From contig MFRW01000002.1 in NCBI GenBank assembly GCA_001786575.1, positions 1,717 through 65,716 on the forward strand: DNA of 64,000 bases, in the 5' to 3' direction. Positions 1 to 64,000 of the stretch are shown piece by piece. Under the pieces are notes generated by a model. The model was not told where the DNA came from and did no database searches. It saw nothing but the letters and a program-made list of their open reading frames with translations. Source of the stretch: Candidatus Moranbacteria bacterium RIFCSPHIGHO2_01_FULL_55_24. Its GTDB lineage: Bacteria > Patescibacteriota > Minisyncoccia > Moranbacterales > UBA1568. Each line of letters starts with the position of its first letter. Within the stretch, counting starts at the first letter, position 1. The translations under genes and the position numbers were made by a program.

Positions 1-1
1 T

Positions 2-136
<135 letters not shown>

Positions 137-175
137 AAAAGTTTCTTTCAGGATCAAAACAAAAATACAATTTAT

Positions 176-526
176 ATGAAGCGTCTCTCAAGACAATCTG
201 TTCCTGTGCGGCGCGCGCCCAAAAAAGAAGAGCGCGTGATGCTTTCGGGTTCCGTGCAGACGCTGTTTCTCCTGGTCTTGATGGCGCTTTTCATCTCTGG
301 CGGCCTCTATCTTTTCTCGGTCAACCGGAACGCTGTCCAGGGGTATCACCTGCGCAATCTGGAAAACGAAATCGATACGCTGAAGGAAGAGAATGCCGAG
401 CTGCGGATCGCGGAAGCCGATCTGCGTTCGCTCTATCGGATCGAAGCATCGCATGAGGAGCTCCAGATGGAAAAGACGGAATCGCTTAAATATCTCGAGA
501 AGCATGATTCAGTGGCGCTCCGCTAG
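176..526 (+). CDS. ftsL: Cell division protein FtsL-like (septum formation initiator)
   Basis: 116 aa with a basic N-terminus, a single TM helix (LFLLVLMALFISGGLYLF) and a coiled-coil/leucine-zipper-like C-terminus. It lies between rsmH and ftsI. An alternative start at 239 is possible. Confidence 0.55.
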   Translation: MKRLSRQSVPVRRAPKKEERVMLSGSVQTLFLLVLMALFISGGLYLFSVNRNAVQGYHLRNLENEIDTLKEENAELRIAEADLRSLYRIEASHEELQMEKTESLKYLEKHDSVALR

Positions 527-557
527 CGAGAGACAGTACCCGTAATCGAAGCTGCTT

Positions 558-2345
558 ATGCGAAAGTGCCGGAACGGCAAAGAAGCCGCAAACCTGAAAA
601 CCAAATCCGGAAAGAGAAGGGACGGACTGCCACGGGTGACTGTGCTCGGTCTCATCTTCTTCGTAGGAGGGACGCTTATCTTCATGCGTCTTTTTTTTCT
701 GCAGGTCGCATCGCATGACAAGTGGGTCGCGCTTGCCGAAGACCAGCACAATGCGTTCATGGAGCTTTCTGCCGAGCGCGGCGAAGTGTTCATGAAGGAC
801 AGTGACCATGAGTATCCGCTTGCGGTGAACCGGGAATACATGACGCTCTACGTCGTGCCGAAAGATACGGAGGAGAAAGATCGGACGGCTCTCGAGCTGG
901 CGCCGATCGTCGGCGTCGATCCCCAGATCATCCGCGAAAAACTCAATCGTCCTGACGATCCTTTCGAGATCATCAAGAAGCGGCTTTCGGAAGAAGAGGT
1001 AACGAAGATCAAGGCACTCAATCTGAAGGGCGTGAAGTTTCTGCCAGAAAAGTATCGCTACTATCCGGCAGGAGAGCTCGCTTCGCATGTGATCGGATTC
1101 GCTTCTCTCGGCGAGAACGGAGGTACCGGCGGCTATGGTCTCGAGGCATCGCAAGACAAGATCCTGCGGGGAGAGGCGGGGGAGCTCCGCCAGGAGCGCG
1201 ATGCGGCCGGCCGTTGGATCCCGCTTTCGGATCGGGATATCATCACCGCAAAGCATGGCGCCAATATCCATCTGACCCTCGATCGCGTGATCCAGTTCGA
1301 GACAGAGAAGATCATGCACAATGCAGTGGAGAAGTACGCAGCTGATCGGGCGAGCGCGATCGTGATGGACCCGAAAACCGGAAAGATCCTCGCGATGGCG
1401 TCCTCGCCGCAGTTCGATCCGAACAATTACAGCAAAGTCGAGGACTACTCCGTTTTCCTGAATCCGGTTTTGAGTCTCGCGTATGAGCCGGGATCGATCA
1501 TGAAGCCGATCACGATGGCGATCGGTCTGGAAGAGGGGAAAGTATCGCCCAATAGCGAGTACGTAGATACCGGCGTCGTGTCTATCTCCGGGTATAATAT
1601 CCACAATGCGGATGAGAAAGTCTATGGCAGGAGCACGATGACGAAAGTCCTTGATGAGTCGATAAATACCGGCGTCATCCATGTGGAGAAGCTCGTCGGG
1701 AACGCGACCTACCGCGACTACATGAAGCGTTTCGGGTTCGGCGAGAAGACAGGATTGGAATTGCCAGCCGAGCTTCCGGGAAACACGAAGAATCTCGACA
1801 AGACGCGCTCGGATATCCAATTCTATACCGCTTCCTTCGGGCAGGGTGTCACGACGACGCCGCTCCAGATGATTTCCGCCTATGCTGCCATGGCCAATGG
1901 CGGGTCTCTCATGCGGCCCCAGATCATCGAGCGTATCGAATATGCGGATGGCAAAGTGGAGGAGCGAAAGCCGGAGAAGATCCGACAGGTGCTTTCCGAA
2001 CAGACGAGCAAGGATATCGGGCAGATGCTCCGGAGTGTGGTCGTGAACGGGCACGGAAAGCGGGCTGATGTCCCGGGCTATCTCGTCGGCGGCAAGACCG
2101 GCACGGCGCAGGTGGCGAAAGGAAACGCGAAGGGTTATGAGGAGGGCATTTCGATCGGTTCGTTCGTCGGATATGCGCCTATCAATGACCCGCAATTCGT
2201 CGTCCTGGTGAAACTCGACAATCCGAAAAACGTGGAATGGGCGGAATCGAGCGCCGCGCCTGCTTTCGGTGAAATTATGCGTTTTCTTCTGGAATATGCG
2301 AAGATTAAGCCGACAGAAACTCAAGAAAAGGCAACAACGCCGTAA
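558..2345 (+). CDS. ftsI: Peptidoglycan D,D-transpeptidase FtsI / class B penicillin-binding protein
   Basis: 595 aa with an N-terminal TM anchor and a PBP dimerisation region. Transpeptidase motifs SIMK (SxxK), SGYN (SxN) and KTGTA (KTG) are present. Confidence 0.85.
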   Translation: MRKCRNGKEAANLKTKSGKRRDGLPRVTVLGLIFFVGGTLIFMRLFFLQVASHDKWVALAEDQHNAFMELSAERGEVFMKDSDHEYPLAVNREYMTLYVVPKDTEEKDRTALELAPIVGVDPQIIREKLNRPDDPFEIIKKRLSEEEVTKIKALNLKGVKFLPEKYRYYPAGELASHVIGFASLGENGGTGGYGLEASQDKILRGEAGELRQERDAAGRWIPLSDRDIITAKHGANIHLTLDRVIQFETEKIMHNAVEKYAADRASAIVMDPKTGKILAMASSPQFDPNNYSKVEDYSVFLNPVLSLAYEPGSIMKPITMAIGLEEGKVSPNSEYVDTGVVSISGYNIHNADEKVYGRSTMTKVLDESINTGVIHVEKLVGNATYRDYMKRFGFGEKTGLELPAELPGNTKNLDKTRSDIQFYTASFGQGVTTTPLQMISAYAAMANGGSLMRPQIIERIEYADGKVEERKPEKIRQVLSEQTSKDIGQMLRSVVVNGHGKRADVPGYLVGGKTGTAQVAKGNAKGYEEGISIGSFVGYAPINDPQFVVLVKLDNPKNVEWAESSAAPAFGEIMRFLLEYAKIKPTETQEKATTP

Positions 2346-2357
2346 AGACCCTCTTTT

Positions 2358-3683
2358 ATGCATTTTTCCAAACGCACTTTCCTCGAAGTCCTGCTCCGCC
2401 TGATGGCGCGTGCGGTGCTTGCGAAATATCATCCGATCATCGTCGGCGTCACGGGCTCTGTGGGCAAGAGCTCTGCCAAAGAGGCGATCGCGCTTGTTCT
2501 GGCTCATTCGTACCGCGTACGCAAAAGCGAAGGGAATTACAATAATGAGATCGGCATCCCGCTCACGATTCTCGGAGAGAAGAGCGGCGGCCGTTCGCTC
2601 ATCCGCTGGGCGCTCATCCTCTTCCGTTTTATCGGGACATTGGTCCTGCCGCGGCGCTACCCGGAAGTCCTGGTCCTCGAGATGGGCATCGACCATCCGG
2701 GAGATATGGATTACCTCCTTTCTTTCGTCCCGGTGAACATCGGGGTGGCCACGCATATATCGGGAAGCCACATGGCGTACTTCGGATCCATCGCGAATAT
2801 CGCGCGGGAGAAGGGCCGGCTGATCGCCAAGCTTCCCGAAGACGGGTTCGCGATCCTGAATGCCGATGACAAGCGCATCCTGAAGATGGCGGAGCGCACG
2901 CGCGCGAAAATCATCACGTACGGGTTCAGCGAGGGAGCGGATCTGCGAGCCGATAACCTTCTCTTTTACGGAGATGCGCGCCGCGCCGACGGATACAGCC
3001 TGAAACTGAACCATTCGGGGAAGACGATCCCGCTGCGTCTGCCTTCCATCATCGCGCGCCATCATATCCCGGCTGCACTGGCTGGCGCGGCAGTCGGCAT
3101 CGCGCTCAAGATGAATCTCGTCGAGATCGCTTCCGCGCTCGAGAACTTCGAACCGCTTCCGGGACGCCTCTCGCTCTTCCCGGGTCGGAACGACACGGTC
3201 CTGCTCGACGATACGTATAATGCTTCTCCGGCTTCGACGCGCGCCGCTCTCCAGGTACTCCAAGAGATGAGCGCCCCGCGCAAGCTGGCGGTGCTCGGCG
3301 ATATGCTTGAACTGGGGCCGGATTCCGATAACGAACATGCTGCTCTCGCTCCGGATATCATGCATGCCGGAGTACATATGCTCGTGCTTGTCGGGAAGCA
3401 TATGCGCGCTCTTCATGATGCGCTTCTCGAAGAAGGTTTCGCGAGGAAGCAGCTTCTGTGGCTCCCTGATCCGTATGCCGCGATAGAAGCGATGCAGCAG
3501 ATCATCCGGCCCGGCGATCTCATCCTCATCAAGGGATCCCAAGGCCTTCGCATGGAATTCATCGTGGAGCAGCTTCTCCGCGAGCCCGGCATAGCGCCGG
3601 AACGGCTCTGCCGCCAGTCCGCGGCCTGGAAGAACAAGCGCTTCGCGCCGCCGGAGGAGTGGACGGAGGAACTGAAGATCTAA
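2358..3683 (+). CDS. murF: Mur ligase family protein, MurF-like, lacking the usual N-terminal domain
   Basis: 441 aa. The P-loop GVTGSVGKSSAKE sits at residue ~30, whereas MurF normally has it near residue 110. Mur ligase middle and C-terminal domain features are present. The gene lies directly downstream of ftsI. Confidence 0.65.
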   Translation: MHFSKRTFLEVLLRLMARAVLAKYHPIIVGVTGSVGKSSAKEAIALVLAHSYRVRKSEGNYNNEIGIPLTILGEKSGGRSLIRWALILFRFIGTLVLPRRYPEVLVLEMGIDHPGDMDYLLSFVPVNIGVATHISGSHMAYFGSIANIAREKGRLIAKLPEDGFAILNADDKRILKMAERTRAKIITYGFSEGADLRADNLLFYGDARRADGYSLKLNHSGKTIPLRLPSIIARHHIPAALAGAAVGIALKMNLVEIASALENFEPLPGRLSLFPGRNDTVLLDDTYNASPASTRAALQVLQEMSAPRKLAVLGDMLELGPDSDNEHAALAPDIMHAGVHMLVLVGKHMRALHDALLEEGFARKQLLWLPDPYAAIEAMQQIIRPGDLILIKGSQGLRMEFIVEQLLREPGIAPERLCRQSAAWKNKRFAPPEEWTEELKI

Positions 3684-3729
3684 CCGGGAAAGATTCCTCT
3701 TGAAAGTTTTTTTGAGCGAGCAGAATATC

Positions 3730-3758
3730 TTGCACGCCTCCTAGAATCAGAGTATTAT
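3730..3758 (+). promoter_or_regulatory. Sigma70-like promoter (TTGCAC-N17-TATTAT) upstream of the KH-domain gene
   Basis: -35 TTGCAC at 3730-3735, a 17-nt spacer and -10 TATTAT at 3753-3758, about 65 nt upstream of the ATG at 3823. Confidence 0.35.
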
Positions 3759-3822
3759 GGAAGCGTGAAGAGAGCGCCCGAGGCCCTTTTCCGTAAATCA
3801 GATAATCCGTACTACAAGTCGT

Positions 3823-4191
3823 ATGACTGACAGCGTAAACAGCGTAAAGGACAGGGAGTTTATCGAGTACGTTGTGAAGATGCTCGTAGACAACCCCGAA
3901 GATGTGAAGGTGGAACGCAAGATCGATGAGATGGGAGTACTTATTACTCTGGACGTAAATCCGAAAGACATGGGCATGGTCATCGGCCGTGAAGGCATGA
4001 CCGCCAAGGCGCTCCGCACGCTTCTCCGCGTGATCGGCGCCCGAAACAACGCCCGCGTCAACCTGAAAATCAATGAACCGGAAGGCAGCGAGCGCCCGCC
4101 GCGAGAGCCGCGTGAAACGCATACGCAGACGGAATCCCAGCCGGCAGAAAAGCGCAGTCTCGATGATGTCATGAACGATATTCAGATCTGA
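3823..4191 (+). CDS. KH-domain RNA-binding protein (UPF0109/KhpA-like)
   Basis: 122 aa. The GxxG-type KH motif VIGREGMTAKALRTLL is typical of the YlqC/KhpA family. The C-terminal tail is acidic/basic. Confidence 0.7.
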   Translation: MTDSVNSVKDREFIEYVVKMLVDNPEDVKVERKIDEMGVLITLDVNPKDMGMVIGREGMTAKALRTLLRVIGARNNARVNLKINEPEGSERPPREPRETHTQTESQPAEKRSLDDVMNDIQI

Positions 4192-4210
4192 AGCCTTCGC
4201 TTCCGATAAG

Positions 4211-4233
4211 CCGCTTCTCCGGAGGCGGTTTTT
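4211..4233 (+). terminator. Rho-independent terminator after the KH-domain gene
   Basis: A CCGCTTC/GGAGGCGG stem-loop followed by TTTTT. Confidence 0.35.
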
Positions 4234-4288
4234 GCTTCCGTACAGGCGAGAATGTATATATACTGTGAGAGTAAAGAACATCTGCGAT

Positions 4289-4843
4289 ATGCAAGTGAAA
4301 AAGACGGACATAGATGGATTGCTCATCATCGAGCCGGATGTCTTCGAGGATGACCGCGGCTTTTTCTTGGAGAGCTACAATGCTTCGCGGTATCGGGAAG
4401 CCGGTATCGGAGCGGTCTTCGTCCAAGATAATCTTTCCCAGTCCAAAAAAGGCGTGCTGCGAGGACTGCATTACCAGGCCCCGCCTTTCAGCCAGGGGAA
4501 GCTTATCCAGGTGCTCCGGGGAAGCGTCCTGGATGTGGCGGTCGATATCCGTTTCGGCGCGCCGACTTTCGGCAAGCATGTAGCCGTGGAGCTTTCGGCG
4601 GAGAACAAGAAACAGCTCTGGATTCCGGAAGGCTTCGCGCACGGCTTCCTGACGCTCGAGGACGATACGCTTTTCTCTTACAAGTGTACGAATACCTATT
4701 CCAAGGAGCATGACCGCGGCGTACGCTGGAACGACCCGAGTCTGGCTATCGAGTGGGGAGTCGAGAATCCGTCAGTGTCGGAGAAGGATGCGGTGCAGCC
4801 GCTCTTCTCGGATATCCCGGAAGAATTTACGTATAACGCATAA
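4289..4843 (+). CDS. rmlC: dTDP-4-dehydrorhamnose 3,5-epimerase
   Basis: MQVKKTDIDGLLIIEPDVFEDDRGFFLESYN... has the canonical RmlC N-terminus and cupin core. The ORF-track start at 4232 is probably an upstream in-frame extension. Confidence 0.85.
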   Translation: MQVKKTDIDGLLIIEPDVFEDDRGFFLESYNASRYREAGIGAVFVQDNLSQSKKGVLRGLHYQAPPFSQGKLIQVLRGSVLDVAVDIRFGAPTFGKHVAVELSAENKKQLWIPEGFAHGFLTLEDDTLFSYKCTNTYSKEHDRGVRWNDPSLAIEWGVENPSVSEKDAVQPLFSDIPEEFTYNA

Positions 4844-4846
4844 GCT

Positions 4847-5851
4847 ATGAAACTCTTAGTCACCGGAGGCGCAGGTTTTATCGGTTCGAATTTCATCCTC
4901 CATATCCTGAAGACCTATCCGGAATATCAGGTAACCAATCTGGATCTCCTGACCTACGCGGGGAACCTGGAAAATCTCGCGTCTCTGGAAAACGACAGCC
5001 GGTATCGGTTCGTCAAAGGCGACATCGCCGACCGCGACCTGGTAGACGGACTGGTCGCTTCGTGCGATGCGGTCGTCCACTTCGCAGCGGAATCGCATGT
5101 GGACCGCTCGATCATGAACCCGAATATTTTCGTAGAAACCAATGTCTTGGGCACCCAGGTTCTTCTGGACGCGGCCAAGAAGCACGGGAAGCGCTTCCAT
5201 CATATCTCGACTGACGAAGTATTCGGCTCGCTCGGTCCGGACGACCGGGCTTTCTCGGAGAGTACGCCGTATGATCCGCGCAGCCCCTATAGCGCTTCGA
5301 AGGCCGGAGCAGATCATCTGGTAAGAGCGTATTTCCATACGTACGGTCTTCCGGTAACGATTTCCAACTGTTCCAACAACTACGGACCATACCATTTTCC
5401 CGAGAAACTCATCCCGCTCGTCATCACCAACCTCCTGGAAGGAAAGACCGCGCCGGTCTACGGAGATGGCCGACAGGTGCGCGATTGGCTCCATGTCGAG
5501 GATCATTGCCGGGCGATCGACCGCATCCTCCATGATGGCCGCCTGGGCGAAACATACTGCATCGGCGGCGACGGCGAACGCGAGAATATCTGGATCGTGA
5601 AAAAGATCATCGAGATCCTCGGGGAGGGAGAGGACGTCATAGAGTATGTGGAGGATCGTCCGGGACATGACCGCCGCTACGCGATCGACCACAAGAAAAT
5701 CACCGAAGAGCTCGGCTGGCAGCCGCAAGTCAGACTGGAATCCGGCCTGGAAGCCACGGTCCGCTGGTACCAGGAAAACCAAGACTGGTGGAAACGGGTC
5801 AAGAGCGGAGCGTACCAGGAGTACTACGAAAAACAGTATCAGAAGCGCTAA
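4847..5851 (+). CDS. rmlB: dTDP-glucose 4,6-dehydratase
   Basis: The N-terminus [16 protein letters not shown] carries the TGGAGFIG Rossmann motif. YxxxK of the SDR family is present (YSASK). Length is 334 aa. Confidence 0.9.
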   Translation: MKLLVTGGAGFIGSNFILHILKTYPEYQVTNLDLLTYAGNLENLASLENDSRYRFVKGDIADRDLVDGLVASCDAVVHFAAESHVDRSIMNPNIFVETNVLGTQVLLDAAKKHGKRFHHISTDEVFGSLGPDDRAFSESTPYDPRSPYSASKAGADHLVRAYFHTYGLPVTISNCSNNYGPYHFPEKLIPLVITNLLEGKTAPVYGDGRQVRDWLHVEDHCRAIDRILHDGRLGETYCIGGDGERENIWIVKKIIEILGEGEDVIEYVEDRPGHDRRYAIDHKKITEELGWQPQVRLESGLEATVRWYQENQDWWKRVKSGAYQEYYEKQYQKR

Positions 5852-5886
5852 AATCCCTTTTTTGAAGGGTTTTCGGATATGCTATA

Positions 5887-5920
5887 CTACAGGAAACAGT
5901 AATCGTTTCCTGTAGTTTTT
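5887..5920 (+). terminator. Strong hairpin plus U-tract (rmlB terminator or attenuator) abutting the rmlD start
   Basis: An 11-bp stem CTACAGGAAAC/GTTTCCTGTAG with a 7-nt loop, followed by TTTTT. The rmlD ATG lies 3 nt downstream and no SD can be seen. Confidence 0.5.
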
Positions 5921-5922
5921 GT

Positions 5923-6849
5923 ATGGCAAAAAAAGTCGTCATTCTCGGAAATCTGGGCATGCTTGGACAGGAATTGCAACGTATTTTTTCAGCTGATGCC
6001 GGATATGCCGTTTCCGCTTGGGACAAGGGCGATGTCGATATCACGGATTTCGAGGCGCTCGGCAGGAGATTGGGAGAGGAGCACCCGGATATCGTCATAA
6101 ACGCCGCCGCGTACAATGCCGTCGATAAATGCGAAGAGAGCGAGGAAGCATTCCAGACCGCGCTCCGGCTGAACCGCGATGTCCCGCAGTTCCTGGCGAA
6201 AAAAAGCAGCGAGCAAGGATTCGTCCTGGTCCATTATTCGACCGACTACGTTTTTGACGGGACCCTGGAGAAACCGGAGAAGATGGGCGGCGGATGCCAA
6301 GGCGCCTGCTGCGGAGGCAATTGCCATGGGACTCCGGAGGGCTACGACGAGGATTCGATGCCGAATCCGCTCTCGCGCTATGCGGAAAGCAAGCTTGCCG
6401 GGGAACAGGAAGTCGAAGAGCATGCGAAGGAATATTATCTGATCCGCCTCTCGAAACTTTTCGGGAAGCCGGCCGCCTCCCCGGAAGCCAAGCGGAGTTT
6501 TTTCGATACCATGCTCGAAGCCGGCCGGACGAAATCGGAAGTCCAAGCGGTGGATGGGGAGAAGAGCTGCTTCACCTATGCGCCGGATCTTGCGGCCGCA
6601 ACCAAAGAGGTCATCGAATCCGGAAGCCCGTATGGAATCTATCATCTCCCGAATGAGGGAGCAGTTACTTGGTACGAAGCGATACTGGAGCTCTATCGGC
6701 AGGCGGGACTGGGAACGAAAGTGATCCCGGTCGCACCGGACGCTTTTCCGCGTCCTGCCAGACGCCCGGCCTTTTCGGTTCTTCTCAATACCAAGCGTCC
6801 GCCGCTCCGGCGTTATGAAGCGGCGCTTGCCGAGTATCTTTCCGAATAA
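5923..6849 (+). CDS. rmlD: dTDP-4-dehydrorhamnose reductase carrying a Cys-rich insertion
   Basis: RmlD family (MAKKVVILGNLGMLGQEL..., YSTDYVFDG, YxxxK). A roughly 22-aa insert (GGGCQGACCGGNCHG) not present in canonical RmlD sits after the YVFDG motif. Confidence 0.85.
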   Translation: MAKKVVILGNLGMLGQELQRIFSADAGYAVSAWDKGDVDITDFEALGRRLGEEHPDIVINAAAYNAVDKCEESEEAFQTALRLNRDVPQFLAKKSSEQGFVLVHYSTDYVFDGTLEKPEKMGGGCQGACCGGNCHGTPEGYDEDSMPNPLSRYAESKLAGEQEVEEHAKEYYLIRLSKLFGKPAASPEAKRSFFDTMLEAGRTKSEVQAVDGEKSCFTYAPDLAAATKEVIESGSPYGIYHLPNEGAVTWYEAILELYRQAGLGTKVIPVAPDAFPRPARRPAFSVLLNTKRPPLRRYEAALAEYLSE

Positions 6850-6862
6850 GAGAAATAAACCT

Positions 6863-8104
6863 ATGCCATCGAATCGGCTCAAGAAACAGGATAAGGCGGT
6901 ATACGCGGCGCTCCAAGGCGAAGAAAAGCGCCAGCGGATCGGCTTGGAAATGATCGCTTCGGAGAATTACGTGTCCCAAGCGGTGCTTGAAGCTCTCGGC
7001 ACGGTCTTCACGAACAAGTATTCCGAAGGCTATCCGGGCAAGCGGTATTACGGTGGGCAGGAATATACGGATGTTATCGAAACGCTCTCGATCGAACGAG
7101 CCAAGAAGCTTTTCGGCGCAGAGCATGCCAATGTCCAGCCGCTCTCCGGAGCCATGGCGAATATCGCGGCGTATGCCGCGCTGCTCGAGCCCGGAGATAC
7201 GATCCTCGGCATGGATCTCTCGCATGGAGGACATCTGACTCATGGCCACCCGGTGACATTCATGTCGAAAGTCTTCCGCTTCGTCCGCTACAAGACCGAA
7301 GCCGACGGCACGATCGACTACCGGAAACTGGAAGCGCTCGCCATGAAGGAAAAACCGAAGCTCCTTTTGGCCGGGTTCTCTTCCTATACCCGCCAGCTGG
7401 ATTACGAGAAGTTTGCGAAAATCGGCAAGAAAGTCGGCGCGATCACGATGATGGACATGGCGCATATCGCCGGCCTCGTCGCAGCGAAAGCGCTTCCTTC
7501 GCCTGTACCGCATTTCGACGTCGTGACGCTCACGACGCACAAGTCGCTCCGCGGCCCGCGCGGCGGCATGATCCTCTGTCGCAAGCCCTTCGCGGCTGCG
7601 ATCGACAAAGCGGTTTTTCCCGGTATCCAGGGCGGCCCGCATATGAACATCATCGCAGCGAAAGCGGTGGCTTTCGGCGAAGCGCTCCGGCCGGAATTCA
7701 GGCGCTACGGGAAGCAAGTCCTGAAGAATGCCAAGGCTCTGGAGAAATTTTTCCGAGCGAAGAAGGCTCTCGTCCTCTTCGGCGGCACGGAGAACCATAT
7801 GCTCATGCTCGATACGGTCGCAAGCTACGGCCTGTCCGGAAAGGAAGCGGAAGCGCGTCTCGATGCCGTCGGCATCACCGTGAACAAGAACATGATCCCG
7901 GATGACCCGCGCGGCCCTATGGATCCTTCGGGAATCCGAGTGGGTGTCCCGGCGCTCACGACCCGCGGCATGAAAGAAGCCGAGGTGAAGAAAATCGCCG
8001 AGATCATGCAAGCGGCGCTTGCAGGAGCCGGATCAAAGCAGGAGCTTCTGAAGCTTCAGAAGGAAGTGGCCAGGCTCTGTAAAAAATTTCCTATCAATCA
8101 TTAA
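6863..8104 (+). CDS. glyA: Serine hydroxymethyltransferase
   Basis: MPSNRLKKQDKAVYAALQGEEKRQRIGLEMIASENYVSQAVLEA... matches the SHMT N-terminus, and the PLP-lysine region TTHKSLRGPRGG is present. The start is trimmed from the ORF-track 6815 to the ATG at 6863. Confidence 0.9.
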   Translation: MPSNRLKKQDKAVYAALQGEEKRQRIGLEMIASENYVSQAVLEALGTVFTNKYSEGYPGKRYYGGQEYTDVIETLSIERAKKLFGAEHANVQPLSGAMANIAAYAALLEPGDTILGMDLSHGGHLTHGHPVTFMSKVFRFVRYKTEADGTIDYRKLEALAMKEKPKLLLAGFSSYTRQLDYEKFAKIGKKVGAITMMDMAHIAGLVAAKALPSPVPHFDVVTLTTHKSLRGPRGGMILCRKPFAAAIDKAVFPGIQGGPHMNIIAAKAVAFGEALRPEFRRYGKQVLKNAKALEKFFRAKKALVLFGGTENHMLMLDTVASYGLSGKEAEARLDAVGITVNKNMIPDDPRGPMDPSGIRVGVPALTTRGMKEAEVKKIAEIMQAALAGAGSKQELLKLQKEVARLCKKFPINH

Positions 8105-8113
8105 CGCTACCGT

Positions 8114-8905
8114 ATGAAAGGCATCATCCTCGCCGGAGGAACAGGCACCCGGCTCTTGCCGCTCACAGCGATCACCTCGAAACAGCTTCTGCCCGTCTAT
8201 GACCGCCCGATGATCTTCTATCCTCTGAATACGCTCATCAGCGCCGGCATCAAGGATATCCTCATCATCGTCGCCCCGAACCATTCCGGGAATTATCTCA
8301 ACCTGCTCGGTTCCATGTTCCGGAAGTTCGGCGTGAATATCTCTTTCATCGTCCAGAAAGAGCCGCGCGGCCTGGCCGAAGCGTACCTTCTCGCGGAAGA
8401 TTTTCTCGATGACCAGCCGAGCACTCTCGTCTTGGGGGACAACGTTTTCGAAGACGATTTTACGGAAGCGATCCAAAGCTTCCAGGGAGGGGGGCGCGTC
8501 TTCGCCAAAGAAGTCCCCGACCCGGAACGTTTCGGAGTAGTGGAATTCGATGCGGACCAGAAGGTGCTTTCCATAGAGGAGAAGCCGGTTGCACCGAAAA
8601 GCCATTTCGCCATACCGGGCATCTACATTTTCGACGCCGAAGCGGTCGCAGTGGCGAAGAAGCTCGCACCTTCGGAACGAGGCGAACTGGAAATCACCGA
8701 TCTCCAGCGGCATTATCTGAAACAGGGAAACTTGGATGTACGTATGGTTTCGGGAGCGTGGTTCGATACCGGAACGCATGAAGCGCTCTTCGAAGCGGGG
8801 GCGTATGCAAAAGAGAAGAAATTGGGCGAACGTTTCCATCCGATGATCAATGAAGCCATCGCCATCTTCAACCAGGAGTTCAAGAAATCAGTCTCGCTTA
8901 AATAA
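8114..8905 (+). CDS. rmlA: Glucose-1-phosphate thymidylyltransferase
   Basis: MKGIILAGGTGTRLLPLT...ERGELEITD is the classic RmlA signature. Confidence 0.9.
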   Translation: MKGIILAGGTGTRLLPLTAITSKQLLPVYDRPMIFYPLNTLISAGIKDILIIVAPNHSGNYLNLLGSMFRKFGVNISFIVQKEPRGLAEAYLLAEDFLDDQPSTLVLGDNVFEDDFTEAIQSFQGGGRVFAKEVPDPERFGVVEFDADQKVLSIEEKPVAPKSHFAIPGIYIFDAEAVAVAKKLAPSERGELEITDLQRHYLKQGNLDVRMVSGAWFDTGTHEALFEAGAYAKEKKLGERFHPMINEAIAIFNQEFKKSVSLK

Positions 8906-8923
8906 AAGATAATCGCCAAAGAT

Positions 8924-9805
8924 ATGCAAGGAGCACGCAAGATCAAGAAAGCCATCCTTCCGGTCGCCGGGTTCGGAACCCGCTTCCTGCCGGCCACCAA
9001 GGCCCAACCGAAAGAGATGCTGCCGGTCGTCGATAAGCCGGTGGTGCAATACCTCGTGGAAGAGGCTGTCGCTTCGGGAATCGAGGAAATCATTTTCGTG
9101 ACCGGACGCGGCAAGCGGGCGATCGAAGATCACTTCGATGTCTCCTACGAACTCGAGGACACGCTGGTCGAGAAGAACAGGCATGACCTCTTGGAAACGG
9201 TGCAGAAGATTTCCGGCCTGGCCAAGTTTTCCTATGTGCGCCAGCCGATTCCGATGGGCGACGGCCATGCACTCCTTCAGGCGGCCCACTTGGTGGATGA
9301 TGACGAATCCGTCCTGGTAATCTTCGGCGACTGTATCTACGATAGCGAAGTGCCTGCAGCCAAGCAGCTGATCGACGCCTACGAGCAGTTCCGAACCCCG
9401 ATCATAGGCCTTACCGAAGTAGAGCGGCAGGAAGTATCCAAATTCGGCGTCATCGCAGGAGAGAAAGCAGACGATCTCCATTGGAAGATATCCGGCTTTG
9501 TCGAGAAACCGAAACCCGAAGATGCTCCGAGCACGATCGTCGCTCCGGGCAAATACATCATCACCCGCGAAGTCTTCGAGACGCTCGCTACCATGAGTCA
9601 CGGGAAGTCAGGAGAGATCCGTTTGGCGGACGCTTTCGAAATCATGCTCAAGCAAGGGAAGCCGCTCTACGGGCGCATGCTCACGGGAGAATGGCTCGAT
9701 ACCGGGGACAAGTTCAACTTCCTGCGCGCGACTATCCACTACGGTCTCAAGCATCCGGAAGTGGGAGCGAAACTCAAGGAATATCTGAAGAACCTTCCCT
9801 TGTAG
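8924..9805 (+). CDS. galU: UTP--glucose-1-phosphate uridylyltransferase
   Basis: KAILPVAGFGTRFLPATKAQPKEMLPVVDKPVVQY is the GalU signature. Length is 293 aa. Confidence 0.85.
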   Translation: MQGARKIKKAILPVAGFGTRFLPATKAQPKEMLPVVDKPVVQYLVEEAVASGIEEIIFVTGRGKRAIEDHFDVSYELEDTLVEKNRHDLLETVQKISGLAKFSYVRQPIPMGDGHALLQAAHLVDDDESVLVIFGDCIYDSEVPAAKQLIDAYEQFRTPIIGLTEVERQEVSKFGVIAGEKADDLHWKISGFVEKPKPEDAPSTIVAPGKYIITREVFETLATMSHGKSGEIRLADAFEIMLKQGKPLYGRMLTGEWLDTGDKFNFLRATIHYGLKHPEVGAKLKEYLKNLPL

Positions 9806-9833
9806 CGTGATCCTTCCCTCATAACCAAGAACT

Positions 9834-10520
9834 ATGTACTGGATATACCTCACGCTCTTCGTCCTAGTCATCCTCACTCCGAAGCTCATCGGGACGAGTT
9901 TCTGGCTTTTCCAGGAAGACGATCTCGAAGCTCTTCTCATCTTTCTCTTGGGCGCGCTCGGTTTCTTCATCTACATCGCCAAGGAGAAAGCGCTTCTCCG
10001 GCTTTTCAAAGAGAAACTCCTTCTCCAGAAACAGACCAACATCATCTCGCGCGACCTTTCGGATTCGTATTCCTATATCGGCGAAATGAACCGCAAGTTC
10101 GATATCGTGAAGGACTTGGCTTTCCGTCTCCCCAAAGAAGTGCTCGAAGTGCTCGGAGAAGGGAAGAAACACACGTACCAGTCGATCCTCGATGCGGCGA
10201 GCATGCTCTCGAAAACAGACGAGGTGTCGCTTCGCTTCGTGAATGTCAAAGAAAAGAAGATGCTGAAGGTAGTGGAGACCGAAGCGAAGATGTTTCAGGG
10301 GTTCGATGCCGAAGCGCTTCTTCGCGAAAAGAAGCATTTCTGGGTTACCGATATGGTCACGTGCGTCTGTTCCCCGCGCGAGGCTGGCGGAGTCCTCGCG
10401 TTCCTTCTCTTTGCGAAGCGGGGGAATCACGATGAAGACATCGAGCTTTTCCAGATCCTCGCTTCCGAAGCGCTGCTCCTCTACGGATTGGATCAGAAAG
10501 CAAGAAAGGAAGGGAAATAA
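9834..10520 (+). CDS. Hypothetical membrane protein
   Basis: Two N-terminal TM helices and no recognisable motif. It sits between galU and the GT4 gene. Confidence 0.4.
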   Translation: MYWIYLTLFVLVILTPKLIGTSFWLFQEDDLEALLIFLLGALGFFIYIAKEKALLRLFKEKLLLQKQTNIISRDLSDSYSYIGEMNRKFDIVKDLAFRLPKEVLEVLGEGKKHTYQSILDAASMLSKTDEVSLRFVNVKEKKMLKVVETEAKMFQGFDAEALLREKKHFWVTDMVTCVCSPREAGGVLAFLLFAKRGNHDEDIELFQILASEALLLYGLDQKARKEGK

Positions 10521-10536
10521 TCAGGGGACCGAACAT

Positions 10537-11736
10537 ATGCGCATAGGAATCGATGCCCGCTTCTATGGGACCGTGGGAAAGGGTCTCGGGCGCTATACGG
10601 AAAAACTGATCCAGGAACTCGAACGGATCGATTGCGAGAACGATTACGTCGTTTTCCTCTGTCCGGAAAATTACGAGGCTTATGTCCCGAAAAATCCGCG
10701 CTTCTCGAAAGTCCTCTCGCGTTCCAAGTGGTATGGGTTTTCCGAACAGTTCTTCTTCCCGTTCCTGCTCTACCGCTTCCGGCTCGACCTCGTGCACTTC
10801 CCGCATTTCAACGTGCCGCTCCTCTATCGGAAGCCGCTTGTCTTCACGCTCCACGATCTGATCCTTTTCCATTATCCGACGAAGAAAGCGACCACTCGCA
10901 GCCCCTTCCTGTATCGGATGAAATTTCTCTCCTACCGGCTGGTTTTGAGCGCAGCGCTCCGGCGAGCCAAAGCAGTCATCACCGTATCTCATTTTACCGA
11001 AGCCGATATCAAAGAGAACTATCCTTCTGCTGCTTCGAAGATATGCGTCACCTACGAAGCGGCGGAAGATCGCTGTTTCGTACTCCCGGAAGAAGAGGAA
11101 AACACGCTCTTCCGGAAGATCGGTCTTCCTGTATCATCCGCACCTCTGCAAGGGGGCAAGCGTGATATACTGGAGCCATATGTTCTCTATGTCGGGAACG
11201 CCTATCCGCACAAGAACCTCGGGATGATTCTCGAGATGGCAGAGAAATTCCCTGGCGAGCGCTTCGTCCTGGTCGGAAAGGAAGACTATTTCTATGCCCG
11301 TCTCAAGAAAGAGGCTCTGGCGCGCGGCGTAGGGAATGTGGTGTTTGCCGGTTCTGTTTCTGATGAGGAGCTGGGGACTCTCTATCGGCACGCGCGGCTC
11401 TATCTCTTTCCTTCGCTCTACGAAGGTTTCGGACTCCCTCCGTTAGAGGCCATGAATTACGGAGTGCCGGTGATGAGCGCCCGGCGCGGATCGTTGCCTG
11501 AAGTGCTCGGCGATGCGGCGCACTACTTCGATCCGGAAGACAAGGAAGCGGCGGAAAAGATTTTCACGAAAATGCTTACTGATGAATCTCTCCGAGAGCG
11601 TCTCCGGGCGCGCGGCTATGCCCAGAGCGCCAAATACAGCTGGAAGCGGATGGCCGAAGAGACACTCCGGCTCTACACTCGAAAAAACACACACGAAACA
11701 TGTACTCGTATTCGTATCGGCCGCCGAAACGCGTAG
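10537..11736 (+). CDS. Glycosyltransferase family 1 (GT4-type)
   Basis: MRIGIDARFYG... with a C-terminal EX7E-type motif (EGFGLPPLEAMNYGVPV). The start is set at the ATG at 10537; the ORF-track 10306 is an upstream extension. Confidence 0.8.
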   Translation: MRIGIDARFYGTVGKGLGRYTEKLIQELERIDCENDYVVFLCPENYEAYVPKNPRFSKVLSRSKWYGFSEQFFFPFLLYRFRLDLVHFPHFNVPLLYRKPLVFTLHDLILFHYPTKKATTRSPFLYRMKFLSYRLVLSAALRRAKAVITVSHFTEADIKENYPSAASKICVTYEAAEDRCFVLPEEEENTLFRKIGLPVSSAPLQGGKRDILEPYVLYVGNAYPHKNLGMILEMAEKFPGERFVLVGKEDYFYARLKKEALARGVGNVVFAGSVSDEELGTLYRHARLYLFPSLYEGFGLPPLEAMNYGVPVMSARRGSLPEVLGDAAHYFDPEDKEAAEKIFTKMLTDESLRERLRARGYAQSAKYSWKRMAEETLRLYTRKNTHETCTRIRIGRRNA

Positions 11737-13868
11737 CTGACATTACGTCGAAAAAGGCCGAGCCAGAAAAAACCGAACCTTTCACCTATGAGCCGCTCCA
11801 GCCGCCAGGAGCTTCTTTTTCCTGGCAAGAGGAGCGCCGCTCCGAGGCTGTTCCTGCTTCTTTGCATATTCCTCGTGAGCGCGCGCCAAGAGAGTATCGC
11901 GTGAGCGGCAGCCGGAAGCGTATAGCCTTCCTCTCGCTTTCGATACTTCTCCTCGCTTTCGGCGCTTTCTTCTGGTACGAGGCGAAACACGTCAAGAACG
12001 CGATCCAGCAGGAAGGCGAGACCGGCTATGCCAAGCTGTCCGGGGCGGTAGAGAGTCTTTCTGCCGAAGAATACGCGCTTTCGCTCCGCCAGTTCGGCGA
12101 AGCGGAGCGGGCGTTTACGGATGCCCAGAAGCGCCTCGATCTTTTCGGCGGCGAGCTTCTGGAGATTACCCGCTTCGTTCCCGGGCTGTCGCGCGCGGCC
12201 AGCGGCAAGAATATGCTGGAGGCTGGCGAACATATCGCGAAAGCCGGGCCGTACCTGGCAGAAATCGTCGAGCGTTTCCACTCGTCCAAGGACGCTTACG
12301 GCCAGGGGAAGAAGATTTCGCTCCTTCAGTTCCTTAAGCAGATGAAAGCGCCCCTGGGAGAAGCCAGGAAAGAATTGGAAGCAGCAGACGCGGCGCTCCA
12401 GCATGTCGCTCTCGACGATATCCCCGAAGAGAAGCGCGAGCAGTTCTTATCTGCGCGCGAACATCTGCCGGCTATTCTCGGGCTCCTTACGAGCTTCGAC
12501 CAGAACGAAGCGGTTTTCGAAGAGCTCTTGGGTGGGAACGGCCCGCGGAAGTATCTCTTCCTGCTCCAGAACAATCACGAGCTGCGGGCGACCGGAGGCT
12601 TTATCGGGACGTACGCGCTCCTCGATATGAACGATGGCGTGGTACGCCAGTTCTTCGTCGACGGCATCTTCAATCCGGACGGACAGCTCAAGGAAAACAT
12701 CGTACCGCCGAAACCGCTTCAGAAAGTGAGCGCCGGCTGGAGCCTGCATGACAGCAATTGGTTCCCGGATTTCCCGACTTCCGCCGAGAAAGCCATTTTT
12801 TTCTATGAGAAAACCGGGGGACCGACGGTGGACGGAGTGATCACGCTTACGCCGGAGGTCATGCAGAAACTGCTGGTGATTACCGGTCCGATCACTCTCG
12901 AGAAGTACGGATTGACGGTGGACAGCGAGAATTTCATTCCCGTCATCCAGGAGCAGGTAGAGGAGAGGTATGACCGCGAAGAGAACAAGCCGAAACAGGT
13001 GCTGGCTGATCTTTCGATGAAGCTTTTCGAAAGAGTCTTCGCGCTCCAGGACGAGAAAACTCTCTATCGCATGGCGGACGCTCTCATCCAGGGATTGAAC
13101 GAAAAACATGTTCTTCTCTATGCCCGCGATCACGAAGCGCAGGCGCTTATCGACGCTTCCGGCTGGTCGGGAAGGATGCTCGATACCAAGAAGGACTACT
13201 TGAGCGTCGTGCACTCGAATATCAACGGGTACAAGACCGACGGCGTGATCGACGAGACGATCCGGCACCGCTCCGAGATCGCGGCTGACGGCTCGGTGAT
13301 CGATACGGTGACGATCACCCGGGTGCATAACGGCGGCCATACGCCGTATGAATGGTGGAATCGCGTGAATGCCGACTACCTGCGCGTCTATGTGCCGGAG
13401 GGCTCGGAACTCCTCTCGGCCAAGGGGATGACATGGGAGTTTCCGGAAGCGCCGCTTGACTACGACGCCTTGGGCTTCCGCCGAGATCAGGATGTCACTC
13501 ATATCGAATCCTCGGAGAAGATCCATGAGCCTTCCGGTACCCGCATCGGCGTAGAGTCCGGAAAAACGGTTTTCGGGAACTGGGTCTATGTCAGCCCCCA
13601 GGAATCCGTGACGGTGGAATACCGCTACCGCTTGCCGTATCGGCTCTCTGCCGGGGAAGATGGCAGAGAAACGGTTTCGCAGTCGGTGCTTTACCAGAAG
13701 CAGGCCGGTACCGAGGGAAGCCGGCTCGAGTCCGCGATCGTCTATCCGGAAAAGTGGCAGGCTGTTTGGCAGACCGGAGGGAATCTGATACCGTATGAGC
13801 ATACCCTTAAGCTTGAAGAAAGCCTCAAAGCCGACCGATTCGTAGGTGCGGCTTTTCGCGTCAAATAA
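11700..13868 (+). CDS. DUF4012-like extracytoplasmic protein with an N-terminal TM anchor
   Basis: 722 aa. A single TM segment is followed by the conserved LLQNNHELRATGGFIGTYALLD motif. It overlaps the GT4 3' end by 37 nt. Confidence 0.55.
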   Translation: MYSYSYRPPKRVADITSKKAEPEKTEPFTYEPLQPPGASFSWQEERRSEAVPASLHIPRERAPREYRVSGSRKRIAFLSLSILLLAFGAFFWYEAKHVKNAIQQEGETGYAKLSGAVESLSAEEYALSLRQFGEAERAFTDAQKRLDLFGGELLEITRFVPGLSRAASGKNMLEAGEHIAKAGPYLAEIVERFHSSKDAYGQGKKISLLQFLKQMKAPLGEARKELEAADAALQHVALDDIPEEKREQFLSAREHLPAILGLLTSFDQNEAVFEELLGGNGPRKYLFLLQNNHELRATGGFIGTYALLDMNDGVVRQFFVDGIFNPDGQLKENIVPPKPLQKVSAGWSLHDSNWFPDFPTSAEKAIFFYEKTGGPTVDGVITLTPEVMQKLLVITGPITLEKYGLTVDSENFIPVIQEQVEERYDREENKPKQVLADLSMKLFERVFALQDEKTLYRMADALIQGLNEKHVLLYARDHEAQALIDASGWSGRMLDTKKDYLSVVHSNINGYKTDGVIDETIRHRSEIAADGSVIDTVTITRVHNGGHTPYEWWNRVNADYLRVYVPEGSELLSAKGMTWEFPEAPLDYDALGFRRDQDVTHIESSEKIHEPSGTRIGVESGKTVFGNWVYVSPQESVTVEYRYRLPYRLSAGEDGRETVSQSVLYQKQAGTEGSRLESAIVYPEKWQAVWQTGGNLIPYEHTLKLEESLKADRFVGAAFRVK

Positions 13869-13871
13869 GCC

Positions 13872-15527
13872 ATGGTTGCGAAAATCGTCACAAAACTCTC
13901 CCAATGGAATAACGCTCCGAGCCATACGATCGGCGGAGCGGCTTTGCTGATCGCGCTTTCGGGAGTCGCGAGCCGCATCTTAGGCTTCTTCCGTGACCGT
14001 ATCCTGGCGAGCCAGTTCGGCGCGGGTGACGTGCTCGATGCGTATTACGCTGCCTTCCGTATCCCGGATTTTCTCTACAGCCTTCTCGTGGCTGGCGCGC
14101 TTTCCGCCGCTTTCGTCCCGGTCTTCACCGAGCTTCTGGCAGGCAAGAAAAACGAAGAGGCTTGGCGCCTGGCTTCAGGCGTGCTCATTCTTCTCATGTG
14201 GACGCTCGGCCTCTTGGGGCTCCTGGGAATCCTCTTCGCTCCGAGCCTCATGCACCTCTTAGCTCCCGGCTTCGGTCCGGAGAAGGCTTCGCTTACGGTC
14301 ACGTTCTCGCGCATCATGTTGCTCTCGCCGCTCTTCCTCGGCATGAGCGCCGTGTTCGGCGGCGTCCTCGTCTCCTTCAAGCGCTTCGCGGCGTATTCGC
14401 TCGCGCCTATCTTCTACAACCTCGGCATCATCTTCGGCGCCTGGTTCCTCGCGCCTTCCTTCGGTCCGATCGGGCTGGCGTGGGGAGTGGTCTTGGGAGC
14501 ATTCCTCCATATGCTCATCCAGTACCCGGCCCTGAAGAGCGCCGGCTTCCGAGCCACTCTCGCGAGTCTCCGTATCTGGAAGGATGCTTCGGTGCGCCGG
14601 GTGATCACCCTCATGATCCCGCGATCGTTGAGCATGGGAGTGAGCCAGATAAGCCTGCTTGCGATGACGGCCTTCGCCTCGACGCTGGCATCCGGAAGCC
14701 TTGCGGCTTTCATCTTCGCCAACAACATCCAGAGCGTGCCGCTCGGCCTTTTCGGCATCGCTTTTTCTCTGGCGGTCTTCCCTTCCTTGAGCCTCTTCGC
14801 AGCCGAAAAGAAGGGGAAGGATTTCTTCGTCGTCCTCTCGGAGACCGCACGCCGCATCCTTTTCTTCGTCGTCCCGCTCTCGCTCGCGCTTATCATCTTC
14901 CGCGCCCAGTTCGTCCGCGTGATCCTGGGGACCGGAAACTTCGACTGGGAAGACACCATCCTCACCTTCGAAATCCTGAAGTTCCTCTCGTTCTCGCTTT
15001 TCGCCCAGAGTCTCATCCCGCTCTTCGCCCGCGCCTTCTTCGCGCTCCAGAATACCCGCACGCCGCTCTATGTGGCACTCGCGAGCGAGGCGCTCCATAT
15101 CATGCTGATTCCTCTCCTCCTCCCGTACTTCCAGGTGGAAGCGCTTGCGCTCTCCTTCTCGGTCGCGAGCGTGGTGAACGTAGCGCTGCTCTATGTCTTT
15201 CTCCGCCGCCATGCGAGCTTCTGGCATGACCGAGCGTTCCTTCTGCCGGTCGCGAAGATCATCTTCGCTTCGCTCCTCGCCGGGGCCGTGGCGCAGCTGT
15301 CCAAGTCCGTCTTCGCCCTCACCACGAACGAGCTCGATACCTTCATCGAAGTCTTCCTCCAGCTCTTCATCGGCGTTACCATCGGCGGCACCGCCTACCT
15401 GCTCTTCGCTTACTGGCTCCGGATCGATGAGCTCCGCCTGGTGAAGCGTTTCGTCGTTTACAAGATCTTCCGCCAGCCGGAAACCGCGACCCTCGCCGGA
15501 GACCATCCCGAGCGCGGCGAATGGTAA
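13872..15527 (+). CDS. murJ: Lipid II flippase MurJ (MviN)
   Basis: 551 aa and polytopic. The N-terminus ...GGAALLIALSGVASRILGFFRDRILASQFGAGDVLDAYYAAFRIPD is diagnostic of MurJ. Confidence 0.85.
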   Translation: MVAKIVTKLSQWNNAPSHTIGGAALLIALSGVASRILGFFRDRILASQFGAGDVLDAYYAAFRIPDFLYSLLVAGALSAAFVPVFTELLAGKKNEEAWRLASGVLILLMWTLGLLGLLGILFAPSLMHLLAPGFGPEKASLTVTFSRIMLLSPLFLGMSAVFGGVLVSFKRFAAYSLAPIFYNLGIIFGAWFLAPSFGPIGLAWGVVLGAFLHMLIQYPALKSAGFRATLASLRIWKDASVRRVITLMIPRSLSMGVSQISLLAMTAFASTLASGSLAAFIFANNIQSVPLGLFGIAFSLAVFPSLSLFAAEKKGKDFFVVLSETARRILFFVVPLSLALIIFRAQFVRVILGTGNFDWEDTILTFEILKFLSFSLFAQSLIPLFARAFFALQNTRTPLYVALASEALHIMLIPLLLPYFQVEALALSFSVASVVNVALLYVFLRRHASFWHDRAFLLPVAKIIFASLLAGAVAQLSKSVFALTTNELDTFIEVFLQLFIGVTIGGTAYLLFAYWLRIDELRLVKRFVVYKIFRQPETATLAGDHPERGEW

Positions 15528-15584
15528 GGAACCCTTGCCACTCGCGACTCTATCCATTACCGTAGAGAGAATACTCTTTTTCCT

Positions 15585-17393
15585 ATGCGCCAATCCCATA
15601 TACGCAACTTCTGCATCATCGCCCATATCGATCACGGCAAATCCACGCTGGCTGATCGCCTGTTAGAGCTGACCAAAACGGTCGAGCAGCGCAAGATGAA
15701 AGAGCAGCTCCTCGATCAGATGGATCTCGAGCGGGAACGCGGCATCACGATCAAGCTCCAGCCGGTCCAGATGCACTATGCGTACCAGGGCGAGGAGTAC
15801 CTGCTGAACCTGATCGATACCCCGGGCCATGTGGATTTCCACTACGAAGTGTCGCGTTCCTTGGCGGCCGTCGAAGGCGCGATCCTCCTGGTAGATGCCA
15901 CGAAAGGCGTGCAGGCCCAGACGCTCGCCAATCTCTACCTGGCCATCGAGCAGGGACTCGAAGTCGTCCCGGTAGTGAACAAAGTCGACCTGCCGAATGC
16001 CGAAGTAGAGAAGACCAAGAAGGAGATCATGCATATCTTAGGCTGTACCGAAGACGCTATCCTCGAGGCTTCCGGCAAGACCGGTCTCGGCGTCGAGGCG
16101 GTGCTAAAGCGTGTCATCGAACGCGTACCCGCCCCCGAAGGCGATGAGGCAGCGCCGCTCCGCGCTCTTATTTTCGATTCTGTTTACGATACCTACAAAG
16201 GCGTAGTGGCCTATGTGAAGGTGGTGGACGGTAGCGTGAAGCGGGACGACGTCCTCTATATGCTCGCTACCGACAAGGAAAGCGTGACCGTAGAGGTCGG
16301 CTGCTTCAAACCGAAAATGCTTGCGACGCCCAAGCTTCTGGCGGGGGATATCGGATACATCGCCACCGGCCTCAAGGACGTGTCGCACTGCCGGGTGGGG
16401 GATACTATCACCTGGAAGACGACCGACCGCGAGAAGGATATGAGCACGATCGCTCTTCCCGGTTACCGCGAGATCAAACCGGCCGTCTACGCGAGCTTCT
16501 ACCCGCTGGACGGAGACGAGTATACGATGATGCGGGATGCTCTGGATAAGCTGAAGCTCAATGATGCCGCTTTCGTGTTCGAGCCGGAGTCGAACCAAGC
16601 CTTGGGACGAGGCTTCCGCTGCGGCTTCCTGGGACTCCTCCACCTCGAGATCATCCAGGCCCGCTTGGAGCGCGAGTTCGGCATCATGCCGACCATCACT
16701 ACTCCCTCGGTGGTCTACGAGCTCCAGATGAGGGGCGTTCCCGGACGCACCCCGCTCTATTCGCCTTCCGATATGCCCGACCTGGCCGGAATCGAGAAGA
16801 TTTACGAGCCGTACGTAGCGCTTTCCCTGGTAGTCCCGAGCGAATATCTGGGGAACGTCATGAGTCTGATGCAGACAATACGGGCCGAATACAAGAATAC
16901 CGAGTACATCGATGCGGGCCGCGTCTACCTCTCTTTCGAGGCGCCGCTCATGGACGTGATCGTCAATTTCCACGACGACCTGAAAAGCGTCTCTTCCGGC
17001 TATGCCTCCATGAACTACGAGCCGATCGGCTACCGCGAAAGCGACGTCGTGAAGCTCGACATCATGGTAGCGGGAGACAAGATAGATGCTTTCGCCCGCA
17101 TGATTCCCAGAGGGAACGCCCATACGGAAGGCAAGCGAGTCGTGGAAAAATTGAAAGAAGTCATCCCGCGCCAGAACTTCGCCATCGCGATCCAGGCGGT
17201 TATCGGCGGAAAAATAATCGCCCGCGAGACGATCTCGGCCTTCCGCAAGGACGTGACGTCGAAACTGTACGGGGGAGACTTCTCCCGCAAGAAGAAGCTT
17301 CTGGAAAAACAGAAGAAGGGCAAGAAGAAGATGCGTGACATCGGCAAGGTGTCTATCCCATCCCAGGCATTCCTCGCGGTGCTCCGCAAGTAG
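15585..17393 (+). CDS. lepA: Elongation factor 4 (LepA)
   Basis: NFCIIAHIDHGKSTLADRLL, DTPGHVDF and NKVDL GTPase motifs are present. The conserved LepA C-terminal domain is present. Length is 602 aa. Confidence 0.95.
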   Translation: MRQSHIRNFCIIAHIDHGKSTLADRLLELTKTVEQRKMKEQLLDQMDLERERGITIKLQPVQMHYAYQGEEYLLNLIDTPGHVDFHYEVSRSLAAVEGAILLVDATKGVQAQTLANLYLAIEQGLEVVPVVNKVDLPNAEVEKTKKEIMHILGCTEDAILEASGKTGLGVEAVLKRVIERVPAPEGDEAAPLRALIFDSVYDTYKGVVAYVKVVDGSVKRDDVLYMLATDKESVTVEVGCFKPKMLATPKLLAGDIGYIATGLKDVSHCRVGDTITWKTTDREKDMSTIALPGYREIKPAVYASFYPLDGDEYTMMRDALDKLKLNDAAFVFEPESNQALGRGFRCGFLGLLHLEIIQARLEREFGIMPTITTPSVVYELQMRGVPGRTPLYSPSDMPDLAGIEKIYEPYVALSLVVPSEYLGNVMSLMQTIRAEYKNTEYIDAGRVYLSFEAPLMDVIVNFHDDLKSVSSGYASMNYEPIGYRESDVVKLDIMVAGDKIDAFARMIPRGNAHTEGKRVVEKLKEVIPRQNFAIAIQAVIGGKIIARETISAFRKDVTSKLYGGDFSRKKKLLEKQKKGKKKMRDIGKVSIPSQAFLAVLRK

Positions 17394-17422
17394 CTTGGCC
17401 TATATAACGCAGGAAAGAAAAA

Positions 17423-17453
17423 AGCCCCGTACACGGTTGTGTAGGGGGCTTTA
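17423..17453 (+). terminator. Putative Rho-independent terminator after lepA
   Basis: An AGCCCC/GGGGCT stem with a 16-nt loop, followed by a weak T-rich tail. Confidence 0.4.
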
Positions 17454-17473
17454 TGTGGTGTGGCGCTTTATGC

Positions 17474-17611
17474 TTACCGCGGTTCGCTGTAGTCGGAGCA
17501 GTCCTCGGACGGGTCAGACTGTTTCGCGGCCTGCCGGAGCGCGGCGGCGAGGGCGGTAACGGCGGCTGTCGAAATGACCAGCAGCAAGGCCTTTTTATGA
17601 GCGAGTGACAT
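17474..17611 (-). CDS. Small (about 45 aa) predicted secreted/membrane peptide
   Basis: The minus-strand reading gives MSLAHKKALLLVISTAAVTALAAALRQAAKQSDPSEDCSDYSEPR, a signal-peptide-like N-terminus. A GGGAGAAAG Shine-Dalgarno sits 5-8 nt upstream. This frame differs from the Pro/Arg-rich 108-aa ORF on the track. Coordinates are +/-1. Confidence 0.3.
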   Translation of the reverse strand: MSLAHKKALLLVISTAAVTALAAALRQAAKQSDPSEDCSDYSEPR

Positions 17612-17766
17612 CTTCTTTCTCCCTGGGCAAGAACTGGATTTCTATCTATCATTATACACCTAATAGGTGCATTTGTCAATAGGTGAGAGGTCGCTTTGTT
17701 TTCGGCTTTTTCTTCTTTATTTTTCTTTGCTATACTGAATCCATAATACTAAAAGATACAGAGGTT

Positions 17767-18078
17767 ATGGCCATGCAATTTACCGACGCAAATTTCGAGC
17801 AGGAAGTGCTCAAGAGCGATAAGCCTGTTTTTGTGGATTTCTGGGCGCCGTGGTGCGGTCCGTGCCTGATCTTGGGTCCGATCGTCGAGGAATTGGCGCA
17901 GGAAGTGACGAATGTGAAGATCGGGAAGCTGAACGTCGATGAGAACGCGGCGACGGCTTCTGCGTACGGCATCATGTCTATCCCGACCATGAAAGTCTTC
18001 AAGGGCGGGCAGGTAGTGAAGGAATTCGTCGGCGTGCAGTCCAAGGAGACGCTCAAAAACGAACTCGCATCCCTCTAA
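17767..18078 (+). CDS. trxA: Thioredoxin
   Basis: The WCGPC active site is present and the product is 104 aa from the ATG at 17767. The ORF-track start at 17683 is an upstream extension. Confidence 0.85.
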   Translation: MAMQFTDANFEQEVLKSDKPVFVDFWAPWCGPCLILGPIVEELAQEVTNVKIGKLNVDENAATASAYGIMSIPTMKVFKGGQVVKEFVGVQSKETLKNELASL

Positions 18079-18107
18079 GGGAGAAACTTAAATATTGAGG
18101 AGGCAAT

Positions 18108-18548
18108 ATGAAAATCTATAAAGAGCGCATCGATCTGGAGTCGAAGACCCAGATCGAATTCCTGGACATCACCGCGCAGGTTCAGGAAATCATCGACCGC
18201 GCCGGCGTGCGCGAGGGCCAGGTGCTCGTCTATGTGCCCCATACCACTATGGGCGTGGCGATCAACCACAATGAATCCATGCTGCTCCAGGATTTCATGC
18301 GCATCCTCTACAAGATCGTTCCGGTGGACGACCAGTATTCTCACGATCTTTTCGAACTGCGCCGCGAGTCCGGCTCTGACGGCCGGAGCAACGGCCACTC
18401 GCACTGCAAAGCGATCCTTCTCGGAAACAGCGAGACCATCCCGATCGAGCGCGGCAAGCTGGTCCTGACCGAGCGCCAGAATATCTTCGCGGTAGAGTTC
18501 GACGGCGCCCGGAAGCGCGACGTCGTCATCCAGGTAATCGGCCTGTAA
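18108..18548 (+). CDS. YjbQ/UPF0047 family protein (secondary thiamine-phosphate synthase-like)
   Basis: 146 aa with the conserved pattern VPHTTMGVAINHNE...D...H.H.KAIL. Confidence 0.7.
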   Translation: MKIYKERIDLESKTQIEFLDITAQVQEIIDRAGVREGQVLVYVPHTTMGVAINHNESMLLQDFMRILYKIVPVDDQYSHDLFELRRESGSDGRSNGHSHCKAILLGNSETIPIERGKLVLTERQNIFAVEFDGARKRDVVIQVIGL

Positions 18549-18562
18549 CAGTTCTCCGGTCT

Positions 18563-19189
18563 ATGGGAAAGAACTTGGCAGATTCCCTCGCTCGTGACGG
18601 CTACCTGAAAAGCGAGCGTCTCGCGGAAGCGTTCCGTCACATTGCGCGGGACCGATTCGTTTCGGAGGAGTTCGGGCGGCAGGCAGCCGCGGATATGCCG
18701 CTTCCCATCGGCCACGGCCAGACCATCAGCCAGCCGGCAACGGTGGCGATGATGCTCGAGCTTCTGGATGTCCGCGAGGGACAGCATGTCCTGGACGTCG
18801 GAAGCGGATCCGGCTGGACGAGTGCGCTTCTGGGGCACTTGGTCGGCCCGCATGGCCGCGTCGTGGCGATCGAGCGCCTGCCGGAGCTCTTCGAGGCAGG
18901 CCGGAAGAACATCGAGAAATTCCAGCTCTTGAGTTCCGGCATCGTGGACTGTATCTTAGGAGATGGAGCCCGGGGCTATCCCGAAGCGGCGCCGTATGAC
19001 CGGATCCTCGTCTCGGCAGCAGCCGAGGAAGTGCCCGAGGCTCTCAAGGCAGAACTCAAAACAGGCGGGAAAATGGTCATCCCGATACGGAATAGCTTGA
19101 CGCTTATCGAGAAAAGGGGAGAGAATGAATTCTTCCAGGAAGAACACTCCGGATTTTCCTTCGTCCCGCTGATAGAAAAAACATCTTAA
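18563..19189 (+). CDS. pcm: Protein-L-isoaspartate O-methyltransferase
   Basis: HGQTISQPATVAMMLELL and the VLDVGSGSGW SAM motif are present. Length is 208 aa. Confidence 0.85.
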   Translation: MGKNLADSLARDGYLKSERLAEAFRHIARDRFVSEEFGRQAAADMPLPIGHGQTISQPATVAMMLELLDVREGQHVLDVGSGSGWTSALLGHLVGPHGRVVAIERLPELFEAGRKNIEKFQLLSSGIVDCILGDGARGYPEAAPYDRILVSAAAEEVPEALKAELKTGGKMVIPIRNSLTLIEKRGENEFFQEEHSGFSFVPLIEKTS

Positions 19190-19200
19190 ACTCAAAGCTT

Positions 19201-20214
19201 GTGCGCATTTTTCTCTTCATCAGTCTTTTCATCACCTTGGCCGCTTGCGGCATCGTCGGCCTGGTATCGTATCAGGCAGCATATAGCCATGGTTCCGTCC
19301 GCGAGGAGCGCTCTTTCTCGGTGCTTCCGGGCGAGCGCGTGCTTGCGCTCGGGGAGCGACTGGAGACCGAAGGCCTGATCGTCTCGCGCTATGCCTTCGC
19401 TTGGGAAATCGTCAAAGAGAAGAAGACGGCCTCGCTCATCGCCGGCGAATACCTCTTGAGCGGAACGGAAACGATCCAGGAAATCGTCCACAAACTGACG
19501 TCCGGAGAGACGGTGTCGCGCGATATCAAGGTGACGTTCCCGGAAGGCTGGACGATCGACATGATGGCGGAACGCCTGACCAAGAACGGCCTTCCCGGAG
19601 ATGCTTTCAGGACGATGGCGAGGAAGCCGGATCCGAACCTGCGCCAGGAATACGCATTCCTTTCCGGTCTTCCGGCAGGCGCGACGCTCGAGGGATATCT
19701 CTTCCCCGATACGTACCGTTTCGCTCCCGATGCGACCGCCGATACCATCATCCAGGCGATGCTCGGAAACTTCGGCAAGCGCGTGAATACCGAACTGCGG
19801 GAAGCGGCGCGTGCCAAAGGGAAATCGCTCTTCGAGATCGTGACGCTCGCGAGCATCGTGGAGGAAGAGGGTCGGAGCGACCGCGACCGGGGGATGATCA
19901 GCGATATCTTCTGGAAACGTCTGGCTATCGGCCAGCCGCTCCAGAGCGATGCTACGGTCAACTACGTGCTCGGCACCTATAAGGACCAGCCGACGCTTGC
20001 GGATCTCGAGAGCGACTCGCCCTACAACACCTACAAGCATGCCGGCCTGCCGCCGGGACCGATCAGCAATCCGGGTCTCGTTTCTCTCCGCGCTGCGATT
20101 TTCCCGATCGATAATCCTTACTACTACTTCTTAAATAATATCGAGACGCGCGAAACGGTGTTTTCGAAGACCTTCGAAGAACACGTCGCCAACCGCGCCG
20201 CCCACGGACTCTAA
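19201..20214 (+). CDS. mltG: Endolytic murein transglycosylase MltG (YceG family)
   Basis: An N-terminal TM segment is followed by the conserved YceG C-terminus (NYVLGTYKDQPTLADLESDSPYNTYKHAGLPPGPISNPG). It has a GTG start. Confidence 0.85.
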   Translation: MRIFLFISLFITLAACGIVGLVSYQAAYSHGSVREERSFSVLPGERVLALGERLETEGLIVSRYAFAWEIVKEKKTASLIAGEYLLSGTETIQEIVHKLTSGETVSRDIKVTFPEGWTIDMMAERLTKNGLPGDAFRTMARKPDPNLRQEYAFLSGLPAGATLEGYLFPDTYRFAPDATADTIIQAMLGNFGKRVNTELREAARAKGKSLFEIVTLASIVEEEGRSDRDRGMISDIFWKRLAIGQPLQSDATVNYVLGTYKDQPTLADLESDSPYNTYKHAGLPPGPISNPGLVSLRAAIFPIDNPYYYFLNNIETRETVFSKTFEEHVANRAAHGL

Positions 20215-20232
20215 GATTCTCTGCTTCTCCCT

Positions 20233-21312
20233 ATGCAGAATATCCTCACAGAACGCATCGGCATCGCCTCGCTCTTCTTGCTGGCCGTCTTCTCATTTTT
20301 CGGCTGGTATGCTTTTTTCAACGACACGATCACTTCGTATGTGGGCGGGACGATCTCGATGCTCCTCGGCTTCTCGTTTGCGGGGATCTTCTTCTTCATC
20401 GGAGCGATCCTCTGGCAGAACCGCCTGGAGATGCTTCTGGGAGGCCTCTTGCCTTTCGTGCCGCTCCTTCTCTTCACGCAAGTCTGGTACGTCGCTTTGG
20501 CGGTATGCATCGCGTTTCTGGTGACGCTCGTTTCTATCCACTTCATCCACGCGGAAAAGCACGAGCGCATCCGCTTCCAGTTCTTCAAGGTGACCGAGGC
20601 CGGCCAATTCTTCTTCATCATGAGTCTCTCCTTAGTGATCGCGACTGCATACTTCTCGCGCATCGAGCACGCCTCTTGGGAGGAACTGGTTCCGCGCTTC
20701 CGCTTGGGGGAAAGCACCGCCAATATCATCCTGAAGACAGCCTCCTATTGGCAGCCGGAGCTCGGGCAGCTCCAGACCAGCCAGACGAGCGTCGATGAGT
20801 ATCTCATCCGTTTGAGCGAAGAGAAAACTCTGCCGGCAGAGCCGCTCCCAGGGGAGCAGCCCGGGGGAGCTTCAGAGACATTCGGGGTCGAGTTTTCACT
20901 AGTGCCGGGAATCGAAGAACGCTTGCGCCAGGCCGGAATCAGCTTCGAGGACATAGCGGCATCGCCTGCCATACGCGACTACTATCTCCAGGCCGGCCGT
21001 CTCCAGCTAAGCGAGCTTGCCGGCCGCGAAGTGCGGGGGAGCGACCCGATCACGCTCGTTTTTTCCGAAGTCATCCAGAGCCGGCTCATCGAGACCTTCA
21101 ACGGGACCGACCGCATCAACCGGCTGCCGGTGCGGGCCATACCGTTCGCGCTCGCCGTCATCCTCTTCCTCACGCTTCTGCCGCTCGGTTCCTTCCTCGG
21201 CTACTTCTGGCGGGCTTTCGGGTACATCGTTTTCCTTTTCCTCTTGAAGACCGAACAGCTGGAAATCGTGGAGCACTTAGACGAAGTGGAGGAGCTGGAG
21301 GTCACTGATTAG
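20233..21312 (+). CDS. Hypothetical polytopic membrane protein
   Basis: 359 aa with multiple TM helices at both ends and a central soluble segment. No recognisable family. Confidence 0.45.
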   Translation: MQNILTERIGIASLFLLAVFSFFGWYAFFNDTITSYVGGTISMLLGFSFAGIFFFIGAILWQNRLEMLLGGLLPFVPLLLFTQVWYVALAVCIAFLVTLVSIHFIHAEKHERIRFQFFKVTEAGQFFFIMSLSLVIATAYFSRIEHASWEELVPRFRLGESTANIILKTASYWQPELGQLQTSQTSVDEYLIRLSEEKTLPAEPLPGEQPGGASETFGVEFSLVPGIEERLRQAGISFEDIAASPAIRDYYLQAGRLQLSELAGREVRGSDPITLVFSEVIQSRLIETFNGTDRINRLPVRAIPFALAVILFLTLLPLGSFLGYFWRAFGYIVFLFLLKTEQLEIVEHLDEVEELEVTD

Positions 21313-21335
21313 CACTCAAATAGAGAGATTGCTAA
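21309..21335 (+). promoter_or_regulatory. CIRCE-like inverted repeat (HrcA operator) upstream of dnaJ
   Basis: TTAGCACTC-N9-GATTGCTAA compared with the consensus TTAGCACTC-N9-GAGTGCTAA (one mismatch). It overlaps the -35 of the dnaJ promoter. Confidence 0.6.
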
Positions 21336-21357
21336 TCCTTTTCTATTCCGTTATACT
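21329..21357 (+). promoter_or_regulatory. Sigma70-like promoter TTGCTA-N17-TATACT for dnaJ
   Basis: -35 at 21329-21334 and -10 at 21352-21357, about 25 nt upstream of the dnaJ ATG. Confidence 0.5.
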
Positions 21358-21381
21358 GGAGTCAATTAGACTCTTTTTTCT

Positions 21382-22458
21382 ATGGCAAAGGATTATTATG
21401 CCGTTTTAGGGGTTTCCAAGGGTGCGAGCCAGGACGAAATCAAGAAGGCGTTCCGCAAATTGGCGCATCAGTACCACCCGGACAAAGGGAACGGCAACGA
21501 GGAAAAATTCAAAGAGATAAACGAGGCGTACCAGGTGCTCTCGAACCCGGAGAAACGGCACCAGTATGACCAGTTCGGTCAGAGCTGGAACGGCCAGGGC
21601 CAGGGTCCGGGCGGTTTCGACGGGAGCGGATTCTCCGGCCAAGGCTTCGATTTCGGAGGGGCCGGCTTCGAAGATATCTTTGCCGATATTTTCGGAGGCG
21701 GGGGAAGAACCAGGCGGGGAGGACGTGCGCGCGGTTCGGATATCCAGGTAGACGTGGAGATACATTTCACCGAAATGGTAACGGGGGTGAAAAAGCAGGT
21801 GCGTCTTCGCAAGCAGGCGAGCTGTGAGATCTGTCATGGTACCGGCGGCGAGTCGGGGAGCAAGGAGGAGACTTGTCCGACCTGCCAGGGGGCCGGAGAG
21901 ATCCGCCGCACCGCCCAGACCATCCTCGGAGCATTCTCGCAGGTATCCGAATGCGAGCGCTGCCATGGCCGCGGGAAAGTGTATGCGAAGAGCTGCCACG
22001 CCTGCCATGGAGCGGGCCGAGTGCAGAAGGAAGAAACGATCGAAGTAGCGATCCCTGCCGGCATCCAGGATGGGCAAGCGCTCTCGCTTGCCGGCCGCGG
22101 CGCCGCAGGTGAATTTGGAGCTCCTGCCGGAGACCTTTTCGTGGTGGTGCATGTGCGTCCGGATGTCCGTTTCCGCCGGCGCGGTGACGACGTGGTCACA
22201 GAAGCCGCGCTCCCGTATACGGATCTGGCACTCGGTGCGAGCATCCCCGTCGAGACGGTCGACGGATCGGTGAATATGAAAGTCCCGGCCGGCACCCAGC
22301 CTGGCGAGGTGTTCCGTATCCGCGGCAAGGGCGTGCCGCATCTCGGACGCTCGGGACGCGGGGATCACTTGGTCACGATCACGGTCCGCGTACCGAAGAA
22401 AGTCTCCAAGGAGATGAAGAAGACCCTCGAGCATCTGCGGACGCAGGAAGAATCCTGA
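21382..22458 (+). CDS. dnaJ: Chaperone DnaJ
   Basis: J-domain (DYYAVLGV...HPDK), a G/F-rich linker, four CxxCxGxG zinc-finger repeats and the C-terminal domain are present. Confidence 0.9.
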
Positions 22459-22464
22459 TCGATA

Positions 22465-22494
22465 CCGGAGCTTTGCATGGCTCCGGGCTTTTCC
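22465..22494 (+). terminator. Rho-independent terminator after dnaJ
   Basis: CCGGAGC-loop-GCTCCGG followed by GCTTTTCC. Confidence 0.5.
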
Positions 22495-22542
22495 GTACAA
22501 TAGAATGACATTCTTGATTCCCTCTTCCGGAGGGGCACCGCC

Positions 22543-24246
22543 ATGGCGCTTTGGAAATACAAACAGAAACATCCGCCGCTCGCTTCACAGGAAGGAACGC
22601 TCCACCCTGTGACGGAAGTGCTTTTGGAATTGCGCGGCCACATGGATGACGAGGCGCGCGAACGGTTCCTCCGGCCGGACTACGATCGCGACGTGCACGA
22701 CCCGTATCTCTTTTCCCAGATGGAGGAAGTGGTCGCTCGCTTGGCGGAAGCCAAGACACAAGGCGAGAAGGTAGGCATCTTCGGCGACTTCGATGCGGAC
22801 GGCGTGACGTCGTCGGTAATTATGCGGGAAGCGCTCATAGCCTGCGGTATCGAAACGGCCGTCTATATCCCGGAAAAAGTGACGGAAGGCCATGGCTTGA
22901 ACTCGAAGGCTCTGGATCACTTCGCGCGGGAGGGTGCGACGCTCGTGATGACGCTCGACTGCGGCATGATGAACCACGCGGAAATCGAAGAAGCGAACGG
23001 GCGCGGCATGCAGGTGATCGTCGTCGATCATCATCATGTACCGGAGGTGCTTCCGGAAGCCTTCGCCATTATCAATCCGAAACTTCCCGATGAAACCTAT
23101 CCGTTCCGCGACCTCTGCGGTGCCGGAACGAGCTTCAAGGTGGCCCAGGCGCTCTACCGCCGCCTGCTTCCGGAACAGGAAGAGCAGCTCAAATGGATCC
23201 TGGATGTGGTAGCGACCGGGACGGTAGCGGACGTGATGCCTCTTCATGGCGAGAACCGGGCGCTCGTGAAGTACGGACTCATGGTCTTGGGCAAAACCAG
23301 ACGCCCCGGTTTCCAGGCGATGATCGAGGCGGGCCGTCTCCTGATCGGAGAAGAGAAGATGCCGGTGGCGCGGGATATCGGCTTCCAGATCGCTCCCCGT
23401 TTGAACGCCGCTTCGCGTATGGCCCATGCCATGCTCGCCCATGAGCTCTTGATGGAAAAAGACTTGGAAAGAGCACGGAAATTGGCAGGGGACCTGGAGA
23501 TGCATAACGAGGCCCGGCGCAAGATAAGCACCTCTACTGCTGATGAAGTCCGCAAGCTCGTAGAAGAGCGCTATATGGACAAGAAATTCATCTTTGCCGC
23601 CGATGAGAAGTATCCGTACGGCATCGTGGGTCTGATCGCCGGCCGTATCGCTAACGAATATCGGAAGCCTACCTGCATCCTCACGAAACAGGGCGAGGAA
23701 AGCCGAGGCTCCTTCCGGAGCGTACCGGAATTCAACGTCATCGAGGCGCTGGAGAAGTGCAGCGACATGCTGGTGAAGTACGGCGGACATGCCCAAGCGG
23801 CAGGAATGACTATCCGGAATGAGAACACCGAAGCCTTCTATGAGCGCTTCAATGCTTTGGCGGAAGAAGCTTTGCGGGATGTGGTGACAGAGCCGACGCT
23901 CGAGATCGATACGGTGCTCTTGCCCGAGCACATCACGCCCCAGTTCTTCCGCGATCTTTCGCTCTTCGCGCCTTTCGGCGAGGGGAATCCGGAGCCGACA
24001 TTCGCACTCCACGATGTGCGGATCGAAGACATCCGCTTCGTAGGGAATGGCGAGAAGCATGTGAAGCTCCGCGTCTCGACCGATGCGAGCAGCAAGATCT
24101 TCGACGTCATCGCGTTCTCGCTCGGCGAAGCCTGCCGGGAAATGCAGCCTGGCGACCGGGCAGATATCGTGTTTCAGATAAGCGAGAACAAGTGGAATGG
24201 CTCGACATCGCTTCAGTTGAAAGCGCTCGATATCCGCAAGAAATAG
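22543..24246 (+). CDS. recJ: Single-stranded-DNA-specific exonuclease RecJ
   Basis: DHH motifs (GIFGDFDADGVTS, VVDHHH), a DHHA1 region and a C-terminal OB-like domain are present. Length is 567 aa. Confidence 0.85.
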   Translation: MALWKYKQKHPPLASQEGTLHPVTEVLLELRGHMDDEARERFLRPDYDRDVHDPYLFSQMEEVVARLAEAKTQGEKVGIFGDFDADGVTSSVIMREALIACGIETAVYIPEKVTEGHGLNSKALDHFAREGATLVMTLDCGMMNHAEIEEANGRGMQVIVVDHHHVPEVLPEAFAIINPKLPDETYPFRDLCGAGTSFKVAQALYRRLLPEQEEQLKWILDVVATGTVADVMPLHGENRALVKYGLMVLGKTRRPGFQAMIEAGRLLIGEEKMPVARDIGFQIAPRLNAASRMAHAMLAHELLMEKDLERARKLAGDLEMHNEARRKISTSTADEVRKLVEERYMDKKFIFAADEKYPYGIVGLIAGRIANEYRKPTCILTKQGEESRGSFRSVPEFNVIEALEKCSDMLVKYGGHAQAAGMTIRNENTEAFYERFNALAEEALRDVVTEPTLEIDTVLLPEHITPQFFRDLSLFAPFGEGNPEPTFALHDVRIEDIRFVGNGEKHVKLRVSTDASSKIFDVIAFSLGEACREMQPGDRADIVFQISENKWNGSTSLQLKALDIRKK

Positions 24247-24305
24247 GGGTAGGGCCTCATGGGAAAAAGGGCCCGGATATGCTATCGTAGAGAGGTCTTA
24301 CTGTT

Positions 24306-24743
24306 ATGATTCCTATGCAAGAAATAGTCATGTACAGCGACGGCGGTTCGCGGGGCAACCCTGGGCCGGCGGCGCTCGGAGTATATATCGAGACCCTCGG
24401 CAAGCAGTACGGGGAATACCTCGGGACCAAGACCAACAACGAAGCCGAATACATGGCGATCATCTCCGGATTGAAGAAGATCAAAGCATTGATCGGGAAA
24501 GAACAGGCGAAGATGACAGCAGTAGAGTGCCGCATGGACAGCGAACTGGCTGTCCGGCAGCTGACCCACCGCTACAAAGTGGAGAAGGAGCATATCCAGA
24601 AGCTCTGCTTCCAGGTGTGGAATCTGGCGCTCGATTTCGGACAGGTCTCTTTCGTCCATGTGCGGCGCGAACAGAATGTCGTAGCGGACCGGATGGCGAA
24701 CGAAGCTATGGATCGGGGAATGCAACAAACCACTCTTCTCTAA
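24306..24743 (+). CDS. rnhA: Ribonuclease H (RNase HI-like)
   Basis: MYSDGGSRGNPGPAALGVYIE...NNEAEYMAII...VRREQNVVADRMAN follows the RNase H DEDD pattern. Confidence 0.7.
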   Translation: MIPMQEIVMYSDGGSRGNPGPAALGVYIETLGKQYGEYLGTKTNNEAEYMAIISGLKKIKALIGKEQAKMTAVECRMDSELAVRQLTHRYKVEKEHIQKLCFQVWNLALDFGQVSFVHVRREQNVVADRMANEAMDRGMQQTTLL

Positions 24744-24750
24744 AACACGT

Positions 24751-25749
24751 ATGCGGAATACCAAGAAAATTCTTATTTGGAGCGCAATCATCGTTATCGC
24801 GGCCGGAACGCTCTACTACTTCTTCCGTCCCCAAGAGGAAGTGCTGGAGACCGAAACAGTTATCCGAGGAAGTCTCGCGGAGACGGTTTCGGTGACGGGC
24901 GAATTGGTCCCGCTACGCTATGCGGACCTGTCTTTCGCGACCGTCGGGCGCGTGAGAAGCGTATTGGCAGAAGAGGGCGCCCAGGTGAAAGCGGGCCAGC
25001 TCTTGGCGACGCTCGATACGGCGGTTCTGGACTCGCAGCTCAAAGAGTCGCGTATCAAGCTGACCATTGCCGAAGAGAACGAGAAGCTGGCGCGCCGGGG
25101 CTGGGATGCTTTGAGTCCCGAGGAACGCAAGGCGAAGAAGCTCGCGACTGAACAGGCACGCGAGAACGTGCAGACTGCTCTCGCCCAGAAGGTGAACAGC
25201 CGGATACATGTGCCGTTCGCAGGATTCCTCTCCCAGATGGATATCCGTGTCGGAGAAACCGTGACGGCCGGTACTGTGATTGCGCGTGTCGCCGAGAGCG
25301 ACCAGTTCATCATCGAATCCCGGGTGCCGGAATCCGACATCGCGAAAATCAAAGAAGGTATGACAGCGGTCGTCACTTTCGATGCCTTGCGCCAGGACGA
25401 GGAATTCGCGGCCAAGGTTTCGGAGATCAGCCAGTCTTCCAATGTGGTGGACAATGTCGTGTCGTACACGGTGAAATTCCAGCTCGAGAGCGTCGATCCG
25501 CGTATCAAGGACGGTATGACGGCGAACCTGGATATCGAGACGGAGAAGCGCGAGAATGTGCTCATCCTGCCGTACCGAGCGCTTATCAAGGAAGGCGACC
25601 AGATGTTCGCGGAGGTAGTCGGGGCTGACGGGGGGACGGAGAAGCGGGAGGTCGTGATCGGGCTCGAAGGGGATGAAGGCTTGGTAGAGATCAAATCCGG
25701 GCTTTCCGAGGGCGAAAAAGCGACCATCGGGGCCAGACAGACGAGATAG
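24751..25749 (+). CDS. HlyD/MFP-family efflux adaptor subunit (periplasmic)
   Basis: An N-terminal TM anchor is followed by lipoyl/barrel-sandwich motifs, a coiled-coil segment and a beta-barrel C-terminus. No cognate transporter gene is adjacent. Confidence 0.7.
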   Translation: MRNTKKILIWSAIIVIAAGTLYYFFRPQEEVLETETVIRGSLAETVSVTGELVPLRYADLSFATVGRVRSVLAEEGAQVKAGQLLATLDTAVLDSQLKESRIKLTIAEENEKLARRGWDALSPEERKAKKLATEQARENVQTALAQKVNSRIHVPFAGFLSQMDIRVGETVTAGTVIARVAESDQFIIESRVPESDIAKIKEGMTAVVTFDALRQDEEFAAKVSEISQSSNVVDNVVSYTVKFQLESVDPRIKDGMTANLDIETEKRENVLILPYRALIKEGDQMFAEVVGADGGTEKREVVIGLEGDEGLVEIKSGLSEGEKATIGARQTR

Positions 25750-25769
25750 CGGGGATGGGCGATGTCTCA

Positions 25770-25798
25770 TTGACACCTCCCCATTTTTATGCTAAAAT
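25770..25798 (+). promoter_or_regulatory. Consensus-like promoter TTGACA-N17-TAAAAT driving rnpB
   Basis: -35 at 25770-25775 and -10 at 25793-25798, about 20 nt upstream of the mature 5' end. Confidence 0.55.
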
Positions 25799-25817
25799 TT
25801 TCCGTTGTCGTACTTTT

Positions 25818-26183
25818 CCAAAACAGATCGGATTGTCGCGCTCTGGCGAAAGCCAGAGTGAGGAAAGTCCGGACACTCGCCTCCTTTCGGAGGCAGCAGG
25901 GTAGCGGGTAATCCCCGTCTAAGGTGACTTACGAGGTGCGAACAGAGACGCCTTCTCCCGAAAGGGAGGGGCACCCGGTTTCGATCGGGTGAGCTCCTAG
26001 AGCGATCTAGGAGGTGAAACGGCTAAATCCTTACCCGAGTGCAAGGCCGTGCCTGTCTCTTCTTGGAGCTCAAGAAGGGACGGGAGTTGCCGCAAAGACC
26101 CGCACTTGGCAACAAGCGGGCAAGAGAGATGACGATCTCCGCCGATAAGGCGGAACAGAATCCGGCTTATAGATCTGTTTTGG
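25818..26183 (+). ncRNA. rnpB: RNase P RNA (bacterial type A)
   Basis: The P4 strands GAGGAAAGTCCGG (5') and ACAGAATCCGGCTTAT (3') are present, as is a GGTGAAACGG element. The P1 helix is a perfect 12-bp pair (CCAAAACAGATC/GATCTGTTTTGG). Length is about 366 nt. The overlapping minus-strand ORFs 25792-25974 and 26070-26255 are spurious. Confidence 0.85.
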
Positions 26184-26199
26184 AAAAGTACTGCAAAAT

Positions 26200-27624
26200 A
26201 TGAAACGATCCGAAGTCTTTTTCAGCACCATCCAGGTGCCGATCGATCTCATCATGATTCTTCTGGCCGCTGCGACGGCTTATTTTCTGCGCGGCCTTCC
26301 GATTTTCGAGGGCTATGTCTCGCGCGTCTTCAACCTAGGCTTCGAGGAGTACATCCGTTCGGTCGCATACCTCTTACCGTTTTTCATCATCGTTTTCGCC
26401 GTCGAAGGCCTCTACACCATGCGGGTGACGCGCCGCTTCTGGGCGGAATTCTACAGCGTGGGCAAGGCGACCGGACTTTCCCTCGTCATCCTCATCATCG
26501 CTATCTTCCTGAACCGCGAGTGGTTCTCTTCGCGCTTCGTGATCCTCTTCGGCTGGGGCTTCAGCGTCCTGTATATCGCTCTGGCCCGGTTGGCGATCCA
26601 GCAGATCCAGAAGTGGCTCCTGAAGCACAAAGGCATCGGCACCCATCGCGTGCTCCTCATCGGTTCGAGCGAAAAGATGTACACCATCAAGAAGGAACTC
26701 AAGCGCGACCGGGGCCTGGGCTACAAGGTGGTGGACCAGATCGATGACGCGAGCATCACGCATATCAAGGAGATCCGCGAAGCCAAAGGCATAGACGAGA
26801 TCATCATCGGCGATGCCAGCCTGACCGATGACGAGCTGGAAAAGCTTCTCGACTACTGCCAGATCAACAACATCACTTACAAATACATTCCGACGACGCT
26901 CCAGACGTCCCGCTTCACGATGCGGATCTTCCGCGGCGAGCCCATCATCGAATACCAGCACACGCCGCTCGATGGCTGGGGACGGGTATTGAAGCGCGCG
27001 TTCGATATCGTCGCCGGCTTCGGGCTGACGCTCCTCTTCTCGCCCTTGATGCTCCTGATCGCTCTTCTCATCAAGCTCGAGGACCCGGACGGCCCGATCA
27101 TCTACAAGAACGAGCGCATCGGCGAGAACGGCAAGAAGTTTTTCGTCTACAAATTCCGCTATATGCAGTGGCGCTACTGCATCACCAAGGAGAATCCGCA
27201 GCTGAAGGAAGCGATCGCCTTCGAGAAGAAGCTGATCGAAGAGCGCAACGTGCGCAAGGGCGGCATCCTCTACAAGATCAAGGACGACCCGCGCCGCATG
27301 CGTATCGGAGCTTTTATCGAGCGCTCCTCTCTGGATGAGCTGCCGCAATTCTTTAATGTCTTGCGCGGCGATATGAGTCTGGTCGGTCCGCGTCCGCACC
27401 AGGAACGCGAAGTGGACCGCTATGCGGAGTATCACCGGCGTCTGCTCACCATCAAGCCGGGAGTTACCGGCATGGCCCAGGTATCCGGCCGCTCGGACCT
27501 CGCCTTCGAGGATGAGTACCGCCTGGATGTCTTCTATATCGAGAATTGGTCGCTCTGGCTGGATATCCAGATCTGTCTCAAGACCGCAGGCGCGCTCCTG
27601 CGCCGCCGCCGCAACGCGAAGTAA
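26200..27624 (+). CDS. Polyprenyl-phosphate sugar phosphotransferase (WbaP/CpsE-like initiating sugar transferase)
   Basis: 474 aa with N-terminal TM helices and a central CoA/Rossmann-like region. The C-terminal bacterial sugar-transferase domain carries ...SLDELPQFFNVLRGDMSLVGPRP. Confidence 0.85.
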   Translation: MKRSEVFFSTIQVPIDLIMILLAAATAYFLRGLPIFEGYVSRVFNLGFEEYIRSVAYLLPFFIIVFAVEGLYTMRVTRRFWAEFYSVGKATGLSLVILIIAIFLNREWFSSRFVILFGWGFSVLYIALARLAIQQIQKWLLKHKGIGTHRVLLIGSSEKMYTIKKELKRDRGLGYKVVDQIDDASITHIKEIREAKGIDEIIIGDASLTDDELEKLLDYCQINNITYKYIPTTLQTSRFTMRIFRGEPIIEYQHTPLDGWGRVLKRAFDIVAGFGLTLLFSPLMLLIALLIKLEDPDGPIIYKNERIGENGKKFFVYKFRYMQWRYCITKENPQLKEAIAFEKKLIEERNVRKGGILYKIKDDPRRMRIGAFIERSSLDELPQFFNVLRGDMSLVGPRPHQEREVDRYAEYHRRLLTIKPGVTGMAQVSGRSDLAFEDEYRLDVFYIENWSLWLDIQICLKTAGALLRRRRNAK

Positions 27625-27679
27625 GGAATCTCCCGGAAGCGGGAGATTTTTTATGGTATACTGAAAGCACTTAACACTT

Positions 27680-28036
27680 ATGCCTATGCTGCTTCTCAAG
27701 TGGGTTATCAGCGCGTTAGCGTTCCTGGCTCTGCCGTATATCGTGCCGGGAATCTCGGTCGCTTCGTTCGTGACGGCGCTCGTTCTGGCGCTCCTCTGGG
27801 GGCTGATCGGCATCACCGTGAAGCCGATTCTCATCATCCTCACGCTGCCGATAAACATCCTGACGCTCGGCATCTTCACCTTCATCATAAACGGCTTCCT
27901 GCTCTGGCTTCTGGGAGGCATCGTGAAGGGATTCGAGGTTCAGGGATTCTGGATCGCGGTCCTGGGAGCGCTGGTGCTCTCGGCCGTGAGCATTCTAGCC
28001 AATTGGGCTTTGGAGAAGGCCGGACGGCCGCTCTAA
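27680..28036 (+). CDS. Phage-holin-family/DUF360-like four-TM membrane protein
   Basis: 118 aa with four hydrophobic helices and a GxxxG-rich sequence. It resembles the Gram-positive holin-4 family. Confidence 0.5.
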   Translation: MPMLLLKWVISALAFLALPYIVPGISVASFVTALVLALLWGLIGITVKPILIILTLPINILTLGIFTFIINGFLLWLLGGIVKGFEVQGFWIAVLGALVLSAVSILANWALEKAGRPL

Positions 28037-28063
28037 GTCTATCAGCCGGAAAAAAATCTTTGA

Positions 28064-28088
28064 AAACCGCTATAATAAGCGGTTTTTT
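28064..28088 (+). terminator. Rho-independent terminator
   Basis: AAAACCGCT-ataata-AGCGGTTTT followed by TT. Confidence 0.6.
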
Positions 28089-28100
28089 CATCCATTGTTA

Positions 28101-28129
28101 TTGACAAAATGACCTGAAAGGCGTATAAT
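28101..28129 (+). promoter_or_regulatory. Perfect-consensus sigma70 promoter TTGACA-N17-TATAAT
   Basis: -35 at 28101-28106, a 17-nt spacer and -10 at 28124-28129. It lies upstream of the DUF218 gene (ATG 28175, SD AAAGGGAAG). Confidence 0.6.
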
Positions 28130-28174
28130 GGTCTTTAGTTCGTTTCTCAATCGGAAGTGGAAAGGGAAGTAGCA

Positions 28175-28768
28175 ATGCAGCCTATCAAGATGTTCCAGCT
28201 GAATCGTCCGGAACCGAAGAGAATCCTCGCGGTGCTCGGACACCAGTTGGAGAAGCACGACGAGATGTCCAGTATCATGCACCAGCGCCTGCTTCGGGCT
28301 TTGGATGTCTATAGATATCATGAGGGATATCTGCCATTCGACCATGTGATTCTCTCCGGCGGCATCACGGAGCTGGGGCAGCAGCTTTCCGAGGCGCAGG
28401 TGATGTTCAATTTTCTTGCGCCGAAAATATCGCTCGACAAGATCATCTGCGACCATGACTCGCTCGATACGCGCGAGAATGTGGCAGCGATGGTGCGGAT
28501 CGTGAAGGAACTCTACCCGGACCAGCCGGTGGAACTGGCGATCGTGACGCATGTCTGGCATGTGTCACGGGTGTCGAGGCTTCTTTTGGCCAAGCTGAAA
28601 GGACGGCGGGATATCCATTATTTCTTCCAGCCGGTATTCAGGTCGCTGCCGTTCTGGGAGCGCCAGAAGGAACGCCTGCGGGCATTCCTGACTTGGCTGG
28701 ATCCGGATTTCCGGATACTACCCAAACCTATCGCCCCGGACAAGAGCTATCAGCTCATGGAGCTGTGA
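28175..28768 (+). CDS. DUF218 / YdcF-SanA-ElyC family protein
   Basis: The conserved S-x-DTxEN motif (HDSLDTRENV) and a Rossmann-like fold pattern are present. The ORF-track 28157 is an in-frame extension with no SD. Confidence 0.7.
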   Translation: MQPIKMFQLNRPEPKRILAVLGHQLEKHDEMSSIMHQRLLRALDVYRYHEGYLPFDHVILSGGITELGQQLSEAQVMFNFLAPKISLDKIICDHDSLDTRENVAAMVRIVKELYPDQPVELAIVTHVWHVSRVSRLLLAKLKGRRDIHYFFQPVFRSLPFWERQKERLRAFLTWLDPDFRILPKPIAPDKSYQLMEL

Positions 28769-28806
28769 AAGCTTCTGATTGCTTCCCGGAAGGGGATTGT
28801 GCCTCG

Positions 28807-28845
28807 AAGAGGTTCTGTGAAATTCACAGGACCTCTTTTTCTTTG
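28807..28845 (+). terminator. Rho-independent terminator
   Basis: GAGGTTCTGTG-aaatt-CACAGGACCTC (11-bp stem with one G-U pair) followed by TTTTTCTTT. Confidence 0.6.
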
Positions 28846-28891
28846 GAAAAATCGTCTGTGATACAATAAATAGGCTTATCCGAAGAAAATC

Positions 28892-30214
28892 TTGAAGCGG
28901 CGGAATACCAAAAAAATGAGGCAAATTTTCATACGTCTGGCGAAAAACTCCTTTATTCGGAACAGCTTCGTGCTCTTTGCGGGCACGATGATCGTGAACG
29001 TCTTGAACTACGTGTTTCACCTGGTGGTGGGTCGCATGGTAGAGCCGGCGGCGTACGGGGAAATCGAGTCGCTTATCTCGCTTCTGGCGATTATTTCCGT
29101 GCCGGCTGCTACGCTGACGCTCATCGCCACCAAATACGCGGCCAATATGAAGGCAGGCCAGGATACGCGCGGGGTGCGCATCCTCTCGCGTTACCTCAAC
29201 CGCAAGCTTTTCTTTTACGGATTGCCCCTGCTCGTGCTCGCGTTCTGCCTGACTCCTCTGGTGAAGCGCTTTCTCAATATCGGGAGCAATCTCCCGATCC
29301 TCTACCTGTGGGGAGTGATGGCGCTTTCTTTCCTAAGCGCGGTGACGGCCGGGATCCTCACGGGATGGCAGAAATTTTTCCATACCAATATCTCCGGAGT
29401 GCTTTCTACGATCCTGAAGCTCGGAGCTGCTTTCTTGTTCATCCGCTGGGGGTTCGGGGTGAGCGGAGTGATCGGAAGCTATGCTCTGGCGATACTTTTC
29501 GGATATCTCATCTCCCTCTTTTTTCTCCGGCGCTTCTTTTATCAAGACGCTTCTCCGGAGGATAAGTCCGTGGAACCGCACTTCCCTTCGCTCAAGGGGT
29601 ACGTACTCCCGGCTTTCTACGGGACGCTCGCTGTTGCGATTCTCGGAAATGCGGATATGATCTTCGCCAAGCATCACCTGGGGGCAGAGGCATCCGGAGA
29701 GTACGGAGCGCTCTTCATAGTAGCGAAAACGATCTTCTTCGTCACCGGCGTGCTGACCACGGTGCTTTTCGCGATGTCGGCGGAAGAGAGCGCGAGCGAA
29801 AAAAGAGCGACGTACACCTTCCGGATCGCGGCAGGACTCACCTGTCTTACGGCTCTCGTCTCGGTATTCTTTTTCTCGCTTTTTCCGGGCTTGGTGATGG
29901 GGGTATTCTTCGGAGAGAAGTATCTGGCTGTAAGCCATCTTCTGGGATGGTTCGCGCTCGCGGCCGGGACATACTCGATTGCCAACCTGTTTCTCCAGTA
30001 TCTCCTCTCGCTCCATAAGACTCGCATAGCCTCGCTCTTTTTGGCTCTTTCCGGCCTAGAAATAGCCGCTTTGTTTTTCTTCGGAGAGGGCTTGTATGCT
30101 ATAATCGGGATAACAATCGGGACACAGATGCTTGCCGCTCTCCTGGGCCTCTTTTTCGTGCTGAAGGAAAACCATCATGCCAAAGCTGATTTCTATCGTC
30201 ATCCCAGTCTATAA
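28892..30214 (+). CDS. wzx: Oligosaccharide flippase (Wzx/MOP superfamily polysaccharide biosynthesis protein)
   Basis: 440 aa with about 12 predicted TM helices. The N-terminal pattern is typical of RfbX/Wzx. It overlaps the downstream GT2 by 38 nt. Confidence 0.75.
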   Translation: MKRRNTKKMRQIFIRLAKNSFIRNSFVLFAGTMIVNVLNYVFHLVVGRMVEPAAYGEIESLISLLAIISVPAATLTLIATKYAANMKAGQDTRGVRILSRYLNRKLFFYGLPLLVLAFCLTPLVKRFLNIGSNLPILYLWGVMALSFLSAVTAGILTGWQKFFHTNISGVLSTILKLGAAFLFIRWGFGVSGVIGSYALAILFGYLISLFFLRRFFYQDASPEDKSVEPHFPSLKGYVLPAFYGTLAVAILGNADMIFAKHHLGAEASGEYGALFIVAKTIFFVTGVLTTVLFAMSAEESASEKRATYTFRIAAGLTCLTALVSVFFFSLFPGLVMGVFFGEKYLAVSHLLGWFALAAGTYSIANLFLQYLLSLHKTRIASLFLALSGLEIAALFFFGEGLYAIIGITIGTQMLAALLGLFFVLKENHHAKADFYRHPSL

Positions 30215-31130
30215 CGAGGAGAAGAATGTCCCTGCGGTAGCAGGGGCGCTTCGCGATGTCTTGGCCGGTTTGTCGTACGACTATGAGATCATTTTCGTAA
30301 ACGACGGCAGCCGCGATAACAGTCTGCCGGAAATCTGCCGCTTGTCGCAGAATGACGCGCGGATCAAAGGCATCGACTTTTCCCGGAATTTCGGCAAGGA
30401 AGCGGCCACATCGGCCGGCTGCCATGCGGCGGCAGGGGATGCGGTCATCACCATGGATGCCGATCTCCAGCACCCGCCGGCCTTGATCCCGGAGCTCATC
30501 AGGCACTGGGAGGACGGCGCGGAAGTCGTCTATACCGTCCGCAAGAAGACGAAAGGCATCAACATAATGAAAAAGATTACTTCCAGCCTGTATTACTGGA
30601 TGTTCAAGAAGATGTCCTCGGTGGCGACGGAACCGCGTTCGACGGACTTCCGCCTCATGGACAAGAAAGTGATCGAGATGTTCCGGCGCCTGCCGGAGCG
30701 CGGGCGCATGTTCCGCGGCCTGATCGATTGGATGGGATTCAAGCGCCAGCGGGTAGAGTTCGATGCGAATGAGAGGCTCCACGGGAAAGCCGGATACTCG
30801 TACCAGAAGCTCTTCCGCCTGGCTATGAACAGCTTCACGTCCTTTTCCCTTCTGCCCCTGAAGCTGGCCGGTTATCTGGGGCTACTTATTACCTTTTTCA
30901 GCGGATTGCTCCTCTTGATAATGTTAGCGGCACGCTGGGGATTTAATCCTCATCTTTTTACTCCGCTTTCAGTACTAGCGACAATAAATATTTTCTTGGT
31001 AGGCATCGTTCTCATCTCTCTCGGTTTCATCGCGCTCTATATCGCCCGTATCCACGACGAAGTGATCGACCGCCCGCTCTATATCGTAAGAGAAAAGATC
31101 AATCTGGATAACGGGATGAAAGGGGAATAA
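30177..31130 (+). CDS. GT2 polyprenyl-phosphate sugar transferase (GtrB/ArnC-like)
   Basis: [10 protein letters not shown]...FVNDGSRD...DADLQHPP (DxD) is followed by two C-terminal TM helices, as in DPM1/ArnC/GtrB. Confidence 0.8.
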
Positions 31131-31147
31131 TAATCTTTAGATACTTT

Positions 31148-32104
31148 ATGATGGAAAAGAAGAAAATTCTTGTAACTGGCGGCGCTGGTTTTATCGGGTC
31201 GCATCTCTGCCGCAGGCTTTTGGACGAAGGGCACGAAGTGCTCTGCGTGGACAACTTCTTCACCGGGAACAAGGACAATATCCTGGACCTCCTCTCGAAC
31301 CCTCGCTTCGAATTTCTCCGGCATGACGTCACCTTCCCGCTCTATGTCGAAGTAGACCAGATCTACAACCTGGCTTGCCCGGCCTCGCCGATCCATTATC
31401 AGTTCGACCCGGTGCAGACTACCAAAACTTCGGTGCACGGCGCCATCAATATGCTGGGTCTGGCCAAGCGCACCAAGGCCAAGATTCTCCAGGCTTCGAC
31501 GAGCGAGGTCTACGGCGATCCGGAAATGCACCCGCAGAGAGAGGACTACTGGGGCCACGTTAATCCGATCGGCTTCCGTTCCTGCTACGATGAGGGCAAA
31601 CGCTGCGCGGAGACGCTCTTCTTCGACTACTACCGCCAGCACAAGCTCGATATCCGCGTCATCCGTATCTTCAATACCTACGGGCCGAACATGCATCCTG
31701 CTGACGGGCGGGTGGTATCGAACTTTATCGTCCAAGCGCTTAGGAATAAAGATATCACCATCTATGGGGATGGCTCGCAGACGCGAAGCTTCCAGTATGT
31801 GGACGATCTGATCGATGGCATGATCCTCATGATGAACAACAAGGATGGCTTCATCGGGCCGGTGAATATGGGAAATCCGGGGGAATTCACCATCAAAGAA
31901 TTAGCCGAAAAGGTGCTCCACATGCTTCCTGACAGCACGAGCAAGATCGTGTACAAGGATCTGCCGCATGATGACCCCAAGCAGCGTCAGCCGGACATCT
32001 CTCTTGCCAAGGAGAAGCTCGTGGGATGGGAGCCGAAAGTCGGGCTCGATGAGGGGCTTGAGAAGACAATCGATTACTTCAAACACAGCCTCTCGCTCAT
32101 GTAA
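31148..32104 (+). CDS. uxs: UDP-glucuronate decarboxylase (UDP-xylose synthase, UXS/ArnA-C-domain-like)
   Basis: [35 protein letters not shown] and the C-terminal pattern are highly characteristic of UXS. Confidence 0.9.
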
Positions 32105-32141
32105 GAAGGGTGGCCGAAGCTAAACCGTTCCTCGTTCTATT

Positions 32142-32828
32142 ATGAAAGCCATTATTCTCGCGGCCGGGATAGGAAATCGAATGATGCCGCTTACTGAAAA
32201 AATTCCTAAGCCGATGCTGCGGTTATCCGGCAAGCCTTTGCTCGAACATATTCTTGAGTATCTTCCCCAGGAGATAGACGAAATTATCATGGTAGTGGGG
32301 TACAAGAAAGAAGTGATACAAGATTACTTCAAGGAGTCTTTTCAAGGAAGAAAGATAACCTATCTTGTGCAAGAGAATCCCGCAGGGACTTTTGATGCGC
32401 TAAGTCTCTCTCGTCCGTACCTGGAAGATGGCGAGCGTTTTCTGCTTACTTTCGGGGATGATATCTATGATAGAGAAAGTGTGGCGCGGTGCCTGCGTCA
32501 CTCGTACGCTTTCCTCATCGGCGAGGTAGCTGATCCTCGGCGCTACGGTGTGGTTGTGTTCAATGAGGACGGGGAGACGATTCAAGAAATAGAGGAGAAG
32601 CCGGCGCATCCAAAGTCAAACTTTGTTGCGCCCGGGGTGTACATAGTAGATACGAGTATCTTTGATTATGCTCCTGATGCCCAGCTCTCCCAGGAGCATT
32701 ACCTGACGAATATGTTCAATCAGTTCGTAAAAGAGAACAGAGTTTTTGTAGAAAAAGTGGGTTTTTGGCTCACATTTGCTTATCCGGAGGATCTCGAGAA
32801 AGCTGAAGAATTACTGAAGCGACGCTAG
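32142..32828 (+). CDS. Sugar-1-phosphate nucleotidyltransferase (NTP_transferase family)
   Basis: MKAIILAAGIGNRMMPLTEKIPKPMLRLSGKPLL is the GxGxR pyrophosphorylase signature. This is the first gene of the low-GC island. Confidence 0.7.
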   Translation: MKAIILAAGIGNRMMPLTEKIPKPMLRLSGKPLLEHILEYLPQEIDEIIMVVGYKKEVIQDYFKESFQGRKITYLVQENPAGTFDALSLSRPYLEDGERFLLTFGDDIYDRESVARCLRHSYAFLIGEVADPRRYGVVVFNEDGETIQEIEEKPAHPKSNFVAPGVYIVDTSIFDYAPDAQLSQEHYLTNMFNQFVKENRVFVEKVGFWLTFAYPEDLEKAEELLKRR

Positions 32829-32869
32829 AATCAGCGTTGTTTGGCCGGTGTTGATGCTGATATTCTTTC

Positions 32870-32898
32870 TTGACATAAATGAAATTATATAGTATAAT
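32870..32898 (+). promoter_or_regulatory. Perfect-consensus promoter TTGACA-N17-TATAAT, with GCTAGC-type palindromes downstream
   Basis: -35 at 32870-32875 and -10 at 32893-32898. The sequence TAGCGCTAGAAAGCTAGCGAATGCTAG lies between the -10 and the AAGGAG SD. Confidence 0.6.
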
Positions 32899-32978
32899 TT
32901 TTTTTCTAGTAATAGCGCTAGAAAGCTAGCGAATGCTAGTGTTTAGTTCTTAAAAACATCCGAATCAAGGAGAAATCT

Positions 32979-33521
32979 ATGAGCGAACTGCTAGACGTAT
33001 TGGACGAGCAAGGAATACAGACTGGTGTCAGCGTCCAAAGGTCAGAAGTGCACAAGAACGGTCTCTGGCACGGGACGGTTCACATATATGTTTGCAGGAT
33101 GATCGGTCAGAAGGTCGAAATCCTCGTCCACTTGAGGTCGGCTAGCAAGGATCTCTACCCGAATACGTGGGATCCGGTCTTAGGCGGCCATATCCAAGCT
33201 GGGAACACCCCAATTCAGACCGTCGAGGAAGAACTTAGTCAAGAAGTCGGGCTTTCTATATCTCCAGAGGACTTGATTGTCGGGCCGATAGTGAAAGCCG
33301 ACAAGGGTTCAGATAAAGAGTTCAACCACATCTTTGTGTACCTGTTTCCTTCTGATGCATCTGTGTATTTCAAGGACAATGAAGTACAAGAGGTTCGGTG
33401 GATGGAACTCGATGAAGTATTGCGAGCTATCGAGACCGCTCCTACCGAATGGCGGCCGACATGCGATGAGTTCTTGGCCGCTTATCCGGCAGTGACTTCC
33501 TTGCTCAAAGCACATAGCTAG
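32979..33521 (+). CDS. NUDIX hydrolase
   Basis: A Nudix-box-like GGHIQAGNTPIQTVEEELSQEVGL and the typical fold pattern. Length is 180 aa. Confidence 0.65.
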   Translation: MSELLDVLDEQGIQTGVSVQRSEVHKNGLWHGTVHIYVCRMIGQKVEILVHLRSASKDLYPNTWDPVLGGHIQAGNTPIQTVEEELSQEVGLSISPEDLIVGPIVKADKGSDKEFNHIFVYLFPSDASVYFKDNEVQEVRWMELDEVLRAIETAPTEWRPTCDEFLAAYPAVTSLLKAHS

Positions 33522-33602
33522 GCCGACGGCGGCAAGATTACAGAGTACTATAAAGACCACTGGCGAACTCGCTAGCGGTCTTTCTTTTTTATCGTACTAA
33601 TA

Positions 33603-34121
33603 TTACTGCTCGAGGAAAAAAGTCTCTAGTTTAGTCCATTGCTTCGTTTCTCCTTCTGTACGCCAGAGCTCGATTGTTTTTGCAAAGAAAACCGATTCTA
33701 TTGATTCCAAAGCGGCCTGGAGTGACTGGATATCGTTTAATGCGAACTCTCCGTAGGCGATACTCAAGTGGGGGAAGTGCTCTTTTTCTGGCAATCCGAA
33801 ATGTTGACGGCTCTCTTCGTAGATTTGCATAATTTCAGGAGTCTTTTTTACTTTCAGAAAGAGTGCCTGGAAATAGGTTTCGTAGGAATCAATGCCGCAC
33901 GTCTGTATTTCTAGAGGTTTGAGGGTTTTTGAAAGTGTCTGTGTCTTCTCTCGGACATTTTTTTCAAGGTCTTGAATTCCGCCAAGCAAGGTAACATGAG
34001 GCTCAAATAGCGGTGTCTGGTATTTGAGTGCAATATCCTTTATTCGCTCGGAAAGAGCGAGGTATGCTTGGGAATCTGTATCTGGCACGAGCCAAAGCGA
34101 GTATCCTATTGCTTTTGACAT
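33603..34121 (-). CDS. 2H phosphoesterase (LigT/ThpR 2'-5' RNA ligase / cyclic phosphodiesterase family)
   Basis: Two H-x-T/S-x motifs (PHVTLLG and PHLSIAYG) are present. Length is 172 aa. It is the only sizeable minus-strand gene in the window. Confidence 0.75.
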   Translation of the reverse strand: MSKAIGYSLWLVPDTDSQAYLALSERIKDIALKYQTPLFEPHVTLLGGIQDLEKNVREKTQTLSKTLKPLEIQTCGIDSYETYFQALFLKVKKTPEIMQIYEESRQHFGLPEKEHFPHLSIAYGEFALNDIQSLQAALESIESVFFAKTIELWRTEGETKQWTKLETFFLEQ

Positions 34122-34174
34122 ACACTTTCTCTCTTAATAAAGCCTTAAATACAGTATATCACCGACTACTTTGC

Positions 34175-34203
34175 TTGACATAATATACAATATGTGCTAG
34201 AAT
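34175..34203 (+). promoter_or_regulatory. Promoter TTGACA-N17-TAGAAT with an extended -10 (TGcTAGAAT)
   Basis: -35 at 34175-34180 and -10 at 34198-34203. An approximately 85-nt leader runs to the ATG at 34291. Confidence 0.55.
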
Positions 34204-34290
34204 GTTATGTCGTTGTGTAATACATAGCGATAGAGTTCCTTTCAGCGATGAGAGGCACCGAAAGTACAGCACCTTAGCACGGAGGGTCTC

Positions 34291-34749
34291 ATGCCCAAAC
34301 TTAGCGTGGAAGAAATGACGCAATATGGCGTCGTGGTCGATGGCGAAGTGATGGACAACGGCGAGCAGCGCTTCCGCCTTATGTTGAATGGCAATGGGTA
34401 CGTCTGGACACAGCCGTCGGCAGATCAGCCGCCAGCTTGGCAGAATGCCCACCTGCACAAGGGTGTGCTCGAGACGTACATCGTCCAGACTGGCAAGATA
34501 GCTGTCGCTTCCCTCTACGAGGGAGAGCGTATGGTGAAGATCTACCATGCCGGCGATGTCGTCACGACGGAACTGAACGTTCCGCACAACGTGTACCTCT
34601 TTGCCGGCGCCGGCATCCATACGGTCAAGCACGGAACGCCGATCGGTAACCCCGAGAAGAGCGGTGCTGACTGGTACCCGGCAGATCCGGACTTCGATGT
34701 CTGGTCGAAATCTCTCAACGAGGCGACGATTAACGAACTTGCTTCGTGA
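34291..34749 (+). CDS. Cupin-like small protein (hypothetical)
   Basis: 152 aa. HLHKGVLETYIV...G...H suggests a cupin fold. No specific family was recognised. Confidence 0.4.
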   Translation: MPKLSVEEMTQYGVVVDGEVMDNGEQRFRLMLNGNGYVWTQPSADQPPAWQNAHLHKGVLETYIVQTGKIAVASLYEGERMVKIYHAGDVVTTELNVPHNVYLFAGAGIHTVKHGTPIGNPEKSGADWYPADPDFDVWSKSLNEATINELAS

Positions 34750-34800
34750 TCAGAACCGGATTCGAAACTTCCCAGGTTTTGTTACAAACCTGGACCTTGA

Positions 34801-34830
34801 GCGCTGTGAAGAAATTCACGGCGCTTTTTT
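34801..34830 (+). terminator. Rho-independent terminator
   Basis: GCGCTGTGAA-gaaa-TTCACGGCGC followed by TTTTTTCTT. It is preceded by a second hairpin, CCAGGTTT-tgttac-AAACCTGG. Confidence 0.65.
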
Positions 34831-35005
34831 CTTAAAAAAATCTCTCCTGACCTTAAGGATGGACCTACGATGTAGAACCAGTGTCTTTTCAGAAGACTAT
34901 AATGAGCTTGACAAATCTGATAAAAAATGTTTTTATGTAGTGTCTGGGTATAAGATTCAGACCCCGATATTTCGTCGGATGTTCTTTACAAGAGAGGAAT
35001 TCATC

Positions 35006-35752
35006 ATGTGCTTCAATGTGCTGAAAACCCTGATTTTTTCGATGGATCGTCTCCTCTATTATCCGCCGATCGAAGAGGAGATCGAATGGAACATGGAGCG
35101 GCTCTACCGCTTTCAGCAGCCGGAGACTATCACCGAAGAAGACGTCGTCAACAAGGTACTCCGTGGCTGGGCCAGGCCGGTCATGATCAAGAACTGCGGC
35201 CGTTTGATTTCTGTGTCTAGCGAACAGGGGGAGGGCAGCCGGATGATATTCAAAGACGGCAAGTTGCTCCGGGAATCAAGTCCCGAAGAACTCCGCAAGC
35301 AGGTTGAGGCCTTCGAGCAGCGGATGACCAGAGATACCCCGAAGCTTCGCCAAGAGTTCGAACACGCCGTAATCGACGGCAAACGCGTCGTCGAAGTCGG
35401 TGATATGGTTTGGTGGCAAAACACTGACCACACTCAACTTCTCGCCGCGTGTCGGCTGGAAGATGGTTCGTTCTTGGTACTTGGCTATGACGATGGTACG
35501 TTCGTCATTCCCAAGCCCAGCAGGCACTCATGGGTGCTTAGTGGACTCGAGGTATTGCCGAAGCTTGAACTTGATGATGGGAAAATCAACATCCATTTCG
35601 GGGAAGAACATTACCTCATGGCTGCGTACAGCTATGACGAAAACGATGGTCGACACAAGTGGATGTATGTCGGCACCGGTTATAGCGGGGATGCTGCTCT
35701 CGAGGCATTTGCCAAGCATGGCATGAGTTTTCATGCCGAAAGTGACGAGTAG
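35006..35752 (+). CDS. Hypothetical protein (248 aa) with no recognisable family
   Basis: The ATG at 35006 has the SD AGAGGAA. The product is an acidic, soluble protein. The upstream 400 nt of the ORF-track ORF (34601-) overlaps the cupin gene and terminator, so it is rejected as coding. Confidence 0.5.
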   Translation: MCFNVLKTLIFSMDRLLYYPPIEEEIEWNMERLYRFQQPETITEEDVVNKVLRGWARPVMIKNCGRLISVSSEQGEGSRMIFKDGKLLRESSPEELRKQVEAFEQRMTRDTPKLRQEFEHAVIDGKRVVEVGDMVWWQNTDHTQLLAACRLEDGSFLVLGYDDGTFVIPKPSRHSWVLSGLEVLPKLELDDGKINIHFGEEHYLMAAYSYDENDGRHKWMYVGTGYSGDAALEAFAKHGMSFHAESDE

Positions 35753-35780
35753 AGGCAGTTTATCGGAGTTGAATTGACAA

Positions 35781-35815
35781 GGCGTTTCCCTACAGGGGAG
35801 ACGCCTTTTTCTTTT
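35781..35815 (+). terminator. Rho-independent terminator
   Basis: GGCGTTTCCC-taca-GGGGAGACGCC followed by TTTTTCTTTT. Confidence 0.6.
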
Positions 35816-35882
35816 ACCGGCGCCTTTTCCGGGCAGGGAGGATTTGCTATACTGCGGGCAATGGAGTTCCCATACTATTTTT

Positions 35883-36860
35883 ATGATCAAATTTAGCTTC
35901 ATTGTTCCGGTCAAGGAGATCAATGCTTATATCCGCGAGGCGACTCCTATTATTCTCCAGATTCCGCGGGATGATTACGAAATCCTCATCTATCCGGATG
36001 AAGCGACGGATGAAACCTGGCCCAAGACCAGACAGATTCCGACCGGCCATTGCGGACCGGCAGAGAAGCGGAGCCGAGCTATCCAAGACGCACAGGGAGA
36101 AATATTGGTATTCATCGACGATGACGCTTATCCGGCACCGGATTTTCTGGACAAGCTGGAAGAAGATTTCCGGGATGCAGCCATAACGGCGGTGGGCGGT
36201 CCGGCTATTACGCCGCCGCATGACAGTTTCTGGCAGAAGGTATCCGGAGCGGTTTTCTTGAGTTCGCTTTCGGGCGGCGCTCCGGAGCGCTATGTACCGG
36301 TAGGGGAGAAGCACTTCGTTGATGATTGGCCGAGCGTCAATCTTTCGATCAGGAAAGAGGCTTTTGCCCGTTTGGGAGGATTCGACTGCGCGTATTGGCC
36401 GGGAGAGGATACCAAACTCTGCCTGGATCTCACTACGAAGCTGCAAGGGAAGATCCTTTATGATCCAGCGCTTCTCGTCTATCATCATCGGCGCGAGGGA
36501 CTGCTCCGCCATATGAAGCAGGTGAGCGGTTATGGATTGCATCGGGGGTTTTTCGCGAAAACCTACCCGGCGACCTCTTTCCGCTTCAAGTATTTCTTGC
36601 CGGCAGCTTTCCTCTTGTTTGCAGTTGTCGGGGCTTTGTTGGTGATGTTCCAGCCGGCATTCCTCCCATGGTATCTCTTGGGTTGGGCACTGTATGCCTT
36701 GGCGCTCGGGAAGGCAGCTTGGGATATCTACCGCTACGAGCGGAGCCTGGCTCTGACGCTTCATGCGCTCTATTATATCTTTTTCACCCATCTCGCGTAT
36801 GGGTGGAGCTTTCTTAAGGGTTTTTTGTGGGTACGGAAGCTCAAAAGCAAGCTTCGCTGA
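35883..36860 (+). CDS. Glycosyltransferase family 2 with a C-terminal membrane domain
   Basis: A GT2 A-fold (ILIYPDEATDE, VFIDDDAYP DxD). The C-terminal third contains 3-4 TM helices. Confidence 0.75.
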   Translation: MIKFSFIVPVKEINAYIREATPIILQIPRDDYEILIYPDEATDETWPKTRQIPTGHCGPAEKRSRAIQDAQGEILVFIDDDAYPAPDFLDKLEEDFRDAAITAVGGPAITPPHDSFWQKVSGAVFLSSLSGGAPERYVPVGEKHFVDDWPSVNLSIRKEAFARLGGFDCAYWPGEDTKLCLDLTTKLQGKILYDPALLVYHHRREGLLRHMKQVSGYGLHRGFFAKTYPATSFRFKYFLPAAFLLFAVVGALLVMFQPAFLPWYLLGWALYALALGKAAWDIYRYERSLALTLHALYYIFFTHLAYGWSFLKGFLWVRKLKSKLR

Positions 36861-36945
36861 ACGATCCGTAAGGACATAGCTTAGACCAGTACGCTCTTTT
36901 ATGGTATGATATCCGAGTAAATCAACTGACGAACTCGGCTTTCGG

Positions 36946-37233
36946 ATGAGTTTCTGGAGGCCGAAAAGAACAAAAAATATGGAAGAATCGCAGAATGCAC
37001 GCACCGTGAAACATGATGATATCGAGATCCGCATCCTTCGTGAAAAATGCATCGGCGCGGCGACCTGCGTGGTGTATAGCCCATCCACTTTCGATTTGGA
37101 TGAGAGCAATATCGCTGTAGTGAAAGAAGGCCAATGGGATGAGCTGGAAAAGATCGTAGCTGGTGCCCAATCATGCCCGGTATTGGCAATCGAGGTATAC
37201 CAAGCTGGAAAAAAACTCTATCCAACTTCTTAA
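36946..37233 (+). CDS. Small [4Fe-4S]/[3Fe-4S] single-cluster ferredoxin
   Basis: CIGAATCV...SCPVLAIE fits the CxxAxxC...CP pattern of Pyrococcus-type ferredoxins. The start may be at the internal Met (36979). Confidence 0.6.
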   Translation: MSFWRPKRTKNMEESQNARTVKHDDIEIRILREKCIGAATCVVYSPSTFDLDESNIAVVKEGQWDELEKIVAGAQSCPVLAIEVYQAGKKLYPTS

Positions 37234-37244
37234 AATCTCACTCT

Positions 37245-38951
37245 ATGTCTACTATCCTTGATATACAAAAAAGGAACGAAAGCCCTTCCCGGGAGAAGAT
37301 CGATGTGACAGTCGTTGTCGGCTATCCTCCGATCAAGTCTGACAAAGGCGTGCCGCTTTTGAGCCAGAACCGCCAGTTCCAGTACTTCAACGCGCCGACG
37401 TACATCTATCCGATGGTGCCGGCGTATGCCGCATCGAATCTCCAGGACCAGGGATATCAGGTCTACTGGATGGACGGTATTTCAGAACACAAGGAATACG
37501 ACGAGTGGGTAGATGAACTGCGTGCGACGGGCGCCCAGTACCTCATGGTGGAGTCCAAATCTCCGATCATCAAGACACACTGGAAGCAGATCAATGACCT
37601 GAAGGAGAAACTTCCGAATCTGAAGCTGATCTGGGTGGGCGACCATCTTACATTCATGCCCCTGGAAACTTTGGAAAACAGCAATGTAGACTATGTCCTC
37701 GTGGGCGGTGATTATGACTTCTTGGTAGCCAATCTCTTGAACCATATCCATCGCGGCGAAGAGCTGGAAGGCGGGGTGTACTGGCGCGAAGGGGACGTCT
37801 CTATCAAAGCTGCTCCCAAAGAAGTCATCACTTTAGGAAACGGGAAAAAAGTAGCTACTTCCGGTCCGGATTGGGTGCGCCATAATCTCGATACTTTGCC
37901 TTTCGTTGATCGTGACCTGACCCGTTGGGAGCTCTATGCCTATGAGAATGGGAACTACAAGTATCTCCCGGGCACCTATATGTACAGCGGCCGCGACTGC
38001 TGGTGGAACCGCTGCACCTTCTGCGTGTGGGACCACACGATCAATCCGATCGGTACGTACCGCAGTTTCTCTCCGGAACGTCTCTTCGCCGAAGTGAAGC
38101 ACGTGGTGGATAAGTATGGCATCAAGGAAATCTTTGACGATGCCGGAACGCTCTTCATCGGCCCCAAGCTGAAGAAATTCTGCGAATTATTGATCGAGAG
38201 CGGCTATAACAAGAAAGTGAAGTATGGCTGCAACATGCGCTTCAATGCCCTGAACCAGGAATACTACAACCTGATGGGCAAGGCCGGCTTCCGCTTCATC
38301 CTCTACGGCATGGAGTCCGGCAACCAGAAGACGCTCGATAAGCTGGACAAGGGGACCAAGGAAGAGGATACGATCAATGGCGCCCGTATGGCATCGCAAG
38401 CCGGGCTCGAACCGCATGCGACAATCATGCTCGGGTATCCATGGGAAGATTATGAGGATTCCAAGCGCACGATAGCGGTCGCGAAATACTGCTTCAAGAA
38501 GGGCTACTTTGCTACGATGCAAGCGACGATTGTCGTGCCATACCCAGGGACGCCGCTCTGGAAAGAGTGCAAGGAGAAGGGATTGCTCCTGACCGAGGAT
38601 TACGATGATTACGACATGCGCGGATCAGTCATGAAGATTCCTCTCACCCAGGAACAGCTTATGAGCCTGACCCAGGATCTCTATTCCGCCTTCTTCTCAC
38701 CCCAGTTTATCTTCCGGAAGATCTTGAGCATCCGCAGCTTCGATGATATCAAATTCTTCACGTCTGCCGCCTATCGTCTGTTCGGACACCTACTGGACTT
38801 TGATCCGAACCAGACCAAAGTAAGTTTTACCTCGAAGGCTTTCTGGAAGACAGTCTTCAGCAAGATGTTCGGACACTTCTTCCGCCCGAAGACTTCGGTG
38901 GACGCCGAGAAGGATGCTGTACGTCTTCAGGATAGTGCTGTGAACCGCTAA
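37245..38951 (+). CDS. B12-binding-domain radical SAM enzyme (class B rSAM, methyltransferase-like)
   Basis: An N-terminal cobalamin-binding-like Rossmann domain (VTVVVGYPP...) is followed by a radical SAM core with the cysteine triad in DCWWNRCTFCVWD and a GYPWED-type C-terminal region. Length is 568 aa from the ATG at 37245. Confidence 0.8.
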   Translation: MSTILDIQKRNESPSREKIDVTVVVGYPPIKSDKGVPLLSQNRQFQYFNAPTYIYPMVPAYAASNLQDQGYQVYWMDGISEHKEYDEWVDELRATGAQYLMVESKSPIIKTHWKQINDLKEKLPNLKLIWVGDHLTFMPLETLENSNVDYVLVGGDYDFLVANLLNHIHRGEELEGGVYWREGDVSIKAAPKEVITLGNGKKVATSGPDWVRHNLDTLPFVDRDLTRWELYAYENGNYKYLPGTYMYSGRDCWWNRCTFCVWDHTINPIGTYRSFSPERLFAEVKHVVDKYGIKEIFDDAGTLFIGPKLKKFCELLIESGYNKKVKYGCNMRFNALNQEYYNLMGKAGFRFILYGMESGNQKTLDKLDKGTKEEDTINGARMASQAGLEPHATIMLGYPWEDYEDSKRTIAVAKYCFKKGYFATMQATIVVPYPGTPLWKECKEKGLLLTEDYDDYDMRGSVMKIPLTQEQLMSLTQDLYSAFFSPQFIFRKILSIRSFDDIKFFTSAAYRLFGHLLDFDPNQTKVSFTSKAFWKTVFSKMFGHFFRPKTSVDAEKDAVRLQDSAVNR

Positions 38952-39066
38952 GCTTAGCGAAATCTATAGGGTTCTGGAGGATAAATGAGAATCCCTCAAG
39001 CTTTCCGCTTCTGGGATTCTTTGTCTGATAGGTCCCAGTATTTATGCAAAATAGCCGACTGAATAT

Positions 39067-39591
39067 ATGAGTTTGCTTTTTCATTTATCCCTTCATGTTT
39101 TCCTCGCTTTGCTTGCCGGATTCTTCGTCTGGCTCCTCTGGCGCCGCCCGGTTGTTTCTTTTGCCGCGGCTTTCCTCGGGGGAGTACTGATCGACCTTGA
39201 TCACCTCATCGATTACTTTTTGGCTTTCGGGTTGCATTTCAGGCTGGATTATTTCCTCCAGGGATACCAGTTTCTGAAGAGCGACAAGCTGTATGTCTTA
39301 TTCCATGGCTGGGAATATGTGGTGCTCCTGGCGGTGCTTGCCTTCGCTATGAAGAGTAAATTATGGCTTAAATCAGCCATTTTATCATTATCCCTCGGAA
39401 TGTTTTTTCATTTGCTAATAGATGTTAATATAAATGATGGGATGACCCTCAAAGGGTATTCTGTTTTTTATAGGACAGCGCAGGGTTTCGAGATTCAGGA
39501 AATCATGACCCCAGAACATTATAAGGACCACCAGCTCCGGAAGCAGGGGGCAACTTTCTTGGACGAGCCTGCTCTCTCGGATAAATTATAG
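39067..39591 (+). CDS. Hypothetical polytopic membrane protein (possibly a DUF457/YdjM-like metal-dependent hydrolase)
   Basis: 174 aa with 4-5 TM helices and conserved His/Asp residues (DLDHLIDY, HGWEY, HLLIDVN). Confidence 0.4.
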   Translation: MSLLFHLSLHVFLALLAGFFVWLLWRRPVVSFAAAFLGGVLIDLDHLIDYFLAFGLHFRLDYFLQGYQFLKSDKLYVLFHGWEYVVLLAVLAFAMKSKLWLKSAILSLSLGMFFHLLIDVNINDGMTLKGYSVFYRTAQGFEIQEIMTPEHYKDHQLRKQGATFLDEPALSDKL

Positions 39592-39597
39592 AAAATT

Positions 39598-40623
39598 ATG
39601 AAGAAAGCTCTCATTACAGGAATTACGGGACAGGACGGTTCTTATCTTGCCGAACTTCTACTCGAGAAAGGATATGAGGTGCATGGATTGCGCCGCGCAA
39701 CATCCGTATTCAATACTGAACGGATCGAGCATCTTATAGAGAATCCGGACCTCAATTTCCATCTTCATTATGGAGATATGACTGATTCAAGTAACTTGAA
39801 CCGGCTCTTAGAGCAGATCAAGCCGGATGAGATATACAATCTGGGAGCTCAATCGCATGTCCATCTCTCTTTTCAGGTGCCGGAATATACTGCAGAAGTC
39901 GACGGTATCGGGACACTCCGTCTGCTTGATGCGATCAAAGAAACTGGTATAAAGACAAAATTCTACCAAGCCTCAACCTCTGAACTTTTTGGGAAAGTCC
40001 AGGAGACGCCGCAAAAAGAGACAACTCCTTTCTATCCGCGTTCGCCATATGGCGCTGCCAAGCTGTATGCATACTGGATTGTCGTGAATTATCGAGAGGC
40101 CTATAATCTGTTCGCTTGTAATGGGATTCTTTTCAATCATGAGTCACCGCGGCGCGGAAAGACTTTTGTGACAAGGAAGATCACTTGGGGGATTGCCAAT
40201 ATCAAGAAGGGAAAACAGGAGAAGATCGCTATCGGCAATCTCGACGCCAAGCGTGACTGGGGACATGCCAAGGATTATGTCGAGGCTATGTGGCTCATGC
40301 TCCAGCAGGAAAAGCCGGAAGATTTCGTAATCTCTACGGGTGAGATGCACACGGTCCGGGAATTCTGTGAGCACGCTTTCCGAGAAGCGGGCTATGAGCT
40401 CATTTGGGAAGGGGAAGGGATTGATGAGAAGGGCATCGATAAGGCTACCGGCAAAGTATTGATTGAAGTTGATCCGAAATACTTCCGCCCAGCGGAAGTG
40501 GACCTTTTGATAGGGGACAACTCGAAGGCCAAGAAATTGCTTGGCTGGGAGCCGAAAGTGAAATTCGAAGAGCTGGTAAAGATCATGACGAGTGCCGACC
40601 TGGAGGGGAAGACTGATTATTAG
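39598..40623 (+). CDS. gmd: GDP-mannose 4,6-dehydratase
   Basis: [30 protein letters not shown]...GDMTDSSNL...[10 protein letters not shown] is the classic GMD sequence. Confidence 0.9.
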
Positions 40624-40650
40624 GTCCCTAACTTATTTTTTTAAAAAAGT

Positions 40651-41901
40651 ATGCTGTACGAAGAAATAAAACACTGCCGGATATGCGGTAACAAAAACTT
40701 GGTTTCGGTAGTTGATCTGGGAAGCCAGGCTTTGACCGGCGTTTTCCCGGCAGCAGGAGAAACGGTTGAGGAAGGTCCGCTTGAGATGGTGAAATGCTTC
40801 AGCGAAAGCGGAGAGGATGTCTGCGGCCTCGTACAGCTCAAGCATGATTATGAGATGGAAAAACTGTATGGAGACAACTATGGCTATCGTTCAGCACTCA
40901 ATAGGTCCATGGTGGAGCACCTTCAGGGGATAGTTGCGAAAATTGAGAGGAGAGTCTCTCTTACTTCCGGAGACTTGGTAGTGGATATCGCGAGCAACGA
41001 CGGAACGCTCCTCGCTGCGTACAAGAATCACGAACTTGATTTCTTAGGCGTAGATCCGACCTCGGAAAAGTTCAAGGAATATTACCCGGATTACATCAAG
41101 CATATCCCGAAATTCTTCTCGGCCGAAGCCGTAAGAAGCCAGGCGGGAGAGAAGAAAGCAAAAGTCGTGACCTCTATTGCGATGTTCTACGATCTTCCAG
41201 AACCGCTCCGCATCATGCAGGAAATTGAAAGCATCCTGGCTGACGACGGGATCTGGGTAGTAGAACAGAGCTATATGCCGGCTATGATCGATAATGTCTC
41301 TTACGATACGATTTGCCACGAGCATCTGGAGTACTACGCGCTGAAACAGTTCGTATGGATGGCTGAACGCTCCAACCTGAAGGTCATCGATGTGGAGTTC
41401 AATGATACCAATGGTGCGAGCTTCGCTATCACTTTCGCGAAGAAGGATGCACCTTATGAAGAGGCTGCAGAGAAAGTCAGAGAAATTCTCGGGAAAGAGG
41501 TCGAGCGCGGATTTGATGCTCTCGCAATATACGAGGAATTCCGGAAGAATACCGAGAAGCATAAAGAAGATCTGGTTGAATTCTTCAAGAATGCCGCTCG
41601 AGAAGGAAAGAAAATCTTCGGATACGGGGCATCGACCAAGGGGAACGTGATACTCCAGTATTGCGGGCTTACTCCGGAAGATATGCCGTATATCGCGGAA
41701 GTGAATGAATATAAATTCGGCAGATTCGTTCCAGGCACGATGATTCCGATTATCTCGGAAAAGGAGGCTCGAGAAATGCATCCTGATTACTTCATGGTGC
41801 TCCCGTGGCACTTCAAGAAGGGGATTGTGGAAAGGGAGCAGGAATACCTGAATTCCGGAGGCCACCTCTTGTTCCCTTTGCCGAAAATCGAGGTTGTATG
41901 A
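40651..41901 (+). CDS. NDP-hexose C-methyltransferase (TylCIII/CoeE-like) with an N-terminal Cys4 zinc-binding motif
   Basis: CRICGN...C...C at the N-terminus, then a class I SAM-methyltransferase core (VVDIASNDG) and the C-methyltransferase C-terminal domain. Length is 416 aa. Confidence 0.65.
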   Translation: MLYEEIKHCRICGNKNLVSVVDLGSQALTGVFPAAGETVEEGPLEMVKCFSESGEDVCGLVQLKHDYEMEKLYGDNYGYRSALNRSMVEHLQGIVAKIERRVSLTSGDLVVDIASNDGTLLAAYKNHELDFLGVDPTSEKFKEYYPDYIKHIPKFFSAEAVRSQAGEKKAKVVTSIAMFYDLPEPLRIMQEIESILADDGIWVVEQSYMPAMIDNVSYDTICHEHLEYYALKQFVWMAERSNLKVIDVEFNDTNGASFAITFAKKDAPYEEAAEKVREILGKEVERGFDALAIYEEFRKNTEKHKEDLVEFFKNAAREGKKIFGYGASTKGNVILQYCGLTPEDMPYIAEVNEYKFGRFVPGTMIPIISEKEAREMHPDYFMVLPWHFKKGIVEREQEYLNSGGHLLFPLPKIEVV

Positions 41902-42839
41902 CAAAGACCGCTGTCATCGTGGGAGCGGGAGGGCAAGACGGGAGGATTGCAACCGAGTATCTTTTGGGGAAAGGATATCGGATTCTTGGAATTGACCAGG
42001 GGATGGTAGAGGCGAAAGGTTTGGGATGGGAAAGACCTGTCGATATCAAAGACCATGAAGCGGTAACAGAACTTCTGGAAAAGTTGCGGCCTGATGAAGT
42101 GTATTATTTAGCCGCTTTCCATCATTCTTCCGAAGACGAGTCGATCAGCGACATCGAGCTTTTCCAATCCAGTTATCAAGTGCATGTGCTATCGCTTCTT
42201 TCTTTCTTGGAAGCGATCAAGTCTGTTTCGCCAGAAACCAAACTCTTCTACGCTGCCTCGTCGCTTATCTTCGGAGATGCGGACACGGAAGTTCAGGACG
42301 AAACGATACCGTTCAGCCCCGACAGCATCTATGGGATCACCAAGCTGGATGGGCTCACGCTCTGCCGATACTACCGGAAAAAGTACGATGTGTTCGCTTC
42401 TGTGGGAATACTCTATAACCATGAATCGGAATACCGGAGCGAAAAATTCATATCGATGAAGATCGTCCAGGCAGCTATAGATATCAAGGAAGGGAAGAGA
42501 AGCGAACTCGTCGTGGGAGATTTGGAGGCAGAAGTCGATTGGGGGTATGCACGCGACTATATAGATGCTATGCATCGGATTTTGAGTGCTGACAACGCCG
42601 ATGATTTCGTCATCGCTTCCGGGCAGAAGCATTCAGTTAAGGATCTTGCTGCGGAAGCATTCAGCTCTTTGGGGTTGGATTGGCAGGAATATGTGAAAGA
42701 AGATAAGCAGATTTTGACTCGGAAGAGGAAGGCTCTCGTAGGGGATTTTGGAAAGCTCAAGAGGGTTACAGGATGGGAGCCCGCGACAGGATTCGCCGAG
42801 ATGGTCCGATTGATGATCGATTATAAGAGCCGAAAGTGA
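41898..42839 (+). CDS. GDP-4-keto-6-deoxyhexose reductase (Rmd/GMD-family SDR)
   Basis: TAVIVGAGGQDGRIATEYLL has the GxxGxxG of the GMD/Rmd family, and YGITK is the YxxxK motif. It overlaps the preceding gene by ATGA. Confidence 0.7.
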   Translation: MTKTAVIVGAGGQDGRIATEYLLGKGYRILGIDQGMVEAKGLGWERPVDIKDHEAVTELLEKLRPDEVYYLAAFHHSSEDESISDIELFQSSYQVHVLSLLSFLEAIKSVSPETKLFYAASSLIFGDADTEVQDETIPFSPDSIYGITKLDGLTLCRYYRKKYDVFASVGILYNHESEYRSEKFISMKIVQAAIDIKEGKRSELVVGDLEAEVDWGYARDYIDAMHRILSADNADDFVIASGQKHSVKDLAAEAFSSLGLDWQEYVKEDKQILTRKRKALVGDFGKLKRVTGWEPATGFAEMVRLMIDYKSRK

Positions 42840-43993
42840 AGCATATGAAAATCGTCTTTATTTCCGGGATGCTGCCGTCAGGGCACTATTCCCAATACAT
42901 TACGAACGGTCTTTACCAGCATGCGAATGTTGATCTTTTGGTGTATGCAGATAAGAATCCGAAGAATCTGGAGATAAAAGGCTCTGGAACTGTCAAAACG
43001 GTCTGGTCGAAGTCGCTTCGCTATATCCCGGAAATATTAAGGGAGCTCCGCAAGGACAAGCCAGACGTGGTCCATCTGCAGCATGAACTCAATATGTATG
43101 GCGGCATGCTGACAGCGGCTCTGTTTCCGTTTCTTGTCGCATGTATCCGGCTATCGGGCTATCGAGTGGTGACTACGATCCATGCGGCGGTCTACAAGCA
43201 GCAAGTCGACAATGCTTTTATGAAGCTTTTCCATCAGGACTCTCCTCTTATCCGTCCGTTCATGCTGAAGCTTTTTTTCCATTACGTTTATAAGTCCCTT
43301 TCTCTTTTTTCCCATGAGATTATCGTGCATACGCACCTGACAAAACAGATACTCACGAGCGATTACGGAGTGGATGCGGAGAAAATATCTGTTATCCCCA
43401 TCGCGATTCCACAGAAGGAGATTGATAATTCCCGGAAGGAGAAATATTTCTTCTATTTCGGTTATATGGTGAGAAGGAAGGGATTGGGCTATGCTTTGGA
43501 TGGCTTCCGGCGCTTCATCGAAAAGAATCCAGGAAGCGAATACAAGCTGATGCTTGCCGGGGGGGTCATCAGGGGGCAGGAAAAGGCTTTCGAAGAGATA
43601 AAAGACATGATCAAGGAGAATAATCTCCAGGACAAGGTCATTATCAAGGGATTTATCGAGGAGAGCGAGCAGGATGATCTCTATCGGAAAGCCTATGCCG
43701 TAGTGATTCCGGCAGAAGTCTCGATGGGTTCCAGCGGCCCCTTGTTCCATTCAGTGAGCTATGGGAAGGCGGTCATCTGTTCTAAGATAGGGCATTTCCT
43801 GGAAGACATAGATGATGGGAATACTGGTATACTGACCGATAATGATAAGTGGCATGAAGCATTCTGGGATGCGGCCGATCACCCGGAAAAAATAGCGGCA
43901 ATCGAAAAGAATGTAGAGACAAAAGCGCGCTCGCGCAATCCATATTCGACTACTGGGAAATATATGGCGTTGTATAAAAAATCTGCGTTTTAA
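42836..43993 (+). CDS. Glycosyltransferase family 1 (GT4-type)
   Basis: A GT-B fold pattern with the E...E C-terminal motif region (EVSMGSSGPLFHSVSYGKAV). An alternative ATG start lies at 42845. Confidence 0.7.
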   Translation: MKHMKIVFISGMLPSGHYSQYITNGLYQHANVDLLVYADKNPKNLEIKGSGTVKTVWSKSLRYIPEILRELRKDKPDVVHLQHELNMYGGMLTAALFPFLVACIRLSGYRVVTTIHAAVYKQQVDNAFMKLFHQDSPLIRPFMLKLFFHYVYKSLSLFSHEIIVHTHLTKQILTSDYGVDAEKISVIPIAIPQKEIDNSRKEKYFFYFGYMVRRKGLGYALDGFRRFIEKNPGSEYKLMLAGGVIRGQEKAFEEIKDMIKENNLQDKVIIKGFIEESEQDDLYRKAYAVVIPAEVSMGSSGPLFHSVSYGKAVICSKIGHFLEDIDDGNTGILTDNDKWHEAFWDAADHPEKIAAIEKNVETKARSRNPYSTTGKYMALYKKSAF

Positions 43994-44002
43994 TCTCATA
44001 CT

Positions 44003-45070
44003 ATGGAAAAATACAAAGTATCTGCTGTCATCGTGAACTATGACGGGAAAGAATATGCTGATAAGTGCGTCAATTCTATTTTTGAGGGTGGCTTTGATGA
44101 TTTGGAAGTGATAGTGGTAGACAACGGATCGGTCGATGGGAGTGTTGAGTATTTGAAAGAAAAGTATCGCGCCTATTCAGAACGATTGAAAGTGGTGGCT
44201 TTGGATAAGAATTATGGCCCATCGTATGCCCGTAATGAGGGGGTAAGGGTAGCAGAAGGCAAATATATCGGTTTTTTGGACAATGATACAGAAGTTGAAA
44301 AGAACTGGGCGGAAGCGGCTGTGGCAGAATTTGAAAAGGATGCGAAAGTCGGTATTATTCAGTGCAAGCTTATCTTGTCGAAAGAGCGGGAAAAACTGGA
44401 TTATGTAGGAGAGTACATCGGACAAAACGGATTTCTTGTACAGCGAGCCCAAACAGCCGAGGTAGATTACGGTCAATACGATCAAAAGGTAGAAATTTTA
44501 GCTGCCAAGTCAGCAGGGATGTTTATTCGAAAAGATGCTTTTGAGAAAATTAGTGGATTTGATCCGGATTATTTCATCTATGTCGAAGAGACGGATCTTG
44601 GATGGCGATGCTGGCTGGCTGGCTACAAAGCGATCTTCATACCGGAATCGGTTGTGTATCATGAGTTTGGTACCAGCACGATTATTCTTGGCAAGAACAA
44701 GAATAACTACAATGCTAAATTCCATGGATGCAAGAATTATATCCTGACGCTGTCCAAGAATTTAGAACTGAAAAATATACTCACTATTTTGCCGGTACAT
44801 GTCTTTCTTTGGGCAGGACTGGGCTGGTTTGCGCTCTTTACGAAGTGGGATTACCGTGCATTTTGGTGGATTCATAAGGCAATAGGCTGGAACATTCTCA
44901 ATATCGGCAGAAACCTCCGAAAGAGGAAACATATCCAGTCTACGAGAGTTATCAGTGATGATGATTTGTTCAAAATCGTGATGCGGAAAAAACCTTTTTT
45001 CTACTACATTCAGAAAGTTACTGGGGTGCACAAAGTGGGGAATGCCGAAGGGTTTGTTAAGTCCAAATAG
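44003..45070 (+). CDS. Glycosyltransferase family 2 (rhamnosyltransferase/WbbL-like)
   Basis: SAVIVNYDG...VVDNGSVDGS...FLDNDTEV (DxD), and a C-terminal TM segment. Confidence 0.8.
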   Translation: MEKYKVSAVIVNYDGKEYADKCVNSIFEGGFDDLEVIVVDNGSVDGSVEYLKEKYRAYSERLKVVALDKNYGPSYARNEGVRVAEGKYIGFLDNDTEVEKNWAEAAVAEFEKDAKVGIIQCKLILSKEREKLDYVGEYIGQNGFLVQRAQTAEVDYGQYDQKVEILAAKSAGMFIRKDAFEKISGFDPDYFIYVEETDLGWRCWLAGYKAIFIPESVVYHEFGTSTIILGKNKNNYNAKFHGCKNYILTLSKNLELKNILTILPVHVFLWAGLGWFALFTKWDYRAFWWIHKAIGWNILNIGRNLRKRKHIQSTRVISDDDLFKIVMRKKPFFYYIQKVTGVHKVGNAEGFVKSK

Positions 45071-45078
45071 CTAAGAAT

Positions 45079-46071
45079 ATGAAGGCTGATATTTTCGTCC
45101 CGACTTCTAATAGAATCGATGCGCTCGGGCAGTGTTTGGAGAGCTTAGCTAAGCAGACCGATATGAGTTTCCGGATTATTCTCGTAGGCCTCCGAGAAGA
45201 CGCAGGGGTGAGGGCTCTTATCGCGAAGTATCCGCATCTGGAAATAGAGTATTTCCTGCAAAAAAAGAAGGGCTTGATCGGAGCGGCCAACGAGGCTCTG
45301 GAGAAGGCAGAAAATGAGATATTTATACGTATCGATGACGACACAATCCTAGGCGAACAGTGGTACGAGAATATCATCAAGACTTTCGAGAGCGACGCCA
45401 TGATTGGGGGAGTCACGGGCCCTACGGTTATGAGTGAAGAAGGCTTGAAATCTCGCGACCTCACTGCTTTCTTGCAGAGGTTCAAGAAGAGCCGGGTTTT
45501 TCTTTTAAGATGGCTGTATGCGCTCTATAATGACTATCTATATGAAGGAAAAATCGGAGAAGTGAGTCAGTTTCTCAAAAGCGGAGTCTTCACTCTAGGA
45601 TCAAATTTTCCGAGTGCCTTGGCTTTGGAAAAGGCCGTGGAGGTGAATAATCTCGAGGCATGCAACTGGAGTGCCCGGACTGAAATTTTAAAGCACATCG
45701 GCGGTTTCGATGAAATCTATCTCAAGGGACTGGGCGATTATCATGAGGCTGATGCCGCTCTCAAAATCCAAAAAACCGGAAAGAAACTGGTTTTTAACCC
45801 CCAGGTGAGATTGCGGCATAACGTGGAGGTGGGGAAGGTGGAGGCTGCTCGGCCGGCTCCTTATTGGCGAATCCAGAATTTTATCATCTTCTACTTCCGA
45901 TTTTTCCGGCTGCAGAGTCTCGACCAGTTTTTGAGACTGATGACGAATATCCTGCTCCAAAATGCCTATTATCTATTCCGGTTTCTGACGACGGGTAAGA
46001 GAAGTCAATTAGGTGCAATTCCGGGCACTTTTGTCGGATTCGCTAAAGTGATATGTAAGTACAAGAATTAA
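45079..46071 (+). CDS. GT2-like glycosyltransferase (divergent)
   Basis: The N-terminal Rossmann-like region VPTSNRIDALGQCLESLAKQT and IRIDDDTIL suggest a GT-A fold. Confidence 0.5.
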   Translation: MKADIFVPTSNRIDALGQCLESLAKQTDMSFRIILVGLREDAGVRALIAKYPHLEIEYFLQKKKGLIGAANEALEKAENEIFIRIDDDTILGEQWYENIIKTFESDAMIGGVTGPTVMSEEGLKSRDLTAFLQRFKKSRVFLLRWLYALYNDYLYEGKIGEVSQFLKSGVFTLGSNFPSALALEKAVEVNNLEACNWSARTEILKHIGGFDEIYLKGLGDYHEADAALKIQKTGKKLVFNPQVRLRHNVEVGKVEAARPAPYWRIQNFIIFYFRFFRLQSLDQFLRLMTNILLQNAYYLFRFLTTGKRSQLGAIPGTFVGFAKVICKYKN

Positions 46072-46081
46072 CAAAGAATAT

Positions 46082-46873
46082 ATGAAATCGAAAAAGACCA
46101 CACTTGATCAATTTACGAGCATATACTCTCATCCTTCAGCCATCCTCTTTCGGGCGATCGAGATGAAAACGATCCATCAAAATCTCGAAGGCATCGAATT
46201 CTCGCACCCTTCCCTGGATCTTGGCTGTGGCGATGGAAGGATTGCCGAGCTTATTTTCGATCAACCCTTCACTTATGGAGTCGACAACGGTGAAGCAAAA
46301 GATGTGGGTGATGCGGTGGAAAGCGGGCGTTATGAGAAAATCTTTTTGGAAAGCGCAGAGAAGATGTCTCTACCTGACGATTCAGTCAACTTTGTCTTCA
46401 GTAATTGCGTGATTGAGCATATTCCGGATAATGAAGCAGTATTGAGCGAAACCAGCAGGATCCTGAAGAGGGGCGGCGCGTTCGTTTTTACAGTACCAAG
46501 CCATAACTTTCCTAACTATCTCTATCTGACGAATAAGTTCGCCTCCTGGGGACTAGGCTTCCTTTCCCGTTTTTACAAATACCGGAGAAATAAGATGCTA
46601 AACCAGTTCCACTGCTACAGCGCGGAAGATTGGCAGCAGAAGCTTGCGAAGCATGGGTTCAGGATAGTGAAACATGAATATTACATGACCCAAGAAGCTC
46701 TCATGCTCTGGGACAGGATAGCCTTAGAGCTTTTCTTCAAAAAGATCCTCTGGCCGCATTATGAGAAAAAGGCTCTTAGGAAGTACTTGGAATTGATCCG
46801 CAAGATAGCGGAAAGCGATAAATCACCTGAGGGTAAGGGGGCTGGCCTCTTCGTTTACTGTGTTAAAGATTAA
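46082..46873 (+). CDS. Class I SAM-dependent methyltransferase (Methyltransf_11-like)
   Basis: Motif I LDLGCGDGR and the post-I acidic residue are present, as is ILKRGGAFVFTVP. Confidence 0.75.
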   Translation: MKSKKTTLDQFTSIYSHPSAILFRAIEMKTIHQNLEGIEFSHPSLDLGCGDGRIAELIFDQPFTYGVDNGEAKDVGDAVESGRYEKIFLESAEKMSLPDDSVNFVFSNCVIEHIPDNEAVLSETSRILKRGGAFVFTVPSHNFPNYLYLTNKFASWGLGFLSRFYKYRRNKMLNQFHCYSAEDWQQKLAKHGFRIVKHEYYMTQEALMLWDRIALELFFKKILWPHYEKKALRKYLELIRKIAESDKSPEGKGAGLFVYCVKD

Positions 46874-46884
46874 TATAAATAAAC

Positions 46885-47610
46885 TTGAAACCAATATTTA
46901 TGATTAAAAAGTACCTGAAGCATCTTATTGAGACAGCAGAAGAAAATTATCTGAACAATCTTTATGATGGGATACGTGGATTGAATGTTGAAAGTATGTT
47001 AGATATAGGCTGTTATACTGGAGAAAATACCATCCAAATAGCCTCACTCTGTGATGCAAAGAAAGTTTATGGTATTGAATTGAATGAGGATGCAATCAAA
47101 ATAGCAAAGGGGAGGGGCGTAGAGGTCTATAAGCAAGATATAAATGAAGCGCATTGGAATATAGAAGACAACTCCATTGATTTTATTTATAGTAACCAGG
47201 TTATTGAACATCTTTACTCGGTGGATAACTTCATTAAGAATATAAAAAGAATTTTAAAAAAAGATGGGTATTTACTTATTTCTACAGAAAATCTTGCAGG
47301 ATGGCACAATTGCTTCTCATTGATTTTAGGGTATCAACCATTTAGCACAACAAATATATGCACGAAACAGTGGAGTATTGGGAATCCTCTAAGCATGGTG
47401 TTAGACGGTCATCATGATCCACTCATGGTGCATCGAGCAGTATTTACTTACTATGCGTTGAAAAAATTCTTAGAACTTTATGATTTTAAAATAGAAAAAC
47501 CTATCACTTCAGGGTATTATCCTTTACCTAATAAGTTAGGAAATATTTTTGCCAAGATTGACAGAAGACATTCGGTTTATATTGCATTTCTAGTGAAGAA
47601 TATTAAATAA
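46885..47610 (+). CDS. Class I SAM-dependent methyltransferase (second copy, very AT-rich)
   Basis: MLDIGCYTGEN (motif I) and NQVIEHLYSV...ILKKDGYLLIST are present. GC is about 33%. Confidence 0.7.
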   Translation: MKPIFMIKKYLKHLIETAEENYLNNLYDGIRGLNVESMLDIGCYTGENTIQIASLCDAKKVYGIELNEDAIKIAKGRGVEVYKQDINEAHWNIEDNSIDFIYSNQVIEHLYSVDNFIKNIKRILKKDGYLLISTENLAGWHNCFSLILGYQPFSTTNICTKQWSIGNPLSMVLDGHHDPLMVHRAVFTYYALKKFLELYDFKIEKPITSGYYPLPNKLGNIFAKIDRRHSVYIAFLVKNIK

Positions 47611-47617
47611 GAAGAAG

Positions 47618-50116
47618 ATGTTAAAAAAGCTTCGAATAAGTAAAGTTTTGAAATACTTCCAGGGGTCTAGAGGGATTCTCTTCGCAATTCTTCTTTTGGC
47701 ATTGGCGTTGCGGGTCTGGGGTATCGATTCGAGAGACATCTGGTATGATGAGCTTCTGACAATACAGCAATCAGAGAAAAGTATTTCGGAAATCAATGTT
47801 GATGTTCCGACGCCAATACACTATTACTTCGTCCATCTTTTCCTCTTTTTCGGTAAGAGTACCTCGGTGCTTGGGCTACCCTCGGTTATTTTCGGTCTTC
47901 TGACCGTCCTCCTTGTTTTTTTGACGGCAAAGAGGATTGCGGATGAAAGAGTCGGATTGGTCGCCGCGTTTCTCTTGGCGATTTCTCCGATGCACATCGA
48001 ATTCTCCCAGCAAATTCTTTTTTTCTCATACTTCACATTCTTTTCTTCGCTTATCCTCTATCTTGTTACCGACTTCATATTTCATTTTGAAGAAGGCAGG
48101 TTCAAATGGGGCCATCTTCTGCTTCTCGTCTTCGCGAACTGGGTGAATGTCCTGACCCAGATGCTCGCTCTTGTTCTCATCCCTGTCCAGCTGCTCTTTT
48201 TCTGCTATTTGCTCGCGAAGAACCCGAAAGTAATGCTGGTCTTCAAGAAGTACCTGGCATTAATATTGATACTGATTGCCGCGCTCTTCTCGATACTTCT
48301 GTCCATAGGGAGCGGGGGATATGCGAGTTTTCTCGAGACGCTCCACATCGGTTTCGAAAGACCGATTACGGTCGGATACTCGCTTTCTAGCCAGTTGGGG
48401 TCGACGATAGTCAGTTCCCCAATGAAACTCTTCCAGGCGATGTTTTCGTGGTTCGGAATCGGAGGAGGTATCGGGCTTCCTGTCTATGTTTGTTTCTTCT
48501 TCATAGGCTTGATTGCTTTGTTTTGGAAGAAAGTTTCCCGATCCGCTGCTTTCTTCTTTGTTCTCTGGCTTGCGGCACCGTTCGTTGTCCTTTTTTCAGT
48601 GAGGATTGAGCACTGGTTCGAGGAAAAGTATTTCATCTTCATGATTCCGGTCTATCTGATCTTTATCGCCTTAGGAATCGTCTTCTTTTCCGAATATACA
48701 GGAAGGTTGGTGAGAGAAAAAATCAGCATTTTGAAAATCAAAGGTTTTGCAGTTTTCTTTCTGGCGCTGATCTTAGTCGGCATCGCTTTCTTAGCGGTCG
48801 AACCGATCAAGAGCCGGACGGCTTTCGGATTCCCATTCGAGGGTTATGCGAAATACAACTGGAGAAAGGTCTATGATTATTTGAAGAAAAACGTGAATGA
48901 GAACGATAGAGTATTCCTCGTGAAAGGAGGATCCGATTTTTTGGACTATTACTATGCTGCCGATAAGAACGAAAGCTTATTGTTGGACGAAGAATCCATA
49001 ATGAAGCTTTCTTCGAAGGAGTACTCTCATCTTGTCGAAAACCAAGAGCAGAATTATTTCATTTCTATCCCGGATTACAACTATCTCTTTTTGAGCGATA
49101 TCACGACTTATGAAAAGATCAAGATGGTAGGGAATTTCGGGATATATAAAATACGATTCAAAAAAGAGAGTCCGGTAGAGATAAAAAGGGACGCAGCTGG
49201 CGAATGGGAATATTATGAAGACTTCCGGACGTCGCGGTATATAGGGCAGGCGCATGACTGGAAAAATAGCGCTACGACGTATTCGGATGTGCCGGGTATT
49301 CCTGAAACCGAAGGCTTCAATGAACTCGTGCCGCTCAACTCCGGAGAATCTTTCATAGATTACAAGCTCGTTCTTCCTGAAGGAACAAAGAGTTTTTACC
49401 TGAAATCAGGATTCTCGCTTGATCAGGGATCTTCATTCCAGATACTCATTGGCGAAAGCCAGGATGCGCTGCGTGTTATTTATGACCAGTCAGCCGGAGA
49501 ACTCTCTTACTTCCTCCCCGAGATGAAGATTGACTATGATACAAAGAAGTCGAAAGATCTGTTTCTGCGGATGCGTTTTAACCAGGCTCCCGGCGCTTCA
49601 GGAGAATTGAACAAGTCAGGGCTCAAATTTTTTAGCTTGAGCAGCCGCTTGTACGACGGTGTCAGATTTCCCGAAGACTATACGCCGCAAAAATCCGTTA
49701 AGGGCTCCTCCCAGGAATACCTCTATAATGCCTTTCTTGAGATAGAAAAGAGCTCAAAATGGACCCATGCTACTATTATGAGTGATGGCTGGATCCAAAC
49801 GAATGACGGATTCTTGGTAAGGATTTACGGTACCAAGGAGGCTAACCCTTTGGTATTCAAATTCGCTACGGGGGAAGAGGAACGCGATTGTGATCTCGAG
49901 ATAAAATCTTTCGCGAACCATGATAATCCATTCGAGGTGTATACAAGCCAGGATGGAAAGACTTGGGAACTTCTCAAGAAAATGAATGATAATGTATTTA
50001 AAATTGATACGTTCAGCATCAAGGATATCGCTTCAGGAGATCTCTTCCTGAAATTTACTTCCGAAAAAGAAGGAGTTTCAAGTCAGATCAGGAACATAAA
50101 GGCAATATGTAAGTGA
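47618..50116 (+). CDS. GT-C membrane glycosyltransferase (PMT/ArnT GT39/GT83-like) with a large C-terminal extracytoplasmic domain
   Basis: 832 aa. A DE motif sits in the first extracytoplasmic loop (DIWYDELLT). About 11 TM helices are followed by a roughly 450-aa beta-rich soluble domain. Confidence 0.6.
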   Translation: MLKKLRISKVLKYFQGSRGILFAILLLALALRVWGIDSRDIWYDELLTIQQSEKSISEINVDVPTPIHYYFVHLFLFFGKSTSVLGLPSVIFGLLTVLLVFLTAKRIADERVGLVAAFLLAISPMHIEFSQQILFFSYFTFFSSLILYLVTDFIFHFEEGRFKWGHLLLLVFANWVNVLTQMLALVLIPVQLLFFCYLLAKNPKVMLVFKKYLALILILIAALFSILLSIGSGGYASFLETLHIGFERPITVGYSLSSQLGSTIVSSPMKLFQAMFSWFGIGGGIGLPVYVCFFFIGLIALFWKKVSRSAAFFFVLWLAAPFVVLFSVRIEHWFEEKYFIFMIPVYLIFIALGIVFFSEYTGRLVREKISILKIKGFAVFFLALILVGIAFLAVEPIKSRTAFGFPFEGYAKYNWRKVYDYLKKNVNENDRVFLVKGGSDFLDYYYAADKNESLLLDEESIMKLSSKEYSHLVENQEQNYFISIPDYNYLFLSDITTYEKIKMVGNFGIYKIRFKKESPVEIKRDAAGEWEYYEDFRTSRYIGQAHDWKNSATTYSDVPGIPETEGFNELVPLNSGESFIDYKLVLPEGTKSFYLKSGFSLDQGSSFQILIGESQDALRVIYDQSAGELSYFLPEMKIDYDTKKSKDLFLRMRFNQAPGASGELNKSGLKFFSLSSRLYDGVRFPEDYTPQKSVKGSSQEYLYNAFLEIEKSSKWTHATIMSDGWIQTNDGFLVRIYGTKEANPLVFKFATGEEERDCDLEIKSFANHDNPFEVYTSQDGKTWELLKKMNDNVFKIDTFSIKDIASGDLFLKFTSEKEGVSSQIRNIKAICK

Positions 50117-50138
50117 GAATAATGTAACGGTTACAGCT

Positions 50139-50927
50139 ATGAAAACGGTAATACTATGTGGAGGAAAGGGTACACGGTTACGGGAAGAGACTGAATTTAA
50201 ACCGAAACCGATGGTAGAGATCGGCGACCTTCCTATACTGGTACATATCATGCGGTTTTATGCCGAACAGGGGTTTAACGAATTCGTTTTGTGTCTTGGG
50301 TACAAAGGGGATGTCATCAAGGATTATTTCCTTAATCTGTCGAAATTCGTAAATGATTTCCATCTTGATCTGAAGACGAACAGTATCGAATATCTCAATA
50401 ATGGGCACAACTTTGATTTCAAGATCACTTTTGTTGAAACGGGCGAGGATACGCAGAGCGGAGAACGTGTCAAAATGGCATCGAAGTATATTCCGGAAGA
50501 AGAATTCATGGTGACGTATGGGGACGGTGTGAGTGATATCGATATACGGAAACTGATACAGTTCCACAAGAAGCAGAAGCAGAAGCACGGGACAGTCACT
50601 ACGCTTTCAGCTGTGCATCCATCTTCGAAATACGGAAAGATCTATGCTGACAAAAACAATGTGCTAGAGAAATTTGACGAAAAGCCGGTGCTTGCTGACT
50701 ATATCAATGGCGGTTTCATGGTCATGGAAAAAGCGGCGCTCAAGTATATCAAGGATGGGGATATGCTGGAGGATGGTCTGCAGAAAATGACGAAGAAGCA
50801 TAAGCTTTCACAGTACTGCCATAGCGGTTTCTGGCACAGTATGGATACGATGAAAGATGTCATGGACCTCAATAAGATGTGGGAAAGCGGAAAGCGCCCT
50901 TGGGCTCTTTGGGAAACTAAGCGGTAA
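50139..50927 (+). CDS. rfbF: Glucose-1-phosphate cytidylyltransferase
   Basis: MKTVILCGGKGTRLREETEFKPKPMVEIGDLPIL...GGFMVMEK is the canonical RfbF/DdhA sequence. Confidence 0.9.
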   Translation: MKTVILCGGKGTRLREETEFKPKPMVEIGDLPILVHIMRFYAEQGFNEFVLCLGYKGDVIKDYFLNLSKFVNDFHLDLKTNSIEYLNNGHNFDFKITFVETGEDTQSGERVKMASKYIPEEEFMVTYGDGVSDIDIRKLIQFHKKQKQKHGTVTTLSAVHPSSKYGKIYADKNNVLEKFDEKPVLADYINGGFMVMEKAALKYIKDGDMLEDGLQKMTKKHKLSQYCHSGFWHSMDTMKDVMDLNKMWESGKRPWALWETKR

Positions 50928-50958
50928 TCCATTTATTTTTTCTTCATTCTTGTCTTTT

Positions 50959-52038
50959 ATGCAGCGCTTCTTCAAAGGAAAAAAAATTCTTATCACGGGA
51001 AATACCGGTTTCAAGGGTTCTTGGCTTACGGAGATATTATTACAGTGGGGTGCTGACATTGTCGGCGTTTCGCTTCCGCCAAAAACAGAACCAAACCTTT
51101 TCGCTATCCTGAATTTGGAGCAGCGGATAAAAAACTATTTTCTCGATATAAGGGATTTCGATGCCTTGAAGAAGGTGATTGCCGACGAGCGTCCGGAAAT
51201 AGTCTTTCATCTTGCGGCGCAGCCGATCGTGCGGATAAGCTATGATGATCCTCTAACGACCTATTCAACCAATGCTCTCGGTACTGCAAATGTTTTGCAG
51301 GCGATCCATGAGGTTGGGTCCGTGAGGGCAGCGGTAATCATCACTACGGACAAGGTTTATAAGAATGTCGAGTGGATATACCCGTACCGTGAAAACGACC
51401 CCTTAGGGGGGTATGATCCTTACAGCGCCAGCAAGGCGGCTGCCGATATCATTGCGCAATCGTACATACAATCTTTTTTCAATCCGAAGGACTTTGGGAA
51501 AAAGCATCAGACGCTCGTAGCTATTGCGCGCGCCGGGAACGTGATCGGAGGAGGGGATTGGGGGGAGTATAGGCTGGTTCCTGACATTGTGAGGTCGATA
51601 TATGAAAAGAATGAGAAAGTAATTATCAGGAGTCCGCGAGCTATCCGTCCCTGGGAGCATGTTCTTGAGCCGCTTGCGGGATATCTCGAGCTCGCTTCCG
51701 GTCTGTATGCCGGGAAAATCGAATATTCGGATGCCTGGAATTTCGGGCCGGACCATGAAAGTTTCATGAATGTCGAAGAGCTCGTCAAGCGGGCCACGGC
51801 GCTTTTAGCGAAAGGCACATATGAGATCCGGGAAGATAATACGAAACATGAGGCCGGAATCCTGATGCTTGATACCACCAAGGCAAAATCTTTTTTGGAT
51901 TGGTCGCCAAGATTGAGGTTTCAAGAGAATATCGACTTCACATTCAGCTGGTATAGGAACTATTACGAAAAAGCAGCGGACCCTATCGAGTTCACAGACG
52001 CACAGATCAAGTCCTTCTTCAATGATGCAAGTTCCTAA
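50959..52038 (+). CDS. rfbG: CDP-glucose 4,6-dehydratase
   Basis: KKILITGNTGFKGSWL...YSASKAAAD...RAGNVIGGGDW is the canonical RfbG/DdhB sequence. The start is set at the ATG at 50959; the ORF-track 50857 is an extension. Confidence 0.9.
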   Translation: MQRFFKGKKILITGNTGFKGSWLTEILLQWGADIVGVSLPPKTEPNLFAILNLEQRIKNYFLDIRDFDALKKVIADERPEIVFHLAAQPIVRISYDDPLTTYSTNALGTANVLQAIHEVGSVRAAVIITTDKVYKNVEWIYPYRENDPLGGYDPYSASKAAADIIAQSYIQSFFNPKDFGKKHQTLVAIARAGNVIGGGDWGEYRLVPDIVRSIYEKNEKVIIRSPRAIRPWEHVLEPLAGYLELASGLYAGKIEYSDAWNFGPDHESFMNVEELVKRATALLAKGTYEIREDNTKHEAGILMLDTTKAKSFLDWSPRLRFQENIDFTFSWYRNYYEKAADPIEFTDAQIKSFFNDASS

Positions 52039-52136
52039 GATCGGTCGAAATCGCCTCGGCCAGCTGCTGATAAAATCCAGATTAGAGCAGCCGGAACTTC
52101 CAGGTCGGACCAGAGTAAGCAACTGAAAAAGAGATT

Positions 52137-53438
52137 ATGAAAAAAGAGCTAGAAGATATCATTCGGAAAGAATACCAAGAGAGATTTCCTAAAAAAGAAT
52201 TCATTCCAGGAGAGTCTGCTGTGCCTGTTTCTGGAAAAGTTTTTGATGAACAGGAAATGATTCTCATGACCGAGGCGGTACTGGAAGGCTGGTGGACCGA
52301 GGGGCATATGACGAATGAATTTGAGCAGAAGCTTGCCGAGTATATAGGGGTGAAATTCTGCTCGACTGTCAATTCCGGCTCTTCAGCGAATCTGACGGCT
52401 TTTACCGCGTTGACCTCGCATCTCTTGGGTGAGAGGCGTATCAAGCCAGGAGATGAGGTTATTACGGTAGCAGCCGGTTTTCCTACGACTATCAACCCTA
52501 TTATCCAGAACGGCTGTGTGCCGGTGTTTTTGGATGTGGAGCTCGAGACCCTCTCGATAGATGTGAGCCAGCTTGAACAGGCATTGAGCGAGAAAACAAA
52601 GGCGGTGATGATAGCGCACACGCTCGGTAACCCGTTCGACTTGGGAGCTATCAAAGATTTTTGTGAGAAGCATAAGCTTTGGTTTGTTGAGGATAATTGC
52701 GATGGATTGGGGAGTAGATACGACGGTAAGCGCACTGGCTCTTTCGGGCATATCTCTACGGTCAGCTTTTATCCAGCGCATCATATTACGACTGCTGAAG
52801 GTGGGGCGGTATTCACTGATAATGTCGTGTTGAATAAGATTATCCGATCGGTACGCGACTGGGGACGCGATTGCTGGTGTCCAACTGGCAAAGATAACAC
52901 CTGCGGCGTCAGATTTAACTGGCAACTTGGAAAATTGCCCAAAGGCTATGATCACAAATATACGTATTCGCACCTGGGATATAACCTCAAAATGACTGAA
53001 ATTCAGGCAGCTTGCGGTTTAGCACAGCTTGAGAAGCTGGAGGGATTTGTAGAGAAGCGGAAGAAGAACTACACTTTACTGCGCGAGAAGCTTGGAAAGT
53101 TTGAGAAGTTTCTTCTCTTTACAGATCCTATCGCTAAGGCTGACCCGAGCTGGTTCGGATTCCTCATTACCGTGAAGGATGGCGCTCCGTTTACTCGTGG
53201 GGAATTGCTTGAGTACTTGAATGGTCGAAAAATCGCTACTCGGCTCCTTTTTGCTGGTAATATTACTCGGCAGCCATATTTTACGAATTCTGGTATCCGA
53301 TATCGTCAGATAGGGGAATTGAAGAATTCTGACAAGGTGATGATGGATACCTTTTGGATAGGTCTGCACCCGGGTATTACGGGAGAGATGATCGACTGGG
53401 TAGCAGACTCTTTCGAAGATTACTTTGGGAAATTATGA
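52137..53438 (+). CDS. rfbH: CDP-6-deoxy-D-xylo-4-hexulose 3-dehydrase (E1, RfbH/DdhC)
   Basis: A DegT-family fold with His replacing the PLP lysine (SFYPAHHITTAEGG), which is the hallmark of PMP-dependent E1. Length is 433 aa. Confidence 0.85.
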   Translation: MKKELEDIIRKEYQERFPKKEFIPGESAVPVSGKVFDEQEMILMTEAVLEGWWTEGHMTNEFEQKLAEYIGVKFCSTVNSGSSANLTAFTALTSHLLGERRIKPGDEVITVAAGFPTTINPIIQNGCVPVFLDVELETLSIDVSQLEQALSEKTKAVMIAHTLGNPFDLGAIKDFCEKHKLWFVEDNCDGLGSRYDGKRTGSFGHISTVSFYPAHHITTAEGGAVFTDNVVLNKIIRSVRDWGRDCWCPTGKDNTCGVRFNWQLGKLPKGYDHKYTYSHLGYNLKMTEIQAACGLAQLEKLEGFVEKRKKNYTLLREKLGKFEKFLLFTDPIAKADPSWFGFLITVKDGAPFTRGELLEYLNGRKIATRLLFAGNITRQPYFTNSGIRYRQIGELKNSDKVMMDTFWIGLHPGITGEMIDWVADSFEDYFGKL

Positions 53439-54373
53439 TTAAGACTGTCCTCATAACCGGTATTGCTGGTTTCCTCGGCAGCCATTTGGCTGAAAGATTG
53501 ATTCATGACGGATATGCTGTGGTAGGACTGAAACTTGCGGATTCTGACCTCTGGAGGCTTGAACCTTTCGCAGAGAAGTTGAAACTCTATGATGCTGATT
53601 CCAGAGATTTTGAACGTATCTTTACCGAGAATAAGATAGATTGCATCATTCATCTGGCAACATACTACACAAAAGACCACCCTTCTCCTGACGAGATGAC
53701 GCAGATGATTGATGCGAACATCAAGTCTCCTACGGAGCTCTGCGAGCTTGCGGACAATTATAACGTCAGATATTTCATCAATACTGGTACATTTTTCGAA
53801 TATAAACTCGGAAGTCCTGATCTGATACAGGAAAATGATGAGAGAAGCGCATATAACTTCTACGCTGCCACGAAAATAGCCTTTTCGGAATTGCTTAGGT
53901 TTTTTACAGAGAAGAAAGATTTAACCGCTATCGATTTCAAGCTTTTTGCGCCGTTCGGAGAGAAGGATAATGAGAAGCTCATAGTATTCTTGGTAAAGTC
54001 ATTGCTTGACGGGTCTCATGTTGAATTTTCTGGAGGGGAGCAGGCTTGGAATTTCACGTATGTAGACGACATTATCGAGGCTTATGCATGCGCGCTTAAG
54101 AGAATGGATGGCCTTGCTGAAAAGTATACCGTGCTGAACGTCGGTTCCGGATCTACTGTGACTATTCGAGAGATTGTAGAAAAGTTGGAAAAGATATCCG
54201 GGAAAAAGCTTGATATCGAGTGGGGAGCCAAGACGTACAGAGAGAATGAAATTTTCCATGTGAATTGTGACAATTCCCGATTGAAAAAAGTCCTCGGGTG
54301 GGAACAGAAATTTGATGTAGACAGCGGATTGGAGAAAACATATCGTTATTATGCGACGGCAGCTAATCTATAG
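53435..54373 (+). CDS. NAD(P)-dependent CDP-3,6-dideoxyhexose synthase/4-reductase (RfbS/RfbJ/AscF-like SDR)
   Basis: VLITGIAGFLGSHLAERL (GxxGxxG) and YAATKIA (YxxxK). It overlaps rfbH by ATGA. Length is 312 aa. Confidence 0.7.
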   Translation: MIKTVLITGIAGFLGSHLAERLIHDGYAVVGLKLADSDLWRLEPFAEKLKLYDADSRDFERIFTENKIDCIIHLATYYTKDHPSPDEMTQMIDANIKSPTELCELADNYNVRYFINTGTFFEYKLGSPDLIQENDERSAYNFYAATKIAFSELLRFFTEKKDLTAIDFKLFAPFGEKDNEKLIVFLVKSLLDGSHVEFSGGEQAWNFTYVDDIIEAYACALKRMDGLAEKYTVLNVGSGSTVTIREIVEKLEKISGKKLDIEWGAKTYRENEIFHVNCDNSRLKKVLGWEQKFDVDSGLEKTYRYYATAANL

Positions 54374-54389
54374 GAATCAATAACATATT

Positions 54390-54878
54390 TTGAGTATGGA
54401 AGAAAAAATACCAGGAGTAACGGGTAAGATGATCGAAGGGGTAGTGATAAAGAGACTTGCGAAAATTCCAGATGAGCGTGGATGCGTTTCCCATATGCTG
54501 AAGAAAGAGGATGCACATTTCAATGGCTTTGGAGAGATCTATTTTTCTAGCGTCTATCCTGGAGCGATCAAGGCTTGGCATGTTCATAAGGAAATGGAGC
54601 TGAATTACGCTGTCATATCAGGAGACATCAAATTCGCGCTCTACGATGATCGCGAGGGATCTCCGACTCGTGGTAATCTTATGGAAATTTTCATGGGAGA
54701 AAAGAATTATATCTTAGTAAAGGTTCCGGTCATGGTGTGGAACGGCTTCAAAGGTATCGGCAGTAAAGAGGCTATCGTTGCCAATTGTACGACGTTATCC
54801 CATCGTCCCGATGAGATAGAGCGTTTAGATCCATTTTCGGATAAGATTCCGTACGACTGGGAATTAAAAAACGGGTAA
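54390..54878 (+). CDS. RmlC-like cupin sugar epimerase/isomerase (possibly CDP-3,6-dideoxyhexulose 5-epimerase AscE-like)
   Basis: 162 aa. DERG and KAWHVHK correspond to the catalytic His/Lys region of the RmlC/FdtA cupin families. Confidence 0.6.
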   Translation: MSMEEKIPGVTGKMIEGVVIKRLAKIPDERGCVSHMLKKEDAHFNGFGEIYFSSVYPGAIKAWHVHKEMELNYAVISGDIKFALYDDREGSPTRGNLMEIFMGEKNYILVKVPVMVWNGFKGIGSKEAIVANCTTLSHRPDEIERLDPFSDKIPYDWELKNG

Positions 54879-54890
54879 ACGAGGAATGCT

Positions 54891-57800
54891 ATGCGGATAA
54901 GTTTGGTTATTCCGGCGTATAATCGGGAAGCGCTCATTCGGGAGGCTATCGAGAGCGCTCTGGAGCAAACTGAAAAGATAGACGAAATCATTATCATAGA
55001 TAATGATTCGCTCGATGCTACCTTTCGGATTGCAGAGGAGTATGTGGCGAAATATGATCATATCAAGGCCTTTAGGAATGAGAAGAACATTGGAATGATC
55101 AACAACTGGAACCGAGGGATCCAGAAGGCCACTGGAGACTACGTGAGCGTGCTGCATTCTGACGACATCATTCCCAAGAACTGGTGCGAGACCGTGAAGT
55201 CAGCCATTCGGAGGAATGAGGGGAAAGATGTTGCTCTCTTTTTTGGTATTTATGCTTGTTTCCAGCGGAAGCAAGGGAAGATAGAAGTTGTCTCAAGGAT
55301 TGAAAATTTTTCTAAAGATACTTTTTTCCCAGCCGAAGAATCAGTAAAGAGGCTCTGGGAGAATTTTTATGGGAATCCGAATTGTTCCGCGGCCATAGTT
55401 TATAAGAAGTCTCTTTTTGATGAAATTGGATATTTTAACCCGGACAAAGGCGTGGAGGCGGATCAGGATTTCCACATACGGGTTCTCAATAGGTATAATT
55501 CCTATTTCATCGACCAGGAACTTTTGTATTACAGGCGCCACGAATTTCAGGGATACGATTTCAAGCAAGAGACTGAATCGGCCGAGACGAGCCTAAAGCG
55601 TCTCCTGAATGCTGTCAGCATCCAGAAGGAGAATCTGAAAGATCCAGAGCTAGTCAAATATACCTATTGTGGCGTCCTGCTCTACGCTCTCAAATTCTTG
55701 TTAACGCTCCATTTCAGCCAGGCGCTCCGCTTGTTCAAAATACCAGGTATTTTCAATCGGAAGACGCTTACGAATTTCCCGAGATTTTTTTGGATGCTCG
55801 TTTCTCGAAAATATTTCAATAAATCTTTCATACTTAAATTTAGGAAAACCAGGATTTCTCTCCTTTTCTTTCTGTTTTCCTGTCTGGTTCTGCGATCTTT
55901 GATTTTTTCAAGCTACGAGGGTATTGGACATAATTGGGATTGGGGATTCCCAGCTATGCAGCCGATGTTTGAGAGGATTAACGAGCTTTCGGAGTACTCT
56001 TGGAATGGCTTTGGCTTAGGAAAAGAGCTCAATTTACAGGCTCATTTTGCGGTTAATGAGATCATCTCTTGGTCTGGGGCGATCTTAGGTACCAAATGGG
56101 CCGTAGTATTGCTTATTTTCAGTACGTTGACTATCTCCTTTTTTTCATTCAAGCCGTTACTTGATTTCCTAAGCGGACGGAAGTCCGATCTTCACTATTT
56201 ACCGAGCGTCCTCTACGCTTTCTCGCCGTTTCTTTTCAATGAGATTATCGGTGGGTCTTGGTATATGTGGGTTTCATATGCTTTTGCCCCGGTTCTTTTC
56301 TTGAATCTGATCCGATATGTGCATTTTAGAAGATTGAAACATCTCACGGGATATTTATTGGCCACGGTTTTCGTGTTGATATCTCTGCAGAACTTCGTAG
56401 TCATCGAATCGATTGCGGCGGTATTTCTTCTTTTTAATATGATCCTTAACAGGGATCATTTGGAGAATGTCAAGGGTTTGGTCGCAGGCTATCTTTGGGC
56501 GCATCTCATTTTGTTTCTCGCTAGTCTTTATTGGATAGTCCCTTTCATCTACTCTCTCAAGACATTCTATCTGATGGTTACAAGCGTTTCCTTTACGGGC
56601 GGCTTCGAAGGCATCCGTGATATTACCCAGGGCGTGCTCGAGATATTTTCTTTGGCAGGATATTTGGATAGGAATATGTATTATCATGCTATCCCTGATG
56701 GAGCCCTTCTCCTTTTCAACATTTCTGTGGCAGCGTTTTGGGTAATGCTTTCTGCGACTTTTTTTCTCAAGCGACAGGAGGAGAAACAAAAAAAGAACGT
56801 GTTGCTCTGGTTTTCCATACTGATACTCCTGATTCTCGTTATCAAAGGAGGAAATGCTCCCTTCGGAAGCCTCACAATGTTCATCTTCCAGCATTTCCCA
56901 TTGATGTCGCTATACAGAAGTCCGCAGCATCTGATGTTTGCGGCAGCCTTTCTTGTCCCGATACTCATGGCCTTGACAATCCATTCTTTTATCCGGAGCG
57001 GATTTTCAAAAAAAACGGTAATAGTTCTTTTTCTTCTGATTATCGGCTTTTGGACAAGCGCCTGGTGGCTGAATGGTGACCTGGGCCGTGAGATATTAAG
57101 TGCCAAGAAGAAGGACCATATAGATCTCTACACCATCGCTCCGACTCTGCGAAAGATTTATGAATACAATGAGAACAGTTTTTTGGCGCATCGTATCCTC
57201 TTCCTTCCTACAGCTTTCAGTCCTGATTACTTGCCGAATGAGTATCAAAGAAAAGCCCAAGGCGGCCAGCCGGAATATTCATATCTTAAGAACCCGACTT
57301 TTAGCGCAGAGTTCAATGCTCTCGCAGGCCTTATCGATGATAAGCTCTGCTATAACGAAGAATTCGACCTCCTGAAATACCTTTCGATTACCAACACCCG
57401 ATATGTTTCGCTCCGGGAAGATATCTATCCGCACCATTCTAAATGTGGAATTTTTAAGGTTTGGGATGCGGATCATACTCGTAAGCTCATTGAAAATACA
57501 GCTGGTTTAGCGCCTGTCAACGGATTAGAGGGATTGTACTTAGTAGGGGATGAATACTTCTTGCAGCGTTTCTTCGTTCCGAAAAAAGTCGTTGTATCGG
57601 ACCGTGAGGTTGAAAATATTCCCGATATCGTTTCTACGGACGACTACGAGGTTGGTACAGCGCTCTTCCTGAAGAGTCAGAATAAAGAAAGGACTGACGT
57701 GCTGGACACAGCTAGTATCGCGCGGATATCTGGCAGAGATAAGGATCCGACGTTGGAATTTAAGAAAATAAGTCCCGTGAAATACAGGATGAGGATTCAT

Positions 57801-58385
57801 GGCGCGAAGGGCGTGTTCCCGCTCGTTTTTAATGAGAGTTTCCATGAAGGATGGAAGCTGTATCCCGGAGAATCTGATAGTGTGCTGTTTTCAGCTTCTG
57901 CAGCGGGTAGGATCGGAAATTATCATGTTATTGACGGCAATGTCGAAAATCAGGCGAGTCAAGATGAATTAGAGCGATATATCCGAAGAGGATGGGTTAC
58001 TGGTTTTGGAGAAACAAATAATATCAGTTTCGTCTCTAAGGATTTTCGAGGCGCTATCCAAAATAATAATTTACCCGATGGGGATTTCTGGGAAAACTGG
58101 TTTCGGAAAGGATCTTTGAATGGCGTCTCTGGGCATCTGGTGGTGAACGGATATGCGAATGCTTGGATTATCGATCCGGAAGAAGCATGCTCTGCGAGGG
58201 CTGCTTTCTGCAAGAAGAATCAGGATGGCACATATGATTTTGAGATTGTGGCCGAATTTTGGCCCCAGAGGCTTATGTCTCTTGGCCTAGGACTCTCGGT
58301 TGCGGGATTGGCAGTATTTCTGGTATTTTTCGGTATTGTACGGATGGTAAAAGCAGCTCGGACTGGCAAGGGGGAAGCATTGTGA
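54891..58385 (+). CDS. Giant fusion protein: N-terminal GT2 domain plus a polytopic membrane domain plus a C-terminal extracytoplasmic domain
   Basis: The first ~270 aa are GT2 (SLVIPAYNRE...IIIDNDSLD...HSDD). They are followed by about 14 TM helices and a roughly 400-aa soluble C-terminus ending in a TM anchor. Length is 1164 aa. Confidence 0.7.
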   Translation: MRISLVIPAYNREALIREAIESALEQTEKIDEIIIIDNDSLDATFRIAEEYVAKYDHIKAFRNEKNIGMINNWNRGIQKATGDYVSVLHSDDIIPKNWCETVKSAIRRNEGKDVALFFGIYACFQRKQGKIEVVSRIENFSKDTFFPAEESVKRLWENFYGNPNCSAAIVYKKSLFDEIGYFNPDKGVEADQDFHIRVLNRYNSYFIDQELLYYRRHEFQGYDFKQETESAETSLKRLLNAVSIQKENLKDPELVKYTYCGVLLYALKFLLTLHFSQALRLFKIPGIFNRKTLTNFPRFFWMLVSRKYFNKSFILKFRKTRISLLFFLFSCLVLRSLIFSSYEGIGHNWDWGFPAMQPMFERINELSEYSWNGFGLGKELNLQAHFAVNEIISWSGAILGTKWAVVLLIFSTLTISFFSFKPLLDFLSGRKSDLHYLPSVLYAFSPFLFNEIIGGSWYMWVSYAFAPVLFLNLIRYVHFRRLKHLTGYLLATVFVLISLQNFVVIESIAAVFLLFNMILNRDHLENVKGLVAGYLWAHLILFLASLYWIVPFIYSLKTFYLMVTSVSFTGGFEGIRDITQGVLEIFSLAGYLDRNMYYHAIPDGALLLFNISVAAFWVMLSATFFLKRQEEKQKKNVLLWFSILILLILVIKGGNAPFGSLTMFIFQHFPLMSLYRSPQHLMFAAAFLVPILMALTIHSFIRSGFSKKTVIVLFLLIIGFWTSAWWLNGDLGREILSAKKKDHIDLYTIAPTLRKIYEYNENSFLAHRILFLPTAFSPDYLPNEYQRKAQGGQPEYSYLKNPTFSAEFNALAGLIDDKLCYNEEFDLLKYLSITNTRYVSLREDIYPHHSKCGIFKVWDADHTRKLIENTAGLAPVNGLEGLYLVGDEYFLQRFFVPKKVVVSDREVENIPDIVSTDDYEVGTALFLKSQNKERTDVLDTASIARISGRDKDPTLEFKKISPVKYRMRIHGAKGVFPLVFNESFHEGWKLYPGESDSVLFSASAAGRIGNYHVIDGNVENQASQDELERYIRRGWVTGFGETNNISFVSKDFRGAIQNNNLPDGDFWENWFRKGSLNGVSGHLVVNGYANAWIIDPEEACSARAAFCKKNQDGTYDFEIVAEFWPQRLMSLGLGLSVAGLAVFLVFFGIVRMVKAARTGKGEAL

Positions 58386-58462
58386 CAAGCCCTGAAAACT
58401 TTGTTAAGATGGCATAGGAAAGGTGAAACTTCGTTCTAAGTGATTTTCGAAAGCGATGCATA

Positions 58463-59449
58463 ATGTATAATGCTTTTTTTAAAAAAAACTACCAGTACAT
58501 ATTTATTTTTTTTGTTTTTCTATTGGTACTTTTTAACCATTATTTTATTATTCCCAGCGAGACAGAGGAGGTAAAGAGTGAGAAGGGGATTCCTTCTGAA
58601 ATTCCATTTTTGGATAATAAGGATACAGAAAAGGCGTACAAAAATATCTTGCAGTCAAAACAAGGGGATGTTTTTAGGGTAGGGTTCTTCGTAAAAGCCG
58701 ATCATGATCAGGTTCTCGAGGTGTTCTTGGAGTCTGCTCTCAATGAAAAGTTGAAGGTGGGTGAAATCGCAGTCAGTGATTCTGGCGAGTGGGAATATAA
58801 AGAGCTGGTTTTTGTCACTCCTGATCGCTATGATTCTCTTGCGATAAGCCTGAAGCAAGGAGAGTTGATTTCTAGAAAATGGGACAACAAAGTCGTATAT
58901 CTTGAGTCTTTCCTCATAACTCGGATAGATATTGATAAGTCACGGATCGCGACCCTTTCTCCGACCATATCTGATGTATCAGGCATAGAGCGTGCGAGGC
59001 TTGAGGATATCGGAGGAGCTTATCTCTATACCTACTCATACCAGAATAAAGAGATCGATTATCAGAATTTGTTTGACTCAAGCGGGACGGTCCATTTCGA
59101 TGATGACGATAGAATCGTTGTCGGGGAGGGTAAGAGGAGTGAGTTTTTTACATATAAATTTGATACGTTTTATCCCTTTGAGAAGTTTGTGTTTCAGGCA
59201 GTTCAAGATGGGAAATCATCAAAAGAACTTCATCTGGAGTATTCTTTCGATAATTCCTTTTGGAGGGAGATAAGCTATGCTCAAGAAAAGGGCGATCATC
59301 AAGAATTCTTCTTAACTATCCACGGCAACCAGAAAGAGAAGACGGTCTATATTCGGACGACTTATGACGGTGATGAGAAGAAAAAGAAAACTTTTGGTCT
59401 AGCTGAATTTTCGGTAATGGCGACTATTCAGAAAGCGCCTAAAAATTAG
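58463..59449 (+). CDS. Hypothetical signal-anchored protein
   Basis: An N-terminal TM/signal anchor, then a soluble domain with a Lys-rich tail. No family recognised. Confidence 0.4.
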   Translation: MYNAFFKKNYQYIFIFFVFLLVLFNHYFIIPSETEEVKSEKGIPSEIPFLDNKDTEKAYKNILQSKQGDVFRVGFFVKADHDQVLEVFLESALNEKLKVGEIAVSDSGEWEYKELVFVTPDRYDSLAISLKQGELISRKWDNKVVYLESFLITRIDIDKSRIATLSPTISDVSGIERARLEDIGGAYLYTYSYQNKEIDYQNLFDSSGTVHFDDDDRIVVGEGKRSEFFTYKFDTFYPFEKFVFQAVQDGKSSKELHLEYSFDNSFWREISYAQEKGDHQEFFLTIHGNQKEKTVYIRTTYDGDEKKKKTFGLAEFSVMATIQKAPKN

Positions 59450-61641
59450 TGAGCTTACTATCTATGGGATTGAAGGGCTTTTTGCAAGCGTGTAGATGGG
59501 AAATAGGAGGGCTTCTCTTGCTCCTGTTCTGCGTATGCATAAACCTTTTTCCGTCAGGCTACATCATCCTTGGCGGGGATGTGCTTCAAGCTCTCAACCT
59601 CTCGGAAAATTTCAAGTATTTCTATTACGAAGACTGGTTCCGTCAGTCTTTTCTCTTTTATGGGATTTTCTATTTTCTGGATATGCTCGGTGTGAGCGAT
59701 ACGGGACAATTGTCATGGTATTTGGGAATATTTTTAGTCGGATCATATCTTTCCTTTTTGGCCTTTTGTTCGCTCTTGTTTCCAAAATCACCGAAAGTGG
59801 CCAGAGTTTTAGGGGCGTTATTCTATGCCACAAATATCTATACGCTCTATATTTTTACTGCTACTTGGGGATACATCTCCTATCAGACGCTTTATATCTT
59901 TATTCCAGCGCTGGTCGGTTTATATATAAAGGTTCTCGAAACGAAACAGCCTCTTTTCGTAGTACTTTTCTTTTTGGCGGCATTTCTCGCTTCCATAGGC
60001 TTCAGTAATCCGGCATTTGCACTGGGTCTGGGAATATTTTTCTTCATCCTCACGCTACTGCTTTTTTTCACAGGATTCATATCATTTGACTGGCGAGCAG
60101 TCAGCAGGATAACACTCCTTATTTTAGGATCAGTATTGCTCAATGCCTATTGGATACTGCCAGTTATTCCGCAATTGCGAGGCGGTATAGAAGGCGTGTA
60201 TGCATCCGAATTTGTGGATTTGAAGGAGAGGCTTGAAAAGACCTCGAATGCCATATTCGATACTATCCGGCTCATGCCGACAAGTGAGCAAAATCGTTAT
60301 TATCCCTCTAATTTCCCTTACCCCAACATCTCTTGGATGGAAGATGGTATTTTGCTTCTCGCTTTCGTGCCGTTTTTCGTTGTTTTATTCGGGTTTATCT
60401 TGAGAAAGGAAAAGAGGGAATGGGTACTCTATACAATATTCTTGGCGCTCTTTACGGTCTTTGTCGCGCTGGTAGCGCGAATACGTTTTCCATTCGATGC
60501 TATGAACAGTTTCCTTTTCCAGCTTCCCGGATTCAATACACTAAGGGGGTACGATAAGCTTGCGACTTTTACCCCGTTTCTCTTAAGCGCACTTCTCTTT
60601 CTAGCTCTTCTTTCTCTGCAGGGAAAGAGATACTATCGGACTGCGATGATCGGATTTTTCGTTGTGATAGTGGTCTTAGCTTTGCCGTTTTATGTTGGCG
60701 GAATACAGACTAAGTTGAGTTATATCCTTTCTGGCCAGAAAGAGAAAGATTTTCGGACGGCGAAGCAGAGTGCTCTTGTGAAGGTGCCGGAAGCGTACTA
60801 TGACGTTAAGCCTCTTCTGCAGGAAGCTCGGGATGACAGCAAGATTGCCATGTTGCCATTCTCGCCAGGATCCAGCGTAGGAAGAGTGAATTTCCCAGCC
60901 TGGAAGGTGAATGGGCCCAATATTGTGAAGGATCTCTACGGAAAGAGGTTTATCGAACTTTATGAGTACTCTATACCTGGTTGGATGTTCGCTCAAGATT
61001 TTGAGAACACTCGTTACGATCCGGAATGGATAGTCGACCTGTATGGGCTTCTTGGAACGAAATATATCTTCTACCACAAAGATGCTAAGAAGAAGGCTCT
61101 TGAGGAAATGGAGGATTCTCGTAGATATTTGGAAAACGTCGGCGCTTTGCGGCTGGTGCGTGATACCGAATCTTTTTACCTCTACACTCTGGAAGAGAAC
61201 CGAGTTGTTCCTTATGTCTATACATCCCCGAGCGCCCTCGTTCTTGATCCGACCCCTGAAGGGCTTTCTCGAGCAGTCAGTGATTTTCGGAATCGAATCT
61301 CGTCCCCGGAATATCACCGCAAGAATCCGAAAGAGCTACAAGTGGAGATTCCGGATACCCTTGGAATCGGTTCGGAAATCTTTTTGAATGAAAAGTACGA
61401 TCCTCTCTGGGTCGCAGAATATGTCTCTCTGCAAGGGGAACACATCAGGATAGAAAGAGATACCTCGGTAAAGTATGCGAATGCATGGAAGACGGATCGG
61501 GTTGTGGCTGGTGAGGATATAGAAATTTATTATCTGCCGTTCAAATTTTTCCGTATCGGTCTAGTCTTATCAGGATTGACATTATTGGTTGTCGTTTTTG
61601 GCATGGTTTGGGTGCTTCGGAAAAAGGGTGATAATGTATAA
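59449..61641 (+). CDS. Large polytopic membrane protein with a C-terminal extracytoplasmic domain (GT-C-like or polymerase-like)
   Basis: 730 aa with about 12 TM helices in the N-terminal 420 aa, then a soluble domain and a final TM helix. The start overlaps the upstream stop. Confidence 0.5.
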   Translation: MSLLSMGLKGFLQACRWEIGGLLLLLFCVCINLFPSGYIILGGDVLQALNLSENFKYFYYEDWFRQSFLFYGIFYFLDMLGVSDTGQLSWYLGIFLVGSYLSFLAFCSLLFPKSPKVARVLGALFYATNIYTLYIFTATWGYISYQTLYIFIPALVGLYIKVLETKQPLFVVLFFLAAFLASIGFSNPAFALGLGIFFFILTLLLFFTGFISFDWRAVSRITLLILGSVLLNAYWILPVIPQLRGGIEGVYASEFVDLKERLEKTSNAIFDTIRLMPTSEQNRYYPSNFPYPNISWMEDGILLLAFVPFFVVLFGFILRKEKREWVLYTIFLALFTVFVALVARIRFPFDAMNSFLFQLPGFNTLRGYDKLATFTPFLLSALLFLALLSLQGKRYYRTAMIGFFVVIVVLALPFYVGGIQTKLSYILSGQKEKDFRTAKQSALVKVPEAYYDVKPLLQEARDDSKIAMLPFSPGSSVGRVNFPAWKVNGPNIVKDLYGKRFIELYEYSIPGWMFAQDFENTRYDPEWIVDLYGLLGTKYIFYHKDAKKKALEEMEDSRRYLENVGALRLVRDTESFYLYTLEENRVVPYVYTSPSALVLDPTPEGLSRAVSDFRNRISSPEYHRKNPKELQVEIPDTLGIGSEIFLNEKYDPLWVAEYVSLQGEHIRIERDTSVKYANAWKTDRVVAGEDIEIYYLPFKFFRIGLVLSGLTLLVVVFGMVWVLRKKGDNV

Positions 61642-61646
61642 AATAT

Positions 61647-61985
61647 ATGGCTATGAATGACGAAAAAAAGCTAGACATGAAAAAGCTTGTTTTAGAAAGA
61701 AAAGCGGATGTCATCTGTCTGTTGCTTGGAGTCGCTTTAGGCATATACTTTGACTGGAGTATCGTTGAGATTATCATTTTTCTTGTCTTTATCTGGTCGA
61801 TCCTCTGGTCGATCCCGAGCCGTTTTCTCGTCGGTCCAGCGATATTCTTTCTTGCTCTTACCCCGCTACTTCTCATGCTTGATCGGAAGGAACGCGCGGA
61901 AGAATTCGCTATCTACACTTACTATTTCCTCGCTATGGCGGTAATCCGGGGAATCATAGAGGTTCGGAAGGAAAAAACGGACTAG
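61647..61985 (+). CDS. Small membrane protein (GtrA-like size/topology)
   Basis: 112 aa with 3-4 TM helices. It is the last gene of the low-GC island. Confidence 0.35.
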   Translation: MAMNDEKKLDMKKLVLERKADVICLLLGVALGIYFDWSIVEIIIFLVFIWSILWSIPSRFLVGPAIFFLALTPLLLMLDRKERAEEFAIYTYYFLAMAVIRGIIEVRKEKTD

Positions 61986-62048
61986 TAAGGTACGAATTCG
62001 AAGAAATTTGGCGAAATTGCCGATTTTCGGTATCATAGAGGCAAGAAT

Positions 62049-62990
62049 ATGGAAAATAACTTCCCGTACCTGTCGGTGGTCGTTCCCTTGTATAACGAAG
62101 AAGGGAACGTAGCAGAACTGCACCAGAGAATCCTCCAAGCTGTCCAGAAGATCGGACGGCCTTTTGAAATTATCTTCGTGGATGACGGCTCGCGGGACAA
62201 GTCAGTAGAGATCGCCCGGACGCTTTCGCCTCTCAAGCTTATCGAATTCCGCAAGAACTTCGGCCAGACCGCCGCCTTCGATGCCGGGTTCAAGGCGGCC
62301 CGAGGCGAGATCGTCGTCACCTTGGATGGTGACCTGCAGAACGATCCGGAAGATATCCCGCTTCTCCTCGAGAAGCTCGGCGAGGGCTATGATGTCGTGT
62401 CCGGCTGGCGGTACAAGCGACAAGACCCTTGGAGCAAGAAGATTCCATCGCGGATCGCCAATCTGCTCCGGACAATCCTTATCCGTGACAACATCCATGA
62501 TTCCGGCTGCAGCTTGAAAGCGTATAAGAAGGAATGCTTCGAGAATCTCGATCTCTTCGGCGAAATGCACCGGTTCATTCCGGCTCTCCTCATGTTGGAC
62601 GGTTTCCGGGTAGGTGAAGTGAAAGTTTCGCATCATCCGCGGGTAAACGGAAAGACCAAGTACAACTGGAAGCGGGGCGTGAAGGGCTTCGTGGATATGA
62701 TCGCTATCTGGTTCTGGCGCAAGTATTCCTACCGGCCGATTCATCTTTTCGGCGGTTTCGGGGTGTTGCTCTCATTTTTGGGGAGCGCGATCCTTTTCTG
62801 GATGCTCGTGGAGAAATTCGTCTTCAATCATGCGATTGGCGAGCGCCTGTGGCCGCTGATTGGCATTTTTCTCGTCCTTATGGGCGTCCAGCTCTTCGTG
62901 GCCGGACTCCTGGCAGACATGCTGGTCCGCAACTATTACCAGGTGCGGAACCGCATGAACTACTCGATTCGCGCAGTGCGCGATCAGTAG
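62049..62990 (+). CDS. GT2 polyprenyl-phosphate sugar transferase (GtrB/DPM1-like)
   Basis: LSVVVPLYNEE...FVDDGSRD...DGDLQNDP (DxD) plus two C-terminal TM helices. It is a paralogue of the gene at 30177-31130. Confidence 0.85.
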   Translation: MENNFPYLSVVVPLYNEEGNVAELHQRILQAVQKIGRPFEIIFVDDGSRDKSVEIARTLSPLKLIEFRKNFGQTAAFDAGFKAARGEIVVTLDGDLQNDPEDIPLLLEKLGEGYDVVSGWRYKRQDPWSKKIPSRIANLLRTILIRDNIHDSGCSLKAYKKECFENLDLFGEMHRFIPALLMLDGFRVGEVKVSHHPRVNGKTKYNWKRGVKGFVDMIAIWFWRKYSYRPIHLFGGFGVLLSFLGSAILFWMLVEKFVFNHAIGERLWPLIGIFLVLMGVQLFVAGLLADMLVRNYYQVRNRMNYSIRAVRDQ

Positions 62991-63017
62991 GGAAAAGTAA
63001 CAATCAAAGAGCAGAAT

Positions 63018-64000
63018 ATGAAACTGACGTTTATCGGGACAGGGTATGTTGGATTGGTGACTGGGGCATGCATGGCAGAGCTGGGACACACGGTTACCTG
63101 TGCAGATATCGATAAGAAGAAGATCGCGGGTCTGAAGCGCGGCGTCATGCCGATCTACGAGCTCGGTCTCGAGGAACTCGTTGCGAAGAACGTGGAGGAG
63201 GGGAGGCTTTCTTTTACCACCGCTATCGGCAAGGCGATCAGAGACGCAGAAGTCGTTTTCAATGCTGTGGGCACACCGGAGGACAAAAAGACCGGCAAGG
63301 CCGATCTTTCCTATGTCTTCTCTGTCGCCGAGGAATTCGGCAAGAATCTGAACGGCTACAAGGTCCTGGTCAACAAGTCCACCGTGCCGGTGGGGACAGC
63401 AGACAAGTGCCGGGAGATTATCCTCCATGCTTCCAAAGGCAAATGTGAATTCGACGTCGTCTCGAACCCGGAATTTCTGCGCGAGGGCGCAGCCATCAAG
63501 GACTTCCTGAATCCGGACCGCGTGGTGGTAGGCGTGGCGTCGGACAAGGCGCGCGAGATGATGGAGAAGATCTATCGCCCGCTGGCCCGTTCCGGCCGTC
63601 CGGTGATGCTGACCGACGTGCGGAGCGCCGAGCTCATCAAGTATGCTTCGAACGCTTTCCTCGCGACCAAGATCACGTTCATCAACGAGATCGCCAATTT
63701 CTGCGAGAAAATCGGCGCCAATGTGAAAGAAGTCTCCAAGGGCATGGGCTATGACAGCCGCATCGGCTCGCGCTTCCTCTACGCCGGTATCGGCTATGGT
63801 GGCTCCTGCTTCCCTAAGGACGTGCAGGCGCTTATCGAGACCGGCAAGGAATACGACCATGCGTTCCAGATCATTTCCGCGGCCAACAAAGTGAATGACC
63901 AGCAGAAAATGCGCCCGTTCCAGGCGCTCAAGAAGCATTTCAAGAATCTGAAGGGGAAGACGATCGCTGTCTGGGGACTGTCGTTCAAGCCGCGCACCGA
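63018..64000 (+). CDS. ugd: UDP-glucose 6-dehydrogenase (3'-truncated by the window end)
   Basis: MKLTFIGTGYVGLVTGACMAELGH (GxGxxG), the catalytic GGSCFPKD, and high identity to the UDPGDH family. Confidence 0.9.
   Translation, partial: MKLTFIGTGYVGLVTGACMAELGHTVTCADIDKKKIAGLKRGVMPIYELGLEELVAKNVEEGRLSFTTAIGKAIRDAEVVFNAVGTPEDKKTGKADLSYVFSVAEEFGKNLNGYKVLVNKSTVPVGTADKCREIILHASKGKCEFDVVSNPEFLREGAAIKDFLNPDRVVVGVASDKAREMMEKIYRPLARSGRPVMLTDVRSAELIKYASNAFLATKITFINEIANFCEKIGANVKEVSKGMGYDSRIGSRFLYAGIGYGGSCFPKDVQALIETGKEYDHAFQIISAANKVNDQQKMRPFQALKKHFKNLKGKTIAVWGLSFKPRT

Follow-up and report, generated by a model that had tools for sequence, protein, structure and literature searches.

The gene at 47618..50116 on the + strand of the 64-kb stretch of DNA analysed here (the window) encodes an 832-residue glycosyltransferase of the GT-C class in Candidatus Moranbacteria, an ultra-small CPR bacterium from groundwater. 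On balance we favour a glycan over a protein target: the enzyme probably acts outside the membrane on a surface polysaccharide, using a polyprenyl-phosphate sugar. This preference follows from its architecture, since a GT-C core joined to CBMs is the arrangement found in EmbA-C, AftD and the GT136 enzyme ORF12, and from the lack of any gene for a Ser/Thr-rich secreted protein within the locus. Further support comes from a co-inherited polysaccharide module and from the phosphoglycosyltransferase, Wzx and ArnC-type synthases within the same island. The open reading frame starts with ATG and fills exactly these coordinates. Its product belongs to a rare, uncharacterised family within a well-known enzyme class; the family counts 38 representatives among 1.84 billion.

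Membrane core and ectodomain

Membership of the GT-C class, which a preliminary description had proposed, is borne out by both sequence and structural comparison. PMT_2 (PF13231) matches residues 66-222 at 39.4 bits against a gathering cut-off of 26.1 (E 9.4e-10), PMT (PF02366) lies just above its gathering score (25.4 bits against 22.7), and 38 of the 39 full-length homologues aligned as the family either carry precomputed PMT_2 and/or PMT matches or are full-length homologues of such carriers. An AlphaFold (AF2) model of the whole protein has a pLDDT of 89.1 and a pTM of 0.79. Foldseek searches with the membrane half recover solved GT-Cs at probability 1.00, the highest target-normalised TM-scores being those of ArnT (5ezm, 0.56) and then Pmt4 (9i5k, 0.53); AglB, STT3 and PglB match at E 1e-7 to 1e-8, a likeness confined to the common GT-C core. 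By sequence, phmmer with the transmembrane half against all PDB chains returned zero matches at E up to 10, an NCBIfam scan at E up to 1 returned no ArnT model, and neither Emb nor AftD families were matched in Pfam. Alignment of the family profile with E. coli ArnT by hhalign is not significant (E 0.058 over 83 columns), so an 'R-x-x-W...DE' alignment of the two was dropped as evidence.

The membrane domain (residues 1-400, 47618..48817, + strand) has 11 TM helices with the N-terminus inside and the C-terminus outside, as assigned from DSSP of the AF2 model and a positive-inside count. The inner loops hold 21 K/R per 73 residues compared with 13 per 167 in the outer loops, and it is this distribution that places the loop after TM1 on the outer face. 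The N-terminus itself has six K/R and zero acidic residues, and the loop after TM1 is acidic (7 D/E against 4 K/R). At the start of this first outer loop, directly after TM1, stands the DE motif (D44 and E45, within 'RDIWYDE', 47747..47752, + strand), with E45 invariant and D44 kept in at least 95% of the 39 full-length homologues; the pair is proposed to serve as catalytic base and donor-binding site. The equivalent acidic motif of solved GT-Cs is likewise placed after TM1 (PMC11127046). An outward-facing DE motif, as anticipated in the preliminary description, is thus supported by the charge pattern and by near-invariance, and neither of the contrary outcomes named there, a lack of GT-C similarity or a cytoplasmic DE loop, was encountered. 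Two further conserved blocks lie on the outer face. SPMHIEFSQQ (residues 123-132, with invariant E128; 47984..48013, + strand) lies between TM3 and TM4 in the family's most conserved 20-residue window (0.85). HWFEEKY (residues 332-338; 48611..48631, + strand), at the outer end of the TM9-TM10 loop, is invariant at all positions save H332 (at least 95%); it served as a search pattern specific to the family and is a candidate phosphate or metal site. All three of the most conserved blocks in the family are therefore on the outer face.

The extracytoplasmic C-terminal part (residues 401-832, 432 residues; pLDDT 88.9 for the ectodomain model) agrees in size and location with the external beta-rich domain of about 450 residues first described, but is not purely beta. 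It opens with an alpha/beta subdomain (residues 401-520, 48818..49177) followed by two jelly-roll beta-sandwiches of CBM/discoidin-like fold, the first at about residues 521-705 (49178..49732) and the second at about residues 706-832 (49733..50113), all on the + strand. Foldseek matches to the ectodomain include tandem CBM22, the CBM35-bearing Xyn30D, the CBM region of GH101, reelin and MAM, at E 1e-7 to 1e-10. The isolated ectodomain has no Pfam match at E up to 5, and the family profile finds nothing in the PDB beyond a weak match of beta-sandwich 2 to the CBM32 profile 4a42 (E 0.16). Repeats of the beta-sandwich 2 module in P0195, P0199 and P0201 are Pfam F5_F8_type_C or MAM, and judged by these repeats the module is related by sequence to F5/8-type-C repeats. 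The earlier guess of an F5/8-discoidin or CBM relationship has therefore held. Aromatic residues Y582, W715 and W725 are invariant in the ectodomain across the family, the latter two with Q727 and G731 forming the invariant set of beta-sandwich 2. A point against reading the ectodomain as glycan-binding is that modules which bind proteins, MAM and reelin among them, can have CBM-like folds too. The ectodomain diverges faster (30–33% identity across the family) than the TM domain (43%), beta-sandwich 1 being the most divergent portion at 30% mean pairwise identity. Between two Moranbacteria, the whole protein is 53% identical while its cytoplasmic neighbours are 76–89% identical, as expected of a surface-exposed and acceptor-specific part.

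The glycan locus and its conserved partners

The gene sits in a glycan locus that spans roughly 26-63 kb of the window, which holds no tRNA genes. Neighbourhood statistics were drawn from 27 loci, the window locus and 26 others, and all genes below with a stated strand are on the + strand. A second SAM methyltransferase (236-241 aa, 46885..47610, +) ends 7 nt before the ATG of the GT-C gene in an operon-like junction, and only two other loci have one. The most constant upstream neighbour, in 20 of the 27 loci, is instead a 263-residue SAM methyltransferase (46082..46873, +). Co-conserved with the GT-C are three cytoplasmic glycosyltransferases, a GT4 (42836-43993, +) and two GT2s (44003-45070 and 45079-46071, both +). 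The GT2 at 45079 has zero predicted TM segments and that at 44003 a single hydrophobic segment (residues 259-280); both were rejected as donor synthases, as no polyprenyl-phosphate sugar synthase model matched and the GtrB-type C-terminal TM pair is missing. Further upstream (37173..42839, +), model matches and related loci identify a B12/radical-SAM enzyme, a small 4-TM protein, Gmd, a sugar C-methyltransferase and an SDR, which are predicted to supply a GDP-linked C-methyl-6-deoxyhexose, the sugar being deduced from these genes. The 4-TM protein (174 aa, 39067-39591) is conserved and of unassigned family. Together the GT4, both GT2s, the methyltransferase and the GDP-sugar C-methylation genes are co-inherited with the GT-C in up to 20 of the 27 loci.

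Directly downstream lies a CDP-3,6-dideoxyhexose pathway (RfbF-like, RfbG-like, RfbH, SDR and epimerase-like genes; 50139..54878, +). The DegT-family gene of the island is RfbH (692 bits against a cut-off of 423), and in the RfbF-like gene region the G1P cytidylyltransferase model scores 273.7 bits against a cut-off of 300.25. Beyond it, TM prediction and related loci define a 1164-residue fusion of a soluble GT2 to a polytopic membrane protein, here X (54891..58385, +), which partners the GT-C in 20 of the 27 loci. X has 8-9 TM segments, one ectodomain and a C-terminal TM, with an invariant GHNWD after TM1 and an AFSPFLFNE block. Its homologues give weak AftD matches, among them a weak GT-C_AftD match at the related locus L009, and on these matches and motifs X is probably a second GT-C; the window copy itself has no Pfam or PDB sequence match. 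A 730-residue polytopic protein at 59449-61641 likewise gave no Pfam or PDB sequence match. The GT-C and X are the only conserved polytopic proteins of the module.

This composition invites the reading that the enzyme transfers a glycan en bloc, taking as donor a flipped polyprenyl-diphosphate oligosaccharide built by the phosphoglycosyltransferase, GT4 and two GT2s, and either polymerising repeat units in the manner of Wzy or moving the glycan to its final anchor as an oligosaccharyltransferase or ligase would. Wzy, a Wzy_C ligase, LCP and an ABC transporter went undetected by Pfam in the scanned cluster genes and in the precomputed annotation of the related loci, the conserved module has no monosaccharide-phosphate synthase, and the Foldseek matches to AglB, STT3 and PglB (E about 1e-8) point the same way, as does a weak NCBIfam match to archaeo_STT3 (25.8 bits). 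However, the sequence family is PMT_2/PMT and not STT3, and ArnT and Pmt4 lead the normalised structural matches. The archaeo_STT3 match covers 42 residues and falls far below its cut-off of 450, and the translated sequence contains no WWDYG-type or WWD motif. To our knowledge no PMT_2-type enzyme that uses a diphosphate-linked oligosaccharide has been characterised. Wzy proteins often lack Pfam matches, so the polymerase could instead be X or the 730-residue protein. Taking its two variants together, we regard en bloc transfer as quite unlikely.

Donor, acceptor and proposed mechanism

We know of no characterised PMT_2/PMT-type GT-C (ArnT, PMTs, TMTCs and Rgt/Lgm enzymes) whose donor is other than a polyprenyl- or dolichyl-monophosphate monosaccharide, and a lipid monosaccharide-phosphate is accordingly what we infer for this enzyme, as we do its sugar and glycan acceptor. 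Two candidate donor synthases of the ArnC/GtrB type are present, one also of PgfS type at 30177..31130 (+), 16.5 kb upstream, and one at 62049..62990 (+), 12 kb downstream at the far edge of the island. Both can be aligned with ArnC and PgfS along their entire length and each has two C-terminal TM helices, in agreement with the original statement that two such GT2s flank the island. Aligned at full length with E. coli ArnC, the upstream synthase shows 31% identity (E 1e-44); its top-scoring model is PgfS (224 bits against a cut-off of 500), and it adjoins a UXS-like, ArnA-decarboxylase-like gene (31148..32104, +). An initiating polyprenyl glycosylphosphotransferase (26200-27624, +; Bac_transf, and TIGR03025 at 366 bits against a cut-off of 295.55) and a Wzx-type flippase (28892-30214, +; Polysacc_synt) would supply and export the lipid-linked glycan.

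The proposed link of the enzyme to the ArnC-like GT2s and UXS is plausible in that the genes are present, but their conservation does not support it, as the association is specific to the window. ArnC/GtrB-like genes occur at none of the 26 other loci in the flanks available, where many contigs are short and synthases could be encoded elsewhere. A UXS orthologue (75% identity) occurs in one related locus only (L007), L009 and L029 having distant SDR matches of 26-27%. The pairing at 30177-32104, together with the top rank of ArnT in normalised TM-score, might also suggest an ArnT-like enzyme that places a pentose or aminopentose on a membrane glycolipid or lipid anchor. This we consider very improbable. 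Neither NCBIfam nor profile alignment relates the enzyme to ArnT, equivalents of ArnB, ArnD and ArnE/F were not found among the scanned cluster genes, and the ArnC-like genes are some 16 kb away and not co-conserved. ArnT itself has no CBM-type beta-sandwiches, and we know of no lipid A synthesis in CPR bacteria.

The preliminary description proposed a protein O-glycosyltransferase. On this reading a monosaccharide would pass from a polyprenyl-phosphate sugar to Ser/Thr residues of a protein that is secreted, forms part of an S-layer or pilus, or is anchored in the membrane. Parallels exist in the PMTs of actinobacteria and in the GtrB+PgtC2 and PgfS+PgfM1 pairs of streptococci. The PMT and PMT_2 matches, a presumably monoderm host and the PgfS-like score of the upstream synthase, albeit under cut-off, are consistent with such a role, PgfS being the synthase in a protein O-glycosylation system. 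The search of the 64-kb window for a Ser/Thr-rich secreted protein gave alternative-frame artefacts only, which is not decisive since in monoderms many membrane proteins have Ser/Thr-rich regions that are glycosylated by a GtrB paired with a GT-C, and the genes for these proteins lie at other sites in the genome (PMC12041528). However, the MIR domain is absent (Pfam, E up to 1), and the loop at the PMT-type MIR insertion site (242-285) is short, at about 45 residues, and holds two short helices in the AF2 model. The streptococcal protein-directed GT-Cs are of the YfhO family, which the enzyme does not match (PMC12041528). With its tandem CBMs and invariant aromatics the ectodomain is similar to what is found in glycan-directed GT-Cs, and the enzyme is tightly co-inherited with a polysaccharide module of several glycosyltransferases. 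We therefore think protein O-glycosylation unlikely; of the preliminary description, the fold, the DE motif, the CBM-type domain and the nature of the GT2s stand, and the protein acceptor is not supported.

For the polysaccharide-directed role that we favour, the closest precedents are GT-Cs with CBMs (EmbA-C, AftD and GT136 ORF12), in which polysaccharide acceptors are bound (PMC11127046). GT-C family as such does not predict the acceptor class, as the substrates of YfhO-type enzymes are teichoic acids in some species but proteins in others (PMC12041528). We propose that the co-conserved GT4, two GT2s and methyltransferase(s) would build a lipid-linked glycan in the cytoplasm from GDP-linked C-methyl-6-deoxyhexose and CDP-3,6-dideoxyhexose, the phosphoglycosyltransferase of the locus initiating synthesis and Wzx flipping the product. 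An ArnC/GtrB-type GT2, for which 30177 and 62049 are the candidates, would load a single sugar onto polyprenyl phosphate; for the former this is possibly a pentose given the adjoining UXS-like gene. The lipid-phosphate sugar may then occupy an outer-face membrane pocket formed by D44/E45 (loop 1), E128 (loop 2) and H332-Y338 (loop 5), with the acceptor glycan held by the tandem CBM-like beta-sandwiches prior to sugar transfer. X, through the membrane part of 54891-58385, presumably carries out a further outer-face step.

A more far-reaching version, which we hold to be rather unlikely, is that the GT-C, X and the adjacent methyltransferase constitute an undescribed, Wzy-independent relay for extracytoplasmic glycan assembly in CPR bacteria, where a surface polymer with C-methylated and 3,6-dideoxy sugars would be elongated by GT-Cs outside the membrane as in mycobacterial arabinan synthesis. 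In that event the enzyme and its homologues would be the founders of a new GT family in CAZy, their tandem-CBM ectodomain being unique. CPR bacteria being mostly episymbionts, the polymer could determine host attachment.

Known systems and the CPR cell surface

By description, the enzyme is most readily compared with Citrobacter youngae ORF12 (CAZy GT136), the GT-C of a three-component pentofuranose side-chain system (Kelly et al., PNAS 2024, PMC11127046). In both, the membrane part has 11 TM helices, a small helical outer domain following TM1 bears the acidic residue that is catalytic in ORF12 and proposed to be so here, the last TM leads into a beta-rich C-terminal part of CBM type, and the gene lies in a polysaccharide locus. 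In ORF12 the donor is a polyprenyl-phosphate monosaccharide and the CBM binds the unmodified polysaccharide, binding having been shown by assay for ORF12(503-652) (PMC11127046); the corresponding donor and acceptor proposed here are by analogy. ORF12 is smaller (652 aa) with one CBM in place of an alpha/beta subdomain and two beta-sandwiches (432 aa), and is described as resembling none of the existing GT families in sequence; the Moranbacteria enzyme, by contrast, matches PMT_2 and PMT. Its host is a diderm that makes O antigen rather than a CPR bacterium, and its PRPP-dependent donor synthase and MATE flippase were not found in this island.

EmbA/B/C and AftD (GT53 and related) similarly couple a GT-C to extracytoplasmic CBM-type jelly-rolls that bind the acceptor glycan, and their action in series on one polymer outside the membrane parallels the conserved pairing with X. 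They are, however, actinobacterial, much larger (AftD about 1400 aa), have more TM helices and depend on a decaprenyl-phosphate-arabinofuranose pathway. ArnT (GT83, the undecaprenyl-P-L-Ara4N:lipid A transferase) shares PMT_2 and ranks first among the structural matches to the membrane half, but has about 550 residues, a small periplasmic domain and lipid A as acceptor; of its arn companions the island has only the ArnC-like and UXS/ArnA-decarboxylase-like genes. PMTs (GT39) share PF02366, 11 TM helices, the DE motif in the first outer loop and the structural match through Pmt4. They differ in having a MIR beta-trefoil in the TM7-TM8 loop; the present enzyme has no such domain but a large C-terminal CBM-type ectodomain, and its gene lies in a polysaccharide cluster. 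The GtrA/GtrB/GtrC systems, including GacI/GacL and gmlABC, share the logic of a GtrB/ArnC-like synthase, a flippase and an outer-face GT-C acting on a completed or nascent glycan. Here the synthases are 12-16 kb away and at none of the 26 other loci, and no GtrA-type flippase was recognised (GtrA, EamA and MatE were unmatched among the scanned cluster genes); the co-conserved partners are instead a methyltransferase and a second polytopic protein. Typical GtrC proteins are about half the size.

The finding is of an uncharacterised member of a well-understood enzyme class and not of a new principle. With donor and acceptor established, it would add a new architecture, an ArnT-like core with two CBMs, to the few GT-Cs known to carry modules for acceptor binding. 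CPR/Patescibacteria are ultra-small and mostly uncultured, with a cell-surface chemistry that is essentially unknown, and our literature search found nothing on their surface glycosylation. Their surface presumably mediates host attachment and phage recognition. The Moranbacteria locus combines predicted rare sugars (C-methyl-6-deoxyhexose and 3,6-dideoxyhexose), methylation and at least one, probably two, outer-face GT-Cs. The donor and acceptor of the enzyme, once pinned down, would provide a first handle on how CPR bacteria build their surface. The originally proposed site of action outside the membrane holds, but its assumption of a periplasm probably does not, the host being presumably a monoderm without outer membrane or LPS. 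Three of the related loci come from MAGs whose taxon labels hint at a diderm; one of these, 'Bdellovibrionales', is at odds with its contig, which also encodes a LepA of the Moranbacteria type. The labels of the other two, as given, are 'Gammaproteobacteria' and 'Pseudomonadales'.

Fold, topology and family of the GT-C protein

The 832-aa GT-C protein is encoded from an ATG start at 47618..50116 on the + strand, inside a long series of same-strand genes within the low-GC island. Only 7 nt separate the stop codon of the upstream methyltransferase gene from this ATG and 23 nt lie between its own stop codon and the next gene, which identifies it as an operon member. The NCBI entry OGI22340.1, a hypothetical protein, is identical or near-identical to it and is 822 aa long, as against 832 aa from the first ATG. 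The difference is one of start-codon choice only; in the JGI, ENA and Logan gene calls the length is 832 aa, and the alignment with homologues begins at the longer start.

The preliminary description had proposed a PMT/ArnT-like GT-C enzyme, and significant similarity to GT-C families was found with both Pfam and Foldseek. PMT_2 (39.4 bits, gathering score 26.1, E 9.4e-10) and PMT (25.4 bits, gathering score 22.7) match within residues 66-222, and NCBIfam returned weak sub-threshold matches to Agl23-like and archaeo_STT3 models. Sequence-only comparison with solved GT-Cs gave no supporting match and the family profile did not match E. coli ArnT significantly, so that membership rests on Pfam together with fold. 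An AlphaFold2 model built from the family alignment is confident (mean pLDDT 89.1, pTM 0.79) and contains 11 TM helices up to residue ~400, with short juxtamembrane helices after TM1, followed by an alpha/beta subdomain (401-~520) and a beta-rich region that extends to the C-terminus. Against the PDB, the membrane half matches ArnT (5ezm and 5f15, target-normalised TM 0.56 and 0.53), Pmt4 (9i5k, TM 0.53) and, at E 1e-7 to 1e-8, AglB, STT3 and PglB. These matches place the membrane half among the GT-C_A enzymes.

With helix boundaries taken from the model, K/R residues make up 21/73 residues of the predicted cytoplasmic loops and 13/167 of the outer loops. The N-terminus carries six K/R and no acidic residues, and the same charge bias is present in 33 of 39 family members. 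This bias places the DE loop, E128, the HWFEEKY block and the C-terminal domain on the outer face, in agreement with the orientation that the preliminary description requires for the DE motif.

A word-indexed search of 5.8 billion proteins yielded 39 full-length homologues with 28-81% identity and 788-846 aa in size; a single longer one has 984 aa. Metagenomes or MAGs are the source of all of them, and the most specific name among them is the generic 'ArnT-like glycosyltransferase'. Within their alignment the DE motif lies in 'RDIWYDE', where E45 is invariant and D44 is kept in at least 95%. Near-invariant blocks are also formed by 'SPMHIEFSQQ' (residues 123-132, including E128) and 'HWFEEKY' (residues 332-338), and windowed conservation peaks at 41-80, 121-140 and 321-340.

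The ectodomain and the nature of the acceptor

Residues 401-832 were also modelled on their own, again with high confidence (pLDDT 88.9, pTM 0.87), and the Foldseek matches of this model are proteins with tandem jelly-roll carbohydrate-binding modules (CBMs). These include Paenibacillus alpha-1,6-glucosyltransferase (5x7o, 9.5e-11), the CBM region of GH101 EngBF, Xyn30D with its CBM35 and the CBM22 tandem 4xup, as well as reelin repeats, MAM domains and Vip3 C-terminal domains. Pfam gave no match on the isolated ectodomain. Independent sequence evidence agrees with the modelled fold: the family profile weakly matches the CBM32 4a42 (E 0.16), and in an exhaustive HMM search the few proteins outside the family that match the last beta-sandwich (P0195, P0199 and P0201) carry F5_F8_type_C and MAM-like repeats. 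The large discoidin- or CBM-like C-terminal domain suspected at the outset is thereby borne out. It is rare: an HMM search of 1.84 billion representative proteins gave just 38 matches, nearly all with the same ~800-845-aa architecture or as fragments thereof. It is also the fastest-evolving part of the protein, with mean pairwise identities of 30-33% for the sandwiches and 36% for the alpha/beta subdomain, compared with 43% for the TM domain. Seven ectodomain residues are nonetheless invariant (Y445, N550, Y582, W715, W725, Q727 and G731), and invariant positions amid fast divergence would be typical of a sugar-binding site in a variable scaffold.

The preliminary description put forward a candidate protein O-glycosyltransferase. 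In PMTs the TM7-TM8 loop harbours a MIR domain, whereas here this loop is ~45 residues long and has no MIR match. In monoderm streptococci, the GT-Cs that act on proteins belong to the YfhO family and are paired with GtrB or PgfS (PMC12041528); the protein studied here, unlike these, has no YfhO match. A whole-window scan found no genuine Ser/Thr-rich secreted protein, and the surrounding genes form a polysaccharide module. Acceptors of both kinds, glycan and protein, can be served by a single GT-C family, and the genes for acceptor proteins may lie far from the GT-C gene (PMC12041528); we nevertheless regard protein O-glycosylation as unlikely.

A close and experimentally characterised precedent is C. 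youngae ORF12 (GT136), an 11-TM enzyme whose catalytic Asp follows TM1. Its C-terminal CBM binds the O-polysaccharide backbone in unmodified form, and its donor, undecaprenyl-P-ribofuranose, is made and flipped by two partner proteins (PMC11127046). In EmbA-C and AftD, GT-C cores are likewise joined to acceptor-binding CBMs (PMC11127046). Because of these characterised precedents, the tandem CBM ectodomain and co-inheritance with a module of several glycosyltransferases plus sugar-supply and methylation genes, we favour, on balance, an extracytoplasmic glycan rather than a protein as acceptor. Among the cluster genes scanned in the window and in annotated related loci, none was recognised as encoding a Wzy, ligase, LCP or ABC transporter, which would leave room for a diphosphate-oligosaccharide polymerase or en bloc transferase. 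Such a role seems to us about as unlikely as protein O-glycosylation. Characterised PMT_2/PMT-type GT-Cs have an established donor type, a lipid-monophosphate-linked monosaccharide, and a polyprenyl-P donor is for this reason also proposed here. A lipid-directed, ArnT-like activity appears very remote.

With a glycan as acceptor, a lipid-linked glycan would be built by the phosphoglycosyltransferase, the GT4, two GT2s and the methyltransferase(s) from GDP-C-methyl-6-deoxyhexose and CDP-3,6-dideoxyhexose, and would be flipped by Wzx. A polyprenyl-P-monosaccharide, which could be made by the GT2 at 30177 or by that at 62049, would also be flipped to the outer face; the former lies beside the UXS-like gene, so the sugar that it attaches may be a pentose. 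D44/E45, E128 and H332-Y338 would together form the pocket in which the GT-C binds this donor, while the CBM-like sandwiches hold the glycan. The enzyme would then transfer one sugar, and a partner membrane protein, X, may act in another step on the outer face. The analyses show the fold, the topology, the conserved motifs and the gene context, whereas the roles of the residues, the identity of the sugar and the acceptor are those that we infer. Enzymes of this class, and the combination of a GT-C with CBMs, are already known. The new features are a rare uncharacterised family with its own three-part ectodomain, the methyltransferase and the probable second GT-C that constantly accompany it, and its presence in CPR bacteria, for whose surface glycobiology literature searches retrieved no relevant work.

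Gene inventory and conserved neighbours

Upstream, and all on the + strand, are genes for a WbaP/EPS-type polyprenyl glycosylphosphotransferase (26200; TIGR03025, 366 bits against a cut-off of 295.55), a Wzx-type flippase (28892), an ArnC/PgfS-like GT2 (30177), a UXS-like SDR (31148), a nucleotidyltransferase (32142), a NUDIX protein (32979), a GT2 (35844), a B12/radical-SAM enzyme (37173), a conserved 174-aa 4-TM protein of unrecognised family (39067), Gmd (39598), a sugar C-methyltransferase (40651), an SDR (41805), a GT4 (42836), two GT2s (44003 and 45079) and two SAM methyltransferases (46082 and 46885). Downstream on the same strand follow a CDP-3,6-dideoxyhexose pathway (50139-54878), a 1164-aa protein that joins a GT2 to a polytopic membrane domain (54891), a 328-aa membrane-anchored protein (58463), a 730-aa polytopic protein (59449) and a second ArnC-like GT2 (62049).

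Several neighbours have longer starts in the ORF list than in the public gene calls on the identical public contig (L012/L013). The public calls give 41898-42839 for the SDR (ORF start 41805; 313 aa), 46900-47610 for the methyltransferase (46885; 236 aa), 50959-52038 for the CDP-glucose dehydratase-like protein (50857; 359 aa), 53435-54373 for a further SDR (53354; 312 aa), 54396-54878 for the epimerase-like protein (54390; 160 aa) and 59464-61641 for the polytopic protein (59449; 725 aa), all on the + strand. As these calls start later, the overlaps that the ORF list shows between neighbouring genes are start-choice artefacts.

Both flanking GT2s are of GtrB/ArnC type, as originally described, with paired C-terminal TM helices, and the copy at 30177 aligns over its full length with E. 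coli ArnC (31% identity, E 1e-44); the UXS-like gene is likewise present. A functional tie between these GT2s and the GT-C receives no support from conservation. Family members occur in all 27 loci compared, of which a metagenome scan supplied 19 and genomes or encoding contigs 8. When all ORFs of these loci were compared by BLAST with the window's proteins, ArnC-like synthases, Wzx and the phosphoglycosyltransferase were found in 0/26 other loci, absences that weigh less than presences given that many contigs are short. The constant neighbours are a 263-aa-type methyltransferase and a homologue of X (20/27 each), followed by the two GT2s of 44003 and 45079 (17 and 16 loci), the radical-SAM enzyme (13), the C-methyltransferase (11), the GT4 (10) and RfbH (9).

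X, the polytopic membrane part of the 1164-aa protein, is the most constant downstream partner. It is fused to its GT2 in the window (54891-58385) and in the syntenic locus L001 (17610-21002), and is encoded next to it by split genes in L009 (7553-11001) and L010 (15961-20153). Elsewhere X is a stand-alone protein of 693-1076 aa, its GT2 being a separate soluble GT2 gene in several loci. X combines 8-9 TM helices with an ectodomain and one TM helix at the C-terminus, with an invariant 'GHNWD' directly after TM1 and 'AFSPFLFNEIIGGSWYMW', and its 'AFSPFLFNE' block resembles 'AISPMHIEF' of the GT-C protein. The window copy has no Pfam match and no PDB sequence match; the L009 homologue weakly matches GT-C_AftD in Pfam, and L011 carries an AftD-family protein. 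These motifs and weak homologue matches suggest that X is probably a second, unrecognised GT-C family. When the two Moranbacteria loci are compared, identity is 76-89% for the cytoplasmic enzymes, 53% for the GT-C protein and 55% for X, which is consistent with faster evolution of surface-exposed proteins.

Sugar supply, host and accessory genes

Gmd, a TylC3/NovU-type C-methyltransferase (Methyltransf_13/14) and an SDR lie together at 39598-42839, a set predicted to produce a GDP-linked 6-deoxy-C-methylhexose, evalose- or virenose-like. To our knowledge this is an unusual sugar for any bacterium and is unreported for CPR. The CDP-3,6-dideoxyhexose pathway looks complete in this CPR genome, with G1P cytidylyltransferase-like and CDP-glucose dehydratase-like proteins, RfbH (692 bits against an NCBIfam cut-off of 423), a reductase-type SDR and a cupin epimerase-like protein.

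The window's LepA is 100% identical to that of Candidatus Moranbacteria bacterium RIFCSPHIGHO2_01_FULL_55_24, the MAG to which OGI22340.1 belongs, and its named relatives at 79-86% identity are all Moranbacteria or Patescibacteria, which identifies the host by sequence as a CPR bacterium; LepA lies on the left flank with an FtsI-type PBP, a Mur ligase, SHMT and RecJ. The window also matches a scaffold of 269 kb from the Rifle aquifer. Such a host is presumably monoderm, without LPS, so 'periplasmic' is to be read as the outer face of the cytoplasmic membrane. GC content is ~40-50% at ~32-62 kb compared with 53-60% on the left flank and 55% at 62-64 kb, and the syntenic L001 cluster has 43% compared with ~47% around lepA of that genome (L017). 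The low GC of the island (~32000-62000) suggests horizontal acquisition. The L001/L017 contig, CAZTBI010000001.1 (485,659 bp), is titled 'uncultured Bdellovibrionales bacterium', a label that appears wrong because the same contig carries a Moranbacteria-type LepA, 81% identical to the window's and identical to that of the Candidatus Moranbacteria MAG GCA_018060865.1.

The radical-SAM enzyme and the 4-TM protein (37173-39591) travel with the cluster in at least four loci. The former has its best NCBIfam matches, all below cut-offs, to hopanoid-associated HpnJ and to C-/P-methyltransferase types; sugar radical methylation or rearrangement is a possible role, and the 4-TM protein is possibly a lipid-sugar flippase. 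The 328-aa protein (58463-59449) has an N-terminal TM anchor and a weak C-terminal F5/8-type-C match (E 0.095), and may be a membrane-tethered lectin-like protein. The 730-aa protein (59449-61641, ~9-10 TM) gave no family match; it has orthologues in L007 and L001 and is a candidate polymerase, ligase or transporter. Outside the island, in the high-GC flank, a GT4 (476 aa) followed by a 722-aa DUF4012 protein (10306-13868) may form another envelope-related pair.

Follow-up and report, generated by a model that had tools for sequence, protein, structure and literature searches.

Five genes, all on the + strand, occupy positions 50139–54878 of the 64,000 nt stretch of DNA analysed here (the window) and specify, from 5' to 3', a cytidylyltransferase, a 4,6-dehydratase, the 3-dehydrase E1, an SDR protein and an RmlC-fold protein. 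They are tightly packed (intergenic gaps of 22–98 nt, with a 4 nt overlap between the E1 and SDR genes), and the contiguity of the pathway genes noted in a preliminary description of this DNA is borne out. The host, Candidatus Moranbacteria RIFCSPHIGHO2_01_FULL_55_24, is represented by a groundwater CPR genome, in which the five genes lie within a low-GC glycan island; for this genome, the sequence covered is the window and 10 kb past each end, 84 kb in all. Since each look-up found identical protein sequences on 8–10 contigs that had been assembled independently and came from several samples, an assembly artefact is ruled out.

The first gene (50139–50927, + strand, 262 aa) encodes a glucose-1-phosphate cytidylyltransferase (DdhA/RfbF/AscA-like; PF00483), for which the best NCBIfam match is a full-length one to TIGR02623, with 273.7 bits against a cutoff of 300.25 and with the next family at 99 bits. 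The second encodes a CDP-glucose 4,6-dehydratase (DdhB/RfbG/AscB-like; TIGR02622, 463.5 bits against a cutoff of 278); its maximal ORF opens at 50857, and gene callers choose 50959, giving a protein of 359 aa (50959–52038, + strand).

The third gene (52137–53438, + strand) encodes a protein of 433 aa, which we assign as E1, the PMP/[2Fe-2S] CDP-4-keto-6-deoxyglucose 3-dehydrase (DdhC/RfbH/AscC). It matches NF011936 (RfbH) over its full length with 692.4 bits, against a curated cutoff of 423, is already named RfbH in GenBank (OGI22342.1), and aligns with the crystallised Yersinia E1 (PDB 3bcx) at E = 3e-167 and 56% identity, residues 4–431 being covered. The motif SFYPAHHITTAEGG is present, and H215 of SFYPAHHIT aligns with Yersinia H220, the catalytic position marked by the H220K crystal variant 3bb8; the diagnostic Lys-to-His exchange claimed for this protein is thus genuine. 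In the pairwise alignment C188, C246, C248 and C256, with the spacing C-X57-C-X1-C-X7-C, fall opposite Yersinia C193, C251, C253 and C261, which we take to be the [2Fe-2S] ligands (residue numbers as in Agnihotri et al., 2004), and all four cysteines of the motif are therefore present. The same work is cited for the four-cysteine motif in a review (PMC8987622). Judged by alignment and by these residues, E1 is a true Fe–S-type 3-dehydrase, so that a lack of iron–sulfur cysteines, named in the preliminary description as grounds for doubting the pathway, does not apply.

The fourth gene (53435–54373, + strand, 312 aa) encodes an extended-SDR NDP-sugar oxidoreductase (PF01370, 119 bits), a candidate C4 ketoreductase with an AscF/RfbS-like role, which carries generic names in the database and has no specific NCBIfam match. 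The fifth (54396–54878, + strand, 160 aa, as compared with 149 aa in the GenBank call) encodes a divergent cupin with the RmlC fold, which is a candidate for a C5 epimerase in an AscE-like role. This protein is a marginal member of PF00908 (34.2 bits against a cutoff of 27), has no NCBIfam match and resembles PDB 3ejk (1e-33), itself deposited merely as a 'dTDP sugar isomerase'. Identity as a canonical RmlC (dTDP-4-dehydrorhamnose 3,5-epimerase) was rejected on the weak PF00908 score, the lack of an NCBIfam match and the presence of Ala at the position aligned with the catalytic Tyr of RmlC; the true RmlC, at 4232–4843, scores 246.6 bits with PF00908, against 34 bits for the protein at 54396–54878. 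Given its marginal PF00908 membership, the missing catalytic Tyr and the fact that some of its homologues also match FdtA (PF05523), epimerase activity is a guess. At 4232–8905 the window also contains a canonical rmlC/B/D/A set, so that the divergent SDR/RmlC-fold pair is not needed for dTDP-rhamnose, and we suggest that both proteins may act on CDP-sugars. The two families are abundant in Patescibacteria.

In agreement with the preliminary description, no E3 (DdhD/AscD) is encoded in the cluster, nor anywhere in the 84 kb: Fer2, FAD_binding_6 and NAD_binding_1 proteins are absent from the window genes, and an E3-family HMM, run against the window translated in all six frames and against the two loci reaching 10 kb past its ends, gave no match at E≤10. 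An Fe4S4-type ferredoxin had been singled out as the sole iron–sulfur protein nearby. This mono-cluster ferredoxin (36946–37233, + strand; Fer4_13, 33.7 bits; Fer4_15, 33.5 bits) is indeed the only Fe–S electron carrier in the glycan island, but it has just three cysteines (CxxAxxC...CP) and is of the Fer4_13/Fer4_15 type. Its stop lies 12 nt before a likely start of a B12-radical-SAM gene (37173/37245–38951; 592-aa ORF).

E1 loci in other species

The census comprises 80 E1 loci from other species, those most similar to the query among at least 80, each seen with 10 kb per side; the source species is not among the 80 matches listed. Throughout the 80 listed E1s the catalytic His and the four Cys are kept, and homologues of the cytidylyltransferase adjoin E1 in 53 of these 80 loci. 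An E3-like (FNR-family) gene lies within 10 kb of E1 in 14 of the 80 listed, all 14 belonging to Proteobacteria, Bacteroidota or Bdellovibrio-like predators; among these listed loci three different reductase architectures occur, and in six from Bacteroidota the reductase is 2.8–8.8 kb from E1. Among the 46 listed loci with full flanks, an E3-like gene is present within 10 kb in 10 and lacking in 36. The four Fe–S cysteines are kept in all 66 listed loci that lack such a gene within 10 kb, two Patescibacteria loci (L063 and L072) among them. The absence of E3, which had been thought noteworthy, is accordingly what is usually seen in groups other than Proteobacteria and Bacteroidota. Neither is the pathway unusual in such a genomic context, as had been proposed: E1 orthologues with 51–60% identity among the matches listed come from many phyla, Archaea among them (Chloroflexota, Acidobacteriota, Firmicutes, Actinobacteria, Planctomycetota, CPR, Melainabacteria and a methanogen).

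The E3-less five-gene module itself recurs in a Thermoanaerobacteraceae MAG (L091), on a contig of another MAG (L093) and on a Dictyoglomus-like contig (L094). The Pfam domains of called genes include no Fer2–FAD–NAD reductase within 7–9 kb of the module in these three, and the E3 HMM gave no match in the L091 and L093 loci. Within five-gene modules containing E1, the SDR and RmlC-fold genes form a conserved pair. SDR orthologues with 34–45% identity are paired with an RmlC-fold gene in L091, L092 and L093, and a database homologue of the SDR (P0242) holds the equivalent position in L094. The closest SDR relatives among the listed census matches (105–150 bits) mostly lie no more than ~2 kb from E1, many of them directly adjacent to it.

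Clustering of ORFs across loci including the 80 of the census identified a TPP enzyme as a recurrent E1 neighbour in 29 loci, confirmed by Pfam; the other recurrent neighbours, judged by reading representatives, resemble a split transketolase, an aldolase with acetaldehyde dehydrogenase, NeuB/KdsC-like genes, SDRs, glycosyltransferases and flippases. An alternative conserved reductase near E3-less E1 was considered and rejected, no electron-transfer protein being found among these recurrent neighbours. A scan for plant-type 2Fe-2S and CxxCxxCxxxCP motifs in the 6 kb around E1 was read for its five longer matches in E3-less loci, the shorter ones being of 49–77 aa, and all five were Cys-rich non-coding ORFs. 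The N-terminal extension of ~90 aa on E1 in L093 and L094 carries no Cys motif and was discarded as a fused ferredoxin. Two large Fe–S proteins lie within motif-scan range of E1 in one locus (L025).

Discussion

The analyses presented here make it probable that the five genes constitute a functional module for a CDP-3,6-dideoxyhexose, set in a surface-glycan island and without an E3 nearby, and that E1 draws its electrons from a general, ferredoxin- or flavodoxin-based reductase system whose genes are not linked to it. In the route that we propose, DdhA would form CDP-glucose and DdhB would convert it to CDP-4-keto-6-deoxyglucose, from which E1, using PMP and its own [2Fe-2S] cluster, would strip the C3 hydroxyl at a cost of two electrons per turnover; the RmlC-fold protein and the SDR would then set C5 and C4, and the finished sugar would be taken up by neighbouring glycosyltransferases. 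The likeness to asc/ddh operons that had been claimed for this gene set holds for the route from CDP-glucose through CDP-4-keto-6-deoxyglucose to E1, with a reductase and an RmlC-fold enzyme downstream. The product would most likely be L-configured and of the ascarylose type.

The source of electrons for E1 may be considered in more than one way. A genuine E3 (Fer2–FAD–NAD) could be encoded elsewhere in the Moranbacteria genome, making this a classical E1/E3 system in which the reductase gene is unlinked; only ~84 kb of the genome is covered, FNR-family reductases are common in bacteria, and the distances of 2.8–8.8 kb seen in the six listed Bacteroidota loci indicate that linkage can be loose. 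Against this stand the 66 listed loci devoid of such a gene within 10 kb, the two from Patescibacteria included, and the recurrent modules L091, L093 and L094, which have none within 7–9 kb, and we regard an unlinked E3 as rather unlikely. The ferredoxin at 36946–37233 might instead be dedicated to E1, standing in for the Fe–S domain of E3, as the only Fe–S electron carrier in the island and given that a ferredoxin can serve the related enzyme SpnQ (PMC8987622). Yet its gene is 15 kb upstream of E1 and abuts the B12-radical-SAM gene, whose enzyme class itself needs reductant, and phmmer detected no homologue of it in any other E1 locus covered, a result that speaks against the suggested link. 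As an electron donor for E1 this ferredoxin is speculative, and a dedicated role seems quite improbable; its more probable partner is the B12-radical-SAM enzyme encoded next to it.

It is also conceivable that E1 does not carry out reductive 3-deoxygenation but works either as a redox-neutral dehydratase, like ColD, or as an aminotransferase, in which case the product would not be a classical CDP-3,6-dideoxyhexose. No reductase is encoded nearby, and SpnQ has aminotransferase activity in the absence of a reductase (PMC8987622); according to the same review, however, E1 showed no transaminase activity without reductase. Moreover, the four Fe–S cysteines are kept both here and in all 66 of the listed loci that lack E3 within 10 kb, a retention that points to selection on electron transfer. 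A ColD-type, redox-independent 3-dehydratase was rejected in view of these cysteines, the neighbouring CDP-glucose enzymes and the match to ColD structures (~1e-49), which is far exceeded by that to the Yersinia E1 (3e-167). We consider a non-reductive E1 very improbable and, by analogy with SpnQ, favour as its most likely donor a general reductase system, based on ferredoxin or flavodoxin and encoded by unlinked genes.

Taken alone, the Moranbacteria locus carries little weight, its genes being recognisable, its E1 already named RfbH in GenBank and the absence of E3 from the E1 neighbourhood being the common state; the gene observation is confirmed and the pathway assignment supported, the oddity claimed for them is not, and we conclude that the finding is real but ordinary. 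The wider point, modest but useful, is that intact Fe–S E1 orthologues occur across many phyla, most of them without E3 nearby. We therefore put forward, tentatively and as a proposal falling a little short of an even chance, that Fe–S E1s normally work without a dedicated E3, that E3 is a specialisation of Proteobacteria and Bacteroidota recruited more than once, and that this CPR bacterium, whose redox repertoire is minimal, may make an ascarylose-type 3,6-dideoxy-L-hexose for its surface by means of a housekeeping or island ferredoxin. If E3 is dispensable, genome surveys in which CDP-3,6-dideoxyhexoses come out as rare may miss some of them, should their rules demand the full classical pathway, E3 included; in one such publication (PMC7725333) tyvelose, paratose and abequose are called rare sugars that occur chiefly in Salmonella and Yersinia. 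If CPR bacteria do carry 3,6-dideoxyhexoses on their surface, this could bear on attachment to hosts.

Comparison with known systems

The asc/ddh system of Yersinia pseudotuberculosis (AscA–F; DdhDABC with AscE/AscF), which makes CDP-ascarylose, shares homologues of AscA, AscB and AscC with the Moranbacteria locus, and the two E1 proteins, 56% identical, have the same His and the same Fe–S motif. Downstream, the RmlC-fold and SDR genes take the positions and candidate roles of AscE and AscF, the RmlC-fold protein, of the 3ejk subfamily, being likened to AscE by fold and gene position. Yersinia has AscD/DdhD (E3), with ddhD leading its operon, whereas neither is found in the 84 kb from Moranbacteria. 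To our knowledge CPR bacteria lack LPS, so that here the sugar would not be destined for an O-antigen.

A closer parallel in gene content is provided by E3-less rfbF/rfbG/rfbH modules, for example that in the flagellar glycosylation island of Clostridium butyricum, which likewise has no linked E3. In the L091, L093 and L094 modules the gene order differs, the SDR and RmlC-fold genes lying between those for the transferase and the dehydratase.

Among enzymes with the same fold and Lys-to-His exchange, ColD (GDP-4-keto-6-deoxymannose 3-dehydratase of the colitose pathway) needs no reductase, has no Fe–S cluster and regenerates PMP with glutamate, whereas the Moranbacteria E1 keeps the four cluster cysteines. 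SpnQ, the TDP-4-keto-2,6-dideoxyglucose 3-dehydrase of the spinosyn forosamine pathway, is, like E1, a PMP/[2Fe-2S] 3-dehydrase in which His replaces the Lys. Its substrate is a TDP-2,6-dideoxy sugar, whereas the Moranbacteria protein is far nearer to CDP-type E1 (3e-167) than to the deposited NDP-4-keto-6-deoxyglucose 3-dehydratase 9wvy (~2e-44). Pairs of ferredoxin and ferredoxin reductase, or of flavodoxin and flavodoxin reductase, replace E3 in the SpnQ reaction (PMC8987622), and SpnQ, working without a dedicated E3, is the best functional precedent for the Moranbacteria E1.

The CDP-sugar module

Five closely packed, co-directional ORFs on the + strand occupy positions 50139–54878, and both the ORFs and the family profile scores bear out the preliminary description of five contiguous CDP-sugar genes. 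The first (50139–50927) encodes a glucose-1-phosphate cytidylyltransferase (TIGR02623, full length, 273.7 bits; the cutoff of 300.25 is not reached, and other families score far lower) and the second (50959–52038) a CDP-glucose 4,6-dehydratase (TIGR02622, 463.5 bits against a cutoff of 278), whose start lies at 50959 in gene calls on independently assembled contigs, the maximal ORF starting at 50857. They are followed by the PMP/[2Fe-2S] 3-dehydrase E1 (RfbH; 52137–53438; NF011936, 692.4 bits against a cutoff of 423), an extended SDR without a specific family (53435–54373; PF01370) and a divergent RmlC-fold protein (54396–54878; PF00908, 34 bits) with no match in NCBIfam. Candidatus Moranbacteria bacterium RIFCSPHIGHO2_01_FULL_55_24 is a CPR/Patescibacteria MAG recovered from the Rifle aquifer; its GenBank entries OGI22341–OGI22344 are identical to the module proteins, and each look-up found the same sequences on 8–10 contigs, which stem from several samples. 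GenBank already names this E1 RfbH; the locus is a further example of a known gene set, partly annotated before.

The window E1 aligns over its whole length with the crystallised Yersinia pseudotuberculosis enzyme (3bcx; E = 3e-167, 56% identity), whereas ColD, which has no Fe–S cluster, matches it at only about 1e-49. The catalytic H220 of the Yersinia E1 is aligned by H215, and C188, C246, C248 and C256 align with Yersinia C193, C251, C253 and C261 (spacing C-X57-C-X1-C-X7-C), in agreement with the earlier proposal of a PMP-dependent 3-dehydrase with a Lys-to-His replacement. Since E1 carries its own Fe–S cysteines, the possibility that it lacks them, raised in the preliminary description, falls away; judged by sequence, the protein is a real E1. 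[quoted passage not shown] Long antisense ORFs (196–420 aa, − strand) lie at 52082–52973, opposite E1, and at 35847–37109, opposite the GT2/ferredoxin region; the two opposite E1 are not called by gene callers, and such ORFs are probably artefacts.

Specificity of the last two enzymes

The relatives of the SDR bear only generic names in the database, and the RmlC-fold family is very large (all but 2 of 8000 scored candidates at E<=1e-5), with several Patescibacteria among its few named top matches. Its closest solved structure, 3ejk, was deposited merely as 'dTDP sugar isomerase', and some family members also match FdtA (PF05523). Aligned with the window's own RmlC, the protein keeps the conserved His and has Ala at the position of the catalytic Tyr. 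The window encodes a canonical dTDP-L-rhamnose set, rmlC (4232–4843), rmlB (4847–5851), rmlD (5923–6849) and rmlA (8114–8905), in which a serine hydroxymethyltransferase gene (6815–8104) separates rmlD from rmlA and which a second NTP-transferase follows at 8924–9805; this set, and not the divergent pair, would therefore make dTDP-rhamnose.

Conserved synteny argues further for the CDP-sugar reading. A module of NTP-transferase, SDR, RmlC-fold protein, 4,6-dehydratase and E1 occurs in two MAGs, L091 (Thermoanaerobacteraceae) and L093, and, judged by Pfam domains and the identity of the SDR homologue P0242 only, on a Dictyoglomus-like contig (L094). The L091 and L093 module proteins are 34–57% identical to those of the window, and their E1s share the Cys motif. 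The E1s of L093 (8551–10134) and L094 (11516–13096) have an N-terminal extension of ~90 aa (526–527 aa in total), in which there is no Cys motif. No Fer2, FAD_binding_6 or NAD_binding_1 domain was found in called genes within 7–9 kb of the three modules, nor did an E3 HMM detect anything in L091 or L093. In the census of 80 E1 loci from other species, the closest relatives of the window SDR are mostly <=~2 kb from E1, many directly adjacent. Thus synteny speaks against dTDP-specific last enzymes, and CDP-sugar specificity of the pair is favoured but not proven. Given the established chemistry of the asc pathway, a 5-epimerase role for the RmlC-fold protein combined with a 4-reductase role for the SDR would yield CDP-ascarylose or its C4 epimer.

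The glycan island

The module lies within a glycan island at roughly 32–62 kb. GC content there is 0.40–0.52, compared with 0.53–0.60 over the 32 kb upstream and 0.55 over the final 2 kb, and GC skew is strongly positive throughout; the island is either a horizontal acquisition or subject to other compositional constraints. Around the module lie several large membrane proteins (47618–50116, 54891–58385 and 58463–61985): a PMT_2/ArnT-like protein of 832 aa, a 1164-aa fusion of a GT2 with a long multi-pass domain, and three ORFs (328, 725–730 and 112 aa) without a Pfam match. Two further PMT-family genes lie just past the window end. Gmd (GDP-mannose 4,6-dehydratase), a TylCIII-like NDP-hexose C-methyltransferase (Methyltransf_13/14) and a Gmd/Rmd-like SDR, in a row at 39598–42839, may form a pathway to a C-methylated GDP-6-deoxyhexose.

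Besides glycosyltransferases and methyltransferases, the island contains a gene pair (36946–38951) in which a mono-cluster ferredoxin with three Cys (36946–37233; Fer4_13/Fer4_15) stops 12 nt upstream of the likely start of a B12-binding radical-SAM gene, whose best match is HpnJ (144 bits, far under the cutoff). Since radical-SAM enzymes require a one-electron donor, it is parsimonious to assign the ferredoxin to that enzyme, and, given its place in a glycan island, the pair may act on a sugar or lipid, methylating or rearranging it by radical chemistry.

Electron supply to E1

The absence from the cluster of E3, the reductase partner of E1, is confirmed over the window and 10 kb on each side. 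No Fer2, FAD_binding_6 or NAD_binding_1 protein was found by Pfam annotation of all plausible window genes, and an FNR-family HMM, built from genuine E3 genes of Aeromonas and Corallincola loci, matched nothing, even at E<=10, in the window translated in all six frames or in the 10 kb past either end. An unlinked E3 encoded elsewhere in the genome is, in our judgement, a less likely but still live alternative. Reduction of E1 by the island's own ferredoxin is possible but unsupported; no homologue of it was found in any other E1 locus examined.

The missing E3 is not unusual, and neither is the genomic context, although the preliminary description held the latter to be so. Scanning one genome per species yielded at least 555 E1 relatives, of which the best 80 (51–60% identity) come from Chloroflexota, Acidobacteriota, Planctomycetota, Verrucomicrobiota, Firmicutes, Actinobacteria, Elusimicrobiota, Armatimonadota, Melainabacteria, Proteobacteria and Bacteroidota, as well as two Patescibacteria and a Methanoregula archaeon. 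Only 14 of these 80 loci have an FNR-family gene <=10 kb from E1 (10 of the 46 with >=9 kb on both sides), all 14 in Proteobacteria, Bacteroidota or Bdellovibrio-like predators. Every one of the 80 E1s, with or without a nearby reductase gene, keeps the catalytic His and the four Cys, and in the census neighbourhoods no second electron-transfer family was found to recur beside E1 genes that lack an E3.

Pfam analysis of four of the 14 FNR-positive loci distinguished three reductase architectures: the classical Fer2–FAD–NAD of E3 (Fer2 + FAD_binding_6 + NAD_binding_1 in Aeromonas L010); a reversed FAD–NAD–Fer2 in a Flavobacterium locus (L047 6146–7186), with relatives of 342–358 aa in five other Bacteroidota loci; and an FNR-like module without Fer2, which immediately follows E1 in L078 (11297–12019) and lies about 2 kb downstream of it in L048 (11293–11979). 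Such non-classical forms suggest repeated recruitment of a reductase for E1. The commonest non-core neighbour of E1 is a ~600-aa thiamine-pyrophosphate enzyme (29 of 80 loci, e.g. L044 12932–14752), often with split transketolase-like or aldolase/acetaldehyde dehydrogenase-like genes, as judged by reading the sequences. We take it to resemble YerE of the yersiniose pathway, in which case many E1 loci would make branched-chain sugars.

Finally, according to a 2020 survey, the sugars tyvelose, paratose and abequose are rare and occur primarily in Salmonella and Yersinia (PMC7725333). With intact E1 genes so widely distributed, surveys of this kind may under-call CDP-3,6-dideoxyhexose pathways. 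For the electron source, the precedent is SpnQ, the related TDP-sugar 3-dehydrase: both E1 and SpnQ bear a [2Fe-2S] cluster, and for SpnQ ferredoxin/ferredoxin reductase or flavodoxin/flavodoxin reductase pairs stand in for E3 (JBC review of nucleotide-sugar dehydratases, PMC8987622). In view of this precedent and of the census, the window E1 most probably takes its electrons from a general cellular system, much as SpnQ draws on general reductase pairs without an E3.

What the first reader, a model, noticed from the sequence alone, without database searches (positions are those of the whole stretch)
54891..61641. Giant GT2-polytopic-membrane fusion (1164 aa) plus a second 730-aa polytopic protein: candidate synthase/polymerase-translocase pair replacing Wzy/Wzz
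The 1164-aa protein starts with a classic GT2 catalytic domain, continues through about 14 TM helices and ends in a large extracytoplasmic domain. Two genes downstream is another protein with about 12 TM helices and an external domain. No Wzy polymerase, Wzz or ABC transporter is present in the island. The fusion resembles the architecture of synthase-dependent, processive polysaccharide systems, or of GT-C polymerases with a built-in GT-A. It may couple glycan elongation and export in a single polypeptide.
Basis: inference. Interest (0 to 1): 0.6.

Follow-up and report, generated by a model that had tools for sequence, protein, structure and literature searches.

The report
Two AftD-like GT-C glycosyltransferases, one GT2-fused
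The two big membrane proteins are distant paralogues with the fold of lipid-sugar-dependent (GT-C, AftD-like) glycosyltransferases that work on the outer face of the membrane, one carrying an ordinary cytoplasmic GT2 enzyme at its N-terminus; they are not a cellulose-synthase-type synthase/exporter, and they belong to a large family that has no curated model.

Summary
The ORFs are real and lie exactly where stated. The window comes from a Candidatus Moranbacteria (CPR) genome. The 1164-aa protein is OGI22345.1, annotated 'hypothetical'.

Residues 1-312 are a non-processive GT2. It has the DNDS, SDD and E189-x-D191 motifs and no QxxRW. Residues 313-1164 and the 730-aa protein are remote paralogues (hhalign 100%, E 5e-39). 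Confident AlphaFold models of both match mycobacterial AftD best, then ALG12, ArnT and STT3.

Both proteins have 11 TM helices, an external alpha/beta plus beta-sandwich domain and one C-terminal TM helix. Both have an invariant Asp in the first external loop.

The GT2 and the GT-C are fused in four further protein clusters and are separate genes in other lineages, translationally coupled in two of them (one an archaeon). The GT2 co-occurs with the CDP-dideoxyhexose genes.

Downstream lie a 3-TM 112-aa protein and a GtrB/DPMS-type GT2 (DGDLQN).

The synthase reading is rejected and the GT-C reading is supported. No Wzy was found, but a Wzx flippase and a priming transferase are present. Whether these GT-Cs add single sugars or polymerise and ligate lipid-linked units is unresolved.

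The family has at least 6,059 clusters at E<=1e-10 and no Pfam model.

The parts
54891..55826 (+). GT2 module of the 1164-aa protein (res 1-312): cytoplasmic GT-A catalytic domain (1-~225) plus four helices (231-308), two of them amphipathic or hydrophobic
   Evidence: PF00535 E 6.5e-31 and PF10111 res 4-216. PDB relatives 3bcv, K4CP and GalT1. Foldseek hits CgT, TarS, TarP, RmlT and WrtF. Motifs D36-N-D38-S, S90-D91-D92 and E189-A-D191; no QxxRW. The module aligns end to end with the separate 317-aa GT2 of L006.
55827..57071 (+). GT-C transmembrane core of the 1164-aa protein (res 313-727, about 11 TM helices). The GHNWDW motif (346-351) sits in the first external loop; KGGNxPF (652-657) and YRSPQH (675-680) sit in later external loops.
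   Evidence: AlphaFold model. Foldseek to AftD 6w98, E 2.5e-8 over 669 columns. Conserved columns. Helix hydropathy.
57072..58259 (+). External alpha/beta plus beta-sandwich domain of the 1164-aa protein (res 728-1123)
   Evidence: Secondary structure of the model, pLDDT mostly above 90. Some homologues carry CBM_4_9 inserts here.
58260..58385 (+). C-terminal re-entry TM helix (res 1124-1157) and a short basic cytoplasmic tail
   Evidence: The equivalent TM helix follows the YANAW motif in the 730-aa protein.
58463..59449 (+). 328-aa single-pass protein (TM 12-30) with an external domain; fast-evolving accessory of unknown role
   Evidence: No Pfam, NCBIfam or PDB hit. Found between the two GT-C genes in L002 and L004. 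Only 6 homologues.
59449..61641 (+). 730-aa AftD-like GT-C, a paralogue of the membrane part of the 1164-aa protein (likely start 59464). D44 and Q47 are invariant in the GGDVxQ motif after TM1.
   Evidence: hhalign A1 vs A2, 100%, E 5e-39, 599 columns. AlphaFold pLDDT 89.1, pTM 0.90. Foldseek AftD E 1e-8, then ALG12, ArnT, STT3, ALG9 and AftB. More than 95 homologues, named ones all Moranbacteria.
61647..61985 (+). 112-aa protein with 3 TM helices; always follows the 730-aa gene. Candidate GacJ/WpsB-like partner or small flippase.
   Evidence: No Pfam hit. Conserved in L002 and L004.
62049..62990 (+). 313-aa GtrB/ArnC/PgfS-type polyprenyl-phosphate glycosyltransferase (GT2 plus 2 C-terminal TM helices, motif DGDLQN)
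   Evidence: NCBIfam ArnC 2.9e-53 and PgfS 1e-43 over the full length, both below their equivalog cut-offs. Sequence and TM helices. DxDLQ signature as in DPMS and GtrB (PMC5526996).
63018..64000 (+). 5' part of a UDP-glucose/GDP-mannose dehydrogenase gene that runs off the window
   Evidence: L001 is 99.8% identical to the window over 8,487 nt, and its next gene is a 435-aa UDPG_MGDP_dh protein.
50139..54878 (+). CDP-3,6-dideoxyhexose genes: RfbF (cytidylyltransferase), RfbG (4,6-dehydratase), RfbH (3-dehydrase), an SDR reductase and an RmlC-like cupin. They lie directly upstream and co-vary with the GT2 module.
   Evidence: NCBIfam TIGR02623 (274 bits, below its 300-bit cut-off), TIGR02622 and PRK15407 (693 bits, above cut-off). 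Pfam. Co-occurrence in other loci.
47618..50116 (+). 832-aa PMT_2 (ArnT/PMT-like) GT-C, the third external glycosyltransferase. It lies within about 5 kb upstream of the AftD-like gene in the window and four other loci (immediately adjacent in L004 and L017).
   Evidence: PF13231 E 9.4e-10. Synteny in L002, L004, L006, L010 and L017.
28892..30214 (+). Wzx-type (Polysacc_synt) flippase of the island
   Evidence: PF01943 E 8.8e-12; 10 TM helices.
26200..27624 (+). Priming polyprenyl-phosphate sugar-phosphate transferase (Bac_transf)
   Evidence: PF02397 E 6.5e-60.

Best explanation
The region encodes the outer-face part of a cell-surface glycan pathway in a Moranbacteria (CPR) cell.

Both large proteins are AftD-like GT-C glycosyltransferases. 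Each has an 11-helix membrane core that binds a polyprenyl-phosphate-linked donor. The active site lies at the external membrane surface and is built around an invariant Asp in the first external loop (D350 in GHNWDW; D44 in GGDVxQ). An external alpha/beta plus beta-sandwich domain would hold a polysaccharide acceptor, and one C-terminal helix returns the chain to the membrane.

The 1164-aa protein also carries a conventional non-processive inverting GT2 on the cytoplasmic side. I infer that this module uses the CDP-3,6-dideoxyhexose made by the five genes just upstream. I further infer that it adds this sugar to a lipid-linked glycan intermediate on the inner face. After flipping (Wzx, 28892-30214), the fused GT-C module would handle that intermediate outside. 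The 730-aa paralogue would act on the same polymer. The GtrB-type 313-aa enzyme, with the 112-aa 3-TM protein, would supply or prime polyprenyl-monophosphate-linked sugar.

Shown: the folds, the paralogy, the topology, the motifs, the fusion and split-gene pattern, and the co-variation of the GT2 with the CDP-sugar genes. Inferred: donor and acceptor identities, and whether the GT-Cs transfer one sugar or whole lipid-linked units.
For: GT-C identity:
- The AlphaFold models are confident (pLDDT 89.1, pTM 0.90; pLDDT 87.1, pTM 0.78).
- Foldseek ranks AftD 6w98 first for the 730-aa protein (E 1e-8, TMq 0.51), followed by ALG12, ArnT, STT3, ALG9, AftB and Pmt4.
- AftD is the only non-GT2 hit near the top for the 1164-aa protein (E 2.5e-8, 669 columns).
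- The 11-TM core, external domain and single re-entry TM helix match the published AftD layout (bioRxiv 10.1101/2019.12.22.885152).
- The Asp after TM1 is nearly invariant in A1 and invariant in the divergent set A4 for the first family, and invariant in the second family.
- 15 homologues give weak hits to PF11847 GT-C_AftD, and 3 carry CBM_4_9.

Paralogy: hhalign 100%, E 5e-39.

GT2 type:
- Full-length matches are to PF10111, PglI and TIGR04283 (WcaA to res 178); the ArnC model scores 22 bits against 181 for the neighbouring 313-aa protein.
- E189-x-D191 lies at the usual catalytic-base position and is conserved in orthologues.
- The GT2 has no DxDLQ signature, whereas DPMS and GtrB have DADLQH/DADLQD (PMC5526996).

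Coupling of GT2 and GT-C:
- They are fused in the window and in P0002-P0005.
- In L006 and in Methanocaldococcus L018 they are separate genes with a 4-nt overlap.
- In L017 they are adjacent.

CDP-sugar link: the orthologous GT2 and RfbH-pathway genes are present together in the window, L002, L006, L010 and L017, and are absent together in L004.

The AftD-like gene persists in L004 without the GT2 or the CDP genes, so its own reaction does not need the dideoxyhexose.
Against: - No residue-level structural alignment, PAE or docking was available, so the active-site assignment rests on conservation and topology.
- GT2-plus-GT-C gene pairs described so far (csbB-yfhO, gtrB-gtrC, arnC-arnT) are donor-synthase/transferase pairs. 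By analogy this favours the rival reading, in which the fused GT2 makes the lipid-monophosphate donor.
- L006, L010 and L017 show no GtrB-type gene within 10 kb.
- I know of no mechanistic reason why an inner-face sugar addition should be fused to an outer-face enzyme.
- The E3 reductase of the dideoxyhexose pathway was not seen in the island, so the exact sugar is uncertain.
Confidence: 0.45

Rival explanations
1. Fused GtrB-GtrC type system. The GT2 module transfers the CDP-derived dideoxyhexose onto undecaprenyl phosphate. The lipid-monophosphate sugar is flipped, and the fused GT-C module adds that single sugar as a side branch to a polymer outside. The 730-aa, 112-aa and 313-aa proteins form a second, ordinary three-component system.
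For: - GT2/GT-C adjacency and fusion, including 4-nt overlaps in a bacterium and an archaeon.
- The GT2 co-varies with the CDP-sugar genes.
- Loci L006, L010 and L017 show no GtrB-type gene within 10 kb, so this GT2 is the only candidate donor synthase encoded there.
- The GT2 tail has amphipathic or hydrophobic helices like interface helices.
- Other family members sit next to GtrB-like genes: L012, L014 and L018 (L011 and L015 show only weak N-terminal GT2 matches).
- Three-component systems are widespread (PMC8035078, PMC11127046).
Against: - The GT2 lacks the DxDLQ metal-binding signature shared by DPMS and GtrB, which the 313-aa neighbour has.
- It scores 22 bits on the ArnC model against 181 for the neighbour.
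- Its best sequence and fold relatives act on sugar or polyol acceptors.
- It keeps an E-x-D at the usual catalytic-base position, which a phosphate acceptor does not need (PMC5526996).
- The AftD-like gene is retained in L004 without the GT2 and CDP genes.
- To my knowledge no CDP-sugar-dependent polyprenyl-phosphate glycosyltransferase has been described.
Confidence: 0.3
2. GT-C polymerase plus ligase pair, a specific form of the reader's 'replacing Wzy'. As proposed for lactococcal WpsH/I and WpsJ, one AftD-like protein polymerises flipped lipid-linked repeat units and the other attaches the polymer to a wall glycan such as a rhamnan, or to a protein.
For: - No Wzy-like polytopic ORF or Pfam hit was found in the island, although Wzx and a priming transferase are present.
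- Two paralogous GT-Cs occur in a fixed order with a small 3-TM protein and a GtrB-type GT2, resembling WpsA/WpsB, WpsG, WpsH/I and WpsJ (PMC10821137).
- dTDP-rhamnose genes lie in the same window.
- The 730-aa family is strongly conserved in sequence (mean column identity 51%) and in length.
Against: - No test here separates a polymerase or ligase from a single-sugar transferase.
- AftD, the closest solved structure, transfers single sugars from a lipid monophosphate.
- The lactococcal polymerase and ligase roles are themselves a model, not demonstrated activities (PMC10821137).
- A Wzy could be encoded elsewhere in the genome.
Confidence: 0.2
3. BcsA/hyaluronan-synthase-like processive synthase that elongates and exports a polymer through its own membrane domain.
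For: Only the gross architecture: a GT2 followed by many TM helices.
Against: - No Q/RxxRW motif in this protein or its four fused homologues.
- The GT2 is separable from the membrane domain: it is a free-standing gene in L006, L010, L017 and L018.
- The membrane domain has a GT-C fold with its conserved residues in external loops.
- Most of the family lacks any GT2.
Confidence: 0.02

Closest known systems
Mycobacterial arabinofuranosyltransferase AftD (PDB 6w98; Pfam PF11847 GT-C_AftD)
   Same: It is the best structural match for both proteins. The layout is the same: an 11-TM GT-C core with juxtamembrane helices in the first external loop, then a large external domain with beta-sandwich modules, then re-entry through a single TM helix. 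An essential acidic residue follows TM1 (AftD K39/D41; here D350 and D44). Homologues give weak PF11847 hits.
   Different: Identity is only 11-13%, and the window proteins give no Pfam hit even at E<=10. There is no TM13-16 acyl-carrier-protein-binding bundle, and the external domain is far smaller (280-400 aa instead of about 60% of a 1,400-aa protein). The organism is not an actinobacterium, and no arabinofuranose donor pathway is evident. One copy is fused to a GT2.
Multi-component transmembrane glycosylation systems (GtrA/B/C; CsbB-GtcA-YfhO; GacI/J/K/L)
   Same: A GtrB/DPMS-type GT2 with the DxDLQ motif (313 aa), a small multi-TM protein (112 aa) and a large GT-C (730 aa) lie side by side. 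Gram-positive GT-Cs of these systems also hit AftD first in structure-based searches (PMC8035078).
   Different: The GT-Cs match neither the YfhO model nor any other Pfam model. The 112-aa protein matches neither GtrA nor any other model. The second GT-C carries a GT2 that is not of the GtrB type.
Lactococcal PSP pathway (WpsA/WpsB, WpsG, WpsH/I, WpsJ)
   Same: In the published model a glycan is built on undecaprenyl monophosphate by a GacI-like GT2 with a 3-TM partner, extended by cytoplasmic GTs, flipped by a Wzx-type protein, and then polymerised and anchored by GT-C enzymes without a Wzy (PMC10821137). The initiation and first elongation steps were shown experimentally; the polymerase and ligase roles are proposed. 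The window has the same cast of protein types, and rhamnose genes lie nearby.
   Different: No sequence comparison with the Wps proteins was made. The window also has a Bac_transf priming enzyme. The 313-aa GT2 has its own two TM helices, unlike WpsA and GacI.
Non-processive GT2 enzymes (PglI, WcaA, TarS/TarP, RmlT, GalT1/CgT, WrtF)
   Same: These are the best sequence and fold relatives of residues 1-312. They share the DNDS, xDD and E-x-D motifs.
   Different: None of them is fused to a GT-C membrane enzyme. The donor inferred here is a CDP-dideoxyhexose.

Membership tests
GT-C superfamily | Polytopic core with a cytoplasmic N-terminus and 11-13 TM helices, followed by an external domain | tested here: met
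   AlphaFold secondary structure and hydropathy give 11 TM helices plus an external domain in both proteins. The helix parity places the conserved loops outside.
GT-C superfamily | Conserved acidic residue in the first external loop | tested here: met
   D350 (GHNWDW) is at least 90% conserved in A1 and invariant in the divergent set A4. D44 (GGDVxQ) is invariant in A2.
GT-C superfamily | Fold similarity to solved GT-C enzymes | tested here: met
   Foldseek hits AftD, ALG12, ArnT, STT3, ALG9, AftB and Pmt4 with probability 0.57-1.0. AftD E 2.5e-8 for the 1164-aa protein.
GT-C superfamily | Uses a polyprenyl-phosphate-linked sugar donor | not testable with these tools
   Supported only by context: a GtrB-type GT2 is adjacent, and similar genes lie near relatives.
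AftD family (Pfam PF11847) | Match to the family model at its gathering score | tested here: not met
   The window proteins give no hit at E<=10. 10/48 and 5/45 homologues give weak hits (best 3.5e-4 and 7e-6).
AftD family (Pfam PF11847) | C-terminal four-helix bundle (TM13-16) that binds acyl carrier protein | tested here: not met
   Only one TM helix follows the external domain.
Processive GT2 synthases (BcsA, HAS, PgaC) | Q(Q/R)xRW motif in the GT2 domain | tested here: not met
   No [QR]xxRW occurs anywhere in the protein or in P0002-P0005.
Processive GT2 synthases (BcsA, HAS, PgaC) | Membrane domain forms the polymer channel and is inseparable from the GT2 | tested here: not met
   The membrane domain has a GT-C fold. 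The GT2 is a separate gene in L006, L010, L017 and L018.
DPMS/GtrB/ArnC-type polyprenyl-phosphate GT2 (tested on the fused GT2) | DxDLQ metal-binding signature | tested here: not met
   The fused GT2 reads HSDDIIPK. The 313-aa neighbour reads DGDLQN. The signature is described in PMC5526996.
DPMS/GtrB/ArnC-type polyprenyl-phosphate GT2 (tested on the fused GT2) | Full-length similarity to family models | tested here: not met
   ArnC model: 22 bits over res 2-96, against 181 bits over the full length for the 313-aa protein.
DPMS/GtrB/ArnC-type polyprenyl-phosphate GT2 (tested on the 313-aa protein) | DxDLQ signature, full-length model match and C-terminal TM hairpin | tested here: met
   DGDLQN at 93-98; TM helices at 236-254 and 270-288; ArnC 2.9e-53 and PgfS 1e-43 over the full length, both below the equivalog cut-offs.
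Wzy O-antigen/EPS polymerases | Match to a Wzy/O-antigen-ligase-type model, or a separate Wzy-like polytopic ORF in the island | tested here: not met
   No such Pfam hit on any island ORF scanned. The only polytopic ORFs are Wzx, PMT_2, the two AftD-like proteins and the 174-aa and 112-aa proteins.
YfhO family (PF09586) | Match to the family model | tested here: not met
   No hit for the window proteins at E<=10, nor for any member of A1, A2 or A4.
Three-component (GtrABC-like) glycosylation system | A dedicated small flippase (GtrA) or a Wzx | tested here: inconclusive
   The 112-aa 3-TM protein has no GtrA or other Pfam hit. A Wzx lies 30 kb upstream in the same island.

The most novel reading that the evidence does not exclude
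The two AftD-like proteins are the polymerase and the ligase of a Wzy-independent, GT-C-based assembly line for a CPR cell-surface polysaccharide. The GT2 fusion physically couples the last inner-face glycosylation (a CDP-dideoxyhexose cap) to outer-face polymerisation, giving one polypeptide with two glycosyltransferase active sites on opposite sides of the membrane. The same uncurated family (at least 6,059 clusters at 50% identity) would then mark this pathway across many bacterial phyla and some archaea.
Probability: 0.15. Interest if true: 0.7.

Novelty: new variant of a known kind. Interest (0 to 1): 0.45.

Why it matters
CPR bacteria are uncultured episymbionts, and their surface glycans are essentially unknown.

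This locus shows that a Moranbacteria genome invests in three outer-face GT-C enzymes. Two of them belong to a very large family with no Pfam or NCBIfam model (9,308 cluster representatives at E<=1e-3), which could be curated as a new GT-C family.

I found no described precedent for a GT-A/GT-C fusion with active sites on opposite faces of the membrane, so it is a convenient handle for studying how inner-face and outer-face steps are coupled.

If the proteins turn out to be polymerase and ligase, they would extend the Wzy-free GT-C route proposed in lactococci to distant phyla.

Tried and rejected
- Sequence and profile searches of the membrane parts against PDB sequences found nothing.
- Pfam and NCBIfam gave nothing on the membrane parts of the window proteins, apart from one weak MmpA hit (2e-4, 20 bits against a cut-off of 210), which I dismissed as a hydrophobic match.
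- The 863-aa form P0001, which looked like a natural split of the fusion, is a gene call cut at a contig end.
- The 383-aa ORF with no Pfam hit (34601-35752) was considered as a hidden Wzy. It has no TM segment and no PDB relative.
- ORF 62772-63938(-) is a shadow ORF over two real genes.
- The 328-aa protein was considered as a Wzz-like chain-length regulator. It has one N-terminal TM helix only, only a weak sub-threshold F5/8-type-C hit (E 0.095), no PDB hit and few homologues, so no role could be assigned.

Full report
**1. Observation**

A 328-aa ORF lies between them.

The window comes from a Candidatus Moranbacteria (CPR/Patescibacteria) metagenome-assembled genome. The exact 1164-aa protein is NCBI OGI22345.1, 'hypothetical protein A2808_01115'. 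The 328-aa and 730-aa proteins are A2808_01120 and A2808_01125.

The genes sit at the 3' end of a low-GC island. GC is 0.40-0.50 from about 32 to 62 kb, against 0.54-0.60 in the flanks.

**2. The GT2 module**

Residues 1-312 form a GT-A fold GT2.
- Pfam gives PF00535 (E 6.5e-31) and PF10111 over residues 4-216.
- The closest solved relatives are non-processive enzymes: 3bcv, the K4CP chondroitin polymerase domain, GalT1/CgT, TarS, TarP, RmlT, WrtF and a PglI homologue.
- The motifs are D36-N-D38-S, S90-D91-D92, and E189-A-D191 at the usual catalytic-base position, followed by YRRH. All are conserved in orthologues.
- There is no Q/RxxRW motif anywhere in this protein or in its four fused homologues. 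The processive-synthase reading therefore fails.
- The module also lacks the DxDLQ signature of the polyprenyl-phosphate GT2 class. That signature is 89-DADLQH-94 in DPMS and 94-DADLQD-99 in GtrB (PMC5526996). The neighbouring 313-aa protein has it as DGDLQN.
- On NCBIfam's ArnC model the fused GT2 scores 22 bits over residues 2-96. The 313-aa protein scores 181 bits over its full length.

**3. The membrane parts**

Pfam, NCBIfam and PDB sequence searches give nothing on residues 313-1164 or on the 730-aa protein.

Alignments of homologues (A1, 48 sequences; A2, 44 sequences) show that the two proteins are remote paralogues. hhalign gives probability 100%, E 5e-39 over 599 columns, running from the middle of the membrane core to the C-terminal TM helix.

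AlphaFold models built on these alignments are confident:
- 730-aa protein: pLDDT 89.1, pTM 0.90.
- 1164-aa protein: pLDDT 87.1, pTM 0.78.

Foldseek against the PDB gives these results:
- For the 730-aa protein, AftD (6w98) ranks first (E 1e-8, TMq 0.51). ALG12, ArnT, STT3, ALG9, AftB and Pmt4 follow.
- For the 1164-aa protein, AftD is the only non-GT2 structure near the top (E 2.5e-8, 669 columns).

Both models have 11 core TM helices, short helices in the first external loop, an external alpha/beta plus beta-sandwich domain, and one C-terminal TM helix. This is the published AftD plan without its TM13-16 acyl-carrier-protein-binding bundle and with fewer beta-sandwich modules (bioRxiv 10.1101/2019.12.22.885152).

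The hallmark acidic residue after TM1 is present in both. D350 in GHNWDW stays invariant in a set of distant relatives. D44 in GGDVxQ is invariant in A2. Further conserved basic and polar residues lie in loops that the helix parity places outside: K652, R676 and H680 in the first protein, and R366 and K370 in the second.

Weak hits to Pfam GT-C_AftD appear in 10/48 and 5/45 homologues, and three homologues carry CBM_4_9 inserts.

AftD is also the usual top structural hit for Gram-positive GT-Cs such as YfhO and GacL (PMC8035078). 'AftD-like' therefore describes the fold and layout, not arabinosyltransferase activity.

**4. Family size and spread**

An exhaustive profile search with A1 used 786 positions; the GT2 columns dropped out. 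It found 9,308 cluster representatives at E<=1e-3, 6,059 at E<=1e-10 and 1,842 at E<=1e-30. This is a large family without a curated model.

Species-representative genomes place members in CPR lineages (including Saccharibacteria), in MAGs titled Flavobacteriales, Nitrospinales and Gammaproteobacteria, and in Methanocaldococcus indicus.

**5. Fusion and context**

| Locus | GT2 relative to the AftD-like gene | CDP-sugar genes |
|---|---|---|
| Window, L002, P0002-P0005 | fused | present (window, L002) |
| L006 | separate 317-aa gene, 4-nt overlap, aligns end to end with residues 1-312 | present |
| L017 | immediately downstream, before RfbH | RfbH present |
| L010 | upstream of the PMT_2 gene | present |
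| L018 (M. indicus) | a GT2 of another subtype, 4-nt overlap | not seen |
| L004 | absent | absent |

In L004 the order PMT_2, AftD-like A, single-pass protein, AftD-like B, 112-aa protein is nevertheless kept. The GT2 is therefore tied to the dideoxyhexose supply, and the GT-C reaction itself is not.

A PMT_2-type GT-C lies within about 5 kb upstream of the AftD-like gene in the window and four other loci (L002, L004, L006, L017), and about 5 kb upstream across the opposite-strand CDP genes in L010. L017 is syntenic with window 40-58 kb.

Downstream of the 730-aa gene lie the 112-aa 3-TM protein, the GtrB-type 313-aa GT2 and a UDP-sugar dehydrogenase.

The island also encodes:
- a Bac_transf priming enzyme and a Wzx flippase;
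- several GT2 and GT4 enzymes;
- sugar C- and SAM-methyltransferases and a B12-radical-SAM enzyme.

No Wzy, Wzz or ABC transporter was found. dTDP-rhamnose, peptidoglycan and MurJ genes lie upstream.

**6. Mechanism**

Well supported:
- Both large proteins are outer-face GT-C glycosyltransferases that should draw on polyprenyl-phosphate-linked donors and act on a glycan acceptor.
- The 1164-aa protein has a second, cytoplasmic active site.

Less certain is what the GT2 does. I favour a sugar-acceptor role: it would add the CDP-derived dideoxyhexose to a lipid-linked intermediate that the GT-C side later handles. The reasons are these:
- It lacks the DxDLQ signature.
- It keeps an E-x-D at the catalytic-base position.
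- Its relatives act on sugar or polyol acceptors.
- The GT-C gene persists without it in L004.

The main rival is a fused GtrB-GtrC pair that makes and uses Und-P-dideoxyhexose. It is favoured by analogy with known GT2/GT-C gene pairs, and by the absence of any GtrB-type gene within 10 kb in L006, L010 and L017.

A further open question is whether the two GT-Cs add single sugars or act as polymerase and ligase. GT-C enzymes have been proposed for those two roles in the lactococcal Wps pathway, in a model based on bioinformatics and gene inactivation (PMC10821137). The missing Wzy and the nearby rhamnose genes keep this reading alive, but nothing here tests it.

**7. Verdict**

The finding is a new variant of a known kind. 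It is an uncurated AftD-like GT-C family, here as a paralogous pair, with one copy fused to a conventional GT2.

Interest is moderate, about 0.45.

Noticed in passing
window 32000-62000: Low-GC island (0.40-0.50) inside flanks of 0.54-0.60. It holds nearly all the glycan genes, and GC returns to 0.55 at the GtrB-type gene.
   Followed up: partly
window 50139-54878: The CDP-dideoxyhexose set has RfbF, RfbG, RfbH, an SDR and an RmlC-like cupin (an ascarylose-like layout). No E3 (AscD/RfbI-type) reductase was seen in the island, and L006 lacks RfbG as well.
   Followed up: no
window 37173-38951 and 40651-41901, 46082-47610: A B12-binding radical-SAM enzyme, a TylC3-like sugar C-methyltransferase and two SAM methyltransferases point to methylated sugars in the glycan. 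Radical-SAM enzymes recur next to family members in L005 and L008.
   Followed up: no
window 558-15527: The upstream region holds a PBP2-type transpeptidase, a Mur ligase, the dTDP-rhamnose genes RmlC/B/D/A, a GT4, a DUF4012 protein and MurJ. This is a cell-wall neighbourhood that could supply a rhamnan-type acceptor.
   Followed up: no
L018 9983-13809 (Methanocaldococcus indicus NZ_CP186926.1): An archaeon carries a 301-aa GT2 overlapping by 4 nt a 974-aa member of the same GT-C family. A GtrB-like gene lies on the opposite strand just downstream, and a Wzx-like gene is nearby.
   Followed up: partly
L007, L010, L017: MAG records titled Bdellovibrionales, Pseudomonadales and Gammaproteobacteria hold loci related to the Moranbacteria island (L007 fully syntenic, L017 syntenic with window 40-58 kb, L010 sharing the module genes) at 33-55% identity, with GC 0.37-0.39 in L010 and L017. 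Either the titles are unreliable or the island has moved between phyla.
   Followed up: no
window 62772-63938 (-): This 388-aa ORF has no Pfam hit and no TM segment, and it overlaps the GtrB-type and dehydrogenase genes on the opposite strand. It is most likely a shadow ORF.
   Followed up: partly
L001 7505-12872 (continues the window 3' end): A 99.8% identical strain shows that the island continues past the window with a UDP-sugar dehydrogenase, an Exo_endo_phos protein, a GT4, an LPG_synthase_TM protein and a fourth GT-C (PMT/PMT_2, 782+ aa).
   Followed up: no
L009 6601-12406: Two AftD-like family members occur in tandem in one MAG. In L005, L012 and L014 the family member is followed by a polytopic protein of about 520 aa (Pfam DUF2079 in L005; L012/L014 not scanned).
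   Followed up: no
window 39067-39591: A 174-aa ORF with 4 predicted TM helices and no Pfam hit sits inside the island, between the radical-SAM and GDP-mannose dehydratase genes.
   Followed up: no
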